A stretch of 64,000 nt of DNA. Origin: Eledone cirrhosa (lineage: Eukaryota). Positions within the stretch are counted from its first letter, which is position 1. Each line of letters opens with the position of its first letter. Made by a program: the position numbers and the translations under genes. The notes beneath the pieces were generated by a model that saw only the letters and a list, made by a program, of their open reading frames with translations, was not told the origin of the DNA and searched no databases. The DNA lies in assembly GCA_964016885.1 (NCBI GenBank), contig OZ024740.1, positions 295,926,001 through 295,990,000 of the forward strand, in the 5' to 3' direction. Below, in pieces: positions 1 through 64,000 of this stretch.

Positions 1-3000
1 TTATATAGACAGTGAGTGTACCTAAGAATATATTATATAGACAGTGAATGTATCCAAGAATATATTATATAGACAGTGAGTGTACATAAGAATATATTAT
101 ATAGACAGTGAGTGTACCTAAGAATATATTATATAGATAGTGAGTGTATCTAAGAATATATTATATAGATAGTGAGTGTATCTAAGAATATATTATATAG
201 ACAGTGAGTGTACCTAAGAATATATTATATAGACAGTGAGTGTACCTAAGAATATATTATATAGACAGTGAGTGTACCTAAGAATATATTATATATACAG
301 TGAGTGTACCTAGGAATATATTATATAGACAGTGAGTGTACCTAAGCATATATTATATAGACAGTGAGTGTACCTAAGATTATATTATATAGACAGTGAG
401 TGTAACTAAGAATATATTATATAGACAGTGAGTGTACCCGAGAATATATTATATAGACAGTGATTGTACCTAAGAATATATTATATAGACAGTGAGTGTA
501 CCTAACAATATATTATATAGACAGTGAGTGTACCTAAGAATATATTATATAGAAAGTCAGTGTACCAAACAAAATATTAAATAGACAGTGAGTGTACCTA
601 TGAATATATTATATAGACAGTCAGTGTACTGAGAATATATTATATAGACAGTGAGTGTACCTAAGAATATATTATATAGATAGTGAGTGTATCTAAGAAT
701 ATATTATATAGATAGTGAGTGTATCTAAGAATATATTATATAGACAGTGAGTGTACCTAAGAATATATTATATAGACAGTGAGTGTACCTAAGAATATAT
801 TATATAGACAGTGATTGTACCTAAGAATATATTATATAGACAGTGAGTGTACCTGAAAATATATATTATATAGACAGTGAGTGTACCTAAGAATATATTA
901 TATAGACAGTGAATGTATCCAAGAATATATTATATAGATAGTGAGTGTATCTGAGAATATATTATATAGACAGTGAGTGTACATAAGAATATATTATATA
1001 GATAGTGAGTGTATCCAAGAATATATTATATAGACAGTGAGTGTACCTGAAAATATATATTATATAGACAGTGAGTGTACCTAAGAATATATTATATAGA
1101 CAGTGAATGTATCAAAGAATATATTATATAGATAGTGAGTGTACCTGAGAATATATTATATAGACAGTAAGTGTACCTAAGAATATATTATATAGACAGG
1201 GAATGTATCCAAGAATATATTATATAGATAGTGAGTGTATCTGAGAATATATTATATAGACAGTGAGTGTACATAAGAATATATTATATAGACAGTGAGC
1301 GTACCTACGAATATATTATATAGATAGTGAGTGTACCTGAGAATATATTATATAGACAGTGAGTGTACCTAAGAATATATTATATAGAGTGTGAGTGTTC
1401 CTAAGAATATATTATATAGACAGTGAGTGTACTGAATATATATTATATAGACAATGAGTGTACCTAAGAATATATTATATAGACAGTGAGTGTACCTAAG
1501 AATATATTATATAGACAGTGAGTGTACCTAAGAATATATTATATAGACAGTGAGTGTACCTAAGAATATATTATATAGACAGTGAGTGTACCTAAGAATA
1601 TATTATATAGACAGTGAGTGTACCTAAGAATATATTATATAGAGTGTGAGTGTTCCTAAGAATATATTATATAGACAGTGAGTGTTCTGAATATATATTA
1701 TATAGACAATGAGTGTACCTAAGAATATATTATATAGACAGTGAGTGTACCTGACAATATATTATATAGACAGTGAGTGTACCTAAGAATATATTATATA
1801 GACAGTGAGTGTACCTAAGAATATATTATATAGACAGTGAGTGTTCCTAAGAATATATTATATAGACAGTGAGTGTACTGAATATATATTATATAGACAA
1901 TGAGTGTACCTAAGAATATATTATATAGACAGAGAGTGTACGTAAGAATATATTATATAGATAGTGAGCGTACCTGAGATTATATTATATAGACAGTGAG
2001 TGTACCTAAGAATATATTATATAGACAGTGAGTGTACCTAATAAAATATTATATAGAGAGTGAGTGTACCTAAGAATATATTACATAGACAGTGAGTGTA
2101 CCTGACAATATATTATATAGATAGTGAGTGTACCTAAGAATATATTATATAGACAGTGAGTGTAACTAATAATATATTATATAGACAGTGATTGTACCTA
2201 AGAATATATTATATAGGCACTGAATGGACCTGAGAACATATTATCTAGACAATAAGTGTACCTAAGGATATATTATATAGAGAGTGAGTGTACTGAGAAT
2301 ATATTATATAGACAGTGAATGTATCCAAGAATATATTATATAGACAGTGAGTGTACCTGAGAATATATTATATAGACAGTGAGTGTACCTAAGAATATAT
2401 TATATAGATAGTGAGTGTATCCAAGAATATATTATATAGACAGTGAGTGTACCTGAAAACATATATTATATAGACAGTGAGTGTACCTAAGAATATATTA
2501 TATAGACAGTGAATGTATCCAAGAATATATTATATAGATAGTGAGTGTATCTGAGAATATATTATATAGACAGTGAGTGTACATAAGAATATATTATATA
2601 GATAGTGAGTGTATCCAAGAATATATTATATAGATAGTGAGTGTATCTGAGAATATATTATATAGACAGTGAGTGTACATAAGAATATATTATATAGACA
2701 GTGAGTGTAACTAAGAATATATTATATAGATATTGAGTGTACCTGAGAATATATTATATAGACAGTGCGTGTACCTAAGCATATATTATATAGACAGGAG
2801 TGTACCTGAGAATATATTATATAGACAGTGAGTGTATCTAAGAATATATTATATAGACAGCAAGTGTACTGAATATATATTATATAGACAATGAGTGTAC
2901 CTAAGAATATATTATATAGACAGTGAGTGTACCTAAGAATATATTATATAGACAGTGAGTTTACTGAATATATATTATATAGACAATGAGTGTACCTAAG

Positions 3001-6000
3001 AATATATTATATAGACAGTGAGTGTACCTAACAATATATTATATAGACAGTGAGTGTACCTAAGAATATATTATATAGACAGTGAGTGTACCTAAGAATA
3101 TATTATATAGACAGAGAGTGTTCCTAAGAATATATTATATAGAAAGTGAGTGTACTGAATATATATTATATAGACAATGAGTGTACCTAAGAATATATTA
3201 TATAGACAGAGAGTGTACCTAACAATATATTATATAGACAGTGAGTGTACCTAAGAATATATTATATAGACATCCAGTGTACTGAATATATATTATATAT
3301 ACAATGAGTGTACCTAAGAATATATTATATAGACAGTGAGTGTACCTGACAATATATTATATAGATAGTGAGTGTACCTAAGAATATATTATATAGACAG
3401 TGAGTGTAACTAATAATATATTATATAGACAGTGATTGTACCTAAGAATATATTATATAGGCACTGAATGGACCTGAGAATATATTATCTAGACAATAAG
3501 TGTACCTAAGGATGTATTATATAGAGAGTGAGTGTACTGAGAATATATTATATAGACAGTGAATGTATCCAAGAATATATTATATAGACAGTGAGTGTAC
3601 CTGAGAATATATTATATAGACAGTGAGTGTACCTAAGAATATATTATATAGATAGTGAGTGTATCCAAGAATATATTATATAGACAGTGAGTGTACCTGA
3701 AAATATATATTATATAAACAGTGAGTGTACCTAAGAATATATTATATAGACAGTGAATGTATCTAAGAATATATTATATAGATAGTGAGTGTATCTGAGA
3801 ATATATTATATAGATAGTGAGTGTACATAAGAATATATTATATAGATAGTGAGTGTATCCAAGAATATATTATATTGACAGTGAGTGTACCTGAGAATAT
3901 ATTATATAGACAGTGAGTGTACCTAAGAATATAATATATAGACAGTGAATGTATCCAAGAATATATTATATAGATAGTGAGTGCATCTGAGAATATATTA
4001 TATAGACAGTGAGTGTACATAAGAATATTTTATATAGACAGTGAGTGTACCTAAGAATATATTATATAGATAGTGAGTGTATCTAAGAATATATTATATA
4101 GATAGTGAGTGTATCTAAGAATATATTATATAGACAGTGAGTGTACCTAAGAATATATTATATAGACAGTGAGTGTACCTAAGAATATATTATATAGACA
4201 GTGAGTGTACCTAAGAATATATTATATAGACAGTGAGTGTACCTAGGACTATATTATATAGACAGTGAGTGTACCTAAGCATATATTATATAGACAGTGA
4301 GTGTACCTAAGATTATATTATATAGACAGTGAGTGTAACTAAGAATATATTATATAGACAGTGAGTGTACCCGAGAATATATTATATAGACAGTGATTGT
4401 ACCTAAGAATATATTATATAGACAATGAGTGTACCTAACAATATATTATATAGACAGTGAGTGTACCTAAGAATATATTATATAGAAAGTGAGTGTACCA
4501 AACAATATATTATATAGACAGTGAGTGTACATATGAATATATTATATAGACAGTGAGTGTACCTAAGAATATATTATATAGAGAGTGAGTGTACCTAAGA
4601 ATATATTATATAGACAGTGAGTGTACCTAAGAATATATTATATAGACAGTGATTGTACCGAAGAATATATTATATAGGCACTGACTGGACCTGAGAATAT
4701 AATATAGAGACACTAAGTGTACCTAAGAATATATTATATAGAGAGTGAGTGTACTGAGAATATATTATATAGACAGTGAGTGTACTGAGAATATATTATA
4801 TAGACAGTGAGTGTACCTAAGAATATATTATATAGAGAGTGAGTGTACCCGAGAATATATTATATAGACAGTGAGTGTACCTAAGAATATGTTATATAGA
4901 CAGTGAGTGTACCTAAGAATATATTATATAGACAGTGAGTGTACCTAAGAATATATTATATAGACAATGAGTGTACCTAAGAATATATTATATAGAGATT
5001 GAGTGTATCTAAGAATATATTATATAGACAGTGAGTGTACCTAAGAATATATTATATAGACAGTGAGTGTACCTGAGAATATATTATATAGACAGTGAGT
5101 GTACCTAAGGATATATTATATAGATAGTGAGTGTACCTGAGAATATATTATATAGACAGTGAGTGTTCCTAAGAATATATTATATAGACAGCAAGTGTAC
5201 TGAATATATATTATATAGACAATGAGTGTACCTAAGAATATATTATATAGACAGTGAGTGTACCTAACAATATATTATATAGACAGTGAGTGTATCTCAG
5301 AATATATTATATAGACAGCCAGTGTACTGAATATATATTATATATACAATGAGTGTACCTAAGAATATATTATAGAGACAGTGAGTGTACTGAGAATATA
5401 TTATATAGACAGTGAATGTATCTATGAATATATTATATAGACAGTGAGTGTACCTGAGAATATATTATATAGACGGTGAGTGTACCTAAGAATATATTAT
5501 ATAGATAGTGAGTGTATCCAAGAATATATTATATAGACAGTGAGTGTACCTGAAAATATATATTATATAGACAGTGAGTGTACCTAAGAATATATTATAT
5601 AGACAGTGAATGTATCCAAGAATATATTATATAGATAGTGAGTGTATCTGAGAATATATTATATAGACAGTGAGTGTACATAAGAATATATTATATAGAT
5701 AGTGAGTGTATCCAAGAATAAATTATATAGACAGTGAGTGTACCTGAGAATATATTATAAAGACAGTGAGTGTACCTAAGAATATATTATATAGACAGCA
5801 AGTGTACTGAATATATATTATATAGACAATGAGTGTACCTAAGAATATATTATATAGACAGTGAGTGTACCTAAGAATATATTATATAGACAGTGAGTGT
5901 ACCTAAGAATATATTATATAGACAGTGAGTGTACCTAAGAATATATTATATAGATAGTGAGTGTACCTGAGAATATATTATATAGGCAGTGAGTGTACCT

Positions 6001-9000
6001 AAGAATATATTATATAGATAGTGAGTGTACCTGAGAATATATTATATAGACAGTGAGTGTTCCTAAGAATATATTATATAGACAGCAAGTGTACTGAATA
6101 TATATTATATAGACAATGAGTGTACCTAAGAATATATTATATAGACAGTGAGTGTACCTAAGAATATATTATATAGACAGTGAGTGTACCTAAGAATATA
6201 TTATATAGACAGTGAGTGTACCTAAGAATATATTATATAGACAGTGAGTGTTCCTAAGAATATATTATATAGACAGTGAGTGTACTGAATATATATTATA
6301 TAGACAATGAGTGTACCTAAGAATATATTATATAGACAGTGAGTGTACCGAGGAATATATTATATAGATAGTGAGCGTACCTGAGAATATATTATATAGA
6401 CAGTGAGTGTACCTAAGAATATATTATATAGACAGTGAGTGTACCTAATAAAATATTATATAGAGAGTGAGTGTACCTAAGAATATATTACATAGACAGT
6501 GAGTGTACCTGACAATATATTATATAGATAGTGAGTGTACCTAAGAATATATTATATATACAGTGAGTGTACCTAATAATATATTATATAGACAGTGATT
6601 GTACCTAAGAATATATTATATAGGCACTGAATGGACCTGAGAATATATTATCTAGACAATAAGTGTACCTAAGGATATATTATATAGAGAGTGAGTGTAC
6701 TGAGAATATATTATATAGACAGTGAATGTATCCAAGAATATATTATATAGACAGTGAGTGTACCTGAGAATATATTATATAGACAGTGAGTGTACCTAAG
6801 AATATATTATATAGATAGTGAGTGTATCCAAGAATATATTATATAGACAGTGAGTGTACCTGAAAACATATATTATATAGACAGTGAGTGTACCTAAGAA
6901 TATATTATATAGACAGTGAATGTATCCAAGAATATATTATATAGATAGTGAGTGTATCTGAGAATATATTATATAGACAGTGAGTGTACATAAGAATATA
7001 TTATATAGATAGTGAGTGTATCCAAGAATATATTATATAGATAGTGAGTGTATCTGAGAATATATTATATAGACAGTGAGTGTACATAAGAATATATTAT
7101 ATAGACAGTGAGTGTACCTTACAATATATTATATAGATATTGAGTGTACCTGAGAATATATTATATAGACAGTGCGTGTACCTAAGCATATATTATATAG
7201 ACAGGAGTGTACCTGAGAATATATTATATAGACAGTGAGTGTATCTAAGATCTAAGAATATATTATATAGACAGTGAGTGTACCTAAGAATATATTATAT
7301 AGATAGTGAGTGTACCTGAGAATATATTATATAGACAGTGAGTGTTCCTAAGAATATATTATATAGACAGCAAGTGTACTGAATATATATTATATAGACA
7401 ATGAGTGTACCTAAGAATATATTATATAGACAGTGAGTGTACCTAAGAATATATTATATAGACAGTGAGTTTACTGAATATATATTATATAGACAATGAG
7501 TCTACCTAAGAATATATTATATAGACAGTGAGTGTACCTAACAATATATTATATAGACAGTGAGTGTACCTAAGAATATATTATATAGACAGTGAGTGTA
7601 CCTAAGAATATATTATATAGACAGTGAGTGTATCTGAGAATATATTATATAGACAGTGAGTGTAATTAAGAATATATTATATAGACAATAAGTGTACCTA
7701 AGAATATTTTATATACACAGTGAGTGTACCTAATATTATATTATATAGACAGTGAGTGTAACTGAGAATATATTATATAGACAGTGAGTGTACCTGAGAA
7801 TATATTACATATACAGTGAGTGTACCTAAGAATATATTATATAGACAGTGAGTGTACCTAAGAATATATTATATAGAGAGTGAGTGTACCTAAGAATATA
7901 TTATATAGACAGTGAGTGTACCTAAGAATATATTATATAGACAGTGAGTCTACCTAAGAATATATTATATAGACAGTGATTGTACCTAAGAATATATTAT
8001 ATAGACAGTGAGTGTACCTAATAATATATTATATAGACAGTGATTGTACCGAAGAATATATTATATAGGCACTGACTGGACCTGAGAATATATTATATAG
8101 ACAATAAGTGTACCTAAGAATATATTATATAGAGAGTGTGTGTACTGAGAATATATTATATAGACAGTGAGTGTACTGAGAATATATTATATAGACAGTG
8201 AGTGTACCTAATAATATATTATATAGAGAGTGAGTGTACCCGAGAATATATTATATAGACTGTGAGTGTACCTCAGAATATATTATATAGACAGTGAGTG
8301 TCCCTAATAATATATTATAGAGACAGTGAGTGTACTGAGAATATATTATATAGACAGCGACTGTACCTAAGAATATATTATATAGATAGTGAGTGTACCT
8401 GAGAATATATTATATAGACAGTGAGTGTTCCTAAGAAAATATTATATAGACAACAAGTGTACTGAATATATATTATATAGACAATGAGTGTACGTAAGAA
8501 TATATTATATAGACAGTGAGTGTACCTAAGAATATATTATATAGACAGTGAGTGTACCTAAGAATATATTATATAGACAGTGAGTGTACCTAAGAATATA
8601 TTATACAGACAGTGAGTGCACCTAAGAATATGTTATATAGACAGTGAGTGTTCCTAAGAATATATTATATAGTCAGTGAGTGTACTGAATATATATTATA
8701 TAGACAATGAGTGTACCTAAGAATATATTATATAGACTGTGTGTGTACCTAACAACATATTATATAGACAGTGAGTGTACCAAAGAATATATTATATAGA
8801 CAGTAAGTGTACCTAACAATATATTATATAGACAGTGAGTGTACCTAAGAATATATTATATAGAGAGTGATTGTACTTAACAATATATTATATAGACAGT
8901 GAGTGTTCCTAAGAATATATTATATAGACAGCCAATGTACTGAATATATATTATATAGACAATGAGTGTACCTAAGAATATATTATATAGACAGTGAGTG

Positions 9001-12000
9001 TACCTAACAATATATTATATAGACAGTGAGTGTACCTAAGAATATATTATATAGATAGTGAGTGTACCTGAGAATATATTATATAGACAGTGATTGTACC
9101 TAAGAATATATTATATAGACAGTGAGTGTACCTGAGAATATATTATATAGATAGTGAGTGTACCTAACAATATATTATATAGACAGTGAGTGTACCTGAG
9201 AATATATTATATAGACAGTGATTGTACCTAAGAATATATTATATAGACAGTGAGTGTACCTAAGAATATATTATATAGACAGTGAGTGTACCTAAGAATA
9301 TATTATATAGACAGTGAGTGTACCTAACAATATATTATATAGACAGTGAGTGTACCTAAGAATATATTAAATAGACAGTGAGTGTACCTAAGAATATATT
9401 ATATAGAGATTGATCGTACCTAAGAATATATTATATAGACAGTGAGTGTACCTAAGAATATATTATATAGACAGTGAGTGTACATAAGAATATATTATAT
9501 AGATAGTGAGTGTACCTGAGAATATATTATATAGACAGTGATTGTACCTAAGAATATATTATATAGACAGTGAGTGTACCTAAGAATATATTATATAGAC
9601 AGTGAGTGTACCTAAGAATATATTATATAGACAGTGATTGTACCTAAGAATATATTATATAGACAGTGAGTGTACCTGAGAATATATTATATAGACAATG
9701 AGTGTACCTAAGAACATATTATATAGTCAGTGAGTGTACTGAGGATATTTTATATAGACAGTGAGTGTACCTAAGAATATATTATATAGAGATTGATCGT
9801 ACCTAAGAATATATTATATAGACAGTGAGTGTACCTAAGAATATATTATATAGACAGTGAGTGTACCTAAGAATATATTATATAGATAGTGAGTGTACCT
9901 GAGAATATATTATAGAGACAGTTAATGTACCTAAGAATATATTATATAGACAGTGAGTGTACCTAAGAATATATTATATAGATAGTGAGTGTACTGAGAA
10001 GATATTATATAGACAGTGAGTGTACCTGAGAATATATTATATAGACAGTGAGTGTACCTAAGAATATATTATATAGACAGTTAGTGTACCTAAGAATATA
10101 TTATATATACAGCGAGTGTACTGAATATATATTATATGGACAATGAGTGTACCTAAGAATATATTATATAGACAGTGAGTGTACCTAAGAATATATTATA
10201 TAGACAGTGAGTGTATCTGAGAATATATTATATAGACAGTGAGTGTAATTAAGAATATATTATATAGACAATAAGTGTACCTAAGAATATTTTATATAGA
10301 CAGTGAGTGTACCTAATATTATATTATATAGACAGTGAGTGTAACTGAGAATATATTATATAGACAGTGAGTGTATCTGAGAATATATTATATACACAGT
10401 GAGTGTACCTGAGAATATATTACATATACAGTGAGTGTACCTAAGAATATATTATATAGACAGTGAGTGTACCTAAGAATATATTATATAGACAGTGAGT
10501 GTACCCGAGAATATATTATATAGTCAGTTAGTGTACCTGAGAATATATTATATAGACAGTGACTGTACCTAACAATATATTATATAGACTGTGAGTGTAC
10601 CTAAGAATATATTATATAGATAGTGAGTGTACCTAAGAATATATTATATAGAGAGTGAGTGTACCTAAGAATATATTATATAGACAGTGAGTGTACCTAA
10701 GAATATATTATATAGACAGTGAGTCTACCTAAGAATATGTTATATAGACAGTGATTGTACCTAAGAATATATTATATAGACAGTGAGTGTACCTAATAAT
10801 ATATTATATAGACAGTGATTGTACCGAAGAATATATTATATAGGCACTGACTGGACCTGAGAATATATTATATAGACAATAAGTGTACCTAAGAATATAT
10901 TATATAGAGAGTGTGTGTACTGAGAATATATTATATAGACAGTGAGTGTACTGAGAATATATTATATAGACAGTGAGTGTACCTAATAATATATTATATA
11001 GAGAGTGAGAGTACCCGAGAATATATTATATAGACAGTGAGTGTCCCTAAGAATATATTATAGAGACAGTGAGTGTACTGAGAATATATTATATAGACAG
11101 TGACTGTACCTAAGAATATATTATATAGATAGTGAGTGTACCTGAGAATATATTATATAGACAGTGAGTGTTCCTAAGAAAATATTATATAGACAACAAG
11201 TGTACTGAATATATATTATATAGACAATGAGTGTACGTAAGAATATATTATATAGACAGTGAGTTTACCTAAGAATATATTATATAGACAGTGAGTGTAC
11301 CTAAGAATATATTATATAGACAGTGAGTGTACTGAATATATATTATATAGACAATGAGTGTACCTAAGAATATATTATATAGACTGTGTGTGTACCTAAC
11401 AACATATTATATAGACAGTGAGTGTACCAAAGAATATATTATATAGACAGTAAGTGTACCTAACAATATATTATATAGACAGTGAGTGTACCTAAGAATA
11501 TATTATATAGACAATGAGTGTACCTAAGAACATATTATATAGTCAGTGAGTGTACTGAGGATATTTTATATAGACAGTGAGTGTACCTAAGAATATATTA
11601 TATAGAGATTGATCGTACCTAAGAATATATTATATAGACAGTGAGTGTACCTAGGAATATATTATATAGACAGTGAGTGTACCTAAGAATATATTATATA
11701 GATAGTGAGTGTACCTGAGAATATATTAAATAGACAGTTAATGTACCTAAGAATATATTATATAAACAGTGAGTGTACCTAAGAATATATTATATAGACA
11801 GTGATTGTACCTAAGAATATATTATATAGACAGTGAGTGTACCTGAGAATATATTATATAGACAATGAGTGTACCTAAGAACATATTATATAGTCAGTGA
11901 GTGTACTGAGGATATTTTATATAGACAGTGAGTGTACCTAAGAATATATTATATAGAGATTGATCGTACCTAAGAATATATTATATAGACAGTGAGTGTA

Positions 12001-15000
12001 CCTAAGAATATATTATATAGACAGTGAGTGTACCTAAGAATATATTATATAGATAGTGAGTGTACCTGAGAATATATTATAGAGACAGTTAATGTACCTA
12101 AGAATATATTATATAGACAGTGAGTGTACCTAAGAATATATTATATAGATAGTGAGTGTACTGAGAAGATATTATATAGACAGTGAGTGTACCTGAGAAT
12201 ATATTATATAGACAGTGAGTGTACCTAAGAATATATTATATAGACAGTTAGTGTACCTAAGAATATATTATATATACAGCGAGTGTACTGAATATATATT
12301 ATATGGACAATGAGTGTACCTAAGAATATATTATATAGACAGTGAGTGTACCTAAGAATATATTATATAGACAGTGAGTGTATCTGAGAATATATTATAT
12401 AGACAGTGAGTGTAATTAAGAATATATTATATAGACAATAAGTGTACCTAAGAATATTTTATATAGACAGTGAGTGTACCTAATATTATATTATATAGAC
12501 AGTGAGTGTAACTGAGAATATATTATATAGACAGTGAGTGTATCTGAGAATATATTATATACACAGTGAGTGTACCTGAGAATATATTACATATACAGTG
12601 AGTGTACCTAAGAATATATTATATAGACAGTGAGTGTACCTAAGAATATATTATATAGACAGTGAGTGTACCCGAGAATATATTATATAGTCAGTTAGTG
12701 TACCTGAGAATATATTATATAGACAGTGACTGTACCTAACAATATATTATATAGACTGTGAGTGTACCTAAGAATATATTATATAGACAGTGAGTGTACC
12801 TAAGAATATATTATATAGAGAGTGAGTGTACCTAAGAATATATTATATAGACAGTGAGTGTACCTAAGAATATATTATATAGACAGTGAGTCTACCTAAG
12901 AATATGTTATATAGACAGTGATTGTACCTAAGAATATATTATATAGACAGTGAGTGTACCTAATAATATATTATATAGACAGTGATTGTACCGAAGAATA
13001 TATTATATAGGCACTGACTGGACCTGAGAATATATTATATAGACAATAAGTGTACCTAAGAATATATTATATAGAGAGTGTGTGTACTGAGAATATATTA
13101 TATAGACAGTGAGTGTACTGAGAATATATTATATAGACAGTGAGTGTACCTAATAATATATTATATAGAGAGTGAGTGTACCCGAGAATATATTATATAG
13201 ACAGTGAGTGTCCCTAAGAATATATTATAGAGACAGTGAGTGTACTGAGAATATATTATATAGACAGTGACTGTACCTAAGAATATATTATATAGATAGT
13301 GAGTGTACCTGAGAATATATTATATAGACAGTGAGTGTTCCTAAGAAAATATTATATAGACAACAAGTGTACTGAATATATATTATATAGACAATGAGTG
13401 TACGTAAGAATATATTATATAGACAGTGAGTTTACCTAAGAATATATTATATAGACAGTGAGTGTAACTGAGAATATATTATATAGACAGTGAGTGTATC
13501 TGAGAATATATTATATAGACAGTGAGTGTACCTGAGAATATATTACATATACAGTGAGTGTACCTAAGAATATATTATAGAGACAGTGAGTGTACTGAGA
13601 ATATATTATATAGACAGTGACTGTACCTAAGAATATATTATATAGATAGTGAGTGTACCTGAGAATATATTATATAGACAGTAAGTGTTCCTAAGAAAAT
13701 ATTATATAGACAACAAGTGTACTGAATATATATTATATAGACAATGAGTGTACGTAAGAATATATTATATAGACAGTGAGTGTACCTAAGAATATATTAT
13801 ATAGACAGTGAGTGTACCTAAGAATATATTATATAGACAGTGAGTGTACTGAATATATATTATATAGACAATGAGTGTACCTAAGAATATATTATATAGA
13901 CTGTGTGTGTACCTAACAACATATTATAGACAGTGAGTGTACCAAAGAATATATTATATAGACAGTAAGTGTACCTAACAATATATTATATAGACAGTGA
14001 GTGTACCTAAGAATATATTATATAGACAATGAGTGTACCTAAGAACATATTATATAGTCAGTGAGTGTACTGAGGATATTTTATATAGACAGTGAGTGTA
14101 CCTAAGAATATATTATATAGAGATTGATCGTACCTAAGAATATATTATATAGACAGTGAGTGTAATTAAGAATATATTATATAGACAGTGAGTGTACCTA
14201 AGAATATATTATATAGATAGTGAGTGTACCTGAGAATATATTATATAGACAGTTAATGTACCTAAGAATATATTATATAGACAGTGAGTGTACCTAAGAA
14301 TATATTATATAGATAGTGAGTGTACTGAGAAGATATTATATAGACAGTGAGTGTACCTGAGAATATATTATATAGACAGTGAGTGTACCTAAGAATATAT
14401 TATATAGACAGTTAGTGTACCTAAGAATATATTATATATACAGCGAGTGTACTGAATATATATTATATGGACAATGAGTGTACCTAAGAATATATTATAT
14501 AGACAGTGAGTGTACCTAAGAATATATTATATAGACAGTGAGTGTATCTGAGAATATATTATATAGACAGTGAGTGTAATTAAGAATATATTATATAGAC
14601 AATAAGTGTACCTAAGAATATTTTATATAGACAGTGAGTGTACCTAATATTATATTATATAGACAGTGAGTGTAACTGAGAATATATTATATAGACAGTG
14701 AGTGTATCTGAGAATATATTATATAGACAGTGAGTGTACCTGAGAATATATTACATATACAGTGAGTGTACCTAAGAATATATTATATAGACAGTGAGTG
14801 TACCTAAGAATATATTATATAGACAGTGAGTGTACCCGAGAATATATTATATAGTCAGTTAGTGTACCTGAGAATATATTATATAGACAGTGACTGTACC
14901 TAACAATATATTATATAGACTGTGAGTGTACCTAAGAATATATTATATAGACAGTGAGTGTACCTAAGAATATATTATATAGAGAGTGAGTGTACCTAAG

Positions 15001-18000
15001 AATATATTATATAGACAGTGAGTGTACCTAAGAATATATTATATAGACAGTGAGTCTACCTAAGAATATGTTATATAGACAGTGATTGTACCTAAGAATA
15101 TATTATATAGACAGTGAGTGTACCTAATAATATATTATATAGACAGTGATTGTACCGAAGAATATATTATATAGGCACTGACTGGACCTGAGAATATATT
15201 ATATAGACAATAAGTGTACCTAAGAATATATTATATAGAGAGTGTGTGTACTGAGAATATATTATATAGACAGTGAGTGTACTGAGAATATATTATATAG
15301 ACAGTGAGTGTACCTAATAATATATTATATAGAGAGTGAGTGTACCCGAGAATATATTATATAGACAGTGAGTGTACCTCAGAATATATTATATAGACAG
15401 TGAGTGTCCCTAAGAATATATTATAGAGACAGTGAGTGTACTGAGAATATATTATATAGACAGTGACTGTACCTAAGAATATATTATATAGATAGTGAGT
15501 GTACCTGAGAATATATTATATAGACAGTGAGTGTTCCTAAGAAAATATTATATAGACAACAAGTGTACTGAATATATATTATATAGACAATGAGTGTACG
15601 TAAGAATATATTATATAGACAGTGAGTGTACCTAAGAATATATTATATAGACAGTGAGTGTACCTAAGAATATATTATATAGACAGTGAGTGTACTGAAT
15701 ATATATTATATAGACAATGAGTGTACCTAAGAATATATTATATAGACTGTGTGTGTACCTAACAACATATTATATAGACAGTGAGTGTACCAAAGAATAT
15801 ATTATATAGACAGTAAGTGTACCTAACAATATATTATATTGACAGTGAGTGTACCTAAGAATATATTATATAGAGAGTGATTGTACTTAACAATATATTA
15901 TATAGACAGTGAGTGTTCCTAAGAATATATTATATAGACAGCCAGTGTACTGAATATATATTATATAGACAATGAGTGTACCTATGAATATATTATATAG
16001 ACAGTGAGTGTACCTAACAATATATTATATAGACAGTGAGTGTACCTAAGAATATATTATATAGATAGTGAGTGTACCTGAGAATATATTATATAGACAG
16101 TGATTGTACCTAAGAATATATTATATAGACAGTGAGTGTACCTGAGAATATATTATATAGATAGTGAGTGTACCTAACAATATATTATATAGACAGTGAG
16201 TGTACCTAACATTATATAGACAGTGAGTGTACCTAAGAATATATTATATAGAGAGTGAGTGTACCTAAGAATATATTGTATAGACAGTGAGTGTACCTAA
16301 GAATATATTATATAGAGAGTGAGTGTACCTAAGAATATATTATATAGATAGTGAGTGTACCTGAGAATATATTATATAGACAGCGAGTGAAACTAAGAAT
16401 ATATTATATAGATAGTGAGTGTACCTGAGAATATATATAGACAGAGAGTGTACTGAGAATATATTATATAGACAGTGAGTGTACCTGAAAAATATTATAT
16501 AGATAGTGAGTTTATCTAAGAATATATTATATAGACAGTGAGTGTACTAAGAATATATTATATAGACAGTGAGTGTACCCAAGAATATATTATATAGAGA
16601 GTGAGTGTACCTGAGAATATATAATATAGACAGTGTGTGTACCTAAGAATATATTATATATACAGTAAGTGTACCTGACAATATATTATATAGACAGTGT
16701 GTGTACCTAAGAATATATTATATAGAGAGTGATTGTACCGAAGAATATATTATATAGACAGTGAGTGTACCTAATAATATATTATAGAGACAGTGATTGT
16801 ACCTAAGAATATATTATATAGACAGTGAGTGTACCTAATAATATATTATATAGACACTGACTGGACCTGAGAATATATTATATAGACAATAAGTGTACCT
16901 AATAATATATTATATAGAGACTGAGTGTACTGAGAATATATTATATAGACATTGAGTGTACTGAGAATATATTATATAGACAGTGAGTGTACCTAAGAAT
17001 ATATTATATAGAGAGTGAGTGTACCTAAGAATATATTATATAGACAGTGAGTGTACCTAAGAATATATTATATAGACAGTGAGTGTACTGAGAATATATT
17101 ATATAGACAGTGAGTTACCTAAGAATATATTATATAGACAGTGAGTGTACCTAAGAATATATTATATAGACAGTGAGTGTACCTGAGAATATATTATATA
17201 GACAGTGAGTTACCTAAGAATATATTATATAGAGAGTGAGTGTACCTAAGAATATATTATATAGACAGTGAGTGTACCTACGAATATATTATATAGACAG
17301 TGAGTGTACCTGAGAATATATTATATAGACAGTGAGTGTACCTAAGAATATATTATATAGATAGTGAGTGTACCTGAGAATATATTATATAGACAGTGAG
17401 TGTTCCTAAGAATATATTATATAGACAGCTAGTGTACTGAATATATATTATATAGACAATGAGTGTACCTAAGAATATATTATATAGACAGTGAGTGTAC
17501 CTAAGAATATATTATATAGACAGTGAGTGTACCTAAGAATATATTATATAGACAGTGAGTGTACCTAAGAATATATTATATAGACAGTGAGTGTACCTAA
17601 GAATATATTATATAGACAGTGAGTGTACCTAAGAATATATTATATAGATAGTGAGTGTACTGAGGATATATTATATAGACAGTGAGTGTACCTGAGAATA
17701 TATTATATAGACAGTGAGTGTACCTAAGAATATATTATATAGACAGTTAGTGTACCTAAGAATATATTATATCGACAGTGAGTGTACTGAATATATATTA
17801 TATAGACAATGAGTGTACCTAAGAATATATTATATAGACAGTGAGTGTACATAACAATATATTATATAGACAGTAAGTGTACCTAAGAATATATTATATA
17901 TACAGTAAGTGTACCTAACAATATATTATATAGACAGTGAGTGTACCTAAGAATATATTATATAGAGAGACAGTGTACTGAATATATATTATATAGACAG

Positions 18001-21000
18001 TGAGTGTACCTAAGAATATATTATATAGAGATTGATCGTACCTAAGAATATATTATATAGATAGTGAGTGTACCTAAGAATATATTATATAGACAGTGAG
18101 TGTACATAAGAATATATTATATAGACAGTGATTGTACCTAAGAATATATTATATAGACAGTGAATGTATCCAAGAATATATTATATAGACAGTGATTGTA
18201 CCTAAGAATATATTATATAGACAGTGACTGGACCTAATAATATATTATATAGACAGTGAGTGTACCTAAGAATATATTATATAGACAGTGACTGTACCTA
18301 ACAATATATTATATAGATAGTGAGTGTACCTAACAATATATTATATAGACAGTGAGTGTACCTAAGAATATATTATATAGACAGTGAATGTATCTAACAA
18401 TATATTATATAGACAGTGAGTGTAATGAGAATATATTATATAGACAGTGAATGTACCTAACAATATATTATATAGACAGTGAGTGTACTGAGAGTATATT
18501 ATATAGACAGTGAGTGTACTGAGAATATATTATATAGACAGTGAGTGTACCTAAGAATATATTATATAGACAGTGAGTGTACCTAAGAATATATTATATA
18601 GACAGTGAGTGTACCTAAGAATATATTATATAGACAGTGAGTGTACCTAAGAATATATTATATAGACAGTGAGTGTACCTAAGAATATATTATATAGACA
18701 GTGAGTGTACCTAAGAATATATTATATAGACAGTGAATGTACCTAAGAATATATTATATAGATAGTGAGTGTACCTCAGAATATATTATATAGACAGTGA
18801 GTGTATCTAAGAATATATTATATAGACAGTGAGTGTACCTAAGAATATATTATATAGACAGTGACTGTACCTAAGAATATATTATATAGACAGTGACTGT
18901 ACCTAAGAATATATTATATAGACAGTGACTGTACCTAACAATATATTATATAGATTGTGAGCGTACCTAACAATATATTATATAGACAGTGAGTGTACCT
19001 AAGAATATATTATATAGACAGTGAATGTATCTAACAATATATTATATAGACAGTGAGTGTAATGAGAATATATTATATAGACAGTGAGTGCACCTAAGAA
19101 TATATTAGATAGACAGTGAGTGTACCTAAGAATATATTATATAGACAGTGAATGTACCTAAGAATATATTATATAGATAGTGAGTGTACCTCAGAATATA
19201 TAATATAGACAGTGAGTGTACCTAAGAATATATTATATAGACAGCAAGTGTACCTAAGAATATATTATATAGACAGTGAGTGTACCTGAGAATATATTAT
19301 ATAGACAGTGGGTGTACATAAGAATATATTATATAGACAGTGAGTGTACCTAAGAATATATTATATAGACAGTGAGTGTACCAAATAATATATTATATAG
19401 ACAGTGAGTCTACCTAAGAATATATTATATAGATAGTGAGTGTACCTAAGAATATATTATATAGACAGTGAGTGTATCTAAGAATATATTATATAGACAG
19501 TGAGTGTATCTAAGAATATATTATATAGACAGTGAGTGTACCTAAGAATATATTATATAGACAGTGAGTGTACCTAAGAATATATTATATAGACAGTGAG
19601 TGTACCTAAGAATATATTATATAGACAGTGAGTGTACCTAAGAATATATTATATAGACAGTGAGTGTACCTAAGAATATATTATATAGACAGTGAGTGTA
19701 CCTAAGAATATATTATATAGACAGTGAGTGTACCTAAGAATATATTATATAGACAGTGAGTGTACCTAAGAATATATTATATAGACAGTGAATGTACCTA
19801 AGAATATATTATATAGATAGTGAGTGTACCTCAGAATATATTATATAGACAGTGAGTGTATCTAAGAATATATTATATAGACAGTGAGTGTACCTAAGAA
19901 TATATTATATAGACAGTGACTGTACCTAAGAATATATTATATAGACAGTGACTGTACCTAAGAATATATTATATAGACAGTGACTGTACCTAACAATATA
20001 TTATATAGATTGTGAGCGTACCTAACAATATATTATATAGACAGTGAGTGTACCTAAGAATATATTATATAGACAGTGAATGTATCTAACAATATATTAT
20101 ATAGACAGTGAGTGTAATGAGAATATATTATATAGACAGTGAGTGCACCTAAGAATATATTAGATAGACAGTGAGTGTACCTAAGAATATATTATATAGA
20201 CAGTGAATGTACCTAAGAATATATTATATAGATAGTGAGTGTACCTCAGAATATATAATATAGACAGTGAGTGTACCTAAGAATATATTATATAGACAGC
20301 AAGTGTACCTAAGAATATATTATATAGACAGTCAGTGTACCTGAGAATATATTATATAGACAGTGGGTGTACATAAGAATATATTATATAGACAGTGAGT
20401 GTACCTAAGAATATATTATATAGACAGTGAGTGTACCAAATAATATATTATATAGACAGTGAGTCTACCTAAGAATATATTATATAGATAGTGAGTGTAC
20501 CTAAGAATATATTATATAGACAGTGAGTGTATCTAAGAATATATTATATAGACAGTGAGTGTATCTAAGAATATATTATATAGACAGTGAGTGTACCTAA
20601 GAATATATTATATAGATAGTGAGTGTACCTAAGAATATATTATATAGATAGTGAGTGTACCTAAGAATATATTATATAGACAGTGAGTGTATCTAAGAAT
20701 ATATTATATAGACAGTGAGTGTACCTAAGCATATATTATATAGACACGAGTGTACCTGAGAATATATTATATAGACAGTGAGTGTATCTAAGATCTAAGA
20801 ATATATTATATAGACAGTGAGTGTACCTAAGAATATATTATATTGACAGTGAGTGTACCTAAGAATATATTATATAGACAGTGAGTGTACCTAAGAATAT
20901 ATTATATAGACAGTGAGTGTACCTAAGAATATATTATATAGACAGTGAGTGTACCTAAGAATATAATATATAGACAGCGAGTGTACCTAAAATATATTAT

Positions 21001-24000
21001 ATAGACAGTGAGTGTACATAAGAATATATTATATAGACAATGACTGTACCTAACAATATATTATATAGATAGTGAATGTACCTAACAATATATTATATAG
21101 ACAGTGAGTGTACCTAAGAATATATTATATAGACAGTTAATGTATCTAACAATATATTATATAGACAGTGAGTGTACTGAGAATATATTATATAGACAGT
21201 GAGTGTAATGAGAATATATTATATAGACAGTGAATGTATCTAACAATATATTATATAGACAGTGAGTGTACTGAGAGTATATTATATAGACAGTGAGTGT
21301 ACTGAGAATATATTATATAGACAGTGAGTGTACCTAAGAATATATTACATAGACAGTGAGTGTACCTAAGAATATATTATATAGACAGTGAGTGTACCTA
21401 AGAATATATTATATAGACAGTGAGTGTACTGAGAATATATTATATAGACAGTGAGTGTACCTAAGAATATATTATATAGACAGTGAGTGTACCTAAGAAT
21501 ATATTATATAGACAGTGAGTGTACCTGAGAATATACTATATAGACAGTGAGTGTACCTAAGAATATATTATATAGACAGTGAGTGTACCTTAGAATATAT
21601 TATATAGACAGTGAGTGTACCAAATAATATATTATATAGACAGTGAGTCTACCTAAGAATATATTATATAGATAGTGAGTGCACCTAAGAATATATTATA
21701 TAGACAGTGAGTGTATCTAAGAATATATTATATAGACAGTGAGTGTATCTAAGAATATATTATATGGACAGTGAGTGTACCTAAGAATATATTATATAGA
21801 TAGTGAGTGTACCTAAGAATATATTATATAGACAGTGAGTGTACCTAAGCATATATTATATAGACAGGAGTGTACCTGAGAATATATTATATAGACAGTG
21901 AGTGTATCTAAGATCTAAGAATATATTATATAGACAGTGAGTTTACTGAGAATATATTATATAGACAGCCAGTGTACCTAAGGATATATTATATAGACAG
22001 TGAGTGTACCCGAGAATATATATAGACAGTGAGTGTACCTAAGAATATATTATATAGACAGTGAGTGTACCTAAGAATATATTATATAGACAGTGAGTGT
22101 ACCTAAGAATATATTATATAGACAGTGAGTGTACCTAAGAATATATTATATAGACAGTGAGTGTACCTAAGAATATATTATAAAGACAGCGAGTGTAACT
22201 AAATTATATTATATAGACAGTGAGTGTACATAAGAATATATTATATAGACAGTTAGTGTACCTAAGAATATATTATATAGACAGTGAGTGTACCTAACAA
22301 TATATTATACAGACAGTGAGTGTACCTAAGAATATATTATATTGACAGTGAGTGTACCTAAAAATATATTATATAGACAGTGAGTGTACCTAAGATTATA
22401 TTATATAGACAGTGAGTGTACCTAAGAATATATTATATAGACAGTGAATGTACCTAAGAATATATTATATAGATAGTGAGTGTACCTCAGAATATATTAT
22501 ATAGACAGTGAGTGTATCTAAGAATATATTATATAGACAGTGAGTGTACCTAAGAATATATTATATAGACAGTGACTGTACCTAAGAATATATTATATAG
22601 ACAGTGAGTGTACCTAAGAATTTATTATATAGACAGTGAATGTACCTAAGAATATATTATATAGACAGTGACTGTACCTAAGAATATATTATATAGACAG
22701 TGACTGTACCTAACAATATATTATATAGATAGTGAGCGTACCTAACAATATATTATATAGACAGTGAGTGTACCTAAGAATATATTATATAGACAGTGAA
22801 TGTATCTAACAATATATTATATAGACAGTGAGTGTAATGAGAATATATTATATAGACAGTGAATGTACCTAACAATATATTATATAGACAGTGAGTGTAC
22901 TGAGAATATATTATATAGACAGTGAGTGTACCAAAGAATATATTATATAGACAGTGAGTGTACCTAAGAATATATTATATAGACAGTGAGTGTACCTCAG
23001 AATATATAATATAGACAGTGAGTGTACCTAAGAATATATTATATAGACAGCGAGTGTAACTAAGAATATATTATATAGACAGTGAGTGTACCTGAGAATA
23101 TATTATATAGACAGTGGGTGTACCTAAGAATATATTATATAGACAGTGAGTGTACCTAAGAATATATTATAAAGACAGTGAGTGTACCAAATAATATATT
23201 ATATAGACAGTGAGTCTACCTAAGAATATATTATATAGATAGTGAGTGTACCTAAGAATATATTATATAGACAGTGAGTGTATCTAAGAATATATTATAT
23301 AGACAGTGAGTGTATCTAAGAATATATTATATAGACAGTGAGTGTACCTAAGAATATATTATATAGATAGTGAGTGTACCTAAGAATATATTATATAGAT
23401 AGTGAGTGTACCTAAGAATATATTATATAGACAGTGAGTGTATCTAAGAATATATTATATAGACAGTGAGTGTACCTAAGCATATATTATATAGACAGGA
23501 GTGTACCTGAGAATATATTATATAGACAGTGAGTGTATCTAAGATCTAAGAATATATTATATAGACAGTGAGTGTACCTAAGAATATATTATATAGACAG
23601 TGAGTGTACCTAAGAATATATTATATAGACAGTGAGTGTACCTAAGAATATATTATATAGACAGTGAGTGTACCTAAGAATATATTATATAGACAGTGAG
23701 TGTACCTAAGAATATATTATATAGACAGCGAGTGTACCTAAAATATATTATATAGAAAGTGAGTGTACATAAGAATATATTATATAGACAGTGACTGTAC
23801 CTAACAATATATTATATAGATAGTGAATGTACCTAACAATATATTATATAGACAGTGAGTGTACCTAAGAATATATTATATAGACAGTTAATGTATCTAA
23901 CAATATATTATATAGACAGTGAGTGTACTGAGAATATATTATATAGACAGTGAGTGTAATGAGAATATATTATATACACAGTGAATGTATCTAACAATAT

Positions 24001-27000
24001 ATTATATAGACAGTGAGTGTACTGAGAGTATATTATATAGACAGTGAGTGTACTGAGAATATATTATATAGACAGTGAGTGTACCTAAGAATATATTACA
24101 TAGACAGTGAGTGTACCTAAGAATATATTATATAGACAGTGAGTGTACCTAAGAATATATTATATAGACAGTGAGTGTACTGAGAATATATTATATAGAC
24201 AGTGAGTGTACCTAAGAATATATTATATAGACAGTGAGTGTACCTAAGAATATATTATATAGACAGTGAGTGTACCAGAGAATATACTATATAGACAGTG
24301 AGTGTACCTAAGAATATATTATATAGACAGTGAGTGTACCTTAGAATATATTATATAGACAGTGAGTGTACCAAATAATATATTATATAGACAGTGAGTC
24401 TACCTAAGAATATATTATATAGATAGTGAGTGTACCTAAGAATATATTATATAGACAGTGAGTGTATCTAAGAATATATTATATAGACAGTGAGTGTATC
24501 TAAGAATATATTATATGGACAGTGAGTGTACCTAAGAATATATTATATAGATAGTGAGTGTATCTAAGAATATATTATATAGACAGTGAGTGTACCTAAG
24601 CATATATTATATAGACATGAGTGTACCTGAGAATATATTATATAGACAGTGAGTGTATCTAAGATCTAAGAATATATTATATAGACAGTGAGTTTACTGA
24701 GAATATATTATATAGACAGCCAGTGTACCTAAGAATATATTATATAGACAGTGAGTGTACCCGAGAATATATATAGACAGTGAGTGTACCTAAGAATATA
24801 TTATATAGACAGTGAGTGTATCTAAGAATATATTATATAGACAGTGAGTGTACATAAGAATATATTATATAGACAGTGAGTGTACCTAAGAATATATTAT
24901 ATAGACAGTGAGTGTACCTAACAATATATTATATAGACAGTGAGTGTACCTAAGAATATATTATATAGACAGTGAGTGTACCTAAGAATATATTATATAG
25001 ACAGTGAGTGTACCTAAGAATATATTATATAGGTAGTGAGTGTACCTAAGAATATATTATATAGACAGTGAATGTACCTAAGAATATATTATATAGATAG
25101 TGAGTGTACCTCAGAATATATTATATAGACAGTGAGTGTATCTAAGAATATATTATATAGACAGTGAGTGTACCTAAGAATATATTATATAGACAGTGAC
25201 TGTACCTAAGAATATATTATATAGACAGTGAGTGTACCTAAGAATATATTATATAGACAGTGAATGTACCTAAGATTATATTATATAGACAGTGACTGTA
25301 CCTAAGAATATATTATATAGACAGTGAGTGTACCTAAGATTATATTATATAGACAGTGACTGTACCTAAGAATATATTATATAGACAGTGAGTGTACCAA
25401 ATAATATATTATATAGACAGTGAGTCTACCTAAGAATATATTATATAGATAGTGAGTGTACCTAAGAATATATTATATAGACAGTGAGTGTATCTAAGAA
25501 TATATTATATAGACAGTGAGTGTATCTAAGAATATATTATATAGACAGTGAGTGTACCCGAGAATATATATAGACAGTGAGTGTACCTAAGAATATATTA
25601 TATAGACAGTGAGTGTATCTAAGAATATATTATATAGACAGTGAGTGTAAATAAGAATATATTATGTAGACAGTGAGTGTACCTAAGAATATATTATATA
25701 GACAGTGAGTGTACCTAACAATATATTATATAGACAGTGAGTGTACCTAAGAATATATTATATAGGTAGTGAGTGTACCTAAGAATATATTATATAGACA
25801 GTGAATGTACCTAAGAATATATTATATAGATAGTGAGTGTACCTCAGAATATATTATATAGACAGTGAGTGTATCTAAGAATATATTATATAGACAGTGA
25901 GTGTACCTAAGAATATATTATATAGACAGTGACTGTACCTAAGAATATATTATATAGACAGTGAGTGTACCTAAGAATATATTATATAGACAGTGAATGT
26001 ACCTAAGATTATATTATATAGACAGTGACTGTACCTAAGAATATATTATATAGACAGTGAGTGTACCTAAGATTATATTATATAGACAGTGACTGTACCT
26101 AAGAATATATTATATAGACAGTGAGTGTACCTAAGAATATATTACATAGACAGTGAGTGTACCTAAGAATATATTATATAGACAGTGAATGTATCTAACA
26201 ATATATTATATAGACAGTGAGTGTACTGAGAATATATTATATAGACAGTGAGTGTAATGAGAATATTTCATATAGACAGTGAATGTACCTAACAGTATAT
26301 TATATAGACAGTGAGTGTACTGAGAGTATATTATATAGACAGTGAGTGTACTGAGAATATATTATATAGACAGTGAGTGTACCTAAGAATATATTATATA
26401 GACAGTGAGTGTACCTAAGAATATATTATATAGACAGTGAGTGTACCTAAGAATATATTATATAGACAGTGAGTGTACGTGAGAATATATTATATAGACA
26501 GTGATTGTACCTAAGAATATATTATATAGACAGTGAGTGTACCAAAGAATATATTATATAGACAGTGAGTGTACCTAAGAATATATTATATAGACAGTGA
26601 GTGTACCTAAGAATATATTATATAGACAGTGAGTGTACCTAAGAATATTTTATATAGAGAGTGAATGTACCTAAGAATATATTATATAGATAGTGAGTGT
26701 ACCTCAGAATATATTATATAGTCAGTGAGTGTACCTAAGAATATATTATATAGACAGTGACTGTACCTAAGAATATATTATATAGACAGTGAGTGTACCT
26801 AAGAATATATTACATAGACAGTGACTGTACCTAACAATATATTATATAGATAGTGAATGTACCTAAGAATATATTATATAGACAGTGAGTGTACCTAAGA
26901 ATATATTATATAGATAGTGAATGTATCTAACAATATATTATATAGACAGTGAGTGTACTGAGAATATATTATATAGACAGTGAGTGTAATGAGAATATTT

Positions 27001-29947
27001 CATATAGACAGTGAATGTACCTAACAATATATTATATAGACAGTGAGTGTACTGAGAGTATATTATATAGACAGTGAGTGTACTGAGAATATATTATATA
27101 GACAGTGAGTGTACCTAAGAATATATTATATAGACAGTGAGTGTACCTAAGAATATATTATATAGACAGTGAGTGTACCTAAGAATATATTATATAGACA
27201 GTGAGTGTACCTAACAATATATAATATAGACAGTTAGTGTTCATAAGAATATATTATATAGATAGTGAGTGTACCTAAGAATATTTTATATCGACAGTGA
27301 GTGTACCTAATAATATATTATATAGACAGTGAATGTATCTAACAATATATTATATAGACAGTGAGTGTAATGAGAATATATTATATAGACAGTGAGTGTA
27401 CCTAAGAATATATTATATAGACAGTGAGTGTACCTAAGAATATATTATATAGACAGTGAGTGTACCTAAGAATATATTATATAGACAGTCAGTGTACCTA
27501 AGAATATATTATATAGACAGTGAATGTACCTAAGAATATATTATATAGATAGTGAGTGTACCTCAGAATATATAATATAGACAGTGAGTGTACCTAAGAA
27601 TATATTATATAGACAGCGAGTGTACCTAAGAATATATTATATAGACAGTGAGTGTACCTGAGAATATATTATATAGACAGTGGGTGTACCTAAGAATATA
27701 TTATATAGACAGTGAGTGTACCTAAGAATATATTATATAGACAGTGAGTGTACCAAATAATATATTATATAGACAGTGAGTGTATCTAAGAATATATTAT
27801 ATAGACAGTGAGTGTACCTAAGAATATATTATATAGATAGTGAGTGTACCTAAGAATATATTATATAGATAGTGAGTGTACCTAAGAATATATTATATAG
27901 ACAGTGAGTGTATCTAAGAATATATTATATAGACAGTGAGTGTACCTAAGCATATATTATATAGACAGGAGTGTACCTGAGAATATATTATATAGACAGT
28001 GAGTGTATCTAAGATCTAAGAATATATTATATAGACAGTGAGTGTACCTAAGAATATATTATATAGACAGTGAGTGTACCTAAGAATATATTATATAGAC
28101 AGTGAGTGTACCTAAGAATATATTATATAGACAGTGAGTGTACCTAAGAATATATTATATAGACAGTGAGTGTACCTAAGAATATATTATATAGACAGCG
28201 AGTGTACCTAAAATATATTATATAGACAGTGAGTGTACATAAGAATATATTATATAGACAGTGACTGTACCTAACAATATATTATATAGATAGTGAATGT
28301 ACCTAACATTATATTATATAGACAGTGAGTGTACCTGAGAATATATTATATAGACAGTTAATGTATCTAACAATATATTATATAGACAGTGAGTGTACTG
28401 AGAATATATTATATAGACAGTGAGTGTAATGAGAATATATTATATAGACAGTGAATGTATCTGACAATATATTATATAGACAGTGAGTGTACTGAGAGTA
28501 TATTATATAGACAGTGAGTGTACTGAGAATATATTATATAGACAGTGAGTGTACCTAAGAATATATTACATAGACAGTGAGTGTACCTAAGAATATATTA
28601 TATAGACAGTGAGTGTACCTAAGAATATATTATATAGACAGTGAGTGTACTGAGAATATATTATATAGACAGTGAGTGTACCTAAGAATATATTATATAG
28701 ACAGTGAGTGTACCTAAGAATATATTATATAGACAGTGAGTGTACCTGAGAATATACTATATAGACAGTGAGTGTACCTAAGAATATATTATATAGACAG
28801 TGAGTGTACCTTAGAATATATTATATAGACAGTGAGTGTACCTTAGAATATATTATATAGACAGTGAGTGTACCAAATAATATATTATATAGACAGTGAG
28901 TGTACCTAAGAATATATTATATAGATAGTGAATGTATCTAAGAATATATTATATAGACAGTGAGTGTATCTAAGAATATATTATATGGACAGCGAGTGTA
29001 CCTAAGAATATATTATATAGATAGTGAGTGTACCTAAGAATATATTATATAGACAGTGAGTGTACCTAAGCATATATTATATAGACAGGAGTGTACCTGA
29101 GAATATATTATATAGACAGTGAGTGTATCTAAGATCTAAGAATATATTATATAGACAGTGAGTTTACTGAGAATATATTATATAGACAGCCAGTGTACCT
29201 AAGCATATATTATATAGACAGTGAGTGTACCCGAGAATATATATAGACAGTGAGTGTACCTAAGAATATATTATATAGACAGTGAGTGTATCTAAGAATA
29301 TATTATATAGACAGTGAGTGTACATAAGAATATATTATATAGACAGTGAGTGTACCTAAGAATATATTATATAGACAGTGCGTGTACCTAACAATATATT
29401 ATATAGACAGTGAGTGTACCTAAGAATATATTATATAGACAGTGAGTGTACCTAAGAATATATTATATAGACAGTGAGTGTACCTAAGAATATATTATAT
29501 AGGTAGTGAGTGTACCTAAGAATATATTATATAGACAGTGAATGTACCTAAGAATATATTATATAGATAGTGAGTGTACCTCAGAATATATTATATAGAC
29601 AGTGAGTGTATCTAAGAATATATTATATAGACAGTGAGTGTACCTAAGAATATATTATATAGACAGTGACTGTACCTAAGAATATATTATATAGACAGTG
29701 AGTGTACCTAAGAATATATTATATAGACAGTGAATGTACCTAAGATTATATTATATAGACAGTGACTGTACCTAAGAATATATTATATAGACAGTGAGTG
29801 TACCTAAGATTATATTATATAGACAGTGACTGTACCTAAGAATATATTATATAGACAGTGAGTGTACCTAAGAATATATTACATAGACAGTGAGTGTACC
29901 TAAGAATATATTATATAGACAGTGAATGTATCTAACAATATATTATA
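1..29947 (+). repeat. 32-bp AT-rich tandem satellite array, left block (roughly 930-940 monomers; continues beyond window start)
   Basis: TTATATAGACAGTGAGTGTACCTAAGAATATA repeats head to tail with a 32-bp period (same phase at positions 1 and 481 = 15 x 32). Most monomers differ by 0-3 substitutions, with recurrent length variants (31, 33, 29 and 39 bp). No spacers and no inversions seen. Confidence 0.99.
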
Positions 29948-30159
29948 CTAGACATGAAAAATGCGCAAGCTCAAAAGTGCCACAGAATGTTATAATAAAC
30001 CTTCAAAAGTGTGGGACTAGAGTTGTTGCTAAAAAATATTGTAATCATTATATATCGTACATTCTGTGGCATCCTTTATAAAAATAGCTTAAACTAACGA
30101 AGCCTTTATTTTTACGCTATTTCACTTAGTTAATTCTTAGAGTGTAACATATAAAAATA
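29948..30159. repeat. Left arm of a 212-bp inverted repeat (outer CTAG terminus of the insertion)
   Basis: Reverse complement of 30691-30902. One mismatch seen (AAACTAACG vs AAACCAACG). Confidence 0.97.
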
Positions 30160-30197
30160 TGATTTACAACTATAAAATAAATTAATTAATATAATAA

Positions 30198-30285
30198 CAG
30201 AGCTGCGGAGCTGAAATTTAGGAAATAATGGAGTATCGGATCCTGAGTTGGAGCCAGTCAATTTTTGACCGACTCCGCAGCCCTG
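30198..30285. mobile_element. 88-bp hAT-like MITE remnant
   Basis: 13-bp TIRs CAGAGCTGCGGAG (30198-30210) and CTCCGCAGCCCTG (30273-30285) match 12/13. Flanking 8-mers TATAATAA (30190-30197) and TATAATAC (30286-30293) match 7/8. CAG...CTG ends with an 8-bp TSD are typical of hAT elements. Confidence 0.72.
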
Positions 30286-30690
30286 TATAATACATTTCAT
30301 ATTAAAGTTATTAATAAACCTATTTTACACTTCATGCAAATTACCACGAGATATTGATATTAGATATAAGATACAGCGCAATATCTACAGCTGTAAAAGT
30401 ACGAAAGCGAAGTAATAATAAGTGGCTTAAGGTAATTCCAATATGAAAGTTTGTAGTGATAAAAATTTGATAATGCAATACGATTGTTAATATTATAGTT
30501 CTATGAAAATGTAACAATAGATAACTAAATTATTTTACTATTAGTATATTTAAGAAATTATCATTATAGATTTGATCGTTCATATAAGCATCATATTAAG
30601 TTTCAACACAATTATTTTGTTACTATGAGTATATGATAATAATATTACGTAATTATTTATAGCTGTTATTACATTAAACATAGATGTATT

Positions 30691-30902
30691 TATTTTTATA
30701 TGTTACACTCTAAGAATTAACTAAGTGAAATAGCGTAAAAATAAAGGCTTCGTTGGTTTAAGCTATTTTTATAAAGGATGCCACAGAATGTACGATATAT
30801 AATGATTACAATATTTTTTAGCAACAACTCTAGTCCCACACTTTTGAAGGTTTATTATAACATTCTGTGGCACTTTTGAGCTTGCGCATTTTTCATGTCT
30901 AG
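30691..30902. repeat. Right arm of the 212-bp inverted repeat (internal inverted copy ending ...CATGTCTAG followed by T)
   Basis: TATTTTTATATGTTACACTC...GCGCATTTTTCATGTCTAG is the reverse complement of 29948-30159. The spacer is 531 bp (30160-30690). Confidence 0.97.
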
Positions 30903-31057
30903 TTTAATATTTTTTTAAGGCAACGCTTGTAATAACTCTAGTTAAACAGGATATATATTAATAATAAATTATCGTTGTAATGTAATTAGATTATGTAATT
31001 GTTATTATAAATTATCTTATAAATATTAGTGTAAGATGTATAAAAATATTTTCAGAC

Positions 31058-31096
31058 TTTTAATATAAACAACTACAAAAAACAATCAATATTAAA
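31058..31096 (+). repeat. 39-bp dispersed direct repeat, copy 1
   Basis: TTTTAATATAAACAACTACAAAAAACAATCAATATTAAA matches 32136-32174 at 38/39. Confidence 0.9.
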
Positions 31097-31460
31097 TCAA
31101 TATATTATACATAATAGAAAACATAAAATATACAATACAAAAACAAAATATTTACATACATTTGCAATTATCAGTGTATATACATTTTCTTTATATTCCC
31201 TGAGCAAATTAATAAGATTTGTTTTTATTGTACATAATTTGATGACTTGTTGGAGTGTATTAAAAGATAGCAACAATTTGTGATTAAATTGTTATCTTAA
31301 GCAACTCACTTTTTAATAGTTGTTGGCTGAGCGAAATTGTAAAAGCCTATGAGCAAATATAAAAAAAAATACACAAACAACATTTCCTTGTGTTATTACA
31401 ACATTAGATAAAATAATTGAGCAATGTCGTTATATTTTGCTCTTATTGCACATTAATAGT

Positions 31461-31635
31461 GTTTCTATTTTTCGGCACAAATCCATTACGGCAGTCCATT
31501 ACTGGTACTTTATTTTATCGAATTAGTAAGTATGAAAGTCGAAGTTAACCTCGGCAGGATTTGAACTTAGAATGCAAAGGACCATAACAATACTGCAAAG
31601 CATGGTGTATGACGCTCTACCAATACTTGTGTTGA
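31461..31635 (-). mobile_element. Diverged tRNA-derived SINE copy (resembles octopus SINE families, from memory)
   Basis: The minus strand has a tRNA-like A-box region TTGGTAGAGCG (~31613-31623), a B-box GTTCAAATCC (31557-31566), then GAGGTTAACTTCGACTTTCAT...TCGATAAAATAAAGTACCAGT. The last part is shared with a second copy at 32425-32470. Outer boundaries are approximate. Confidence 0.7.
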
Positions 31636-32020
31636 GCTGGTCATTAATTTATGGTGGTCGTGCGTGAAGTAGAGCAATCGCTAGTTGAAATATTATGAAC
31701 AAAACATTTTTATTTGCCGAAGAACATATTTTCAATACTGTTTGTGAATGTGACGAAGGAAATACATTCTGATATGGAACAGTGTACAAAGTGTGTCTGT
31801 GAATAACATAATGTTACCTCATGTTGTTGTCAAGACATAATGGATTTCGTTTATCCAGTTAGAAGATGAAACCTAGCCATCTCGGATTAGTTATATTTCA
31901 TGCCATGTGTAAACGTGTTTGAGGATAGCAAAATATGCGCGTTAATTATAATAATTAGTTAATAATATTACAAAATATACCTAATTAAACTCTTTGCTTG
32001 AAATTTTATCATTCTTCGTT

Positions 32021-32056
<36 letters not shown>
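32021..32056 (+). repeat. Compound microsatellite (TA)10(GA)8
   Basis: Read directly from the sequence. Confidence 0.97.
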
Positions 32057-32135
32057 CATTTATCTAGTCCTTCGCTCAAGATTAATCTATAAGTTTAGAT
32101 GTTTGCCTTCGTTTAAGTAAATATTACAGTAAGAT

Positions 32136-32174
32136 TTTTAATATAAACAACTACAAAAAACAATTAATATTAAA
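32136..32174 (+). repeat. 39-bp dispersed direct repeat, copy 2
   Basis: TTTTAATATAAACAACTACAAAAAACAATTAATATTAAA, offset 1,078 bp from copy 1. Confidence 0.9.
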
Positions 32175-32424
32175 ACGAAAAAATTATCAATGATAAAAGA
32201 AGCGGATGCAACTTTTTTTTTTATAAAGTTATATTCCTGTTTCTTTAAAGAACATTTCATTTTTGTTCTATTGTAGGCGAAATAATGCAATGGTTTAATA
32301 GGGAAGATATAACTTACGAATTATGTCTCTAACCGTGTAACGCTTTTTAAGTAGATAACTACAATTGAAAATACTAAAGAAATGGAACCAACAATTCAAT
32401 TTGAAAGTCGTCTAGTGACAGTGT

Positions 32425-32470
32425 ATTACTGGTACTTTATTTTATCGACCCCGTAACGATGAAAGGCAAA
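32425..32470 (-). mobile_element. Second, truncated fragment of the same SINE (central domain only)
   Basis: ATTACTGGTACTTTATTTTATCGA is identical to 31498-31521 and is followed by CCCCGTAACGATGAAAGGCAAA. The Pol III box region is missing. Confidence 0.7.
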
Positions 32471-32498
32471 AATGCAAATGCTTAAAATTTAAATTGCC

Positions 32499-32604
32499 TT
32501 AATTCTATCGTCTGCTGTTTCATTAAAGGGAGATTATCGTCTGTATTTAATTCTATCGTCTACTGTTCCACTAAACAGATATACCTCCACTATCGTCTCT
32601 ATTT
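32499..32604 (+). repeat. Imperfect tandem duplication of about 50 bp containing four TATCGTCT motifs
   Basis: TTAATTCTATCGTCTGCTGTTTCATTAAA...TATCGTCTGTATTT is followed by AATTCTATCGTCTACTGTTCCACTAAA...TATCGTCTCTATTT. Confidence 0.8.
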
Positions 32605-32831
32605 ATACATTTTAACTTATAACTTATACACATTTGATTTGAAATATTTTATCTAGTCCCCCCTCTCAATATTATGATGATTTCTTTCGAATGAAACAGT
32701 TCTAGTCCTGTAGAAGCCATTTATATATATAATTGAACTGAGTTAAAAATTCACAATATTTATAATTAAATAAGCTCATATATATATGTGTGTATTTATC
32801 TGTTTATTGTATTATATATAATGTGTGTATA

Positions 32832-32870
32832 TACAGGATGTCCCCCAAAAATATATACACACTTCAACAG
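32832..32870 (+). mobile_element. Possible solitary Tc1/mariner-like terminal repeat
   Basis: TA followed by CAGGATGTCCCCCAAAAATATATACACACTT resembles the TA|CAGGGTGTCCC...AAA starts of Tc1/mariner-superfamily TIRs. It sits in a TA-rich tract. No partner end found. Confidence 0.4.
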
Positions 32871-32968
32871 CATTCTAATAACTATTGCCTGTACAGGTAA
32901 TCAAAGTGTCAATCGAATGTTAGTTTCGTGTTTTAACAGTACAAATTTACAATACACACATAAAACCA

Positions 32969-33018
32969 GTGTATATACATACATGAATGTGTATACACAT
33001 ACATGAATGTGTATATAC
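32969..33018 (+). repeat. 20-bp minisatellite, 2.5 copies, within a TA/CA low-complexity tract
   Basis: GTGTATATACATACATGAAT GTGTATACACATACATGAAT GTGTATATAC. Confidence 0.9.
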
Positions 33019-33084
33019 AATATATATGTATATATATATAGACACATATATTCACGGTGCAACGGTACATTAAAATATAGATGC

Positions 33085-33320
33085 GGGAGAGGGGGGTGTA
33101 TATATAGGGGCGCTGGGGATAAAGGAGTGTAAAGCGTGTGTAATTGATATATTGAAGGAGAGGAGCGTGCAGCGATAGAGTAACAAATATATAGAGAGGG
33201 GGGAGAGATGGTATTGAAGGGGAGGAGTGCAAAGCGAAAGAGTAAGAGATATATATATAGAGACGGAACAGATAGAGAGAAACAGGCGTAAGTAACAGTG
33301 GAAGAGATATAGAGAGAGGT
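33085..33320 (+). repeat. Purine-rich region with degenerate tandem units of about 60 bp
   Basis: TATTGAAGGAGAGGAGCGTGCAGCGATAGAGTAA (~33150) and TATTGAAGGGGAGGAGTGCAAAGCGAAAGAGTAA (~33212), plus a partial AAGGAGTGTAAAGCG (~33122). Strong G/A strand bias. Confidence 0.7.
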
Positions 33321-33408
33321 ACTCTGATTGGTTGAAAATTAGCCAATGACATACGATCACCACCACCACGGCTATCCCCGAAACATTTTTAAAGAAGCTA
33401 GGCATATA

Positions 33409-33462
33409 TGTTAGAACACGAAAAGTGAACATTCTGTGTTTCACACTTTTCGTGTTCTAACA
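33409..33462. other. Terminal hairpin: perfect 19-bp stem and 16-nt loop, 2 nt from the TC end of the insertion
   Basis: TGTTAGAACACGAAAAGTG (33409-33427) pairs with CACTTTTCGTGTTCTAACA (33444-33462). Confidence 0.95.
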
Positions 33463-33464
33463 GA

Positions 33465-36400
33465 TAGACAGTGAGTGTACTGAGAATATATTATATAGAC
33501 AGTGAGTGTAATGAGAATATTTCATATAGACAGTGAATGTACCTAACAATATATTATATAGACAGTGAGTGTACTGAGAGTATATTATATAGACAGTGAG
33601 TGTACTGAGAATATATTATATAGACAGTGAGTGTACCTAAGAATATATTATATAGACAGTGAGTGTATCTAAGATCTAAGAATATATTATATAGACAGTG
33701 AGTGTACCTAAGAATATATTATATAGACAGTGAGTGTACCTAAGAATATATTATATAGACAGTGAGTGTACCTAAGAATATATTATATAGACAGTGAGTG
33801 TACCTAAGAATATATTATATAGACAGTGAGTGTACCTAAGAATATATTATATAGACAGCGAGTGTACCTAAAATATATTATATAGACAGTGAGTGTACAT
33901 AAGAATATATTATATAGACAGTGACTGTACCTACCAATATATTATATAGATAGTGAATGTACCTAACAATATATTATATAGACAGTGAGTGTACCTAAGA
34001 ATATATTATATAGACAGTTAATGTATCTAACAATATATTATATAGACAGTGAGTGTACTGAGAATATATTATATAGACAGTGAGTGTAATGAGAATATAT
34101 TATATAGACAGTGAATGTATCTAACAATATATTATATAGACAGTGAGTGTACTGAGAGTATATTATATAGACAGTGAGTGTACTGAGAATATATTATATA
34201 GACAGTGAGTGTACCTAAGAATATATTACATAGACAGTGAGTGTACCTAAGAATATATTATATAGACAGTGAGTGTACCTAAGAATATATTATATAGACA
34301 GTGAGTGTACTGAGAATATATTATATAGAGAGTGAGTGTACCTAAGAATATATTATATAGACAGTGAGTGTACCTAAGAATATATTATATAGACAGTGAG
34401 AGTACCTGAGAATATACTATATAGACAGTGAGTGTACCTAAGAATATATTATAGAGACAGTGAGTGTACCTTAGAATATATTATATAGACAGTGAGTGTA
34501 CCTTAGAATATATTATATAGACAGTGAGTGTACCAAATAATATATTATATAGACAGTGAGTCTACCTAAGAATATATTATATAGATAGTGAGTGTATCTA
34601 AGAATATATTATATAGACAGTGAGTGTATCTAAGAATATATTATATGGACAGTGAGTGTACCTAAGAATATATTATATAGATAGTAAGTGTACCTAAGAA
34701 TATATTATATAGACAGTGAGTGTACCTAAGCATATATTATATAGACAGGAGTGTACCTGAGAATATATTATATAGACAGTGAGTGTATCTAAGATCTAAG
34801 TATATATTATATAGACAGTGAGTTTACTGAGAATATATTATATAGACAGCCAGTGTACCTAAGCATATATTATATAGACAGTGAGTGTACCCGAGAATAT
34901 ATATAGACAGTGAGTGTACCTAAGAATATATTATATAGACAGTGAGTGTATCTAAGAATATATTATATAGACAGTGAGTGTACATAAGAATATATTATAT
35001 AGACAGTGAGTGTACCTAAGATATATTATATAGACAGTGAGTGTACCTAACAATATATTATATAGACAGTGAGTGTACCTAAGAATATATTATATAGACA
35101 GTGAGTGTACCTAAGAATATATTATATAGACAGTGAGTGTACCTAAGAATATATTATATAGGTAGTGAGTGTACCTAAGAATATATTATATAGACAGTGA
35201 ATGTACCTATGAATATATTATATAGATAGTGAGTGTACCTCAGAATATATTATATAGACAGTGAGTGTATCTAAGAATATATTATATAGACAGTGAGTGT
35301 ACCTATGAATATATTATATAGACAGTGACTGTACCTAAGAATATATTATATAGACAGTGAGTGTACCTAAGAATATATTATATAGACAGTGAATGTACCT
35401 AAGATTATATTATATAGACAGTGACTGTACCTAAGAATATATTATATAGACAGTGAGTGTACCTAAGATTATATTATATAGACAGTGACTGTACCTAAGA
35501 ATATATTATATAGACAGTGAGTGTACCTAAGAATATATTACATAGACAGTGAGTGTACCTAAGAATATATTATATAGACAGTGAATGTATCTAACAATAT
35601 ATTATATAGACAGTGAGTGTACTGAGAATATATTATATAGACAGTGAGTGTAATGAGAATATTTCATATAGACAGTGAATGTACCTAACAATATATTATA
35701 TAGACAGTGAGTGTACTGAGAGTATATTATATAGACAGTGAGTGTACTGAGAATATATTATATAGACAGTGAGTGTACCTAAGTATATATTATATAGACA
35801 GTGAGTGTATCTAAGATCTAAGAATATATTATATAGACAGTGAGTGTACCTAAGAATATATTATATAGACAGTGAGTGTACCTAAGAATATATTATATAG
35901 ACAGTGAGTGTACCTAAGAATATATTATATAGACAGTGAGTGTACCTAAGAATATATTATATAGACAGCGAGTGTACCTAAAACATATTATATAGACAGT
36001 GAGTGTACATAAGAATATATTATATAGACAGTGACTGTACCTACCAATATATTATATAGATAGTGAATGTACCTAACAATATATTATATAGACAGTGAGT
36101 GTACCTAAGAATATATTATATAGACAGTTAATGTATCTAACAATATATTATATAGACAGTGAGTGTACTGAGAATATATTATATAGACAGTGAGTGTAAT
36201 GAGAATATATTATATAGACAGTGAATGTATCTAACAATATATTATATAGACAGTGAGTGTACTGAGAGTATATTATATAGACAGAGAGTGTACTGAGAAT
36301 ATATTATATAGACAGTGAGTGTACCTAAGAATATATTACATAGACAGTGAGTGTACCTAAGAATATATTATATAGACAGTGAGTGTACCTAAGAATATAT

Positions 36401-39400
36401 TATATAGACAGTGAGTGTACCTTAGAATATATTATATAGACAGTGAGTGTACCAAATAATATATTATATAGACAGTGAGTCTACCTAAGAATATATTATA
36501 TAGATAGTGAGTGTATCTAAGAATATATTATATAGACAGTGAGTGTATCTAAGAATATATTATATGGACAGTGAGTGTACCTAAGAATATATTATATAGA
36601 TAGTAAGTGTACCTAAGAATATATTATATAGACAGTGAGTGTACCTAAGCATATATTATATAGACAGGAGTGTACCTGAGAATATATTATATAGACAGTG
36701 AGTGTATCTAAGATCTAAGTATATATTATATAGACAGTGAGTTTACTGAGAATATATTATATAGACAGCCAGTGTACCTAAGCATATATTATATAGACAG
36801 TGAGTGTACCCGAGAATATATATAGACAGTGAGTGTACCTAAGAATATATTATATAGACAGTGAGTGTATCTAAGAATATATTATATAGACAGTGAGTGT
36901 ACATAAGAATATATTATATAGACAGTGAGTGTACCTAAGATATATTATATAGACAGTGAGTGTACCTAACAATATATTATATAGACAGTGAGTGTACCTA
37001 AGAATATATTATATAGACAGTGAGTGTACCTAAGAATATATTATATAGACAGTGAGTGTACCTAAGAATATATTATATAGGTAGTGAGTGTACCTAAGAA
37101 TATATTATATAGACAGTGAATGTACCTAAGAATATATTATATAGATAGTGAGTGTACCTCAGAATATATTATATAGACAGTGAGTGTACCTAAGCATATA
37201 TTATATAGACAGGAGTGTACCTGAGAATATATTATATAGACAGTGAGTGTATCTAAGATCTAAGTATATATTATATAGACAGTGAGTTTACTGAGAATAT
37301 ATTATATAGACAGCCAGTGTACCTAAGCATATATTATATAGACAGTGAGTGTACCCGAGAATATATATAGACAGTGAGTGTACCTAAGAATATATTATAT
37401 AGACAGTGAGTGTATCTAAGAATATATTATATAGACAGTGAGTGTACATAAGAATATATTATATAGACAGTGAGTGTACCTAAGATATATTATATAGACA
37501 GTGAGTGTACCTAACAATATATTATATAGACAGTGAGTGTACCTAAGAATATATTATATAGACAGTGAGTGTACCTAAGAATATATTATATAGACAGTGA
37601 GTGTACCTAAGAATATATTATATAGGTAGTGAGTGTACCTAAGAATATATTATATAGACAGTGAATGTACCTAAGAATATATTATATAGATAGTGAGTGT
37701 ACCTCAGAATATATTATATAGACAGTGAGTGTATCTAAGAATATATTATATAGACAGTGAGTGTACCTATGAATATATTATATAGACAGTGACTGTACCT
37801 AAGAATATATTATATAGACAGTGAGTGTACCTAAGAATATATTATATAGACAGTGAATGTACCTAAGATTATATTATATAGACAGTGACTGTACCTAAGA
37901 ATATATTATATAGACAGTGAGTGTACCTAAGATTATATTATATAGACAGTGACTGTACCTAAGAATATATTATATAGACAGTGAGTGTACCTAAGAATAT
38001 ATTACATAGACAGTGAGTGTACCTAAGAATATATTATATAGACAGTGAATGTATCTAACAATATATTATATAGACAGTGAGTGTACTGAGAATATATTAT
38101 ATAGACAGTGAGTGTAATGAGAATATTTCATATAGACAGTGAATGTACCTAACAATATATTATATAGACAGTGAGTGTACTGAGAGTATATTATATAGAC
38201 AGTGAGTGTACTGAGAATATATTATATAGACAGTGAGTGTACCTAAGTATATATTATATAGACAGTGAGTGTATCTAAGATCTAAGAATATATTATATAG
38301 ACAGTGAGTGTACCTAAGAATATATTATATAGACAGTGAGTGTACCTAAGAATATATTATATAGACAGTGAGTGTACCTAAGAATATATTATATAGACAG
38401 TGAGTGTACCTAAGAATATATTATATAGACAGCGAGTGTACCTAAAATATATTATATAGACAGTGAGTGTACATAAGAATATATTATATAGACAGTGACT
38501 GTACCTACCAATATATTATATAGATAGTGAATGTACCTAACAATATATTATATAGACAGTGAGTGTACCTAAGAATATATTATATAGACAGTTAATGTAT
38601 CTAACAATATATTATATAGACAGTGAGTGTACTGAGAATATATTATATAGACAGTGAGTGTAATGAGAATATATTATATAGACAGTGAATGTATCTAACA
38701 ATATATTATATAGACAGTGAGTGTACTGAGAGTATATTATATAGACAGAGAGTGTACTGAGAATATATTATATAGACAGTGAGTGTACCTAAGAATATAT
38801 TACATAGACAGTGAGTGTACCTAAGAATATATTATATAGACAGTGAGTGTACCTAAGAATATATTATATAGACAGTGAGTTTACTGAGAATATATTATAT
38901 AGACAGTGAGTGTACCTAAGAATATATTATATAGACAGTGAGTGTACCTAAGAATATATTATATAGACAGTGAGTGTACCTTAGAATATATTATATAGAC
39001 AGTGATTGTGTACCAAATAATATATTATATAGACAGTGAGTCTACCTAAGAATATATTATATAGATAGGGAGTGTATCTAAGAATATATTATATAGACAG
39101 TGAGTGTATCTAAGAATATATTATATGGACAGTGAGTGTACCTAAGAATATATTATATAGATAGTGAGTGTACCTAAGAATATATTATATAGACAGTGAG
39201 TGTACCTAAGCATATATTATATAGACAGGAGTGTACCTGAGAATATATTATATAGACAGTGAGTGTATCTAAGATCTAAGAATATATTATATAGACAGTG
39301 AGTTTACTGAGAATATATTATATAGACAGCAAGTGTACCTAAGCATATATTATATAGACAGTGAGTGTACCCGAGAATATATATAGACAGTGAGTGTACC

Positions 39401-42400
39401 TAAGAATATATTATATAGACAGTGAGTGTATCTAAGAATATATTATATAGACAGTGAGAGTACATAAGAATATATTATATAGACAGTGAGTGTACCTAAG
39501 AATATATTATATAGACAGTGAGTGTACCTGACAATATATTATATAGACAGTGAGTGTACCTAAGAATATATTATATAGACAGTGAGTGTACCTAAGAATA
39601 TATTATATAGACAGTGAGTGTACCTAAGAATATATTATATAGGTAGTGAGTGTACCTAAGAATATATTATATAGACAGTGAATGTACCTAAGAATATATT
39701 ATATAGATATTGAGTGTACCTCAGAATATATTATATAGACAGTGAGTGTATCTAAGAATATATTATATAGACAGTGAGTGTACCTAAGAATATATTATAT
39801 AGACAGTGACTGTACCTAAGAATATATTATATAGACAGTGAGTGTACCTAAGAATATATTATATAGACAGTGAATGTACCTAAGATTATATTATATAGAC
39901 AGTGACTGTACCTAAGAATATATTATATAGACAGTGAGTGTACCTAAGATTATATCATATAGACAGTGACTGTACCTAAGAATATATTATATAGACAGTG
40001 AGTGTACCTAAGAATATATTACATAGACAGTGAGTGTACCTAAGAATATATTATATAGACAGTGAATGTATCTAACAATATATTATATAGACAGTGAGTG
40101 TACTGAGAATATATTATATAGACAGTGAGTGTAATGAGAATATTTCATATAGACAGTGAATGTACCTAACAATATATTATATAGACAGTGAGTGTACTGA
40201 GAGTATATTATATAGACAGTGAGTGTACTGAGAATATATTATATAGACAGTGAGTGTACCTAAGAATATATTATATAGACAGTGTGTGTACCTAAGAATA
40301 TATTATATAGACAGTGAGTGTACCTAAGAATATATTATATAGACAGTGAGTGTACCTAACAATATATAATATAGACAGTTAGTGTTCATAAGAATATATT
40401 ATATAGATAGTGAGTGTACCTAAGAATATTTTATATCGACAGTGAGTGTACCTAATAATATATTATATAGACAGTGAATGTATCTAACAATATATTATAT
40501 AGACAGTGAGTGTAATGAGAATATATTATATAGACAGTGAATGTACCTAACAATATATTATATAGACAGTGAGTGTACTGAGAGTATATTATATAGACAG
40601 TGAGTGTACTGAGAATATATTATATAGACAGTGAGTGTACCTAAGAATATATTATATAGACAGTGAGTGTACCTAAGAATATATTATATAGACAGTGAGT
40701 GTACCTAAGAATATATTATATAGACAGTGAGTGTACCTAAGAATATATTATATAGACAGTGAGTGTACCTATAAATATATTATATAGACAGTGAGTGTAC
40801 CTAAGAATATATTATTTAGACAGTGAGTGTACCTAACAATATATTATATAGATAGTGAGTGCACCTAAGAATATATTATATAGACAGTGAGTGTACCTAA
40901 GAATATATTATATAGACAGTGAATGTACCTAAGAATATATTATATAGATAGTGAGTGTACCTCAGAATATATAATATAGACAGTGAGTGTACCTAAGAAT
41001 ATATTATATAGACAGCGAGTGTACCTAAGAATATATTATATAGACAGTGAGTGTACCTGAGAATATATTATATAGACAGTGGGTGTACCTAAGAATATAT
41101 TATATAGACAGTGAGTGTACCTAAGAATATATTATATAGACAGTGAGTGTACCAAATAATATATTATATAGACAGTGAGTCTACCGAAGAATATATTATA
41201 TAGATAGTGAGTGTACCTAAGAATATATTATATAGACAGTGAGTGTATCTAAGAATATATTATATAGACAGTGAGTGTATCTAAGAATATATTATATAGA
41301 CAGTGAGTGTACCTAAGAATATATTATATAGATAGTGAGTGTACCTAAGCATATATTATATAGGCAGGAGTGTACCTGAGAATATATTATATAGACAGTG
41401 AGTGTATCTAAGATCTAAGAATATATTATATAGACAGTGAGTGTACCTAAGAATATATTATATAGACAGTGAGTGTACCTAAGAATATATTATATAGACA
41501 GTGAGTGTACCTAAGAATATATTATATAGACAGTGAGTGTACCTAAGAATATATTATATAGACAGTGAGTGTACCTAAGAATATATTATATAGACAGCGA
41601 GTGTACCTAAAATATATTATATAGACAGTGAGTGTACATAAGAATATATTATATAGACAGTGACTGTACCTAACAATATATTATATAGATAGTGAATGTA
41701 CCTAACAATATATTATATAGACAGTGAGTGTACCTAAGAATATATTATATAGCCAGTTAATGTATCTAACAATATATTATATAGACAGTGAGTGTACTGA
41801 GAATATATTATATAGACAGTGAGTGTAATGAGAATATATTATATAGACAGTGAATGTATATAACAATATATTATATAGACAGTGAGTGTACTGAGAGTAT
41901 ATTATATAGACAGTGAGTGTACTGAGAATATATTATATAGACAGTGAGTGTACCTAAGAATATATTACATAGACAGTGAGTGTACCTAAGAATATATTAT
42001 ATAGACAGTGAGTGTACTGAGAATATATTATATAGACAATGAGTGTACCTAAGAATATACTATAAAGACAGTGAGTGTACCTAAGAATATATTATATAGA
42101 CAGTGAGTGTACCTGAGAATATACTATATAGACAGTGAGTGTACCTAAGAATATATTATATAGACAGTGAGTGTACCTTAGAATATATTATATAGACAGT
42201 GAGTGTACCAAATAATATATTATATAGACAGTGAGTCTACCTAAGAATATATTATATAGATAGTGAGTGTACCTAAGAATATATTATATAGACAGTGAGT
42301 GTATCTAAGAATATATTATATAGACAGTGAGTGTATCTAAGAATATATTATATAGATAGTGAGTGTACCTAAGAATATATTATATAGACAGTGAGTGTAC

Positions 42401-45400
42401 CTAAGCATATATTATATAGACAGGAGTGTACCTGAGAATATATTATATAGACAGTGAGTGTATCTAAGATCTAAGAATATATTATATAGACAGTGAGTTT
42501 ACTGAGAATATATTATATAGACAGCCAGTGTACCTAAGCATATATTATATAGACAGTGAGTGTACCCGAGAATATATATAGACAGTGAGTGTACCTAAGA
42601 ATATATTATATAGACAGTGAGTGTATCTAAGAATATATTATATAGACAGTGAGTGTACATAAGAATATATTATATAGACAGTGACTGTACCTAAGAATAT
42701 ATTATATAGACAGTGAGTGTACCTAACAATATATTATATAGACAGTGAGTCTACCTAAGAATATATTATATAGACAGTGAGTGTACCTAAGAATATATTA
42801 TATAGACAGTGAGTGTACCTAAGAATATATTATATAGGTAGTGAGTGTACCTAAGAATATATTATATAGACAGTGAGTGTATCTAAGAATATATTATATA
42901 GACAGTGAGTGTATCTAAGAATATATTATATAGACAGTGACTGTACCTAAGAATATATTATATAGACAGTGAGTGTACCTAAGAATATATTATATAGACA
43001 GTGAATGTACCTAAGATTATATTATATAGACAGTGACTGTACCTAAGAATATATTATATAGACAGTGAGTGTACCTAAGATTATATTATATAGACAGTGA
43101 CTGTACCTAAGAATATATTATATAGACAGTGAGTGTACCTAAGAATATATTACATAGACAGTGAGTGTACCTAAGAATATATTATATAGACAGTGAATGT
43201 ATCTAACAATATATTATATAGACAGTGAGTGTACTGAGAATATATTATATAGACAGTGAGTGTAATGAGAATATTTCATATAGACAGTGAATGTACCTAA
43301 CAATATATTATATAGACAGTGAGTGTACTGAGAGTATATTATATAGACAGTGAGTGTACTGAGAATATATTATATAGACAGTGAGTGTACCTAAGAATAT
43401 ATTATATAGACAGTGAGTGTACCTAAGAATATATTATATAGACAGTGAGTGTACTGAGAATATATTATATAGACAATGAGTGTACCTAAGAATATACTAT
43501 AAAGACAGTGAGTGTACCTAAGAATATATTATATAGACAGTGAGTGTACCTGAGAATATACTATATAGACAGTGAGTGTACCTAAGAATATATTATATAG
43601 ACAGTGAGTGTACCTTAGAATATATTATATAGACAGTGAGTGTACCAAATAATATATTATATAGACAGTGAGTCTACCTAAGAATATATTATATAGATAG
43701 TGAGTGTACCTAAGAATATATTATATAGACAGTGAGTGTATCTAAGAATATATTATATAGACAGTGAGTGTATCTAAGAATATATTATATAGATAGTGAG
43801 TGTACCTAAGAATATATTATATAGACAGTGAGTGTACCTAAGCATATATTATATAGACAGGAGTGTACCTGAGAATATATTATATAGACAGTGAGTGTAT
43901 CTAAGATCTAAGAATATATTATATAGACAGTGAGTTTACTGAGAATATATTATATAGACAGCCAGTGTACCTAAGCATATATTATATAGACAGTGAGTGT
44001 ACCCGAGAATATATATAGACAGTGAGTGTACCTAAGAATATATTATATAGACAGTGAGTGTATCTAAGAATATATTATATAGACAGTGAGTGTACATAAG
44101 AATATATTATATAGACAGTGACTGTACCTAAGAATATATTATATAGACAGTGAGTGTACCTAAGAATATATTATATAGACAGTGAATGTACCTAAGATTA
44201 TATTATATAGACAGTGACTGTACCTAAGAATATATTATATAGACAGTGAGTGTACCTAAGATTATATTATATAGACAGTGACTGTACCTAAGAATATATT
44301 ATATAGACAGTGAGTGTACCTAAGAATATATTACATAGACAGTGAGTGTACCTAAGAATATATTATATAGACAGTGAATGTATCTAACAATATATTATAT
44401 AGACAGTGAGTGTACTGAGAATATATTATATAGACAGTGAGTGTAATGAGAATATTTCATATAGACAGTGAATGTACCTAACAATATATTATATAGACAG
44501 TGAGTGTACTGAGAGTATATTATATAGACAGTGAGTGTACTGAGAATATATTATATAGACAGTGAGTGTACCTAACAATATATTATATAGACAGTGAGTG
44601 TACCTAAGAATATATTATATAGACAGTGAGTGTACCTAAGAATATATTATATAGACAGTGAGTGTACCTGAGAATATATTATATAGACAGTGATCGTACC
44701 TAAGAATATATTATATAGACAGTGAGTGTACCTAAGAATATATTATATAGACAGTGAGTGTACCTAAGAATATATTATATAGACAGTGAGTGTACCTAAG
44801 AATATATTATATAGACAGTGAGTGTACCTAAGAATATATTATATAGATAGTGAGTGTACCTAAGAATATATTATATAGATAGTGAGTGTACCTAAGAATA
44901 CATTATATAGACAGTGAGTGTATCTAAGAATATATTATATGGACAGTGAGTGTAACTAAGCATATATTATATAGACAGGAGTGTACCTGAGAATATATTA
45001 TATAGACAGTGAGTGTATCTAAGATCTAAGAAAATATTATATAGACAGTGAGTGTACCTAAGTATATATTATATAGACAGTGAGTGTACCTAAGAATATA
45101 TTATATAGACAGTGAGTGTACCTAAGAATATATTATATAGACAGTGAGTGTACCTAAGAATATATTATATAGACAGTGAGTGTACCTAAGAATATATTAT
45201 ATAGACAGCGAGTGTACCTAAAATATATTATATAGACAGTGAGTGTACATAAGAATATATTATATAGACAGTGATTGTACCTAACAATATATTATATAGA
45301 TAGTGAATGTACCTAACAATATATTATATAGACAGTGAGTGTACCTAAGAATATATTATATAGACAGTTAATGTATCTAACAATATATTATATAGACAGT

Positions 45401-48400
45401 GAGTGTACTGAGAATATATTATATAGACAGTGAGTGTAATGAGAATATATTATATAGACAGTGAATGTATCTAACAATATATTATATAGACAGTGAGTGT
45501 ACTGAGAGTATATTATATAGACAGTGAGTGTACTGAGAATATATTATATAGACATGAGTGTACCTAAGAATATATTACATAGACAGTGAGTGTACCTAAG
45601 AATATATTATATAGACAGTGAGTGTACCTAAGAATATATTATATAGACAGTGAGTGTACTGAGAATATATTATATAGACAGTGAGTGTACCTAAGAATAT
45701 ATTATATAGACAGTGAGTGTACCTAAGAATATATTATATAGACAGTGAGTGTACCTGAGAATATACTATATAGACAGTGAGTGTACCTAAGAATATATTA
45801 TATAGACAGTGAGTGTACCTTAGAATATATTATATAGACAGTGAGTGTACCAAATAATATATTATATAGACAGTGAGTCTACCTAAGAATATATTATATA
45901 GATAGTGAGTGTACCTAAGAATATATTATATAGACAGTGAGTGTATCTAAGAATATATTATATAGACAGTGAGGGTATCTAAGAATATATTATATGGACA
46001 GTGAGTGTACCTAAGCATATATTATATAGACAGGAGTGTACCTGAGAATATATTATATAGACAGTGAGTGTATCTAAGATCTAAGAATATATTATATAGA
46101 CAGTGAGTTTACTGAGAATATATTATATAGACAGCCAGTTTACCTAAGCATATATTATATAGACAGTGAGTGTACCCGAGAATATATATAGACAGTGAGT
46201 GTACCTAAGAATATATTATATAGACAGTGAGTGTATCTAAGAATATATTATATAGACGGTGAGTGTACATAAGAATATATTATATAGACAGTGAGTGTAC
46301 CTAAGAATATATTATATAGACAGTGAGTGTACCTAACAATATATTATATAGACAGTGAGTGTACCTAAGAATATATTATATAGACAGTGAGTGTACCTAA
46401 GAATATATTATATAGACAGTGAGTGTACCTAAGAATATATTATATAGTTAGTGAGTGTACCTAAGAATATATTATATAGACAGTGAATGTACCTAAGAAT
46501 ATATTATATAGATAGTGAGTGTACCTCAGAATATATTATATAGACAGTGAGTGTATCTAAGAATATTTTATATAGACAGTGAGTGTACCTAAGAATATAT
46601 TATATAGACAGTGACTGTACCTAAGAATATATTATATAGACAGTGAGTGTACCTAAGAATATATTATATAGACAGTGAATGTACCTAAGATTATATTATA
46701 TAGACAGTGACTGTACCTAAGAATATATTATATAGACAGTGAGTGTACCTAAGATTATATTATATAGACAGTGACTGTACCTAAGAATATATTATATAGA
46801 CAGTGAATGTACCTAAGAATATATTACATAGACAGTGAGTGTACCTAAGAATATATTATATAGACAGTGAATGTATCTAACAATATATTATATAGACAGT
46901 GAGTGTACTGAGAATATATTATATAGACAGTGAGTGTAATGAGAATATTTCATATAGACAGTGAATGTACCTAACAATATATTATATAGACAGTGAGTGT
47001 ACTGAGAGTATATTATATAGACAGTGAGTGTACTGAGAATATATTATATAGACAGTGAGTGTACCTAAGAATATATTATATAGACAGTGAGTGTACCTAA
47101 GAATATATTATATAGACAGTGAGTGTACCTAAGAATATATTATATAGACAGTGAGTGTACCTGAGAATATATTACATAGACAGTGATTGTACCTAAGAAT
47201 ATATTATATAGACAGTGAGTGTACCTAAGAATATATTATATAGACAGTGAGTGTACCTAAGAATATATTATATAGACAGTGAGTGTACCTAAGAGTATAT
47301 TATATAGATAGTGAGTGTACCTAAGAATATATTATATAGACAGTGAGTGTACCTAAGAATATATTATATAGACAGTGGATGTACCTAAGAATATATTATA
47401 TAGATAGTGAGTGTACCTCAGAATATATTATATAGACAGTGAGTGTACCTAAGAATATATTTTATAGACAGTGAGTGTACCTAAGATTATATTATATAGA
47501 CAGTGACTGTACCTAAGAATATATTATATATACAGTGAGTGTACCTAAGAATATATTACATAGACAGTGACTGTACCTAACAATATATTATATAGATAGT
47601 GAATGTACCTAAGAATATATTATATAGACAGTGAGTGTACCTAAGAATATATTATATAGACAGTGAATGTATCTAACAATATATTATATAGACAGTGAGT
47701 GTACTGAGAATATATTATATAGACAGTGAGTGTAATGAGAATATTTCATATAGACAGTGAATGTACCTAACAATATATTATATAGACAGTGAGTGTACTG
47801 AGAGTATATTATATAGACAGTGAGTGTACTGAGAATATATTATATAGACAGTGAGTGTACCTAAGAATATATTATATAGACAGTGAGTGTACCTAAGAAT
47901 ATATTATATAGACAGTGAGTGTACCTAAGAATATATTATATAGACAGTGAGTGTACCTAAGAATATATTATATAGACAGTTAGTGTTCCTAAGAATATAT
48001 TATATAGATAGTGAGTGTACCTAAGAATATTTTATATCGACAGTGAGTGTACCTAATAATATATTATATAGACAGTGAGTGTACCTAACAATATATTATA
48101 TAGACAGTGAATGTATCCAAGAATATATTATATAGACAGTGATTGTACCTAAGAATATATTATATAGACAGTGACTGGACCTAATAATATATTATATAGA
48201 CAGTGAGTGTACCTAACAATATATTATATAGACAGTGACTGTACCTAACAATATATTATATAGACAGTGAGTGTACCTCAGAATATATTATATAGACAGT
48301 GAGTGTACCTAAGAATATATTATATAGACAGTGAGTGTATCTAACAATATATTATATAGACAGTGAGTGTACTGAGAATATATTTTATAGACAGTGAGTG

Positions 48401-51400
48401 TAATGAGAATATTTCATATAGACAGTGAATGTACCTAACAATATATTATATAGACAGTGAGTTTACTGAGAATATATTATATAGATAGTGAGTGTACCTA
48501 AGAATATTTTATATCGACAGTGAGTGTACCTAATAATATATTATATAGACAGTGAGTGTACCTAACAATATATTATATAGACAGTGAATGTATCCAAGAA
48601 TATATTATATAGACAGTGATTGTACCTAAGAATATATTATATAGACAGTGACTGGACCTAATAATATATTATATAGACAGTGAGTGTACCTAAGAATATA
48701 TTATATAGACAGTGAGTGTACCTAAGAATATATTATATAGACAGTGAGTGTACCTCAGAATATATTATATAGACAGTGAGTGTACCTAAGAATATATTAT
48801 ATAGACAGTGAGTGTATGTAACAATATATTATATAGACAGTGAGTGTACTGAGAATATATTTTATAGACAGTGAGTGTAATGAGAATATTTCATATAGAC
48901 AGTGAATGTACCTAACAATATATTATATAGACAGTGAGTGTACTGAGAATATATTATATAGACAGTGAGTGTACTGAGAATATATTATATAGACAGTGAG
49001 TGTACCTAAGAATATATTATATAGACAGTGAGTGTACCTAAGAATATATTATATAGACAGTGAGTGTACCTAAGAATATATTATATAGACAGTGAGTGTA
49101 CCTAAGAATATATTATATAGACAGTTAGTGTTCCCTAGAATATATTATATAGATAGTGAGTGTACATAAGAATATTTTATATAGACAGTGAGTGTACCTA
49201 ATAATATATTATATAGACAGTGAGTGTACCTAACAATATATTATATAGACAGTGAATGTATCCAAGAATATATTATATAGACAGTGATTGTACCTAAGAA
49301 TATATTATATAGACAGTGACTGGACCTAATAATATATTATATAGACAGTGAGTGTATCTAAGAATATATTATATAGACAGTGACTGTACCTAAGAATATA
49401 TTATATAGACAGTGAGTGTATTGAGAATATATTATTTAGACAGTGAGTAGCTAAGAATATATTATATAGACAGTGAGTGTACCTAAGAATATATTATATA
49501 GACAGTGAGTGTACACGAGAATATATATAGACAGTGAGTGTACCTAAGAATATATTATATAGACAGTGAGTGTATCTAAGAATATATTATATAGACGGTG
49601 AGTGTACATAAGAATATATTATATAGACAGTGAGTGTACCTAAGAATATATTATATAGACAGTGAGTGTACCTAACAATATATTATATAGACAGTGAGTG
49701 TACCTAAGAATATATTATATAGACAGTGAGTGTACCTAAGAATATATTATATAGACAGTGAGTGTACCTAAGAATATATTATATAGTTAGTGAGTGTACC
49801 TAAGAATATATTATATAGACAGTGAATGTACCTAAGAATATATTATATAGATAGTGAGTGTACCTCAGAATATATTATATAGACAGTGAGTGTATCTAAG
49901 AATATATTATATAGACAGTGAGTGTACCTAAGAATATATTATATAGACAGTGACTGTACCTAAGAATATATTATATAGACAGTGAGTGTACCTAAGAATA
50001 TATTATATAGACAGTGAATGTACCTAAGATTATATTATATAGACAGTGACTGTACCTAAGAATATATTATATAGACAGTGAGTGTACCTAAGATTATATT
50101 ATATAGACAGTGACTGTACCTAAGAATATATTATATAGACAGTGAGTGTACCTAAGAATATATTATATAGACAGTGAATGTACCTAAGATTATATTATAT
50201 AGACAGTGACTGTACCTAAGAATATATTATATAGACAGTGAGTGTACCTAAGATTATATTATATAGACAGTGACTGTACCTAAGAATATATTATATAGAC
50301 AGTGAGTGTACCTAAGAATATATTACATAGACAGTGAGTGTACCTAAGAATATATTATATAGACAGTGAATGTATCTAACAATATATTATATAGACAGTG
50401 AGTGTACTGAGAATATATTATATAGACAGTGAGTGTAATGAGAATATTTCATATAGACAGTGAATGTACCTAACAATATATTATATAGACAGTGAGTGTA
50501 CTGAGAGTATATTATATAGACAGTGAGTGTACTGAGAATATATTATATAGACAGTGAGTGTACCTAAGAATATATTATATAGACAGTGAGTGTACCTAAG
50601 AATATATTATATAGACAGTGAGTGTACTGAGAATATATTATATAGACAATGAGTGTACCTAAGAATATACTATAAAGACAGTGAGTGTACCTAAGAATAT
50701 ATTATATAGACAGTGAGTGTACCTGAGAATATACTATATAGACAGTGAGTGTACCTAAGAATATATTATATAGACAGTGAGTGTACCTTAGAATATATTA
50801 TATAGACAGTGAGTGTACCAAATAATATATTATATAGACAGTGAGTCTACCTAAGAATATATTATATAGATAGTGAGTGTACCTAAGAATATATTATATA
50901 GACAGTGAGTGTATCTAAGAATATATTATATAGACAGTGAGTGTATCTAAGAATATATTATATAGATAGTGAGTGTACCTAAGAATATATTATATAGACA
51001 GTGAGTGTACCTAAGCATATATTATATAGACAGGAGTGTACCTGAGAATATATTATATAGACAGTGAGTGTATCTAAGATCTAAGAATATATTATATAGA
51101 CAGTGAGTTTACTGAGAATATATTATATAGACAGCCAGTGTACCTAAGCATATATTATATAGACAGTGAGTGTACCCGAGAATATATATAGACAGTGAGT
51201 GTACCTAAGAATATATTATATAGACAGTGAGTGTATCTAAGAATATATTATATAGACAGTGAGTGTACATAAGAATATATTATATAGACAGTGACTGTAC
51301 CTAAGAATATATTATATAGACAGTGAGTGTACCTAACAATATATTATATAGACAGTGAGTCTACCTAAAAATATATTATATAGACAGTGAGTGTACCTAA

Positions 51401-54400
51401 GAATATATTATATAGACAGTGAGTGTATCTAAGAATATATTATATAGGTAGTGAGTGTACCTAAGAATATATTATATAGACAGTGAGTGTATCTAAGAAT
51501 ATATTATATAGACAGTGAGTGTACCTAAGAATATATTATATAGACAGTGACTGTACCTAAGAATATATTATATAGACAGTGAGTGTACCTAAGAATATAT
51601 TATATAGACAGTGAATGTACCTAAGATTATATTATATAGACAGTGACTGTACCTAAGAATATATTATATAGACAGTGAGTGTAACTAAGATTATATTATA
51701 TAGACAGTGACTGTACCTAAGAATATATTATATAGACAGTGAGTGTACCTAAGAATATATTACATAGACAGTGAGTGTACCTAAGAATATATTATATAGA
51801 CAGTGAATGTATCTAACAATATATTATATAGACAGTGAGTGTACTGAGAATATATTATATAGACAGTGAGTGTAATGAGAATATTTCATATAGACAGTGA
51901 ATGTACCTAACAATATATTATATAGACAGTGAGTGTACTGAGAGTATATTATATAGACAGTGAGTGTACTGAGAATATATTATATAGACAGTGAGTGTAC
52001 CTAACAATATATTATATAGACAGTGAGTGTACCTAACAATATATTATATAGACAGTGAGTGTACCTAAGAATATATTATATAGACAGTGAGTGTACCTGA
52101 GAATATATTATATAGACAGTGATCGTACCTAAGAATATATTATATAGACAGTGAGTGTACCTAAGAATATATTATATAGACAGTGAGTGTACCTAAGAAT
52201 ATATTATATAGACAGTGAGTGTACCTAAGAATATATTATATAGACAGTGAGTGTACCTAAGAATATATTATATAGATAGTGAGTGTACCTAAGAATATAT
52301 TATATAGATAGTGAGTGTACCTAAGAATACATTATATAGACAGTGAGTGTATCTAAGAATATATTATATGGACAGTGAGTGTAACTAAGCATATATTATA
52401 TAGACAGGAGTGTACCTGAGAATATATTATATAGACAGTGAGTGTATCTAAGATCTAAGAAAATATTATATAGACAGTGAGTGTACCTAAGTATATATTA
52501 TATAGACAGTGAGTGTACCTAAGAATATATTATATAGACAGTGAGTGTACCTAAGAATATATTATATAGACAGTGAGTGTACCTAAGAATATATTATATA
52601 GACAGTGAGTGTACCTAAGAATATATTATATAGACAGCGAGTGTACCTAAAATATATTATATAGACAGTGAGTGTACATAAGAATATATTATATAGACAG
52701 TGATTGTACCTAACAATATATTATATAGATAGTGAATGTACCTAACAATATATTATATAGACAGTGAGTGTACCTAAGAATATATTATATAGACAGTTAA
52801 TGTATCTAACAATATATTATATAGACAGTGAGTGTACTGAGAATATATTATATAGACAGTGAGTGTAATGAGAATATATTATATAGACAGTGAATGTATC
52901 TAACAATATATTATATAGACAGTGAGTGTACTGAGAGTATATTATATAGACAGTGAGTGTACTGAGAATATATTATATAGACATGAGTGTACCTAAGAAT
53001 ATATTACATAGACAGTGAGTGTACCTAAGAATATATTATATAGACAGTGAGTGTACCTAAGAATATATTATATAGACAGTGAGTGTACTGAGAATATATT
53101 ATATAGACAGTGAGTGTACCTAAGTATATATTATATAGACAGTGAGTGTACCTAAGAATATATTATATAGACAGTGAGTGTACCTGAGAATATACTATAT
53201 AGACAGTGAGTGTACCTAAGAATATATTATATAGACAGTGAGTGTACCTTAGAATATATTATATAGACAGTGAGTGTACCAAATAATATATTATATAGAC
53301 AGTGAGTCTACCTAAGAATATATTATATAGATAGTGAGTGTACCTAAGAATATATTATATAGACAGTGAGTGTATCTAAGAATATATTATATAGACAGTG
53401 AGTGTATCTAAGAATATATTATATGGACAGTGAGTGTACCTAAGCATATATTATATAGACAGGAGTGTACCTGAGAATATATTATATAGACAGTGAGTGT
53501 ATCTAAGATCTAAGAATATATTATATAGACAGTGAGTTTACTGAGAATATATTATATAGACAGCCAGTTTACCTAAGCATATATTATATAGACAGTGAGT
53601 GTACCCGAGAATATATATAGACAGTGAGTGTACCTAAGAATATATTATATAGACAGTGAGTGTATCTAAGAATATATTATATAGACGGTGAGTGTACATA
53701 AGAATATATTATATAGACAGTGAGTGTACCTAAGAATATATTATATAGACAGTGAGTGTACCTAACAATATATTATATAGACTGTGAGTGTACCTAAGAA
53801 TATATTATATAGACAGTGAGTGTACCTAAGAATATATTATATAGACAGTGAGTGTACCTAAGAATATATTATATAGTTAGTGAGTGTACCTAAGAATATA
53901 TTATATAGACAGTGAATGTACCTAAGAATATATTATATAGATAGTGAGTGTACCTCAGAATATATTATATAGACAGTGAGTGTATCTAAGAATATTTTAT
54001 ATAGACAGTGAGTGTACCTAAGAATATATTATATAGACAGTGACTGTACCTAAGAATATATTATATAGACAGTGAGTGTACCTAAGAATATATTATATAG
54101 ACAGTGAATGTACCTAAGATTATATTATATAGACAGTGACTGTACCTAAGAATATATTATATAGACAGTGAGTGTACCTAAGATTATATTATATAGACAG
54201 TGACTGTACCTAAGAATATATTATATAGACAGTGAATGTACCTAAGAATATATTACATAGACAGTGAGTGTACCTAAGAATATATTATATAGACAGTGAA
54301 TGTATCTAACAATATATTATATAGACAGTGAGTGTACTGAGAATATATTATATAGACAGTGAGTGTAATGAGAATATTTCATATAGACAGTGAATGTACC

Positions 54401-57400
54401 TAACAATATATTATATAGACAGTGAGTGTACTGAGAGTATATTATATAGACAGTGAGTGTACTGAGAATATATTATATAGACAGTGAGTGTACCTAAGAA
54501 TATATTATATAGACAGTGAGTGTACCTAAGAATATATTATATAGACAGTGAGTGTACCTAAGAATATATTATATAGACAGTGAGTGTACCTGAGAATATA
54601 TTACATAGACAGTGATTGTACCTAAGAATATATTATATAGACAGTGAGTGTACCTAAGAATATATTATATAGACAGTGAGTGTACCTAAGAATATATTAT
54701 ATAGACAGTGAGTGTACCTAAGAGTATATTATATAGATAGTGAGTGTACCTAAGAATATATTATATAGACAGTGAGTGTACCTAAGAATATATTATATAG
54801 ACAGTGGATGTACCTAAGAATATATTATATAGATAGTGAGTGTACCTCAGAATATATTATATAGACAGTGAGTGTACCTAAGAATATATTATATAGACAG
54901 TGAGTGTACCTAAGATTATATTATATAGACAGTGACTGTACCTAAGAATATATTATATAGACAGTGAGTGTACCTAAGAATATATTACATAGACAGTGAC
55001 TGTACCTAACAATATATTATATAGATAGTGAATGTACCTAAGAATATATTATATAGACAGTGAGTGTACCTAAGAATATATTATATAGACAGTGAATGTA
55101 TCTAACAATATATTATATAGACAGTGAGTGTACTGAGAATATATTATATAGACAGTGAGTGTAATGAGAATATTTCATATAGACAGTGAGTGTACTGAGA
55201 GTATATTATATAGACAGTGAGTGTACTGAGAATATATTATATAGACAGTGAGTGTACCTAAGCATATATTATATAGACAGTGAGTGTACCCGAGAATATA
55301 TATAGACAGTGAGTGTACCTAAGAATATATTATATAGACAGTGAGTGTATCTAAGAATATATTATATAGACGGTGAGTGTACATAAGAATATATTATATA
55401 GACAGTGAGTGTACCTAAGAATATATTATATAGACAGTGAGTGTACCTAACAATATATTATATAGACTGTGAGTGTACCTAAGAATATATTATATAGACA
55501 GTGAGTGTACCTAAGAATATATTATATAGACAGTGAGTGTACCTAAGAATATATTATATAGTTAGTGAGTGTACCTAAGAATATATTATATAGACAGTGA
55601 ATGTACCTAAGAATATATTATATAGATAGTGAGTGTACCTCAGAATATATTATATAGACAGTGAGTGTATCTAAGAATATTTTATATAGACAGTGAGTGT
55701 ACCTAAGAATATATTATATAGACAGTGACTGTACCTAAGAATATATTATATAGACAGTGAGTGTACCTAAGAATATATTATATAGACAGTGAATGTACCT
55801 AAGATTATATTATATAGACAGTGACTGTACCTAAGAATATATTATATAGACAGTGAGTGTACCTAAGATTATATTATATAGACAGTGACTGTACCTAAGA
55901 ATATATTATATAGACAGTGAATGTACCTAAGAATATATTACATAGACAGTGAGTGTACCTAAGAATATATTATATAGACAGTGAATGTATCTAACAATAT
56001 ATTATATAGACAGTGAGTGTACTGAGAATATATTATATAGACAGTGAGTGTAATGAGAATATTTCATATAGACAGTGAATGTACCTAACAATATATTATA
56101 TAGACAGTGAGTGTACTGAGAGTATATTATATAGACAGTGAGTGTACTGAGAATATATTATATAGACAGTGAGTGTACCTAAGAATATATTATATAGACA
56201 GTGAGTGTACCTAAGAATATATTATATAGACAGTGAGTGTACCTAAGAATATATTATATAGACAGTGAGTGTACCTGAGAATATATTACATAGACAGTGA
56301 TTGTACCTAAGAATATATTATATAGACAGTGAGTGTACCTAAGAATATATTATATAGACAGTGAGTGTACCTAAGAATATATTATATAGACAGTGAGTGT
56401 ACCTAAGAGTATATTATATAGATAGTGAGTGTACCTAAGAATATATTATATAGACAGTGAGTGTACCTAAGAATATATTATATAGACAGTGGATGTACCT
56501 AAGAATATATTATATAGATAGTGAGTGTACCTCAGAATATATTATATAGACAGTGAGTGTACCTAAGAATATATTATATAGACAGTGAGTGTACCTAAGA
56601 TTATATTATATAGACAGTGACTGTACCTAAGAATATATTATATAGACAGTGAGTGTACCTAAGAATATATTACATAGACAGTGACTGTACCTAACAATAT
56701 ATTATATAGATAGTGAATGTACCTAAGAATATATTATATAGACAGTGAGTGTACCTAAGAATATATTATATAGACAGTGAATGTATCTAACAATATATTA
56801 TATAGACAGTGAGTGTACTGAGAATATATTATATAGACAGTGAGTGTAATGAGAATATTTCATATAGACAGTGAATGTACCTAACAATATATTATATAGA
56901 CAGTGAGTGTACTGAGAGTATATTATATAGACAGTGAGTGTACTGAGAATATATTATATAGACAGTGAGTGTACCTAAGAATATATTATATAGACAGTGA
57001 GTGTACCTAAGAATATATTATATAGACAGTGAGTGTACCTAAGAATATATTATATAGACAGTGAGTGTACCTAAGAATATATTATATAGACAGTTAGTGT
57101 TCCTAAGAATATATTATATAGATAGTGAGTGTACCTAAGAATATTTTATATCGACAGTGAGTGTACCTAATAATATATTATATAGACAGTGAGTGTACCT
57201 AACAATATATTATATAGACAGTGAATGTATCCAAGAATATATTATATAGACAGTGATTGTACCTAAGAATATATTATATAGACAGTGACTGGACCTAATA
57301 ATATATTATATAGACAGTGAGTGTACCTAACAATATATTATATAGACAGTGACTGTACCTAACAATATATTATATAGACAGTGAGTGTACCTCAGAATAT

Positions 57401-60400
57401 ATTATATAGACAGTGAGTGTACCTAAGAATATATTATATAGACAGTGAATGTATCTAACAATATATTATATAGACAGTGAGTGTACTGAGAATATATTTT
57501 ATAGACAGTGAGTGTAATGAGAATATTTCATATAGACAGTGAATGTACCTAACAATATATTATATAGACAGTGAGTTTACTGAGAATATATTATATAGAT
57601 AGTGAGTGTACCTAAGAATATTTTATATCGACAGTGAGTGTACCTAATAATATATTATATAGACAGTGAGTGTACCTAACAATATATTATATAGACAGTG
57701 AATGTATCCAAGAATATATTATATAGACAGTGATTGTACCTAAGAATATATTATATAGACAGTGACTGGACCTAATAATATATTATATAGACAGTGAGTG
57801 TACCTAAGAATATATTATATAGACAGTGAGTGTACCTAAGAATATATTATATAGACAGTGAGTGTACCTCAGAATATATTATATAGACAGTGAGTGTACC
57901 TAAGAATATATTATATAGACAGTGAGTGTATCTAACAATATATTATATAGACAGTGAGTGTACTGAGAATATATTTTATAGACAGTGAGTGTAATGAGAA
58001 TATTTCATATAGACAGTGAATGTACCTAACAATATATTATATAGACAGTGAGTGTACTGAGAATATATTATATAGACAGTGAGTGTACTGAGAATATATT
58101 ATATAGACAGTGAGTGTACCTAAGAATATATTATATAGACAGTGAGTGTACCTAAGAATATATTATATAGACAGTGAGTGTACCTAAGAATATATTATAT
58201 AGACAGTGAGTGTACCTAAGAATATATTATATAGACAGTTAGTGTTCCCTAGAATATATTATATAGATAGTGAGTGTACCTAAGAATATTTTATATAGAC
58301 AGTGAGTGTACCTAATAATATATTATATAGACAGTGAGTGTACCTAACAATATATTATATAGACAGTGAATGTATCCAAGAATATATTATATAGACAGTG
58401 ATTGTACCTAAGAATATATTATATAGACAGTGACTGGACCTAATAATATATTATATAGACAGTGAGTGTATCTAAGAATATATTATATAGACAGTGACTG
58501 TACCTAAGAATATATTATATAGACAGTGAGTGTATTGAGAATATATTATTTAGACAGTGAGTAGCTAAGAATATATTATATAGACAGTGAGTGTACCTAA
58601 GAATATATTATATAGACAGTGAGTGTACACGAGAATATATATAGACAGTGAGTGTACCTAAGAATATATTATATAGACAGTGAGTGTATCTAAGAATATA
58701 TTATATAGACGGTGAGTGTACATAAGAATATATTATATAGACAGTGAGTGTACCTAAGAATATATTATATAGACAGTGAGTGTACCTAACAATATATTAT
58801 ATAGACAGTGAGTGTACCTAAGAATATATTATATAGACAGTGAGTGTACCTAAGAATATATTATATAGACAGTGAGTGTACCTAAGAATATATTATATAG
58901 TTAGTGAGTGTACCTAAGAATATATTATATAGACAGTGAATGTACCTAAGAATATATTATATAGATAGTGAGTGTACCTCAGAATATATTATATAGACAG
59001 TGAGTGTATCTAAGAATATATTATATAGACAGTGAGTGTACCTAAGAATATATTATATAGACAGTGACTGTACCTAAGAATATATTATATAGACAGTGAG
59101 TGTACCTAAGAATATATTATATAGACAGTGAATGTACCTAAGATTATATTATATAGACAGTGACTGTACCTAAGAATATATTATATAGACAGTGAGTGTA
59201 CCTAAGATTATATTATATAGACAGTGACTGTACCTAAGAATATATTATATAGACAGTGAATGTACCTAAGAATATATTACATAGACAGTGAGTGTACCTA
59301 AGAATATATTATATAGACAGTGAATGTATCTAACAATATATTATATAGACAGTGAGTGTACTGAGAATATATTATATAGACAGTGAGTGTAATGAGAATA
59401 TTTCATATAGACAGTGAATGTACCTAACAATATATTATATAGACAGTGAGTGTACTGAGAGTATATTATATAGACAGTGAGTGTACTGAGAATATATTAT
59501 ATAGACAGTGAGTGTACCTAAGAATATATTATATAGACAGTGAGTGTACCTAAGAATATATTATATAGACAGTGAGTGTACCTAAGAATATATTATATAG
59601 ACAGTGAGTGTACCTGAGAATATATTACATAGACAGTGATTGTACCTAAGAATATATTATATAGACAGTGAGTGTACCTAAGAATATATTATATAGACAG
59701 TGAGTGTACCTAAGAATATATTATATAGACAGTGAGTGTACCTAAGAGTATATTATATAGATAGTGAGTGTACCTAAGAATATATTATATAGACAGTGAG
59801 TGTACCTAAGAATATATTATATAGACAGTGGATGTACCTAAGAATATATTATATAGATAGTGAGTGTACCTCAGAGTATATTATATAGACAGTGAGTGTA
59901 CCTAAGAATATATTATATAGACAGTGAGTGTACCTAAGATTATATTATATAGACAGTGACTGTACCTAAGAATATATTATATAGACAGTGAGTGTACCTA
60001 AGAATATATTACATAGACAGTGACTGTACCTAACAATATATTATATAGATAGTGAATGTACCTAAGAATATATTATATAGACAGTGAGTGTACCTAAGAA
60101 TATATTATATAGACAGTGAATGTATCTAACAATATATTATATAGACAGTGAGTGTACTGAGAATATATTATATAGACAGTGAGTGTAATGAGAATATTTC
60201 ATATAGACAGTGAATGTACCTAACAATATATTATATAGACAGTGAGTGTACTGAGAGTATATTATATAGACAGTGAGTGTACTGAGAATATATTATATAG
60301 ACAGTGAGTGTACCTAAGAATATATTATATAGACAGTGAGTGTACCCAAGAATATATTATATAGACAGTGAGTGTACGTAAGAATATATTATATAGACAG

Positions 60401-63400
60401 TGAGTGTACCTAAGAATATATTATATAGACAGTTAGTGTTCCTAAGAATATATTATATAGATAGTGAGTGTACCTAAGAATATTTTATATCGACAGTGAG
60501 TGTACCTAATAATATATTATATAGACAGTGAGTGTACCTAACAATATATTATATAGACAGTGAATGTATCCAAGAATATATTATATAGACAGTGATTGTA
60601 CCTAAGAATATATTATATAGACAGTGACTGGACCTAATAATATATTATATAGACAGTGACTGGACCTAATAATATATTATATAGACAGTGAGTGTACCTA
60701 ACAATATATTATATAGACAGTGACTGTACCTAACAATATATTATATAGACAGTGAGTGTACCTAAGAATATATTATATAGACAGTGAGTGTACCTAACAA
60801 TATATAATATAGACAGTGAGTGTATCTAAGAATATATTATATAGACAGTGATTGTACCTAAGAATATATTATATAGATAGTGGGTGCACCTAAGAATATA
60901 TTATATAGACAGTGAGTGTACCTAAGAATATATTATATAGACAGTGAATGTACCTACGAATATATTATATAGATAGTGAGTGTACCTCAGAATATATAAT
61001 ATAGAGAGTGAGTGTACCTAAGAATATATTATATAGACAGTGACTGTACCTAAGAATATATTATATAGACAGTGAGTGTACTTAAGAATATATTATATAG
61101 ACAGTGACTGTACCTAACAATATATTATATAGACAGTGAGTGTACTGAGAATATATTATATAAACAGTGAGTGTACCTAAGAATATATTATATAGACAGT
61201 GAGTGTACCTAAGAATATATTATATAGACAGTGAGTGTACCTAAGAATATATTATATAGACAGTGAGTGTACCTAAGAATATATTATATAGACAGTTAGT
61301 GTTCCCTAGAATATATTATATAGATAGTGAGTGTACCTAAGAATATTTTATATAGACAGTGAGTGTACCAAATAATATATTATATAGACATTGAGTGTAC
61401 CTAACAATATATTATATAGACAGTGAATGTATCCAAGAATATATTATATAGACAGTGATTGTACCTAAGAATATATTATATAGACAGTGACTGGACCTAA
61501 TAATATGTTATATAGACAGTGAGTGTATCTAAGAATATATTATATAGACAGTGACTGTACCTAAGAATATATTATATAGACAGTGAGTGTATTGAGAATA
61601 TATTATTTAGACAGTGAGTAGCTAAGAATATATTATATAGACAGTGAGTGTACCTAAGAATATATTATATAGACAGTGAGTGTACCTAAGAATATATTAT
61701 ATAGACAGTGAGTGTACCTGAGAATATATTATATAGACAGTGAGTGTACCTCAGAATATATTACATAGACAGTGACTGTACCTAACAATATATTATATAG
61801 ATAGTGAATGTACCTAAGAATATATTATATAGACAGTGAGTGTACCTAAGAATATATTATATAGACAGTGAATGTATCTAACAATATATTATATAGACAG
61901 TGAGTGTACTGAGAATATATTATATAGACAGTGAGTGTAATGAGAATATTTCATATAGACAGTGAATGTACCTAACAATATATTATATAGACAGTGAGTG
62001 TACTGAGAGTATATTATGTAGACAGTGAGTGTACTGAGAATATATTATATAGACAGTGAGTGTACCTAAGAATATATTATATAGACAGTGAGTGTACCTA
62101 AGAATATATTATATAGACAGTGAGTGTACCTAAGAATATATTATATAGACTGTGAGTGTACCTAAGAATATATTATATAGACAGTTAGTGTTCCTAAGAA
62201 TATATTATATAGATAGTGAGTGTACCTAAGAATATTTTATATCGACAGTGAGTGTACCTAATAATATATTATATAGACAGTGAGTGTACCTAACAATATA
62301 TTATATAGACAGTGAATGTATCCAAGAATATATTATATAGACAGTGATTGTACCTAAGAATATATTATATAGACAGTGACTGGACCTAATAATATATTAT
62401 ATAGACAGTGAGTGTACCTAACAATATATTATATAGACAGTGACTGTACCTAACAATATATTATATAGACAGTGAGTGTACCTCAGAATATATTATATAG
62501 ACAGTGAGTGTACCTAAGAATATATTATATAGACAGTGAGTGTATCTAACAATATATTATATAGACAGTGAGTGTACTGAGAATATATTTTATAGACAGT
62601 GAGTGTAATGAGAATATTTCATATAGACAGTGAATGTACCTAACAATATATTATATAGACAGTGAGTTTACTGAGAATATATTATATAGATAGTGAGTGT
62701 ACCTAAGAATATTTTATATCGACAGTGAGTGTACCTAATAATATATTATATAGACAGTGAGTGTACCTAACAATATATTATATAGACAGTGAATGTATCC
62801 AAGAATATATTATATAGACAGTGATTGTACCTAAGAATATATTATATAGACAGTGACTGGACCTAATAATATATTATATAGACAGTGAGTGTACCTAAGA
62901 ATATATTATATAGACAGTGAGTGTACCTAAGAATATATTATATAGACAGTGAGTGTACCTCAGAATATATTATATAGACAGTGAGTGTACCTAAGAATAT
63001 ATTATATAGACAGTGAGTGTATCTAACAATATATTATATAGACAGTGAGTGTACTGAGAATATATTTTATAGACAGTGAGTGTAATGAGAATATTTCATA
63101 TAGACAGTGAATGTACCTAACAATATATTATATAGACAGTGAGTGTACTGAGAATATATTATATAGACAGTGAGTGTACTGAGAATATATTATATAGACA
63201 GTGAGTGTACCTAAGAATATATTATATAGACAGTGAGTGTACCTAAGAATATATTATATAGACAGTGAGTGTACCTAAGAATATATTATATAGACAGTGA
63301 GTGTACCTAAGAATATATTATATAGACAGTTAGTGTTCCCTAGAATATATTATATAGATAGTGAGTGTACCTAAGAATATTTTATATAGACAGTGAGTGT

Positions 63401-64000
63401 ACCTAATAATATATTATATAGACAGTGAGTGTACCTAACAATATATTATATAGACAGTGAATGTATCCAAGAATATATTATATAGACAGTGATTGTACCT
63501 AAGAATATATTATATAGACAGTGACTGGACCTAATAATATATTATATAGACAGTGAGTGTATCTAAGAATATATTATATAGACAGTGACTGTACCTAAGA
63601 ATATATTATATAGACAGTGAGTGTATTGAGAATATATTATTTAGACAGTGAGTAGCTAAGAATATATTATATAGACAGTGAGTGTACCTAAGAATATATT
63701 ATATAGACAGTGAGTGTACACGAGAATATATATAGACAGTGAGTGTACCTAAGAATATATTATATAGACAGTGAGTGTATCTAAGAATATATTATATAGA
63801 CGGTGAGTGTACATAAGAATATATTATATAGACAGTGAGTGTACCTAAGAATATATTATATAGACAGTGAGTGTACCTAACAATATATTATATAGACAGT
63901 GAGTGTACCTAAGAATATATTATATAGACAGTGAGTGTACCTAAGAATATATTATATAGACAGTGAGTGTACCTAAGAATATATTATATAGTTAGTGAGT
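33465..64000 (+). repeat. 32-bp satellite array, right block (roughly 950-960 monomers; continues beyond window end)
   Basis: Same monomer and orientation. It resumes at TAGACAGTGAGTGTACTGAG, exactly in register with the monomer interrupted at 29947 (...CAATATATTATA|TAGACAG...). Confidence 0.99.

Follow-up and report, generated by a model that had tools for sequence, protein, structure and literature searches.

A probable protein-less copy of a young TC/CTAG Helitron family with unusual hairpin-forming ends in a cephalopod satellite array

Introduction

Canonical Helitrons (Helitron1) begin with TC and end with CTRR, insert between A and T (A|T, the bar marking the insertion point) without target duplication, carry a palindrome of 16-20 bp located 10-12 nt before the 3' end, and have no terminal inverted repeats (PMC6544945; PMC5148889; both sources are cited here and below for part of their text). 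In a reconstructed bat Helitron, change or deletion of the 3' hairpin had little effect on activity (cited part of PMC6544945); for this reason the 3' hairpin is treated here as a usual, not an essential, feature. The non-canonical branch of Helitron2 and Helentron elements is marked by hairpins at both ends and by asymmetric terminal inverted repeats; in the cited part of PMC5148889, Helitron2 targets TTTT|T/C, and Helentrons and HINEs insert in TT. The locus described here lies in a 64-kb stretch of Eledone cirrhosa DNA, termed the window, in which the sole non-satellite stretch is an insert with canonical terminal bases and hairpin-forming ends.

Insertion site and surrounding satellite blocks

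The insert occupies 29948-33464 (minus strand, 3,517 bp), with its 5' end (TC) at 33464 and its 3' end (CTAG) at 29948, and is classified below as a non-autonomous Helitron copy. The filled site reads ...TATTATA|CTAGACATG...TTCTAACAGA|TAGACAGTG on the plus strand; the minus-strand sequence of the insert with its flanking bases is A|TCTGTTAG...CATGTCTAG|T, that is, the A|TC...CTAG|T proposed in an earlier note on this DNA and common to all 64 copies examined elsewhere. The same note had claimed a precise insertion without gain or loss of bases and a homologous empty site at 35606/35607, and both claims hold: when 29948-33464 is taken out, the 32-bp satellite monomer is regained exactly, and the paralogous site at 35606-35607, exactly 2,142 bp past 33464/33465 and one 2,142-bp block downstream, reads TATTATA|TAGACAGTG without interruption. 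The cut is ambiguous by 1 bp, 29947 and 33464 both being A, and a cut at 29947-33463 giving T|...|A would be equally valid; A|TC...CTAG|T is preferred because the 64 copies elsewhere have it. The host base at the element's 3' CTAG is accordingly the plus-strand A at 29947 (T on the element strand), and the host base at its 5' TC is the plus-strand T at 33465 (A on the element strand). Among the runs holding this sequence, which are low-depth contigs, no listed contig bridges either junction; at 29947/29948, one listed contig begins at 29947 and another continues into unlike sequence. Support for the junctions therefore comes from the assembly and from the monomer being restored exactly.

The interrupted satellite block consists of 28007-29947 plus 33465-33666, amounting to 2,143 bp once the insert is removed, and is followed by an intact duplicate at 33667-35808 (plus strand). 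A gapped alignment of the restored block with this duplicate has 2,126 matches, 16 mismatches and one gap column (2,126/2,142 identical, 99.3%), and identity is complete for 99 bp in both directions from the site; the next blocks to the left and to the right are less alike (93.3% and 94.9%). The marker ATCTAAGATCTAAG recurs at 28007, 29127, 33667, 34787 and 35809, with spacings of 1120, 1023 (after subtraction of 3,517), 1120 and 1022, in agreement with the spacings of 2,143 and 2,142 bp given previously; the marker sites at 29127 and 34787 were absent from that account. Over 1,996 positions, the insert has 6 differences from the family majority and 2 from its nearest copies, in keeping with the recent insertion proposed at the outset; between the two satellite blocks, 16 of 2,142 positions are mismatched. 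Most likely, the insertion postdates the local duplication of the 2.14-kb block, providing a relative date for the satellite; within the otherwise uniform array, the insert is also a unique landmark.

Family copies, shared ends and age

A search of the organism's own genome yielded 3,155 first-look candidates, of which 40 were scored; 38 of these, the window copy included, span nt 1-3517 (one spans 1-3516) at 99-100%, leaving 37 other full-length copies. The exact 5' 21-mer of the element occurs 669 times in the genome and the exact 3' 23-mer, present twice per element, 1,357 times; the reversed control words do not occur at all. By exact end words, the family has at least about 670 copies.

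The same two ends were found in all 64 copies examined: each copy starts with TCTGTTAGAAC... after A (64/64), and 62 end with ...GTCTAG before T, the remaining two ending with CTAT. The target context is TA|TA in 56 of the 64, a strong preference that places insertions inside (TA)n tracts; none of the 64 has a target duplication, as seen in copies with non-repetitive flanks, in eight copies shown for their TA-poorer flanks, and at the window's own empty site. The ends were shared in 30 of 30 copies, in 20 of 20 further copies and in all 12 long copies. Of 50 5' words lying below 182 Mb on contig C1, 45 have a 3' word at a distance of 3.2-6.4 kb. Two 5' ends lacking a 3' partner belong to truncated copies, and one odd match to the end pattern was dismissed as chance. 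Two checks suggested earlier, on whether other copies keep the TC and CTAG boundaries without target duplication and on whether the two ends co-occur elsewhere, thus came out in favor of the element, with co-occurrence found throughout the genome. Since both ends co-occur at a spacing of 3.2-6.4 kb in every copy examined, the insert is not a chance arrangement.

Across 60 copies compared over 1,996 bp each, the median divergence from the majority is 0.15% and the mean pairwise divergence 0.34%, figures that are biased low since the sample was picked by best score or exact end words. The family comes in several size variants, each of which went on amplifying, and is, as judged from sequence divergence, very young.

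Internal content and the long form

The longest stop-to-stop frame of the insert has 151 aa, and none of the 12 longest frames reaches the Pfam cut-off for a protein domain, in keeping with the non-autonomous character assigned to the element from the start. About 2.1 kb of the 5.2-6.4-kb copies is missing between element nt 1487 and 1522 (31943-31978, minus strand), where the deletion joint lies beside a (TC)n(TA)n tract; this segment is present in 12 of 12 long copies, and on this comparison the insert is a deletion derivative of a form of ~5.7 kb. The ~5.7-kb form does not supply the longer copies encoding Rep/Hel that the earlier note had suggested looking for, since it too lacks Rep/Hel. 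A 159-aa frame of the long form has no Pfam match and no longer relative among 320 candidates from a large protein collection; a search of the own genome with this frame (150 scored among 843 candidates) was swamped by the family itself, all 150 scored matches lying at 97-100%.

The element is a patchwork with SINE and LINE fragments. A SINE-like, tRNA-derived-looking repeat fragment at 31460-31627 (minus strand; element nt 1838-2005) has many dispersed matches at 74-83% in unrelated loci, and a second short SINE-like piece lies at 32419-32470; contig depth is very high at 31451-31577 and 32340-32466. No tRNA gene was found, and an Rfam scan returned sub-threshold microRNA-like matches only, on hairpins and simple repeats.

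Terminal structures

The 5' end forms a hairpin at 33409-33462 (minus strand; element nt 3-56) with a stem of ~19 bp, an inner stem of 4 bp and a loop containing CACAGAATGT; folded as DNA, it has a dG of -21.9 kcal/mol (z -9.4), equaled by 0 of 200 shuffles. Two sibling end types likewise fold (z -4.2 and -5.9). RNAalifold, run on a MAFFT alignment of 26 distinct 5' ends that is not structure-aware, found no compensatory pairs among 13 pairs; conservation of the hairpin is thus argued from three end types that fold individually.

The last 212 nt of the element, ending with CTAG, constitute the outer arm of a long foldback (29948-30159, minus strand) whose stem includes the last nucleotide, and the inner arm at 30691-30902 (minus strand) is an inverted copy of these 212 nt. 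The arms are complementary at 211 of 212 positions; in the inverted-repeat listing, where they are extended into the flank, they appear as 98% complementary. In reverse orientation, the inner arm reads ...CATGTCTAG followed by T and resembles a genuine 3' end. The spacer of 531 nt between the arms (30160-30690, minus strand) holds a hairpin of its own with a stem of ~14 bp, GCTGCGGAG...CTCCGCAGC. The whole foldback unit, 29948-30902, measures 955 bp, and both of its outer edges are CTAG beside A or T. A short 3' hairpin was not detected in the last 80 nt, which fold no better than shuffles (z -0.55; 52 of 200 as good), and no terminal inverted repeat joining the two termini is found among the 25 longest inverted repeats listed; the first 30 nt show a weak inverted likeness to the 3' end (16/21), marginal in that 24 of 500 shuffles match it, and a sibling end type scores lower still.

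A sibling family of ~1.2 kb has the same architecture (480 pattern matches, 30 loci read); A precedes the element in 29 of the 30 loci read, and most loci with a detectable 3' end show GTCTAG|T. A literature search for Helitrons that have a long foldback at the 3' end, or canonical ends plus a hairpin at the 5' end, brought up Helitron2 cases only; others may be in print.

Rep/Hel candidates in the same genome

Matches to PF14214 were abundant: all 150 scored, among 3,704 genome candidates, lie above the cut-off. One uninterrupted frame of 1,718 aa combines STPR repeats, Helitron_like_N (PF14214) and PIF1 (PF05970), and in two autonomous families a 5' end at A|TC, which is clear in one of the two, goes with a short hairpin followed by CTAG|T. 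Thirty Rep loci were read, 20 kb at each of ten that have long open frames and 10 kb at each of 20 others; they represent four or five families, and none of the 30 has TCTGTTAGA upstream or a match to the element beyond dispersed repeats. Apart from two single matches in the 400 kb covered, the motif CACAGAATGT is confined to non-autonomous sibling copies that lie beside two of the Rep loci. The suggestion that an active Rep/Hel partner may exist is matched by long open Rep/Hel frames in the genome, but not by a locus with this family's ends (0/30); mobilization in trans is therefore inferred.

Comparison with described Helitrons

The terminal bases and target of the family are those of canonical Helitrons: TC at the 5' end (64/64 copies), CTAG as a version of CTRR at the 3' end (62/64), insertion at A|T without target duplication (A before 64/64, T after 62/64), and no terminal inverted repeats beyond a marginal likeness. 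This upholds the original assignment to a Helitron-type TC...CTAG element, with canonical ends and the A|T target in 62-64 of 64 copies. The palindrome of 16-20 bp at 10-12 nt before the 3' end is not present; a foldback with a 212-bp stem is found instead. With the insect Hel1/Lep1 Helitrons, as described in the cited part of PMC6544945, the family shares TC and CTAG (CTRR) ends, precise A|T insertion without duplication, non-coding content, a high copy number, and a mosaic make-up with captured or nested DNA. In contrast to the canonical Helitrons described in that part of the same source, the last 212 nt of this family are an arm of a 955-nt foldback that reaches to the final base, the 5' end has a strong hairpin at nt 3-56, and no autonomous element with the family's ends was found among the 30 Rep loci.

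Other features recall the Helitron2 elements FoHeli1 and FoHeli2 of Fusarium oxysporum, insofar as the cited part of PMC5148889 describes them: the hairpin immediately at the 5' terminus, a duplication of the 5' end in some copies, and composite forms explicable by self-insertion in opposite orientation. Unlike FoHeli1 and FoHeli2, which target TNAT|A or TTTT|T and have a 3' ATTTT (same part of PMC5148889), this family targets A|T, mostly as TA|TA, and ends with CTAG. The Helentron-associated HINEs and DINE-1 resemble it in being non-autonomous rolling-circle elements that are structured subterminally and contain microsatellites; unlike the Helentron/HINE group, which uses a TT dinucleotide according to the cited part of PMC5148889, the family inserts at A|T. 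The element is of an ordinary kind with unusual hairpin-forming ends.

Alternative explanations

Membership in the non-canonical Helitron2 or Helentron branch would account for the 5' hairpin, a structure also described for FoHeli1/2 (cited part of PMC5148889), and could draw on the weak inverted likeness of the ends (16/21, 24/500 shuffles). Of hairpins at the two termini, the family has the one at the 5' end, with only the long foldback at the 3' end. Against this branch, 62-64 of 64 copies sit at A|T and not at the TTTT|T/C or TT given in the cited part of PMC5148889, and the ends are TC and CTAG. In the region 20-40 nt before the 3' end there is no inverted repeat of the 5' terminus; the best inverted match is marginal and situated at the very end instead of subterminally, with a still lower score in the sibling type. 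Those autonomous Helitrons of this genome for which the ends were read are canonical, and we regard placement in this branch as very improbable. It is even harder to believe that the insert is a chance composite, in which a foldback or MITE-like element at 29948-30902 adjoins unrelated DNA and the TC...CTAG frame is coincidental. The nearly perfect arms (211/212), the CTAG edges of the 955-bp unit beside A or T, and the visible patchwork with SINE and LINE fragments could be read in this way, but 64 of 64 copies are co-terminal across the whole 3.2-6.4 kb, and no stand-alone foldback unit was seen among the copies examined. Three foldback pairs on C1 have no exact 5' word nearby; in the one that was read, homology extends past the foldback into the element body, and the other two lie ~2.7 kb from matches to the 159-aa frame of the long form.

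Satellite arrays are hard to assemble, and with no junction-spanning contig among the low-depth contigs a repeat copy might have been falsely joined into the array; from such a join one would not expect an exactly restored 32-bp monomer, a preserved 2,142-bp register and adherence to the family's A|T rule, and an assembly artefact is extremely unlikely. Practically no weight attaches to a cut-and-paste transposon with TA target duplication: it would fit the TA|TA flanks of 56 of 64 copies, but it is already refuted by the empty site, which keeps both TAs (TATTATA|TAGACAG). Copies flanked by ...GTA|TTT..., ...CTA|TTC... and ...TGA|TAA... show no duplication either, and terminal inverted repeats between the ends are absent beyond the marginal likeness.

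Proposed mobilization and significance

In all likelihood, 29948-33464 (minus strand) is a protein-less copy of a very young TC/CTAG Helitron family that was probably pasted into the array by Rep/Hel acting in trans. By analogy with established Helitron features, the enzyme, likely supplied by a partner element elsewhere in the genome, would nick the top strand at A|TC; a PIF1-type helicase would peel off the strand 5' to 3' up to the CTAG end; and the single strand would be circularized and then pasted at A|T where TA-rich DNA melts readily. Such a target is matched by TATTATA|TAG, the part of the monomer richest in TA. More speculatively, the cis signals of this lineage may be single-strand structures at both ends: the 5' hairpin that starts at nt 3, and at the 3' end the foldback with a 212-bp stem and the last nucleotide at its base, which would stand in place of the usual short hairpin 10-12 nt before CTRR. 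The IS200/IS605 elements of bacteria have HUH transposases that read hairpins at both ends; the likeness would be one of mechanism only, single-strand hairpins at both ends, since hosts and enzymes are unrelated.

It is a tentative and rather doubtful proposition that the Helitron lineage is currently transposing, with ends set by single-strand structures at both termini rather than by the canonical short 3' hairpin, and read by a Rep/Hel yet to be linked to the lineage; if true, it would offer a natural system in which to watch Helitron transposition and to probe recognition by the enzyme. Natural Helitron families with ongoing transposition are seldom available for study, and this one is a good candidate because at least about 670 copies differ by a few tenths of a percent; the several amplifying size variants and the open Rep/Hel frames in the same genome are also relevant to its candidacy. 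A family whose terminal bases and target are canonical, and which has a hairpin at its 5' end and a giant foldback at its 3' end, bears on the question of which cis features Rep/Hel needs.

Insertion Into the Satellite Array

The minus-strand insert at 29948-33464 is a non-autonomous Helitron that was inserted recently and precisely. A 32-bp satellite fills the window as a single array (TRF; period 32, 2,004 copies, positions 1-64000), and a word-frequency scan of the 64-kb window located its sole interruption at ~29921-33481. The filled site reads ...TATTATA|CTAGACATG...TTCTAACAGA|TAGACAGTG, and its uninterrupted homolog, TATTATA|TAGACAGTG, lies at 35606/35607. With A at both 29947 and 33464, a cut one base over would fit equally well; the minus-strand version A|TC...CTAG|T was chosen because it is supported by every other copy. 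The marker ATCTAAGATCTAAG (28007, 29127, 33667, 34787, and 35809) is spaced at 1120 and 1023 nt with the insert removed, then at 1120 and 1022 nt. Aligned with gaps to the intact block at 33667-35808, the restored 2,143-bp block shows 2,126 matching positions, 16 mismatches and a single gap, with 99 bp identical on both sides of the insertion site; the preceding and following satellite blocks are less alike (93.3 and 94.9%, respectively). The precise TC...CTAG insertion that the earlier note had claimed, and its empty site one higher-order repeat away (in a block alike at 2,126 of 2,142 positions), are thereby confirmed. The junctions are known from the assembly, and among the Logan contigs of the coded sequencing runs none bridges either of them.

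Family Copies and Target

The source genome (2,995,841,428 bases in 1,796 contigs; the window is 295926001-295990000 of contig C1) was searched with the insert, and 40 of 3,155 first-look candidates were scored; among these, 38 places on many contigs, the window's copy counted, are 99-100% identical to the insert over nt 1-3517 (nt 1-3516 in one case). In the 30 loci read, the 12 nt at either end agree throughout, save that one locus (L029) ends in CTAT. Twenty further places, chosen by the exact 5' 29-mer, all belong to the same family at 3.2-3.9 kb, and twelve chosen for end words 5-6.4 kb apart represent the same family plus extra internal DNA. Counted over 64 copies in 62 loci, A directly precedes the element in 64, T directly follows it in 62, the 3' end is CTAG in 62, and the site is TA|TA in 56; flanks outside (TA)n contain no duplication (for example ...GTTGTA|TTTAAA..., ...TTCCTA|TTCAAC..., and ...CCTTGA|TAAAAG...). 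The exact 5' 21-mer occurs 669 times in the genome and the exact 3' 23-mer 1,357 times (reversed controls, 0), two 3' words per element because each copy holds its 3' end twice. Of the 50 5' words on C1 below 182 Mb, 45 can be paired with a 3' word; the distance is 3.2-4.0 kb for 28 pairs and 4.95-6.4 kb for 17, and one 3' end is common to two 5' words. Different boundaries, target duplications, or ends that never co-occur elsewhere would have counted against the earlier note, and on each of these points the copies bear it out.

In some copies the 5' end is doubled, with 53 nt from the start of the element (77 or 57 nt elsewhere) standing directly before a complete element; among them are the locus L077 (C2:117536419/117536472), C1:1309112/1309189, C3:290883847/290883904, and C3:312483809/312483862. 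The joint is again A|TC, within the right arm of the 5' hairpin. Similar multiple 5' termini are described for Fusarium Helitrons (PMC5148889).

Structure of the Ends

Canonical Helitrons are described as having 5'-TC and 3'-CTRR ends, an A|T target without duplication, and a 16-20-bp palindrome 10-12 nt before the 3' end (PMC6544945, PMC5148889); their terminal bases and target match those of the present family, whereas the end structures differ. A short 3' hairpin is missing: shuffled sequences fold as well as the last 80 nt do (z -0.55). An inverted copy of the last 212 nt sits 531 nt upstream (211 of 212 positions complementary), and folding of this 955-nt foldback unit places the final base within the stem. 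In reverse, the inner arm ends ...GTCTAG and then T, resembling the true 3' end; this edge suggests that the foldback may have arisen through insertion of a copy in the opposite orientation, as proposed for composite Helitrons (PMC5148889).

The 5' end forms a strong hairpin at nt 3-56 (dG -21.9 kcal/mol, z -9.4). A sibling family of ~1.2 kb (480 pattern matches, 30 read) follows the same plan, with A before the element in 29 of the 30 read loci and GTCTAG|T as the end of most with a detectable 3' end. The 5' stem sequence is different in the sibling family and different again in a third type, and all three 5' end types fold (z -4.2, -5.9, and -9.4); since a formal consensus fold of the 5' ends contained no compensatory pairs, conservation of the hairpin among end types is suggestive, not proven. 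The 3' arms of the main and sibling families are alike only over the last ~135 nt, and the remainder is family-specific. The word CACAGAATGT occurs in the 5' loop and twice per 3' arm, and is otherwise nearly missing from 400 kb of Rep loci. Helitron2 elements share the presence of 5' hairpins, but their asymmetric inverted repeat and T-rich target were not found in this family. The reverse complement of the 5' end (33439-33464) weakly resembles the 3' end (29948-29968), at 16 of 21 positions, and 24 of 500 shuffles did as well; the right arm of the 5' hairpin would thus be slightly 3'-terminus-like, a marginal likeness that may be due to chance.

Coding Content and Candidate Enzymes

The longest stop-to-stop frame of the insert spans 151 aa, its 12 longest frames all fall short of any Pfam cut-off, and it contains neither a tRNA gene nor an Rfam match at gathering level, which upholds its earlier description as non-autonomous. 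It holds SINE-like fragments that are dispersed all over the genome, and a (TC)n(TA)n tract. Copies of 5.2-6.4 kb carry ~2.1 kb extra between element nt 1487 and 1522; this DNA comprises a SINE copy, the 3' part of a LINE, and a 159-aa frame with basic repeats of ~23 aa (KQAKYR...-like; L084:2186-2662, in a long-form copy), and includes no Rep/Hel coding. One long-form copy has a nested reverse-transcriptase frame. As the long form itself is without Rep/Hel and ~2.1 kb longer, the window's copy derives by deletion from a form that was already non-autonomous. The 159-aa frame matches no Pfam model, and no longer relative was among 320 candidates from a large protein collection; it may be what is left of a parental Rep/Hel protein's repeat-rich N-terminus. 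Of 150 scored copies, 145 keep it open, which the low divergence would lead one to expect.

Matches to the Rep domain (Helitron_like_N) exceed the cut-off in all 150 cases scored, out of 3,704 candidates, and many lie in open frames of 600-1,700 aa. A frame of 1,718 aa without stop (L043:6147 to L044:1300; C2:315.526-315.531 Mb) opens with STPR-type repeats, in which 11 stretches match the Pfam STPR model; behind them come the Rep domain and a PIF1 helicase that includes its 2B domain. Relatives of this frame are 97-99% alike. Two autonomous families end in a short hairpin, ~6-10 nt, and CTAG|T; one starts A|TCTATATATA..., and the 5' start of the other falls in (TA)n and is not placeable. None of the 30 Rep loci examined carries the ends of the present family. 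The open frames make an active Rep/Hel enzyme in this genome plausible, in line with the active or recently active partner that the earlier note thought might exist.

Autonomous Helitrons also occur head to tail (L046/L045, C4:22.2 Mb; AU02 coordinates ~5454 and ~12932), the CTAG 3' end of one copy abutting the TC of the next, with a 1.2-kb sibling non-autonomous copy 2.5 kb downstream. Elsewhere, near-identical Rep-domain matches occur by the dozen in the same 362-aa open frame, on one strand and ~70-170 kb apart (C20, 3.5-5.2 Mb; C27, 13.0-15.5 Mb; C19, 35.4-39.9 Mb; C16, 0.54-0.80 Mb); these look like large tandem or segmental duplications, each with a Helitron fragment.

Age and Distribution

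Over the 3' 1,996 bp of 60 copies, a sample biased toward similar copies by selection on best score or exact end words, the median difference from the majority sequence is 0.15% (maximum 0.85%) and the mean pairwise difference 0.34%. Of these 1,996 positions, 6 separate the window's copy from the majority sequence and 2 separate it from its nearest copies, in keeping with the recent insertion proposed earlier. A subfamily with a ~186-bp SINE insertion at nt 1193, flanked by a 15-bp target duplication, is represented by 13 of the 20 copies that were selected with the exact 29-mer (L063, L065, L069, L070, L072, L074, and others); a SINE-hit copy thus became a source, and the family kept amplifying after it. 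The interrupted and intact satellite blocks differ at 16 of 2,142 positions; because one carries the insert and the other does not, and there is no way to lose it precisely, the insertion most likely postdates the block duplication, the order that the earlier note had favored.

The element recurs nearly unchanged in Logan contigs of several coded runs, its unique parts at contig depths of ~12-25 (X1, organism A), 800-1,150 (X3, organism C), and 3,600-3,900 (X5, organism E). The satellite bin 29800-29926 reaches a depth of 73,980 in X5, against 9.5 and 14.8 in X3 and X1, respectively; the satellite thus appears abundant under only one organism label, with the element shared by all three, and expansion of the satellite seems confined far more narrowly than the element. 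What is new here is the extreme youth and size of this Helitron family, together with hairpin-forming structure at both of its ends.

Follow-up and report, generated by a model that had tools for sequence, protein, structure and literature searches.

A Helitron interrupts a satellite array

The window, the whole 64,000-nt stretch of DNA analysed here, is a 32-bp satellite array (plus strand, about 2,000 units, 87% matches) that runs from position 1 to 29947, resumes at 33465–64000 and is broken by one insertion at 29948–33464. This 3,517-bp insertion, the only one in the satellite within the window, is a whole non-autonomous Helitron on the minus strand, inserted between A and T of the host target; along its own strand it reads A|TCTG, a 19-bp hairpin, 3.4 kb of further sequence and then CTAG|T. 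When joined, the flanks match the satellite at 118 intact positions of the window, which represent the empty site; this joining restores the satellite, so the element lacks a target-site duplication (TSD). The 5′ terminus TC (33463–33464, minus strand) directly follows the target A and is followed by the 5′ hairpin (33409–33462, minus strand; 19-bp stem, z = −8.0), the loop of which holds the 5′ copy of the element's asymmetric terminal inverted repeat (ATIR), ACAGAATGTT (33428–33437). The body (30927–33408, minus strand) is non-coding and contains microsatellites and short repeats, the RepHel region being deleted near element position 1522; 11 long open reading frames from the genome's own HLE1 loci gave no tblastn match to it. 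Window positions 31492–31627 and 32420–32470 are pieces of a short interspersed repeat that is abundant and appears in many other loci.

The 3′ end of the element, a member of what we call family A, is a 955-bp module of two inverted 212-bp arms at 29948–30159 and 30691–30902, 531 bp apart and differing by one mismatch, just as a preliminary description of this DNA had reported. The mismatch, at arm position 148 (window 30095 versus 30755), is private to the window copy, since C stands there in every other family-A arm listed. The outer arm (29948–30159, minus strand) is the true right (3′) end, CTAG|T, and the sole mobile end of the module; the 3′ copy of the 10-bp ATIR, AACATTCTGT on the element strand, lies 34 nt before that end at 29982–29991 (minus strand). 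A strong 3′ hairpin is lacking, with the last 45 nt folding at −1.0 kcal/mol and the sequence before the 3′ end of the window element scoring z = −0.3. The inner arm (30691–30902, minus strand) is an inverted copy of the terminal 212 bp that begins exactly at CTAG on the element strand, and the junction upstream of it, GCGTTGCCTTAAAAAAATATTAAA|CTAG (30903–30926, minus strand), is conserved and recognisable in sister families despite arms that can barely be aligned. The 531-bp loop (30160–30690) carries inherited subfamily variants and an 88-bp MITE remnant at 30198–30285, with 17-bp imperfect terminal inverted repeats (TIRs) and 8-bp TSD-like flanks TATAATAA / TATAATAC; this remnant may be hAT-like, and it is already present in older subfamilies. 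The module region folds at z = −37.7 relative to 20 shuffles, in agreement with the proposal that a single strand could form a 212-bp duplex.

Both arm copies end at CTAG followed by T, with the flanks described earlier, CTAG|TATAATAT after the outer copy and CTAG|TTTAATAT after the inner one, and without a TSD. The outer flank is target site, with T first in 83 of 84 family-A modules and the consensus TATATATA, whereas the inner flank is fixed element sequence; the similarity of context that had been noted is therefore partly chance. The inverted arrangement is not an assembly artefact, as many loci carry inverted pairs and, in each of the public runs X1 and X2, contigs run from body to inner arm, from inner arm to spacer and from spacer to outer arm with 0–2 differences, one junction at a time, none crossing the whole module.

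Copies across the genome

Exact-pattern matching over the 3.0-Gb genome gives 1,373 occurrences of the arm's first 20 nt (control, 0) and 669 of the family-A 5′ 21-mer, and the 3,517-bp non-autonomous family comprises roughly 680 copies, alike at about 99%. Full-length family-A copies are 3.4–6.3 kb long and mostly 95–99% alike; all 34 have A|TCTG...CTAG|T ends and no TSD, and A precedes the 5′ end in 67 of 67 family-A 5′ flanks. The inversion is far from unique to the window, as 46 of the first 54 arm loci listed are inverted pairs, mostly of 955 bp. Over the initial 182 Mb of contig C1, an exact TC/hairpin end lies at most 8 kb from 48 of 54 arm loci, and an arm is present for 49 of 51 family-A 5′ ends. 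Inner arms run on into one and the same element body (16/16) and outer arms abut unrelated flanks (14/14). This 5′-end linkage, together with constant inner and variable outer flanks, identifies the 955-bp unit, on sequence grounds, as the 3′ part of a young and abundant Helitron and as neither a TIR element nor a second working terminus. Among the three explanations initially offered, a working terminus on each strand is not supported by the flanks, an independent TIR or foldback element fails because the unit never has its own TSD or two variable flanks, and duplication of a Helitron 3′ end in inverted form is the one that holds.

We examined 95 loci (the window, the 54 and a further 40), of which 84 carry a full family-A module, 7 lack a complete module, 3 have a module of another length and 1 belongs to an older group. 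Of the 84 modules, 83 end in CTAG, 83 have T next and 48 have identical arms. Three single-arm family-A copies were seen, each with its own breakpoint and a proper CTAG|T end, and no amplified single-arm subfamily was found among the copies examined. An excess of mutations in outer over inner arms in the first 54 loci disappeared in the 84 modules (28 versus 22, P = 0.48). The head-to-tail junction CTAG|TC has no match genome-wide, which lends no support to tandem rolling-circle arrays and has no bearing on free circles. One copy (L093/L094) has its first 77 bp duplicated in tandem, giving two 5′ termini, as described for FoHelis.

Autonomous partners and their protein

Ten canonical RepHel loci recovered in a PF14214 search were rejected as the partner of family A; two of the ten lie near independent insertions of a second family, B. 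A search of the genome for DUF6570 gave 54 matches, one of them inside a locus with the family-A 5′ end at its start. Nine autonomous family-A loci, picked for long frames, have the family-A 5′ end in all nine cases and both arms in eight. These elements are 9.5–14.1 kb long and >99% alike, with reading frames of 2,087–2,245 aa, of which a frame of 2,230 aa, uninterrupted, is present in five of the nine. The encoded protein contains DUF6570 (PF20209, E = 1.8e-17), Rep (PF14214, E = 1.6e-28), PIF1 (PF05970, E = 3.8e-24) and a C-terminal UCH domain (E = 1.3e-11), and its HUH, YxxSYxxK (Y2) and Walker A/B motifs are intact in all nine copies; a C-terminal apurinic endonuclease gave no Pfam match, the C terminus being UCH.

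Compared with 32 database proteins, the family-A RepHel shows 26–43% identity over the Rep region, and most of these proteins have DUF6570, a marker of HLE2 (PMC11417382). A quick tree, which carries a long-branch warning and includes no named HLE2 references, places the A Rep outside the genome's HLE1 group, the branch between it and five Reps of that group having SH-aLRT 100. Its motif reads GAPH and not the GLPH of HLE1. The HLE2 rule combines an F/Y-x-R triad before Rep motif 2 with S between G and P (PMC4067079); the A Rep has the triad, as FWR, and A instead of S, as do most of the 27 database homologues listed. The module lies on the strand of the open reading frame, downstream of the RepHel gene, and starts about 3.3 kb past the stop codon. 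We conclude that the 955-bp unit is almost certainly an HLE2 3′ module, and, judged by sequence comparison, the window Helitron is an internal-deletion derivative of a ~12.8-kb autonomous HLE2 element. Between the RepHel stop codon and the module, autonomous and long non-autonomous copies carry a stretch of ~500 bp (seen in L329) that looks to us like a decayed non-LTR reverse-transcriptase tail.

Ends of mixed type

The element is a Helitron of HLE2 type by its protein, with ends most like those of proto-Helentrons (HLE2-reverse) except for TC in place of TT; it is neither a canonical HLE1 element nor a strict Helentron. A Rep (HUH and Y2) fused to PIF1 and the lack of a TSD are those of Helitrons. 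With HLE1 it shares 5′ TC, 3′ CTRR and A|T insertion but not the 16–20-nt hairpin ~11 nt before the 3′ end. With HLE2 it shares DUF6570 but not T|T insertion or a 3′ stem-loop, its insertion being A|T and its hairpin 5′, and its ATIRs of 10 bp (families A and B) and 13 bp (S1, a sister family) compare with an HLE2 range of 11–18 nt. The 3′ CTAG, A|T target, 5′ stem-loop and HLE2 protein are all proto-Helentron-like, and the 5′ TC is not. Two TIRs serving as mobile ends inside a TSD, which define a TIR or foldback element, are absent. The termini mix classes, combining A|TC...CTAG|T, which is HLE1-like, with a 5′ hairpin, an ATIR and no 3′ hairpin, which is FoHeli/proto-Helentron-like.

Among described elements, Proto-Helentron-Pi/HelenPi572 of Phytophthora infestans likewise has an HLE2-type RepHel that lacks an endonuclease, 3′ CTAG, TSD-free A|T insertion, a 5′ stem-loop and short inverted repeats (PMC4067079, PMC11417382). 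Likened here by description, it differs in starting with TT rather than TC and in having its left repeat 3.6 kb inside, and the relevant sections of these reports describe no long inverted duplicate of the 3′ end (PMC4067079, PMC11417382). It is reported from Phytophthora only and as absent from 404 other genomes (PMC4067079, PMC11417382). The HELIANO survey, as far as its main account goes, found such a mix only in Phytophthora (PMC11417382); in the present case, where the genome is large, an HLE2 protein goes with ends of the HLE1-like form A|TC...CTAG|T. FoHelis of Fusarium oxysporum also have a 5′ hairpin and an asymmetric inverted repeat with its 3′ copy 20–40 bp from the end; FoHeli1/2 likewise start with TC, and the HLE2-reverse FoHeli3–5 likewise lack a 3′ hairpin (PMC5148889). 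FoHelis end in ATTTT or CTCCTGT, however, and their duplicated termini are direct 5′ copies rather than an inverted 3′ copy (PMC5148889). HLE2 subgroups c/d of HELIANO have the DUF6570 marker and the UCH domain in common with family A, although HLE2 is described there with T|T insertion and a 3′ stem-loop (PMC11417382). Helitron1/Helraiser shares 5′ TC, 3′ CTAG, the A|T target and the lack of a TSD (PMC4778049); family A differs from it in having no hairpin 11 nt before the end, a hairpin at the 5′ end and a Rep outside the genome's own HLE1 group. Canonical Helitron families of this genome have the same TATATA target preference. The lepidopteran Hel-2 is likewise non-autonomous with 5′ TC, 3′ CTAG and subterminal inverted repeats, but has a 3′ stem-loop and short repeats, and a 200-bp inverted terminus does not appear in the pertinent parts of its description (PMC4344730). 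In the full-text literature searched, no Helitron was found whose own 3′ end recurs inside it as a long inverted copy; Repbase, Dfam and the HELIANO supplements could hold such a family.

The same design in sister families

The preliminary description did not notice that autonomous HLE2 elements and diverged sisters share the module and that its arms evolve in concert. Family B is older and, at 1.2 kb, has lost almost everything else; it has 864 arm matches, and its module measures 444 bp with arms of 181 bp. A seeming reading frame in this family gave no tblastn match and was rejected, and three B copies with identical flanks at 5.5-kb spacing (L130–L132) are a local tandem duplication. Other subfamilies have arms of 117–216 bp and loops in either orientation. 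The sister HLE2 family S1 has a RepHel 50% identical to that of A and an arm that aligns with the A arm over at most 21 nt, yet it starts with TC and a hairpin and ends in 190-bp arms that are 97.9% alike; its 96 matches form 47 inverted pairs and 2 solo arms. A third type, S2, has the terminus CTGG and an inner arm that begins with CCAG (821 matches; 36 inverted pairs, or 72 matches, among the first 100).

In all four families, A, B, S1 and S2, the inner arm is flush with the terminal base and follows a similar junction, TTGCCTT-AAAAA...A. The ATIR is 10 bp long in A and B, with its 3′ copy 34 nt from the end, and 13 bp long in S1 (30 nt), and the 5′ stem differs in sequence in B and S1 yet still pairs. 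The last 45 nt fold at −1.0 (A), −3.3 (B) and −1.2 (S1) kcal/mol, versus −5.8 to −9.6 kcal/mol for three canonical HLE1 ends of the same genome. Six further stretches behind DUF6570 matches contain a complete sister module (two), a lone inner arm (one) or none (three). Among metagenome relatives (33 loci), no module was seen in the 12 inspected, most of which end near the open reading frame and are too short. Sharing by sister families, concerted arms and the absence of an amplified single-arm subfamily indicate that, in the one genome from which every family examined comes, the module is an old, conserved part of the HLE2 lineage and probably functional. In a separate observation, a family-A 5′ end lies 2 nt from an S2 arm terminus, on the same strand as the terminal motif (L113, G000:C1:74306457-74306502), showing that these elements insert beside each other's ends.

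Symmetry of the arms and its exceptions

Over arm positions 1–127, all five majority differences between A and B are present on both arms, and an intermediate group of five loci has the position-7 change on both arms without the changes at 31 and 105. Between S1 and S2, 11 differences in the first 100 columns, including the CTAG/CTGG terminus, lie on both arms and 3 are arm-specific. No majority difference between arms was found within A or within B. Inserted B copies have ~3% private changes per arm, and changes shared within a copy number 10 against 4.7 expected (permutation test, P = 0.015). As inserted copies are poorly homogenised, the symmetry of the source lineages suggests an effect of the transposition cycle or of selection. 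In A, variants present in at least three copies occur at 0 of 424 arm sites and 21 of 1,531 other sites (P = 0.013). Variants seen twice in A are not depleted in arms (7/424 versus 10/1,531) and one outer-only variant, 141C>G, was inherited in two related A copies, so the arms are not rebuilt at every jump.

Structural variants were also seen. The loop is flipped in 1 of 84 A modules and in one deleted copy (L044), and in 3 of 39 B modules, with 2 ambiguous and two of the flipped copies, 35 kb apart, probably related. Two lengthenings of the inner arm, one in A and one in another subfamily, added 75–80 bp copied from beside the outer arm. Truncation breakpoints in A (4 of 6 cases) and B (7 of 9) lie at most 25 nt from a stem–loop junction (post hoc test on hand-picked cases, P about 0.002 and 0.001, respectively), a clustering that stem formation in vivo would predict. 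Neither palindromic dimers nor long extensions past the outer CTAG turned up. Genome-wide, the outer CTAG precedes an 8-nt match to the inner junction in three family-A copies only, all in the discovery set, the three new matches in that search being mutated inner arms; templated extension after the outer CTAG (4 of 147 flanks versus 0 of 130 controls, P = 0.13) was accordingly dropped, with no new case outside contig C1.

What the module may do

The module bears on how Helitron single strands gain a second strand and on how HLE2 elements find their ends, and we hold with good confidence that function maintains it. By extension from Helitron biology, RepHel would nick at TC, displace one strand and cut after CTAG (PMC4778049), following the Helraiser cycle of left-end nick, strand displacement, cut after CTAG and circle formation (PMC4778049). 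In the displaced single strand the arms would pair into a 212-bp stem that ends exactly at the cut, where repair or template switching could copy changes between arms, from outer to inner in the cases that can be polarised; copies without an inner arm would not amplify. Pairing at this stage would account for symmetry in the source lineage rather than in inserted copies, for arm extension, for rare flips and for breaks at the loop base. The module itself probably arose by an ancient opposite-strand self-insertion or by fold-back of the 3′ end.

Our best guess at the module's function, a tentative one drawn from the analysis as a whole, is self-priming: the snapped-back CTAG 3′-OH, paired on a template that continues through the body, would prime the second strand much as in parvoviruses. 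Self-priming would account for the flush start of the inner arm, the joint CTAG/CTGG change and the conserved junction. The 3′ inverted repeat is an established second-strand primer in AAV (PMC11575299), and if the mechanism holds, the AAV/parvovirus ITR would be alike in its terminal fold-back, its single-stranded replicon driven by an HUH Rep and its flip/flop isomers (PMC11575299), although the structure here is at one end only, has a loop of 80–740 nt, flips rarely and belongs to no virus. It counts against self-priming that flips in A and B are rare, compared with the random flip/flop of parvoviral terminal resolution, that extended or dimeric products did not turn up and the hint of templated flanks failed out of sample, that in the Helraiser model the 3′-OH closes the circle and is not a primer (PMC4778049), and that single-arm copies ending at CTAG|T may have inserted as such. 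It is possible, if rather doubtful, that this HLE2 branch has gone further and exchanged the plain rolling circle for a hairpin-primed cycle, with an obligatory inverted 3′ copy whose junction re-creates the CTAG|T nick site.

A different role, which we regard as unlikely, is that the stem is a signal for end recognition or termination, zipping up behind the helicase until pairing stops at CTAG and so standing in for the short 3′ hairpin. The weak folding of the last 45 nt in A, B and S1 beside the canonical HLE1 ends of this genome and the CTAG end of 83 of 84 modules fit such a signal; HUH nucleases, against this, cut single strands, the ATIR could serve instead, and single-arm copies keep their CTAG|T end. 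A hairpin does play that role in Helraiser (PMC4778049), but FoHeli3–5 have no 3′ hairpin either, and the sections of PMC5148889 that we cite do not ascribe such a module to them.

The module could also be a neutral relic of an ancient opposite-strand self-insertion, with chromosomal gene conversion or recombination keeping the arms alike and flipping the loop, a view to which we likewise give little credence. Self-insertion in opposite orientation has been proposed for FoHelis (PMC5148889), the inner junction resembles an A|T target, A–B arm divergence is no slower than that of the adjacent body (5/127 versus 5/202), flips are commoner in the older family and within-copy sharing shows a small excess. 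Yet four families spanning 50% protein divergence retain the module, as do derivatives with heavy deletions, the junction has changed less than the arms, arm loss occurs but was never seen amplified, and conversion in place touches ~3% of variants although A and B show no majority arm difference. On TIR homogenisation, the consulted portion of PMC4168063 held nothing relevant. An action at the level of RNA or chromatin, through a hairpin transcript, small RNAs and self-limiting silencing in place of DNA replication, is very improbable: the module lies on the coding strand downstream of RepHel and would form a 212-bp duplex if transcribed, but its start lies about 3.3 kb beyond the stop codon, non-coding derivatives keep it, and such an action would need neither flush terminal alignment nor the CTAG/CTGG co-change. 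That a captured TIR or foldback transposon with CTAG ends supplies the terminus has next to no probability, since for all its long near-perfect inverted arms around an AT-rich spacer the unit is never free-standing, shows one constant (16/16) and one variable (14/14) flank and no TSD, varies in arm length and spacer between subfamilies as the inner junction stays, and holds the Helitron's own ATIR in its arm.

The elements represent an HLE2 lineage with an undescribed and conserved end design, whereas Helraiser, an experimental Helitron system, is HLE1 (PMC4778049). As the genome supplies intact copies that are 99% alike, together with deletion variants and flipped ones, the role of each part can be assayed, and a hairpin-primed cycle, if true, would be directly testable with the several intact, near-identical autonomous copies. 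Annotation tools would class the 955-bp unit as a MITE, and long inverted repeats of this kind, which number well over a thousand, could be fragile sites.

Other repeats were encountered in the same genome. Near-identical HLE1 Rep matches recur every ~100–130 kb on C20 (3.5–5.2 Mb), C27 (13–15.5 Mb), C16 and C19 of G000, which suggests very large tandem repeats that carry a Helitron. One locus, L353, holds five frames of 287–547 aa, one with a PGYNYCGP motif, presumably as in viral or Polinton phospholipase-like proteins. Another, L346, contains a 337-bp near-perfect palindrome (1402–1738, 92.6%), possibly a further fold-back family; its repeat also flanks one family-A copy (flanks of L046/L102), where it provides the empty A|T site.

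Follow-up and report, generated by a model that had tools for sequence, protein, structure and literature searches.

Which class of Helitron does an element belong to when its strong hairpin lies at the 5' TC end and not before the 3' CTAG, and how does such an element terminate? This question was raised by a single insert in the window, that is, the whole 64-kb stretch of DNA analysed here (G000:C1:295926001-295990000 of a 3.0-Gb host genome, which was searched for copies). The window consists of about 2,004 units of a 32-bp satellite, in an array broken by one insert of 3,517 bp; adjacent satellite units show 87% matches, and the array spans window 1-64000 apart from the insert. Read on the minus strand, the insert runs A|TC...CTAG|T and lies between A and T of the satellite unit, and its in-silico removal rejoins that unit in phase. 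The lack of a target duplication, a partner with an HUH Rep and a Pif1 helicase, and dispersed sharp-ended copies mark it as Helitron-like (Table 1). Two fragments of a very abundant SINE-like host repeat with very high read depth lie inside it, at about 31460-31627 and 32419-32470.

Table 1. Positions in the window of the element, its terminal structures and its satellite target (SIR, subterminal inverted repeat).
Feature	Position	Strand	Remarks
Host 32-bp satellite array, left of insert	1..29947		Target, outside the element
Non-autonomous Helitron-like element, 3,517 bp	29948..33464	minus	
Foldback outer arm, true 3' end	29948..30159	minus	CTAG at 29948-29951; without short hairpin
3' SIR core	29982-29991		In outer foldback arm
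Foldback spacer, 531 bp	30160..30690		Opposite orientation in a few other genomic copies
Foldback inner arm, 212-bp inverted copy of the 3' end	30691..30902	plus	Flush with terminal CTAG; inner CTAG at 30899-30902
Approximate deletion junction	31939..31943	minus	About 9.3 kb of parent, including the whole RepHel frame, absent
5' stem, second arm	33409..33427	minus	
5' SIR copy, 10-bp core	33428..33437	minus	Base 11 (33438) matches only in the window element's subfamily
5' stem, first arm (perfect 19 bp)	33444..33462	minus	
5' terminal TC	33463..33464	minus	Host A before TC in 30/30 copies
Host 32-bp satellite array, right of insert	33465..64000		

The 5' end: stem and subterminal inverted repeat

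The first-pass annotation of this DNA had placed a perfect stem of 19 bp at a distance of 2 nt from the TC end, and the two arms of this stem do pair throughout, with a DNA fold of -21.9 kcal/mol (z -8.1 against dinucleotide shuffles). It had also named an 11-bp SIR shared by the two ends. The match itself is right, AACATTCTGTG at 33428-33438 being the reverse complement of 29981-29991, and so are its distances of 26 and 33 nt from the respective termini; a third copy of the 11-mer is found at 30859-30869, within the inner foldback arm. The length, however, holds for a minority only: in 54 of 62 5' ends of family 1, the family of the window element, one extra loop base shortens the SIR to the 10-mer ACAGAATGTT, and the 11th base matches in a subfamily with a 1-bp loop deletion (8/62). 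These 62 ends are the family-1 ends among 100 listed of 1,144 matches to a looser 5' pattern, and were counted by hand. Likewise, the AAAAGTG said to precede both sites is present at 33421 and 29973, but it is gone from both ends of a sister family (family 2).

Taken alone, the 11-mer match is modest. In fact, among 2,901 random pairs of 60-nt windows within the element, an inverted match of at least 11 occurred in 24 pairs and one of at least 10 in 69. We count the SIR as real because it co-varies across families, switching from ACAGAATGTT to AGTAATATTGTTG at both ends together. In four families the distance from the end of the TGTT core of the SIR is 35-38 nt to TC and about 42-44 nt to the CTRR terminus. 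As the SIR lies at the stem foot in families 3 and 4 and in the loop in family 1, the distance to the end is conserved and not the position in the loop. The expectation that stem and SIR would be conserved or co-vary among copies was thus confirmed across families, while the 11-mer length, the loop position and AAAAGTG turned out to be family-specific.

In eight copies (L139, L142, L144, L150, L154, L156, L157 and L162) the second arm of the 5' stem carries short duplications or inserted simple repeats, or the 5' end is doubled, as if slippage or re-initiation had taken place at the foot of the stem.

Copies of family 1 and its sister family

When the genome was searched with the 5' end, 736 candidates came up. 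The 30 best scorers were taken as loci, so that their internal identity is selected and the flanking base is not, and all 30 start with A|TC. In 19 of 20 copies fetched at greater length, the TC end and the CTAG|T end lie 3.5-3.9 kb apart, which bears out the earlier claim that the two ends belong to one element; both foldback arms are present in all 19, and the twentieth copy is interrupted. The base after CTAG is T in 61 of 62 distinct CTAG ends. Furthermore, a 44-nt end motif has 1,216 matches in the genome, and since 617 of them have the inner flank, there are about 600 copies, nearly all of them two-armed. Family 1 is a young family of roughly 600 copies. The host repeats in the flanks of L103 and L123 have a resemblance to octopus-type SINEs, and the host is possibly a cephalopod.

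The looser 5' pattern, with its 1,144 matches, also revealed family 2, an older sister family with elements of 1.0-1.2 kb. Pairing in its stem is preserved by one substitution and two indels, all of them two-sided, and by one wobble, as read off the sequences. Its loop 10-mer is identical to that of family 1, as the search pattern demanded. These elements have otherwise lost almost everything, and they keep a foldback of about 445 bp, from CTAG to CTAG. The spacer has one orientation in 25 of 30 copies (three of these are a tandem triplicate), is inverted in four and is unclear in one; two of the four inverted copies are long-form cassettes. In family 1 the spacer is inverted in 1 of 41 copies. 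The long-form copies L167 and L032 have 137-bp arms, and L167 contains the spacer sequences of both families, which indicates that, in each short form, distal segments were added to or removed from the two arms jointly. Three near-identical family-2 copies (L192-L194, G000:C1:52.92-52.93 Mb) stand at a spacing of about 5.5 kb and are likely to be a tandem segmental duplication.

Copy-by-copy homogenisation of the arms after insertion was not seen in family 2, where the arms diverge independently: old arms have 93 shared changes within copies against 86 expected from pairing arms of different copies, with an imperfect reference arm. In family 1, copy L183 has one private change common to both arms, which also occurs in one other outer arm. 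As the arms diverge independently after insertion, homogenisation would take place in the source elements.

The terminal foldback

No notable hairpin was found in the last 45 nt of the window element (z +1.4), in agreement with the first-pass annotation, which had not seen that this CTAG end is itself one arm of a 955-bp foldback. A short 3' hairpin in the last 45 nt was found in none of the four families (z +1.4 to -0.8) by a test of low power, for which one of four canonical ends was clear (z -4.2) and the others gave 0.0, -0.7 and -1.9. The two 212-bp arms of the foldback, which makes up the last 955 bp of the element, differ by one mismatch and pair the terminal CTAG. Within the spacer, the 88-bp segment 30198-30285 has near-complementary GC-rich ends and looks like a tiny MITE carried as a passenger of the element.

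In one independent sequencing run the arms have about twice the depth of the neighbouring sequence, which argues against an assembly artefact. Sequencing reads cover the element in four runs; among the matches listed, there was no end-to-end joint in reads and no RNA dataset with element reads. The 955-bp cassette was also considered as a free-standing MITE, which was not supported, as a constant body flank lies on one side of every paired cassette examined.

The autonomous partner

In the autonomous parent at G000:C1:200487334-200500174, a family-1 5' end lies 12,840 bp from the 3' end, and the window element matches the initial 1,526 bp of this parent at 95% and the final 1,996 bp at 99%. 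By these matches the window element is an internal-deletion derivative of the 12,840-bp element. The parent encodes a single open frame of 2,230 aa with Pfam matches to DUF6570 (E 2e-17), Helitron_like_N, PIF1 and a C-terminal UCH (E 3e-9); there was no Pfam match to an endonuclease (Exo_endo_phos) domain, and UCH occupies that slot. HUH, YxxxY, Walker and UCH Cys/His motifs were found in the protein, which we presume to have the roles generally known for them. Twenty genomic copies match its 287-aa Rep segment at 98-100%, seven of them with frames of 2,230-2,245 aa. Three further autonomous copies were retrieved, each bounded by A|TC and CTAG|T; the foldback is two-armed in two of them, and in the third the inner arm is missing.

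Two diagnostic sites were compared. Rep motif 2 reads FFWRLEYQMRGAPHVH with the F-W-R Helentron signature, an F/Y-x-R ahead of this motif being characteristic of Helentrons according to the part of PMC4067079 available. The second site is GAP, against GSP in Helentrons and GLP in Helitrons. In the accessible text of the HELIANO study (PMC11417382), DUF6570 is a marker of HLE2 (the Helitron2/Helentron branch), and UCH is enriched in HLE2 subgroups c and d.

The first-pass annotation had proposed placing the partner's Rep domain in a phylogeny, and the domain falls in HLE2. In a quick tree of 48 rows, with Helentrons recognised by their endonuclease domain and no named reference Helitron2 or Helentron sequences, families 1, 3 and 4 group together (100) within a 36-row clade (99) adjoining the endonuclease-bearing Helentrons, and six canonical-ended RepHels of the same genome are separate (100). 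Members of the 36-row clade have a C-terminal UCH or OTU where checked. By sequence, the RepHel of the autonomous partner is assigned to the HLE2 branch and not to canonical HLE1. The UCH at L180:1230-7922 (minus strand) keeps its Cys and His boxes, and OTU replaces UCH in related metagenome proteins, so that two unrelated deubiquitinase folds are seen in one slot.

These data bear on the alternative of a canonical HLE1 Helitron that acquired a 5' hairpin and SIR, or of a recent recombinant of the two classes, moved by a canonical RepHel. The TC/CTAG ends and the A|T target are those typical of HLE1, HLE1 RepHels are numerous in the genome (3,704 first-look Rep-family candidates, of either class), and Hel-2 has such an end layout in the portion of PMC4344730 available. 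Canonical RepHel families were considered as partners in 20 long-frame loci out of these 3,704 candidates and rejected, the four families with readable ends having unrelated canonical termini. Moreover, in four fetched near-identical autonomous copies it is a frame of HLE2 type that lies between the element's own termini, and the same layout recurs in four diverged HLE2 families. This alternative is already largely refuted, and we regard it as very improbable.

Two observations were made on the canonical families. A young one at L114:2858-8011 has an intact 1,718-aa STPR-RepHel frame and copies 98-99% identical in the same genome. One canonical RepHel recurs every 100-130 kb or so at C20:3.5-5.2 Mb, C27:13-15.5 Mb and C19:35-40 Mb (G000), which suggests that on three chromosomes it forms part of a tandem repeat whose unit is very large.

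Distant families and metagenome relatives

Ten loci with 57-63% Rep identity to family 1 were fetched. Eight of them start with A|TC and, 2 nt farther in, have a stem of 10 bp; seven of these stems are perfect and one is interrupted by a small insertion. The stems are unrelated in sequence to that of family 1, and between families 3 and 4 there is a two-sided change from C-G to G-C. The 13-bp SIR AGTAATATTGTTG of these two families occupies 5' positions 25-37, with its 3' copy at the place of ACAGAATGTT in family 1; it is present at both ends in five of six loci with both ends, the sixth having a rearranged end.

Seven distant loci have an inverted repeat at the 3' side, with 136-227 aligned bp over a span of about 0.9-1.1 kb, and its inner arm is flush with the last base in all five with a readable terminus, the other two ends being rearranged. 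The terminus is CTAG in family 3 (two loci) and CTGG in family 4 (three loci), where the inner arm starts with CCAG. Over the first 135 nt the inner and outer arms agree at 135/135 in families 1, 2 and 3 and at 131/135 in family 4, while identity between families is 129/134 for family 1 against 2 and about 60-68% for family 1 against 3 and 4, the latter two represented by one copy each. The sequence directly before the inner arm is homologous across all four families, and the plain reading is that the foldback would have one ancient origin followed by concerted evolution. Thus three other families, down to about 58% Rep identity, retain the A|TC start, a stem at the 5' end, an SIR that co-varies and a foldback flush with the terminus.

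A metagenome scan gave 80 loci, of which 16 were examined in detail. L262 and L289, of the RepHel-OTU type (domains were scanned in L289 and in L261, a near-identical twin of L262), have inverted repeats of 304 bp and 211 bp that are 99-100% identical and span 1.0-1.15 kb. These lie 3.6-5.1 kb downstream of the frame and are not plainly flush with a CTRR. L260, L261, L269 and L278 have homology to the start of the L262/L289 arm, and their contigs end 110-790 bp farther on. No A|TC stem of at least 10 bp was found upstream of the frames of these relatives. The metagenome repeats are supporting but not decisive evidence of a foldback in relatives.

What the foldback may do

In the canonical model, Helraiser is nicked at TC and unwound, a short hairpin before CTAG stops the enzyme, and circles with head-to-tail joints are formed (PMC4778049, accessible text). 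For the element described here, the sequence comparisons lead us to favour, with only a little better than even confidence, a reading in which the flush foldback of about 1 kb is the stop-and-cleave signal that replaces the short 3' hairpin, the SIR is the recognition site and repair in the stem homogenises the arms. By analogy with Helraiser (PMC4778049, same text), RepHel would nick at A|TC and unwind the strand toward CTAG. The SIR would serve for recognition at a fixed distance from each cut, not as a loop element. As the last kilobase is displaced, the outer arm could anneal to the inner arm, which by then would be single-stranded, so that the 3' SIR and the CTRR would be presented in a duplex reaching to the very last base. 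This duplex would halt RepHel and mark the cleavage, and repair or copying within the stem at the single-stranded stage may keep the arms alike and occasionally invert the spacer. We count for this reading that the foldback is retained in the 1.0-1.2-kb elements of family 2 and is flush in families 3 and 4, and against it that single copies without the inner arm still have a precise CTAG|T end, namely one of autonomous size at C3:72.98 Mb, L173 and the copy upstream in L028.

The same three armless copies fit another explanation, in which the foldback is a passenger, left by an ancient self-insertion in opposite orientation or by a template-switch duplication of the 3' end, and SIR and CTRR alone terminate the element. 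Repair at the single-stranded stage would then keep the arms alike with no need of the foldback. The inner arm reads CTAG|T as any inserted 3' end does, copies nested in one another are present in the host genome (L004 and L048), and opposite-orientation self-insertion has been proposed for FoHelis (PMC5148889, available portion). Set against this, the foldback has persisted since the split of families at about 58% Rep identity and survives in the minimal 1.0-1.2-kb derivatives, and inner arms account for about half of all arm matches. Long inverted repeats normally tend to be lost by deletion, and this also counts against a passenger, which we find doubtful though it deserves serious weight.

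The inverted spacers bring a further explanation into view. Parvovirus terminal hairpins (flip/flop) are substrates of an HUH enzyme in which the 3' end folds back flush around an invertible centre. The likeness is an analogy only, as here there is one such end, with arms of 174-218 bp, a long spacer and rare inversion, in an integrated transposon. If the end were self-priming in this manner, the excised strand would be linear, its terminal base on the inner arm would prime the second strand, and RepHel would resolve the hairpin, regenerating one arm from the other. Indeed, all four families have a paired terminal base, the spacer inversions of both families would be expected, and gains or losses of distal segments were symmetrical between the arms in each family. 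The exact head-to-tail junction of families 1 and 2 has 0 matches in the genome, against such junctions in 3 of 20 canonical RepHel loci (L115:2095, L120:8967 and L127:9152, oriented coordinates); this lack equally fits tight termination. Symmetric hairpin transfer in AAV predicts that about half of the copies are flipped, whereas in the young family only 1 of 41 is. The 100 inner-arm matches listed include no inverted dimer; three double matches in this set have only 8 nt of flank in common. The idea that the 3' end is extended with the inner flank as template was tested and rejected: the six pattern matches were three mutated inner arms and three true outer flanks, with one shorter case besides, against seven flanks that diverge after 5 nt. 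We therefore think a self-priming end quite improbable. The wider proposal of an undescribed, recently active animal HLE2 lineage (GAP motif, fused deubiquitinase), in which the concertedly evolving foldback would be the working 3' terminus, self-priming in a parvovirus-like way and with no head-to-tail circle, is likewise unlikely.

Whichever role it has, the terminal structure is conserved in form and not in sequence across four families. In the accessible parts of the literature found, HLE2 end recognition, stopping and conversion of single to double strand are not worked out, the tested model being the canonical Helitron. The present families offer an HLE2 enzyme with canonical-type ends, seven full-length frames and about 600 young non-autonomous copies. 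They also show that TC/CTAG/A|T termini are not diagnostic of HLE1. Since short-read assemblies are likely to break at foldback ends, the lineage may be under-annotated. If the foldback should prime replication, Helitron transposition would be linked to rolling-hairpin replication.

Comparison with known systems

The following comparisons draw on the accessible parts of the cited papers; the literature compared by term search also included PMC13085455, PMC12001565, PMC6544945 and PMC13342296. The first-pass annotation had suggested that the element mixes structural classes in an undescribed layout. The mixture holds in so far as canonical-type termini go with the HLE2 protein of the autonomous partner, but the layout has precedents and cannot be called new. 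Already known are a 5' hairpin with SIR (Helitron2, PMC3627910; FoHeli3-5, PMC5148889), an HLE2 enzyme with a CTAG end (proto-Helentron, PMC4067079) and TC/CTAG with SIRs (Hel-2, PMC4344730). No description of a long terminal foldback in Helitrons, nor of the full combination of features, above all a flush and concertedly evolving foldback, was found in the portions of the literature searched, a search outside which lie Repbase/Dfam, subscription reviews and the HELIANO supplementary figures S17-S19.

First, Helitron1, represented by Helraiser (PMC4778049), shares the TC and CTAG termini, A|T insertion without duplication and the HUH and Pif1 core. Its RepHel, however, belongs to a different clade (GLP), its terminator hairpin lies 11 nt from the 3' end, and the available text describes it without a 5' hairpin, SIR or foldback. 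Of the HLE1 features, the present element has TC/CTRR/A|T; a hairpin 10-12 nt before CTRR was not found in the low-powered test, and its RepHel is not of the HLE1 clade (GLP, without DUF6570). Lepidopteran Hel-2 has the 5' TC, 3' CTAG, A/T flanks, a 5' inverted repeat and SIRs, but is non-autonomous, about 250 bp long and keeps a 3' stem-loop, and no partner protein is mentioned in the part of PMC4344730 available.

Second, Helitron2 (PMC3627910) and Helentron/DINE-1 (PMC4067079) share the HLE2 clade, a 5' hairpin, asymmetric inverted repeats of 8-15 bp and compensatory changes. They differ in having a short 3' hairpin, T-rich ends and a T|T(C) target, none of which was found in the present element, and their 5' repeat lies 0-2 bp (up to 4) from the end, inside the stem, in contrast to a distance of 24-28 nt here. 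Helentrons moreover have a C-terminal AP endonuclease with T-rich ends and a TT target (PMC4067079), where the present families have UCH and an A|T target. HLE2 subgroups c and d of HELIANO (PMC11417382), compared by domain description, share DUF6570 and UCH without an endonuclease; the accessible text gives no termini for them. FoHeli3-5/HLE2-reverse of Fusarium oxysporum (PMC5148889, PMC11417382) share a 5' hairpin without a 3' hairpin, but their ends are TGCCT...CTCCTGT (PMC5148889) and not TC...CTRR, and in the accessible text of both papers A|T preference is not established and a long foldback is not mentioned; FoHeli1/2 begin with TC (PMC5148889).

Third, the proto-Helentron of Phytophthora infestans (PMC4067079, PMC11417382) shares an HLE2 RepHel without endonuclease, the 3' CTAG, A|T insertion without target duplication, a 5' stem-loop (PMC11417382), a short inverted repeat and a similar size (about 14 kb). 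It starts with TT (PMC4067079), whereas all four families here start with TC; the inverted repeat on its left side is located about 3.6 kb inward, and it carries SET/TIR genes and not a fused UCH (PMC4067079, PMC11417382). In the available parts of these two papers it is reported from oomycetes only, and a terminal foldback is unmentioned. Among the features of proto-Helentron, therefore, the HLE2 RepHel without endonuclease, CTAG, A|T and the 5' stem-loop are present in our element and the TT start is not. By the features tested, the element is neither a Helentron nor a strict Helitron2 nor an HLE1 Helitron, and in its ends it is nearest to proto-Helentron.
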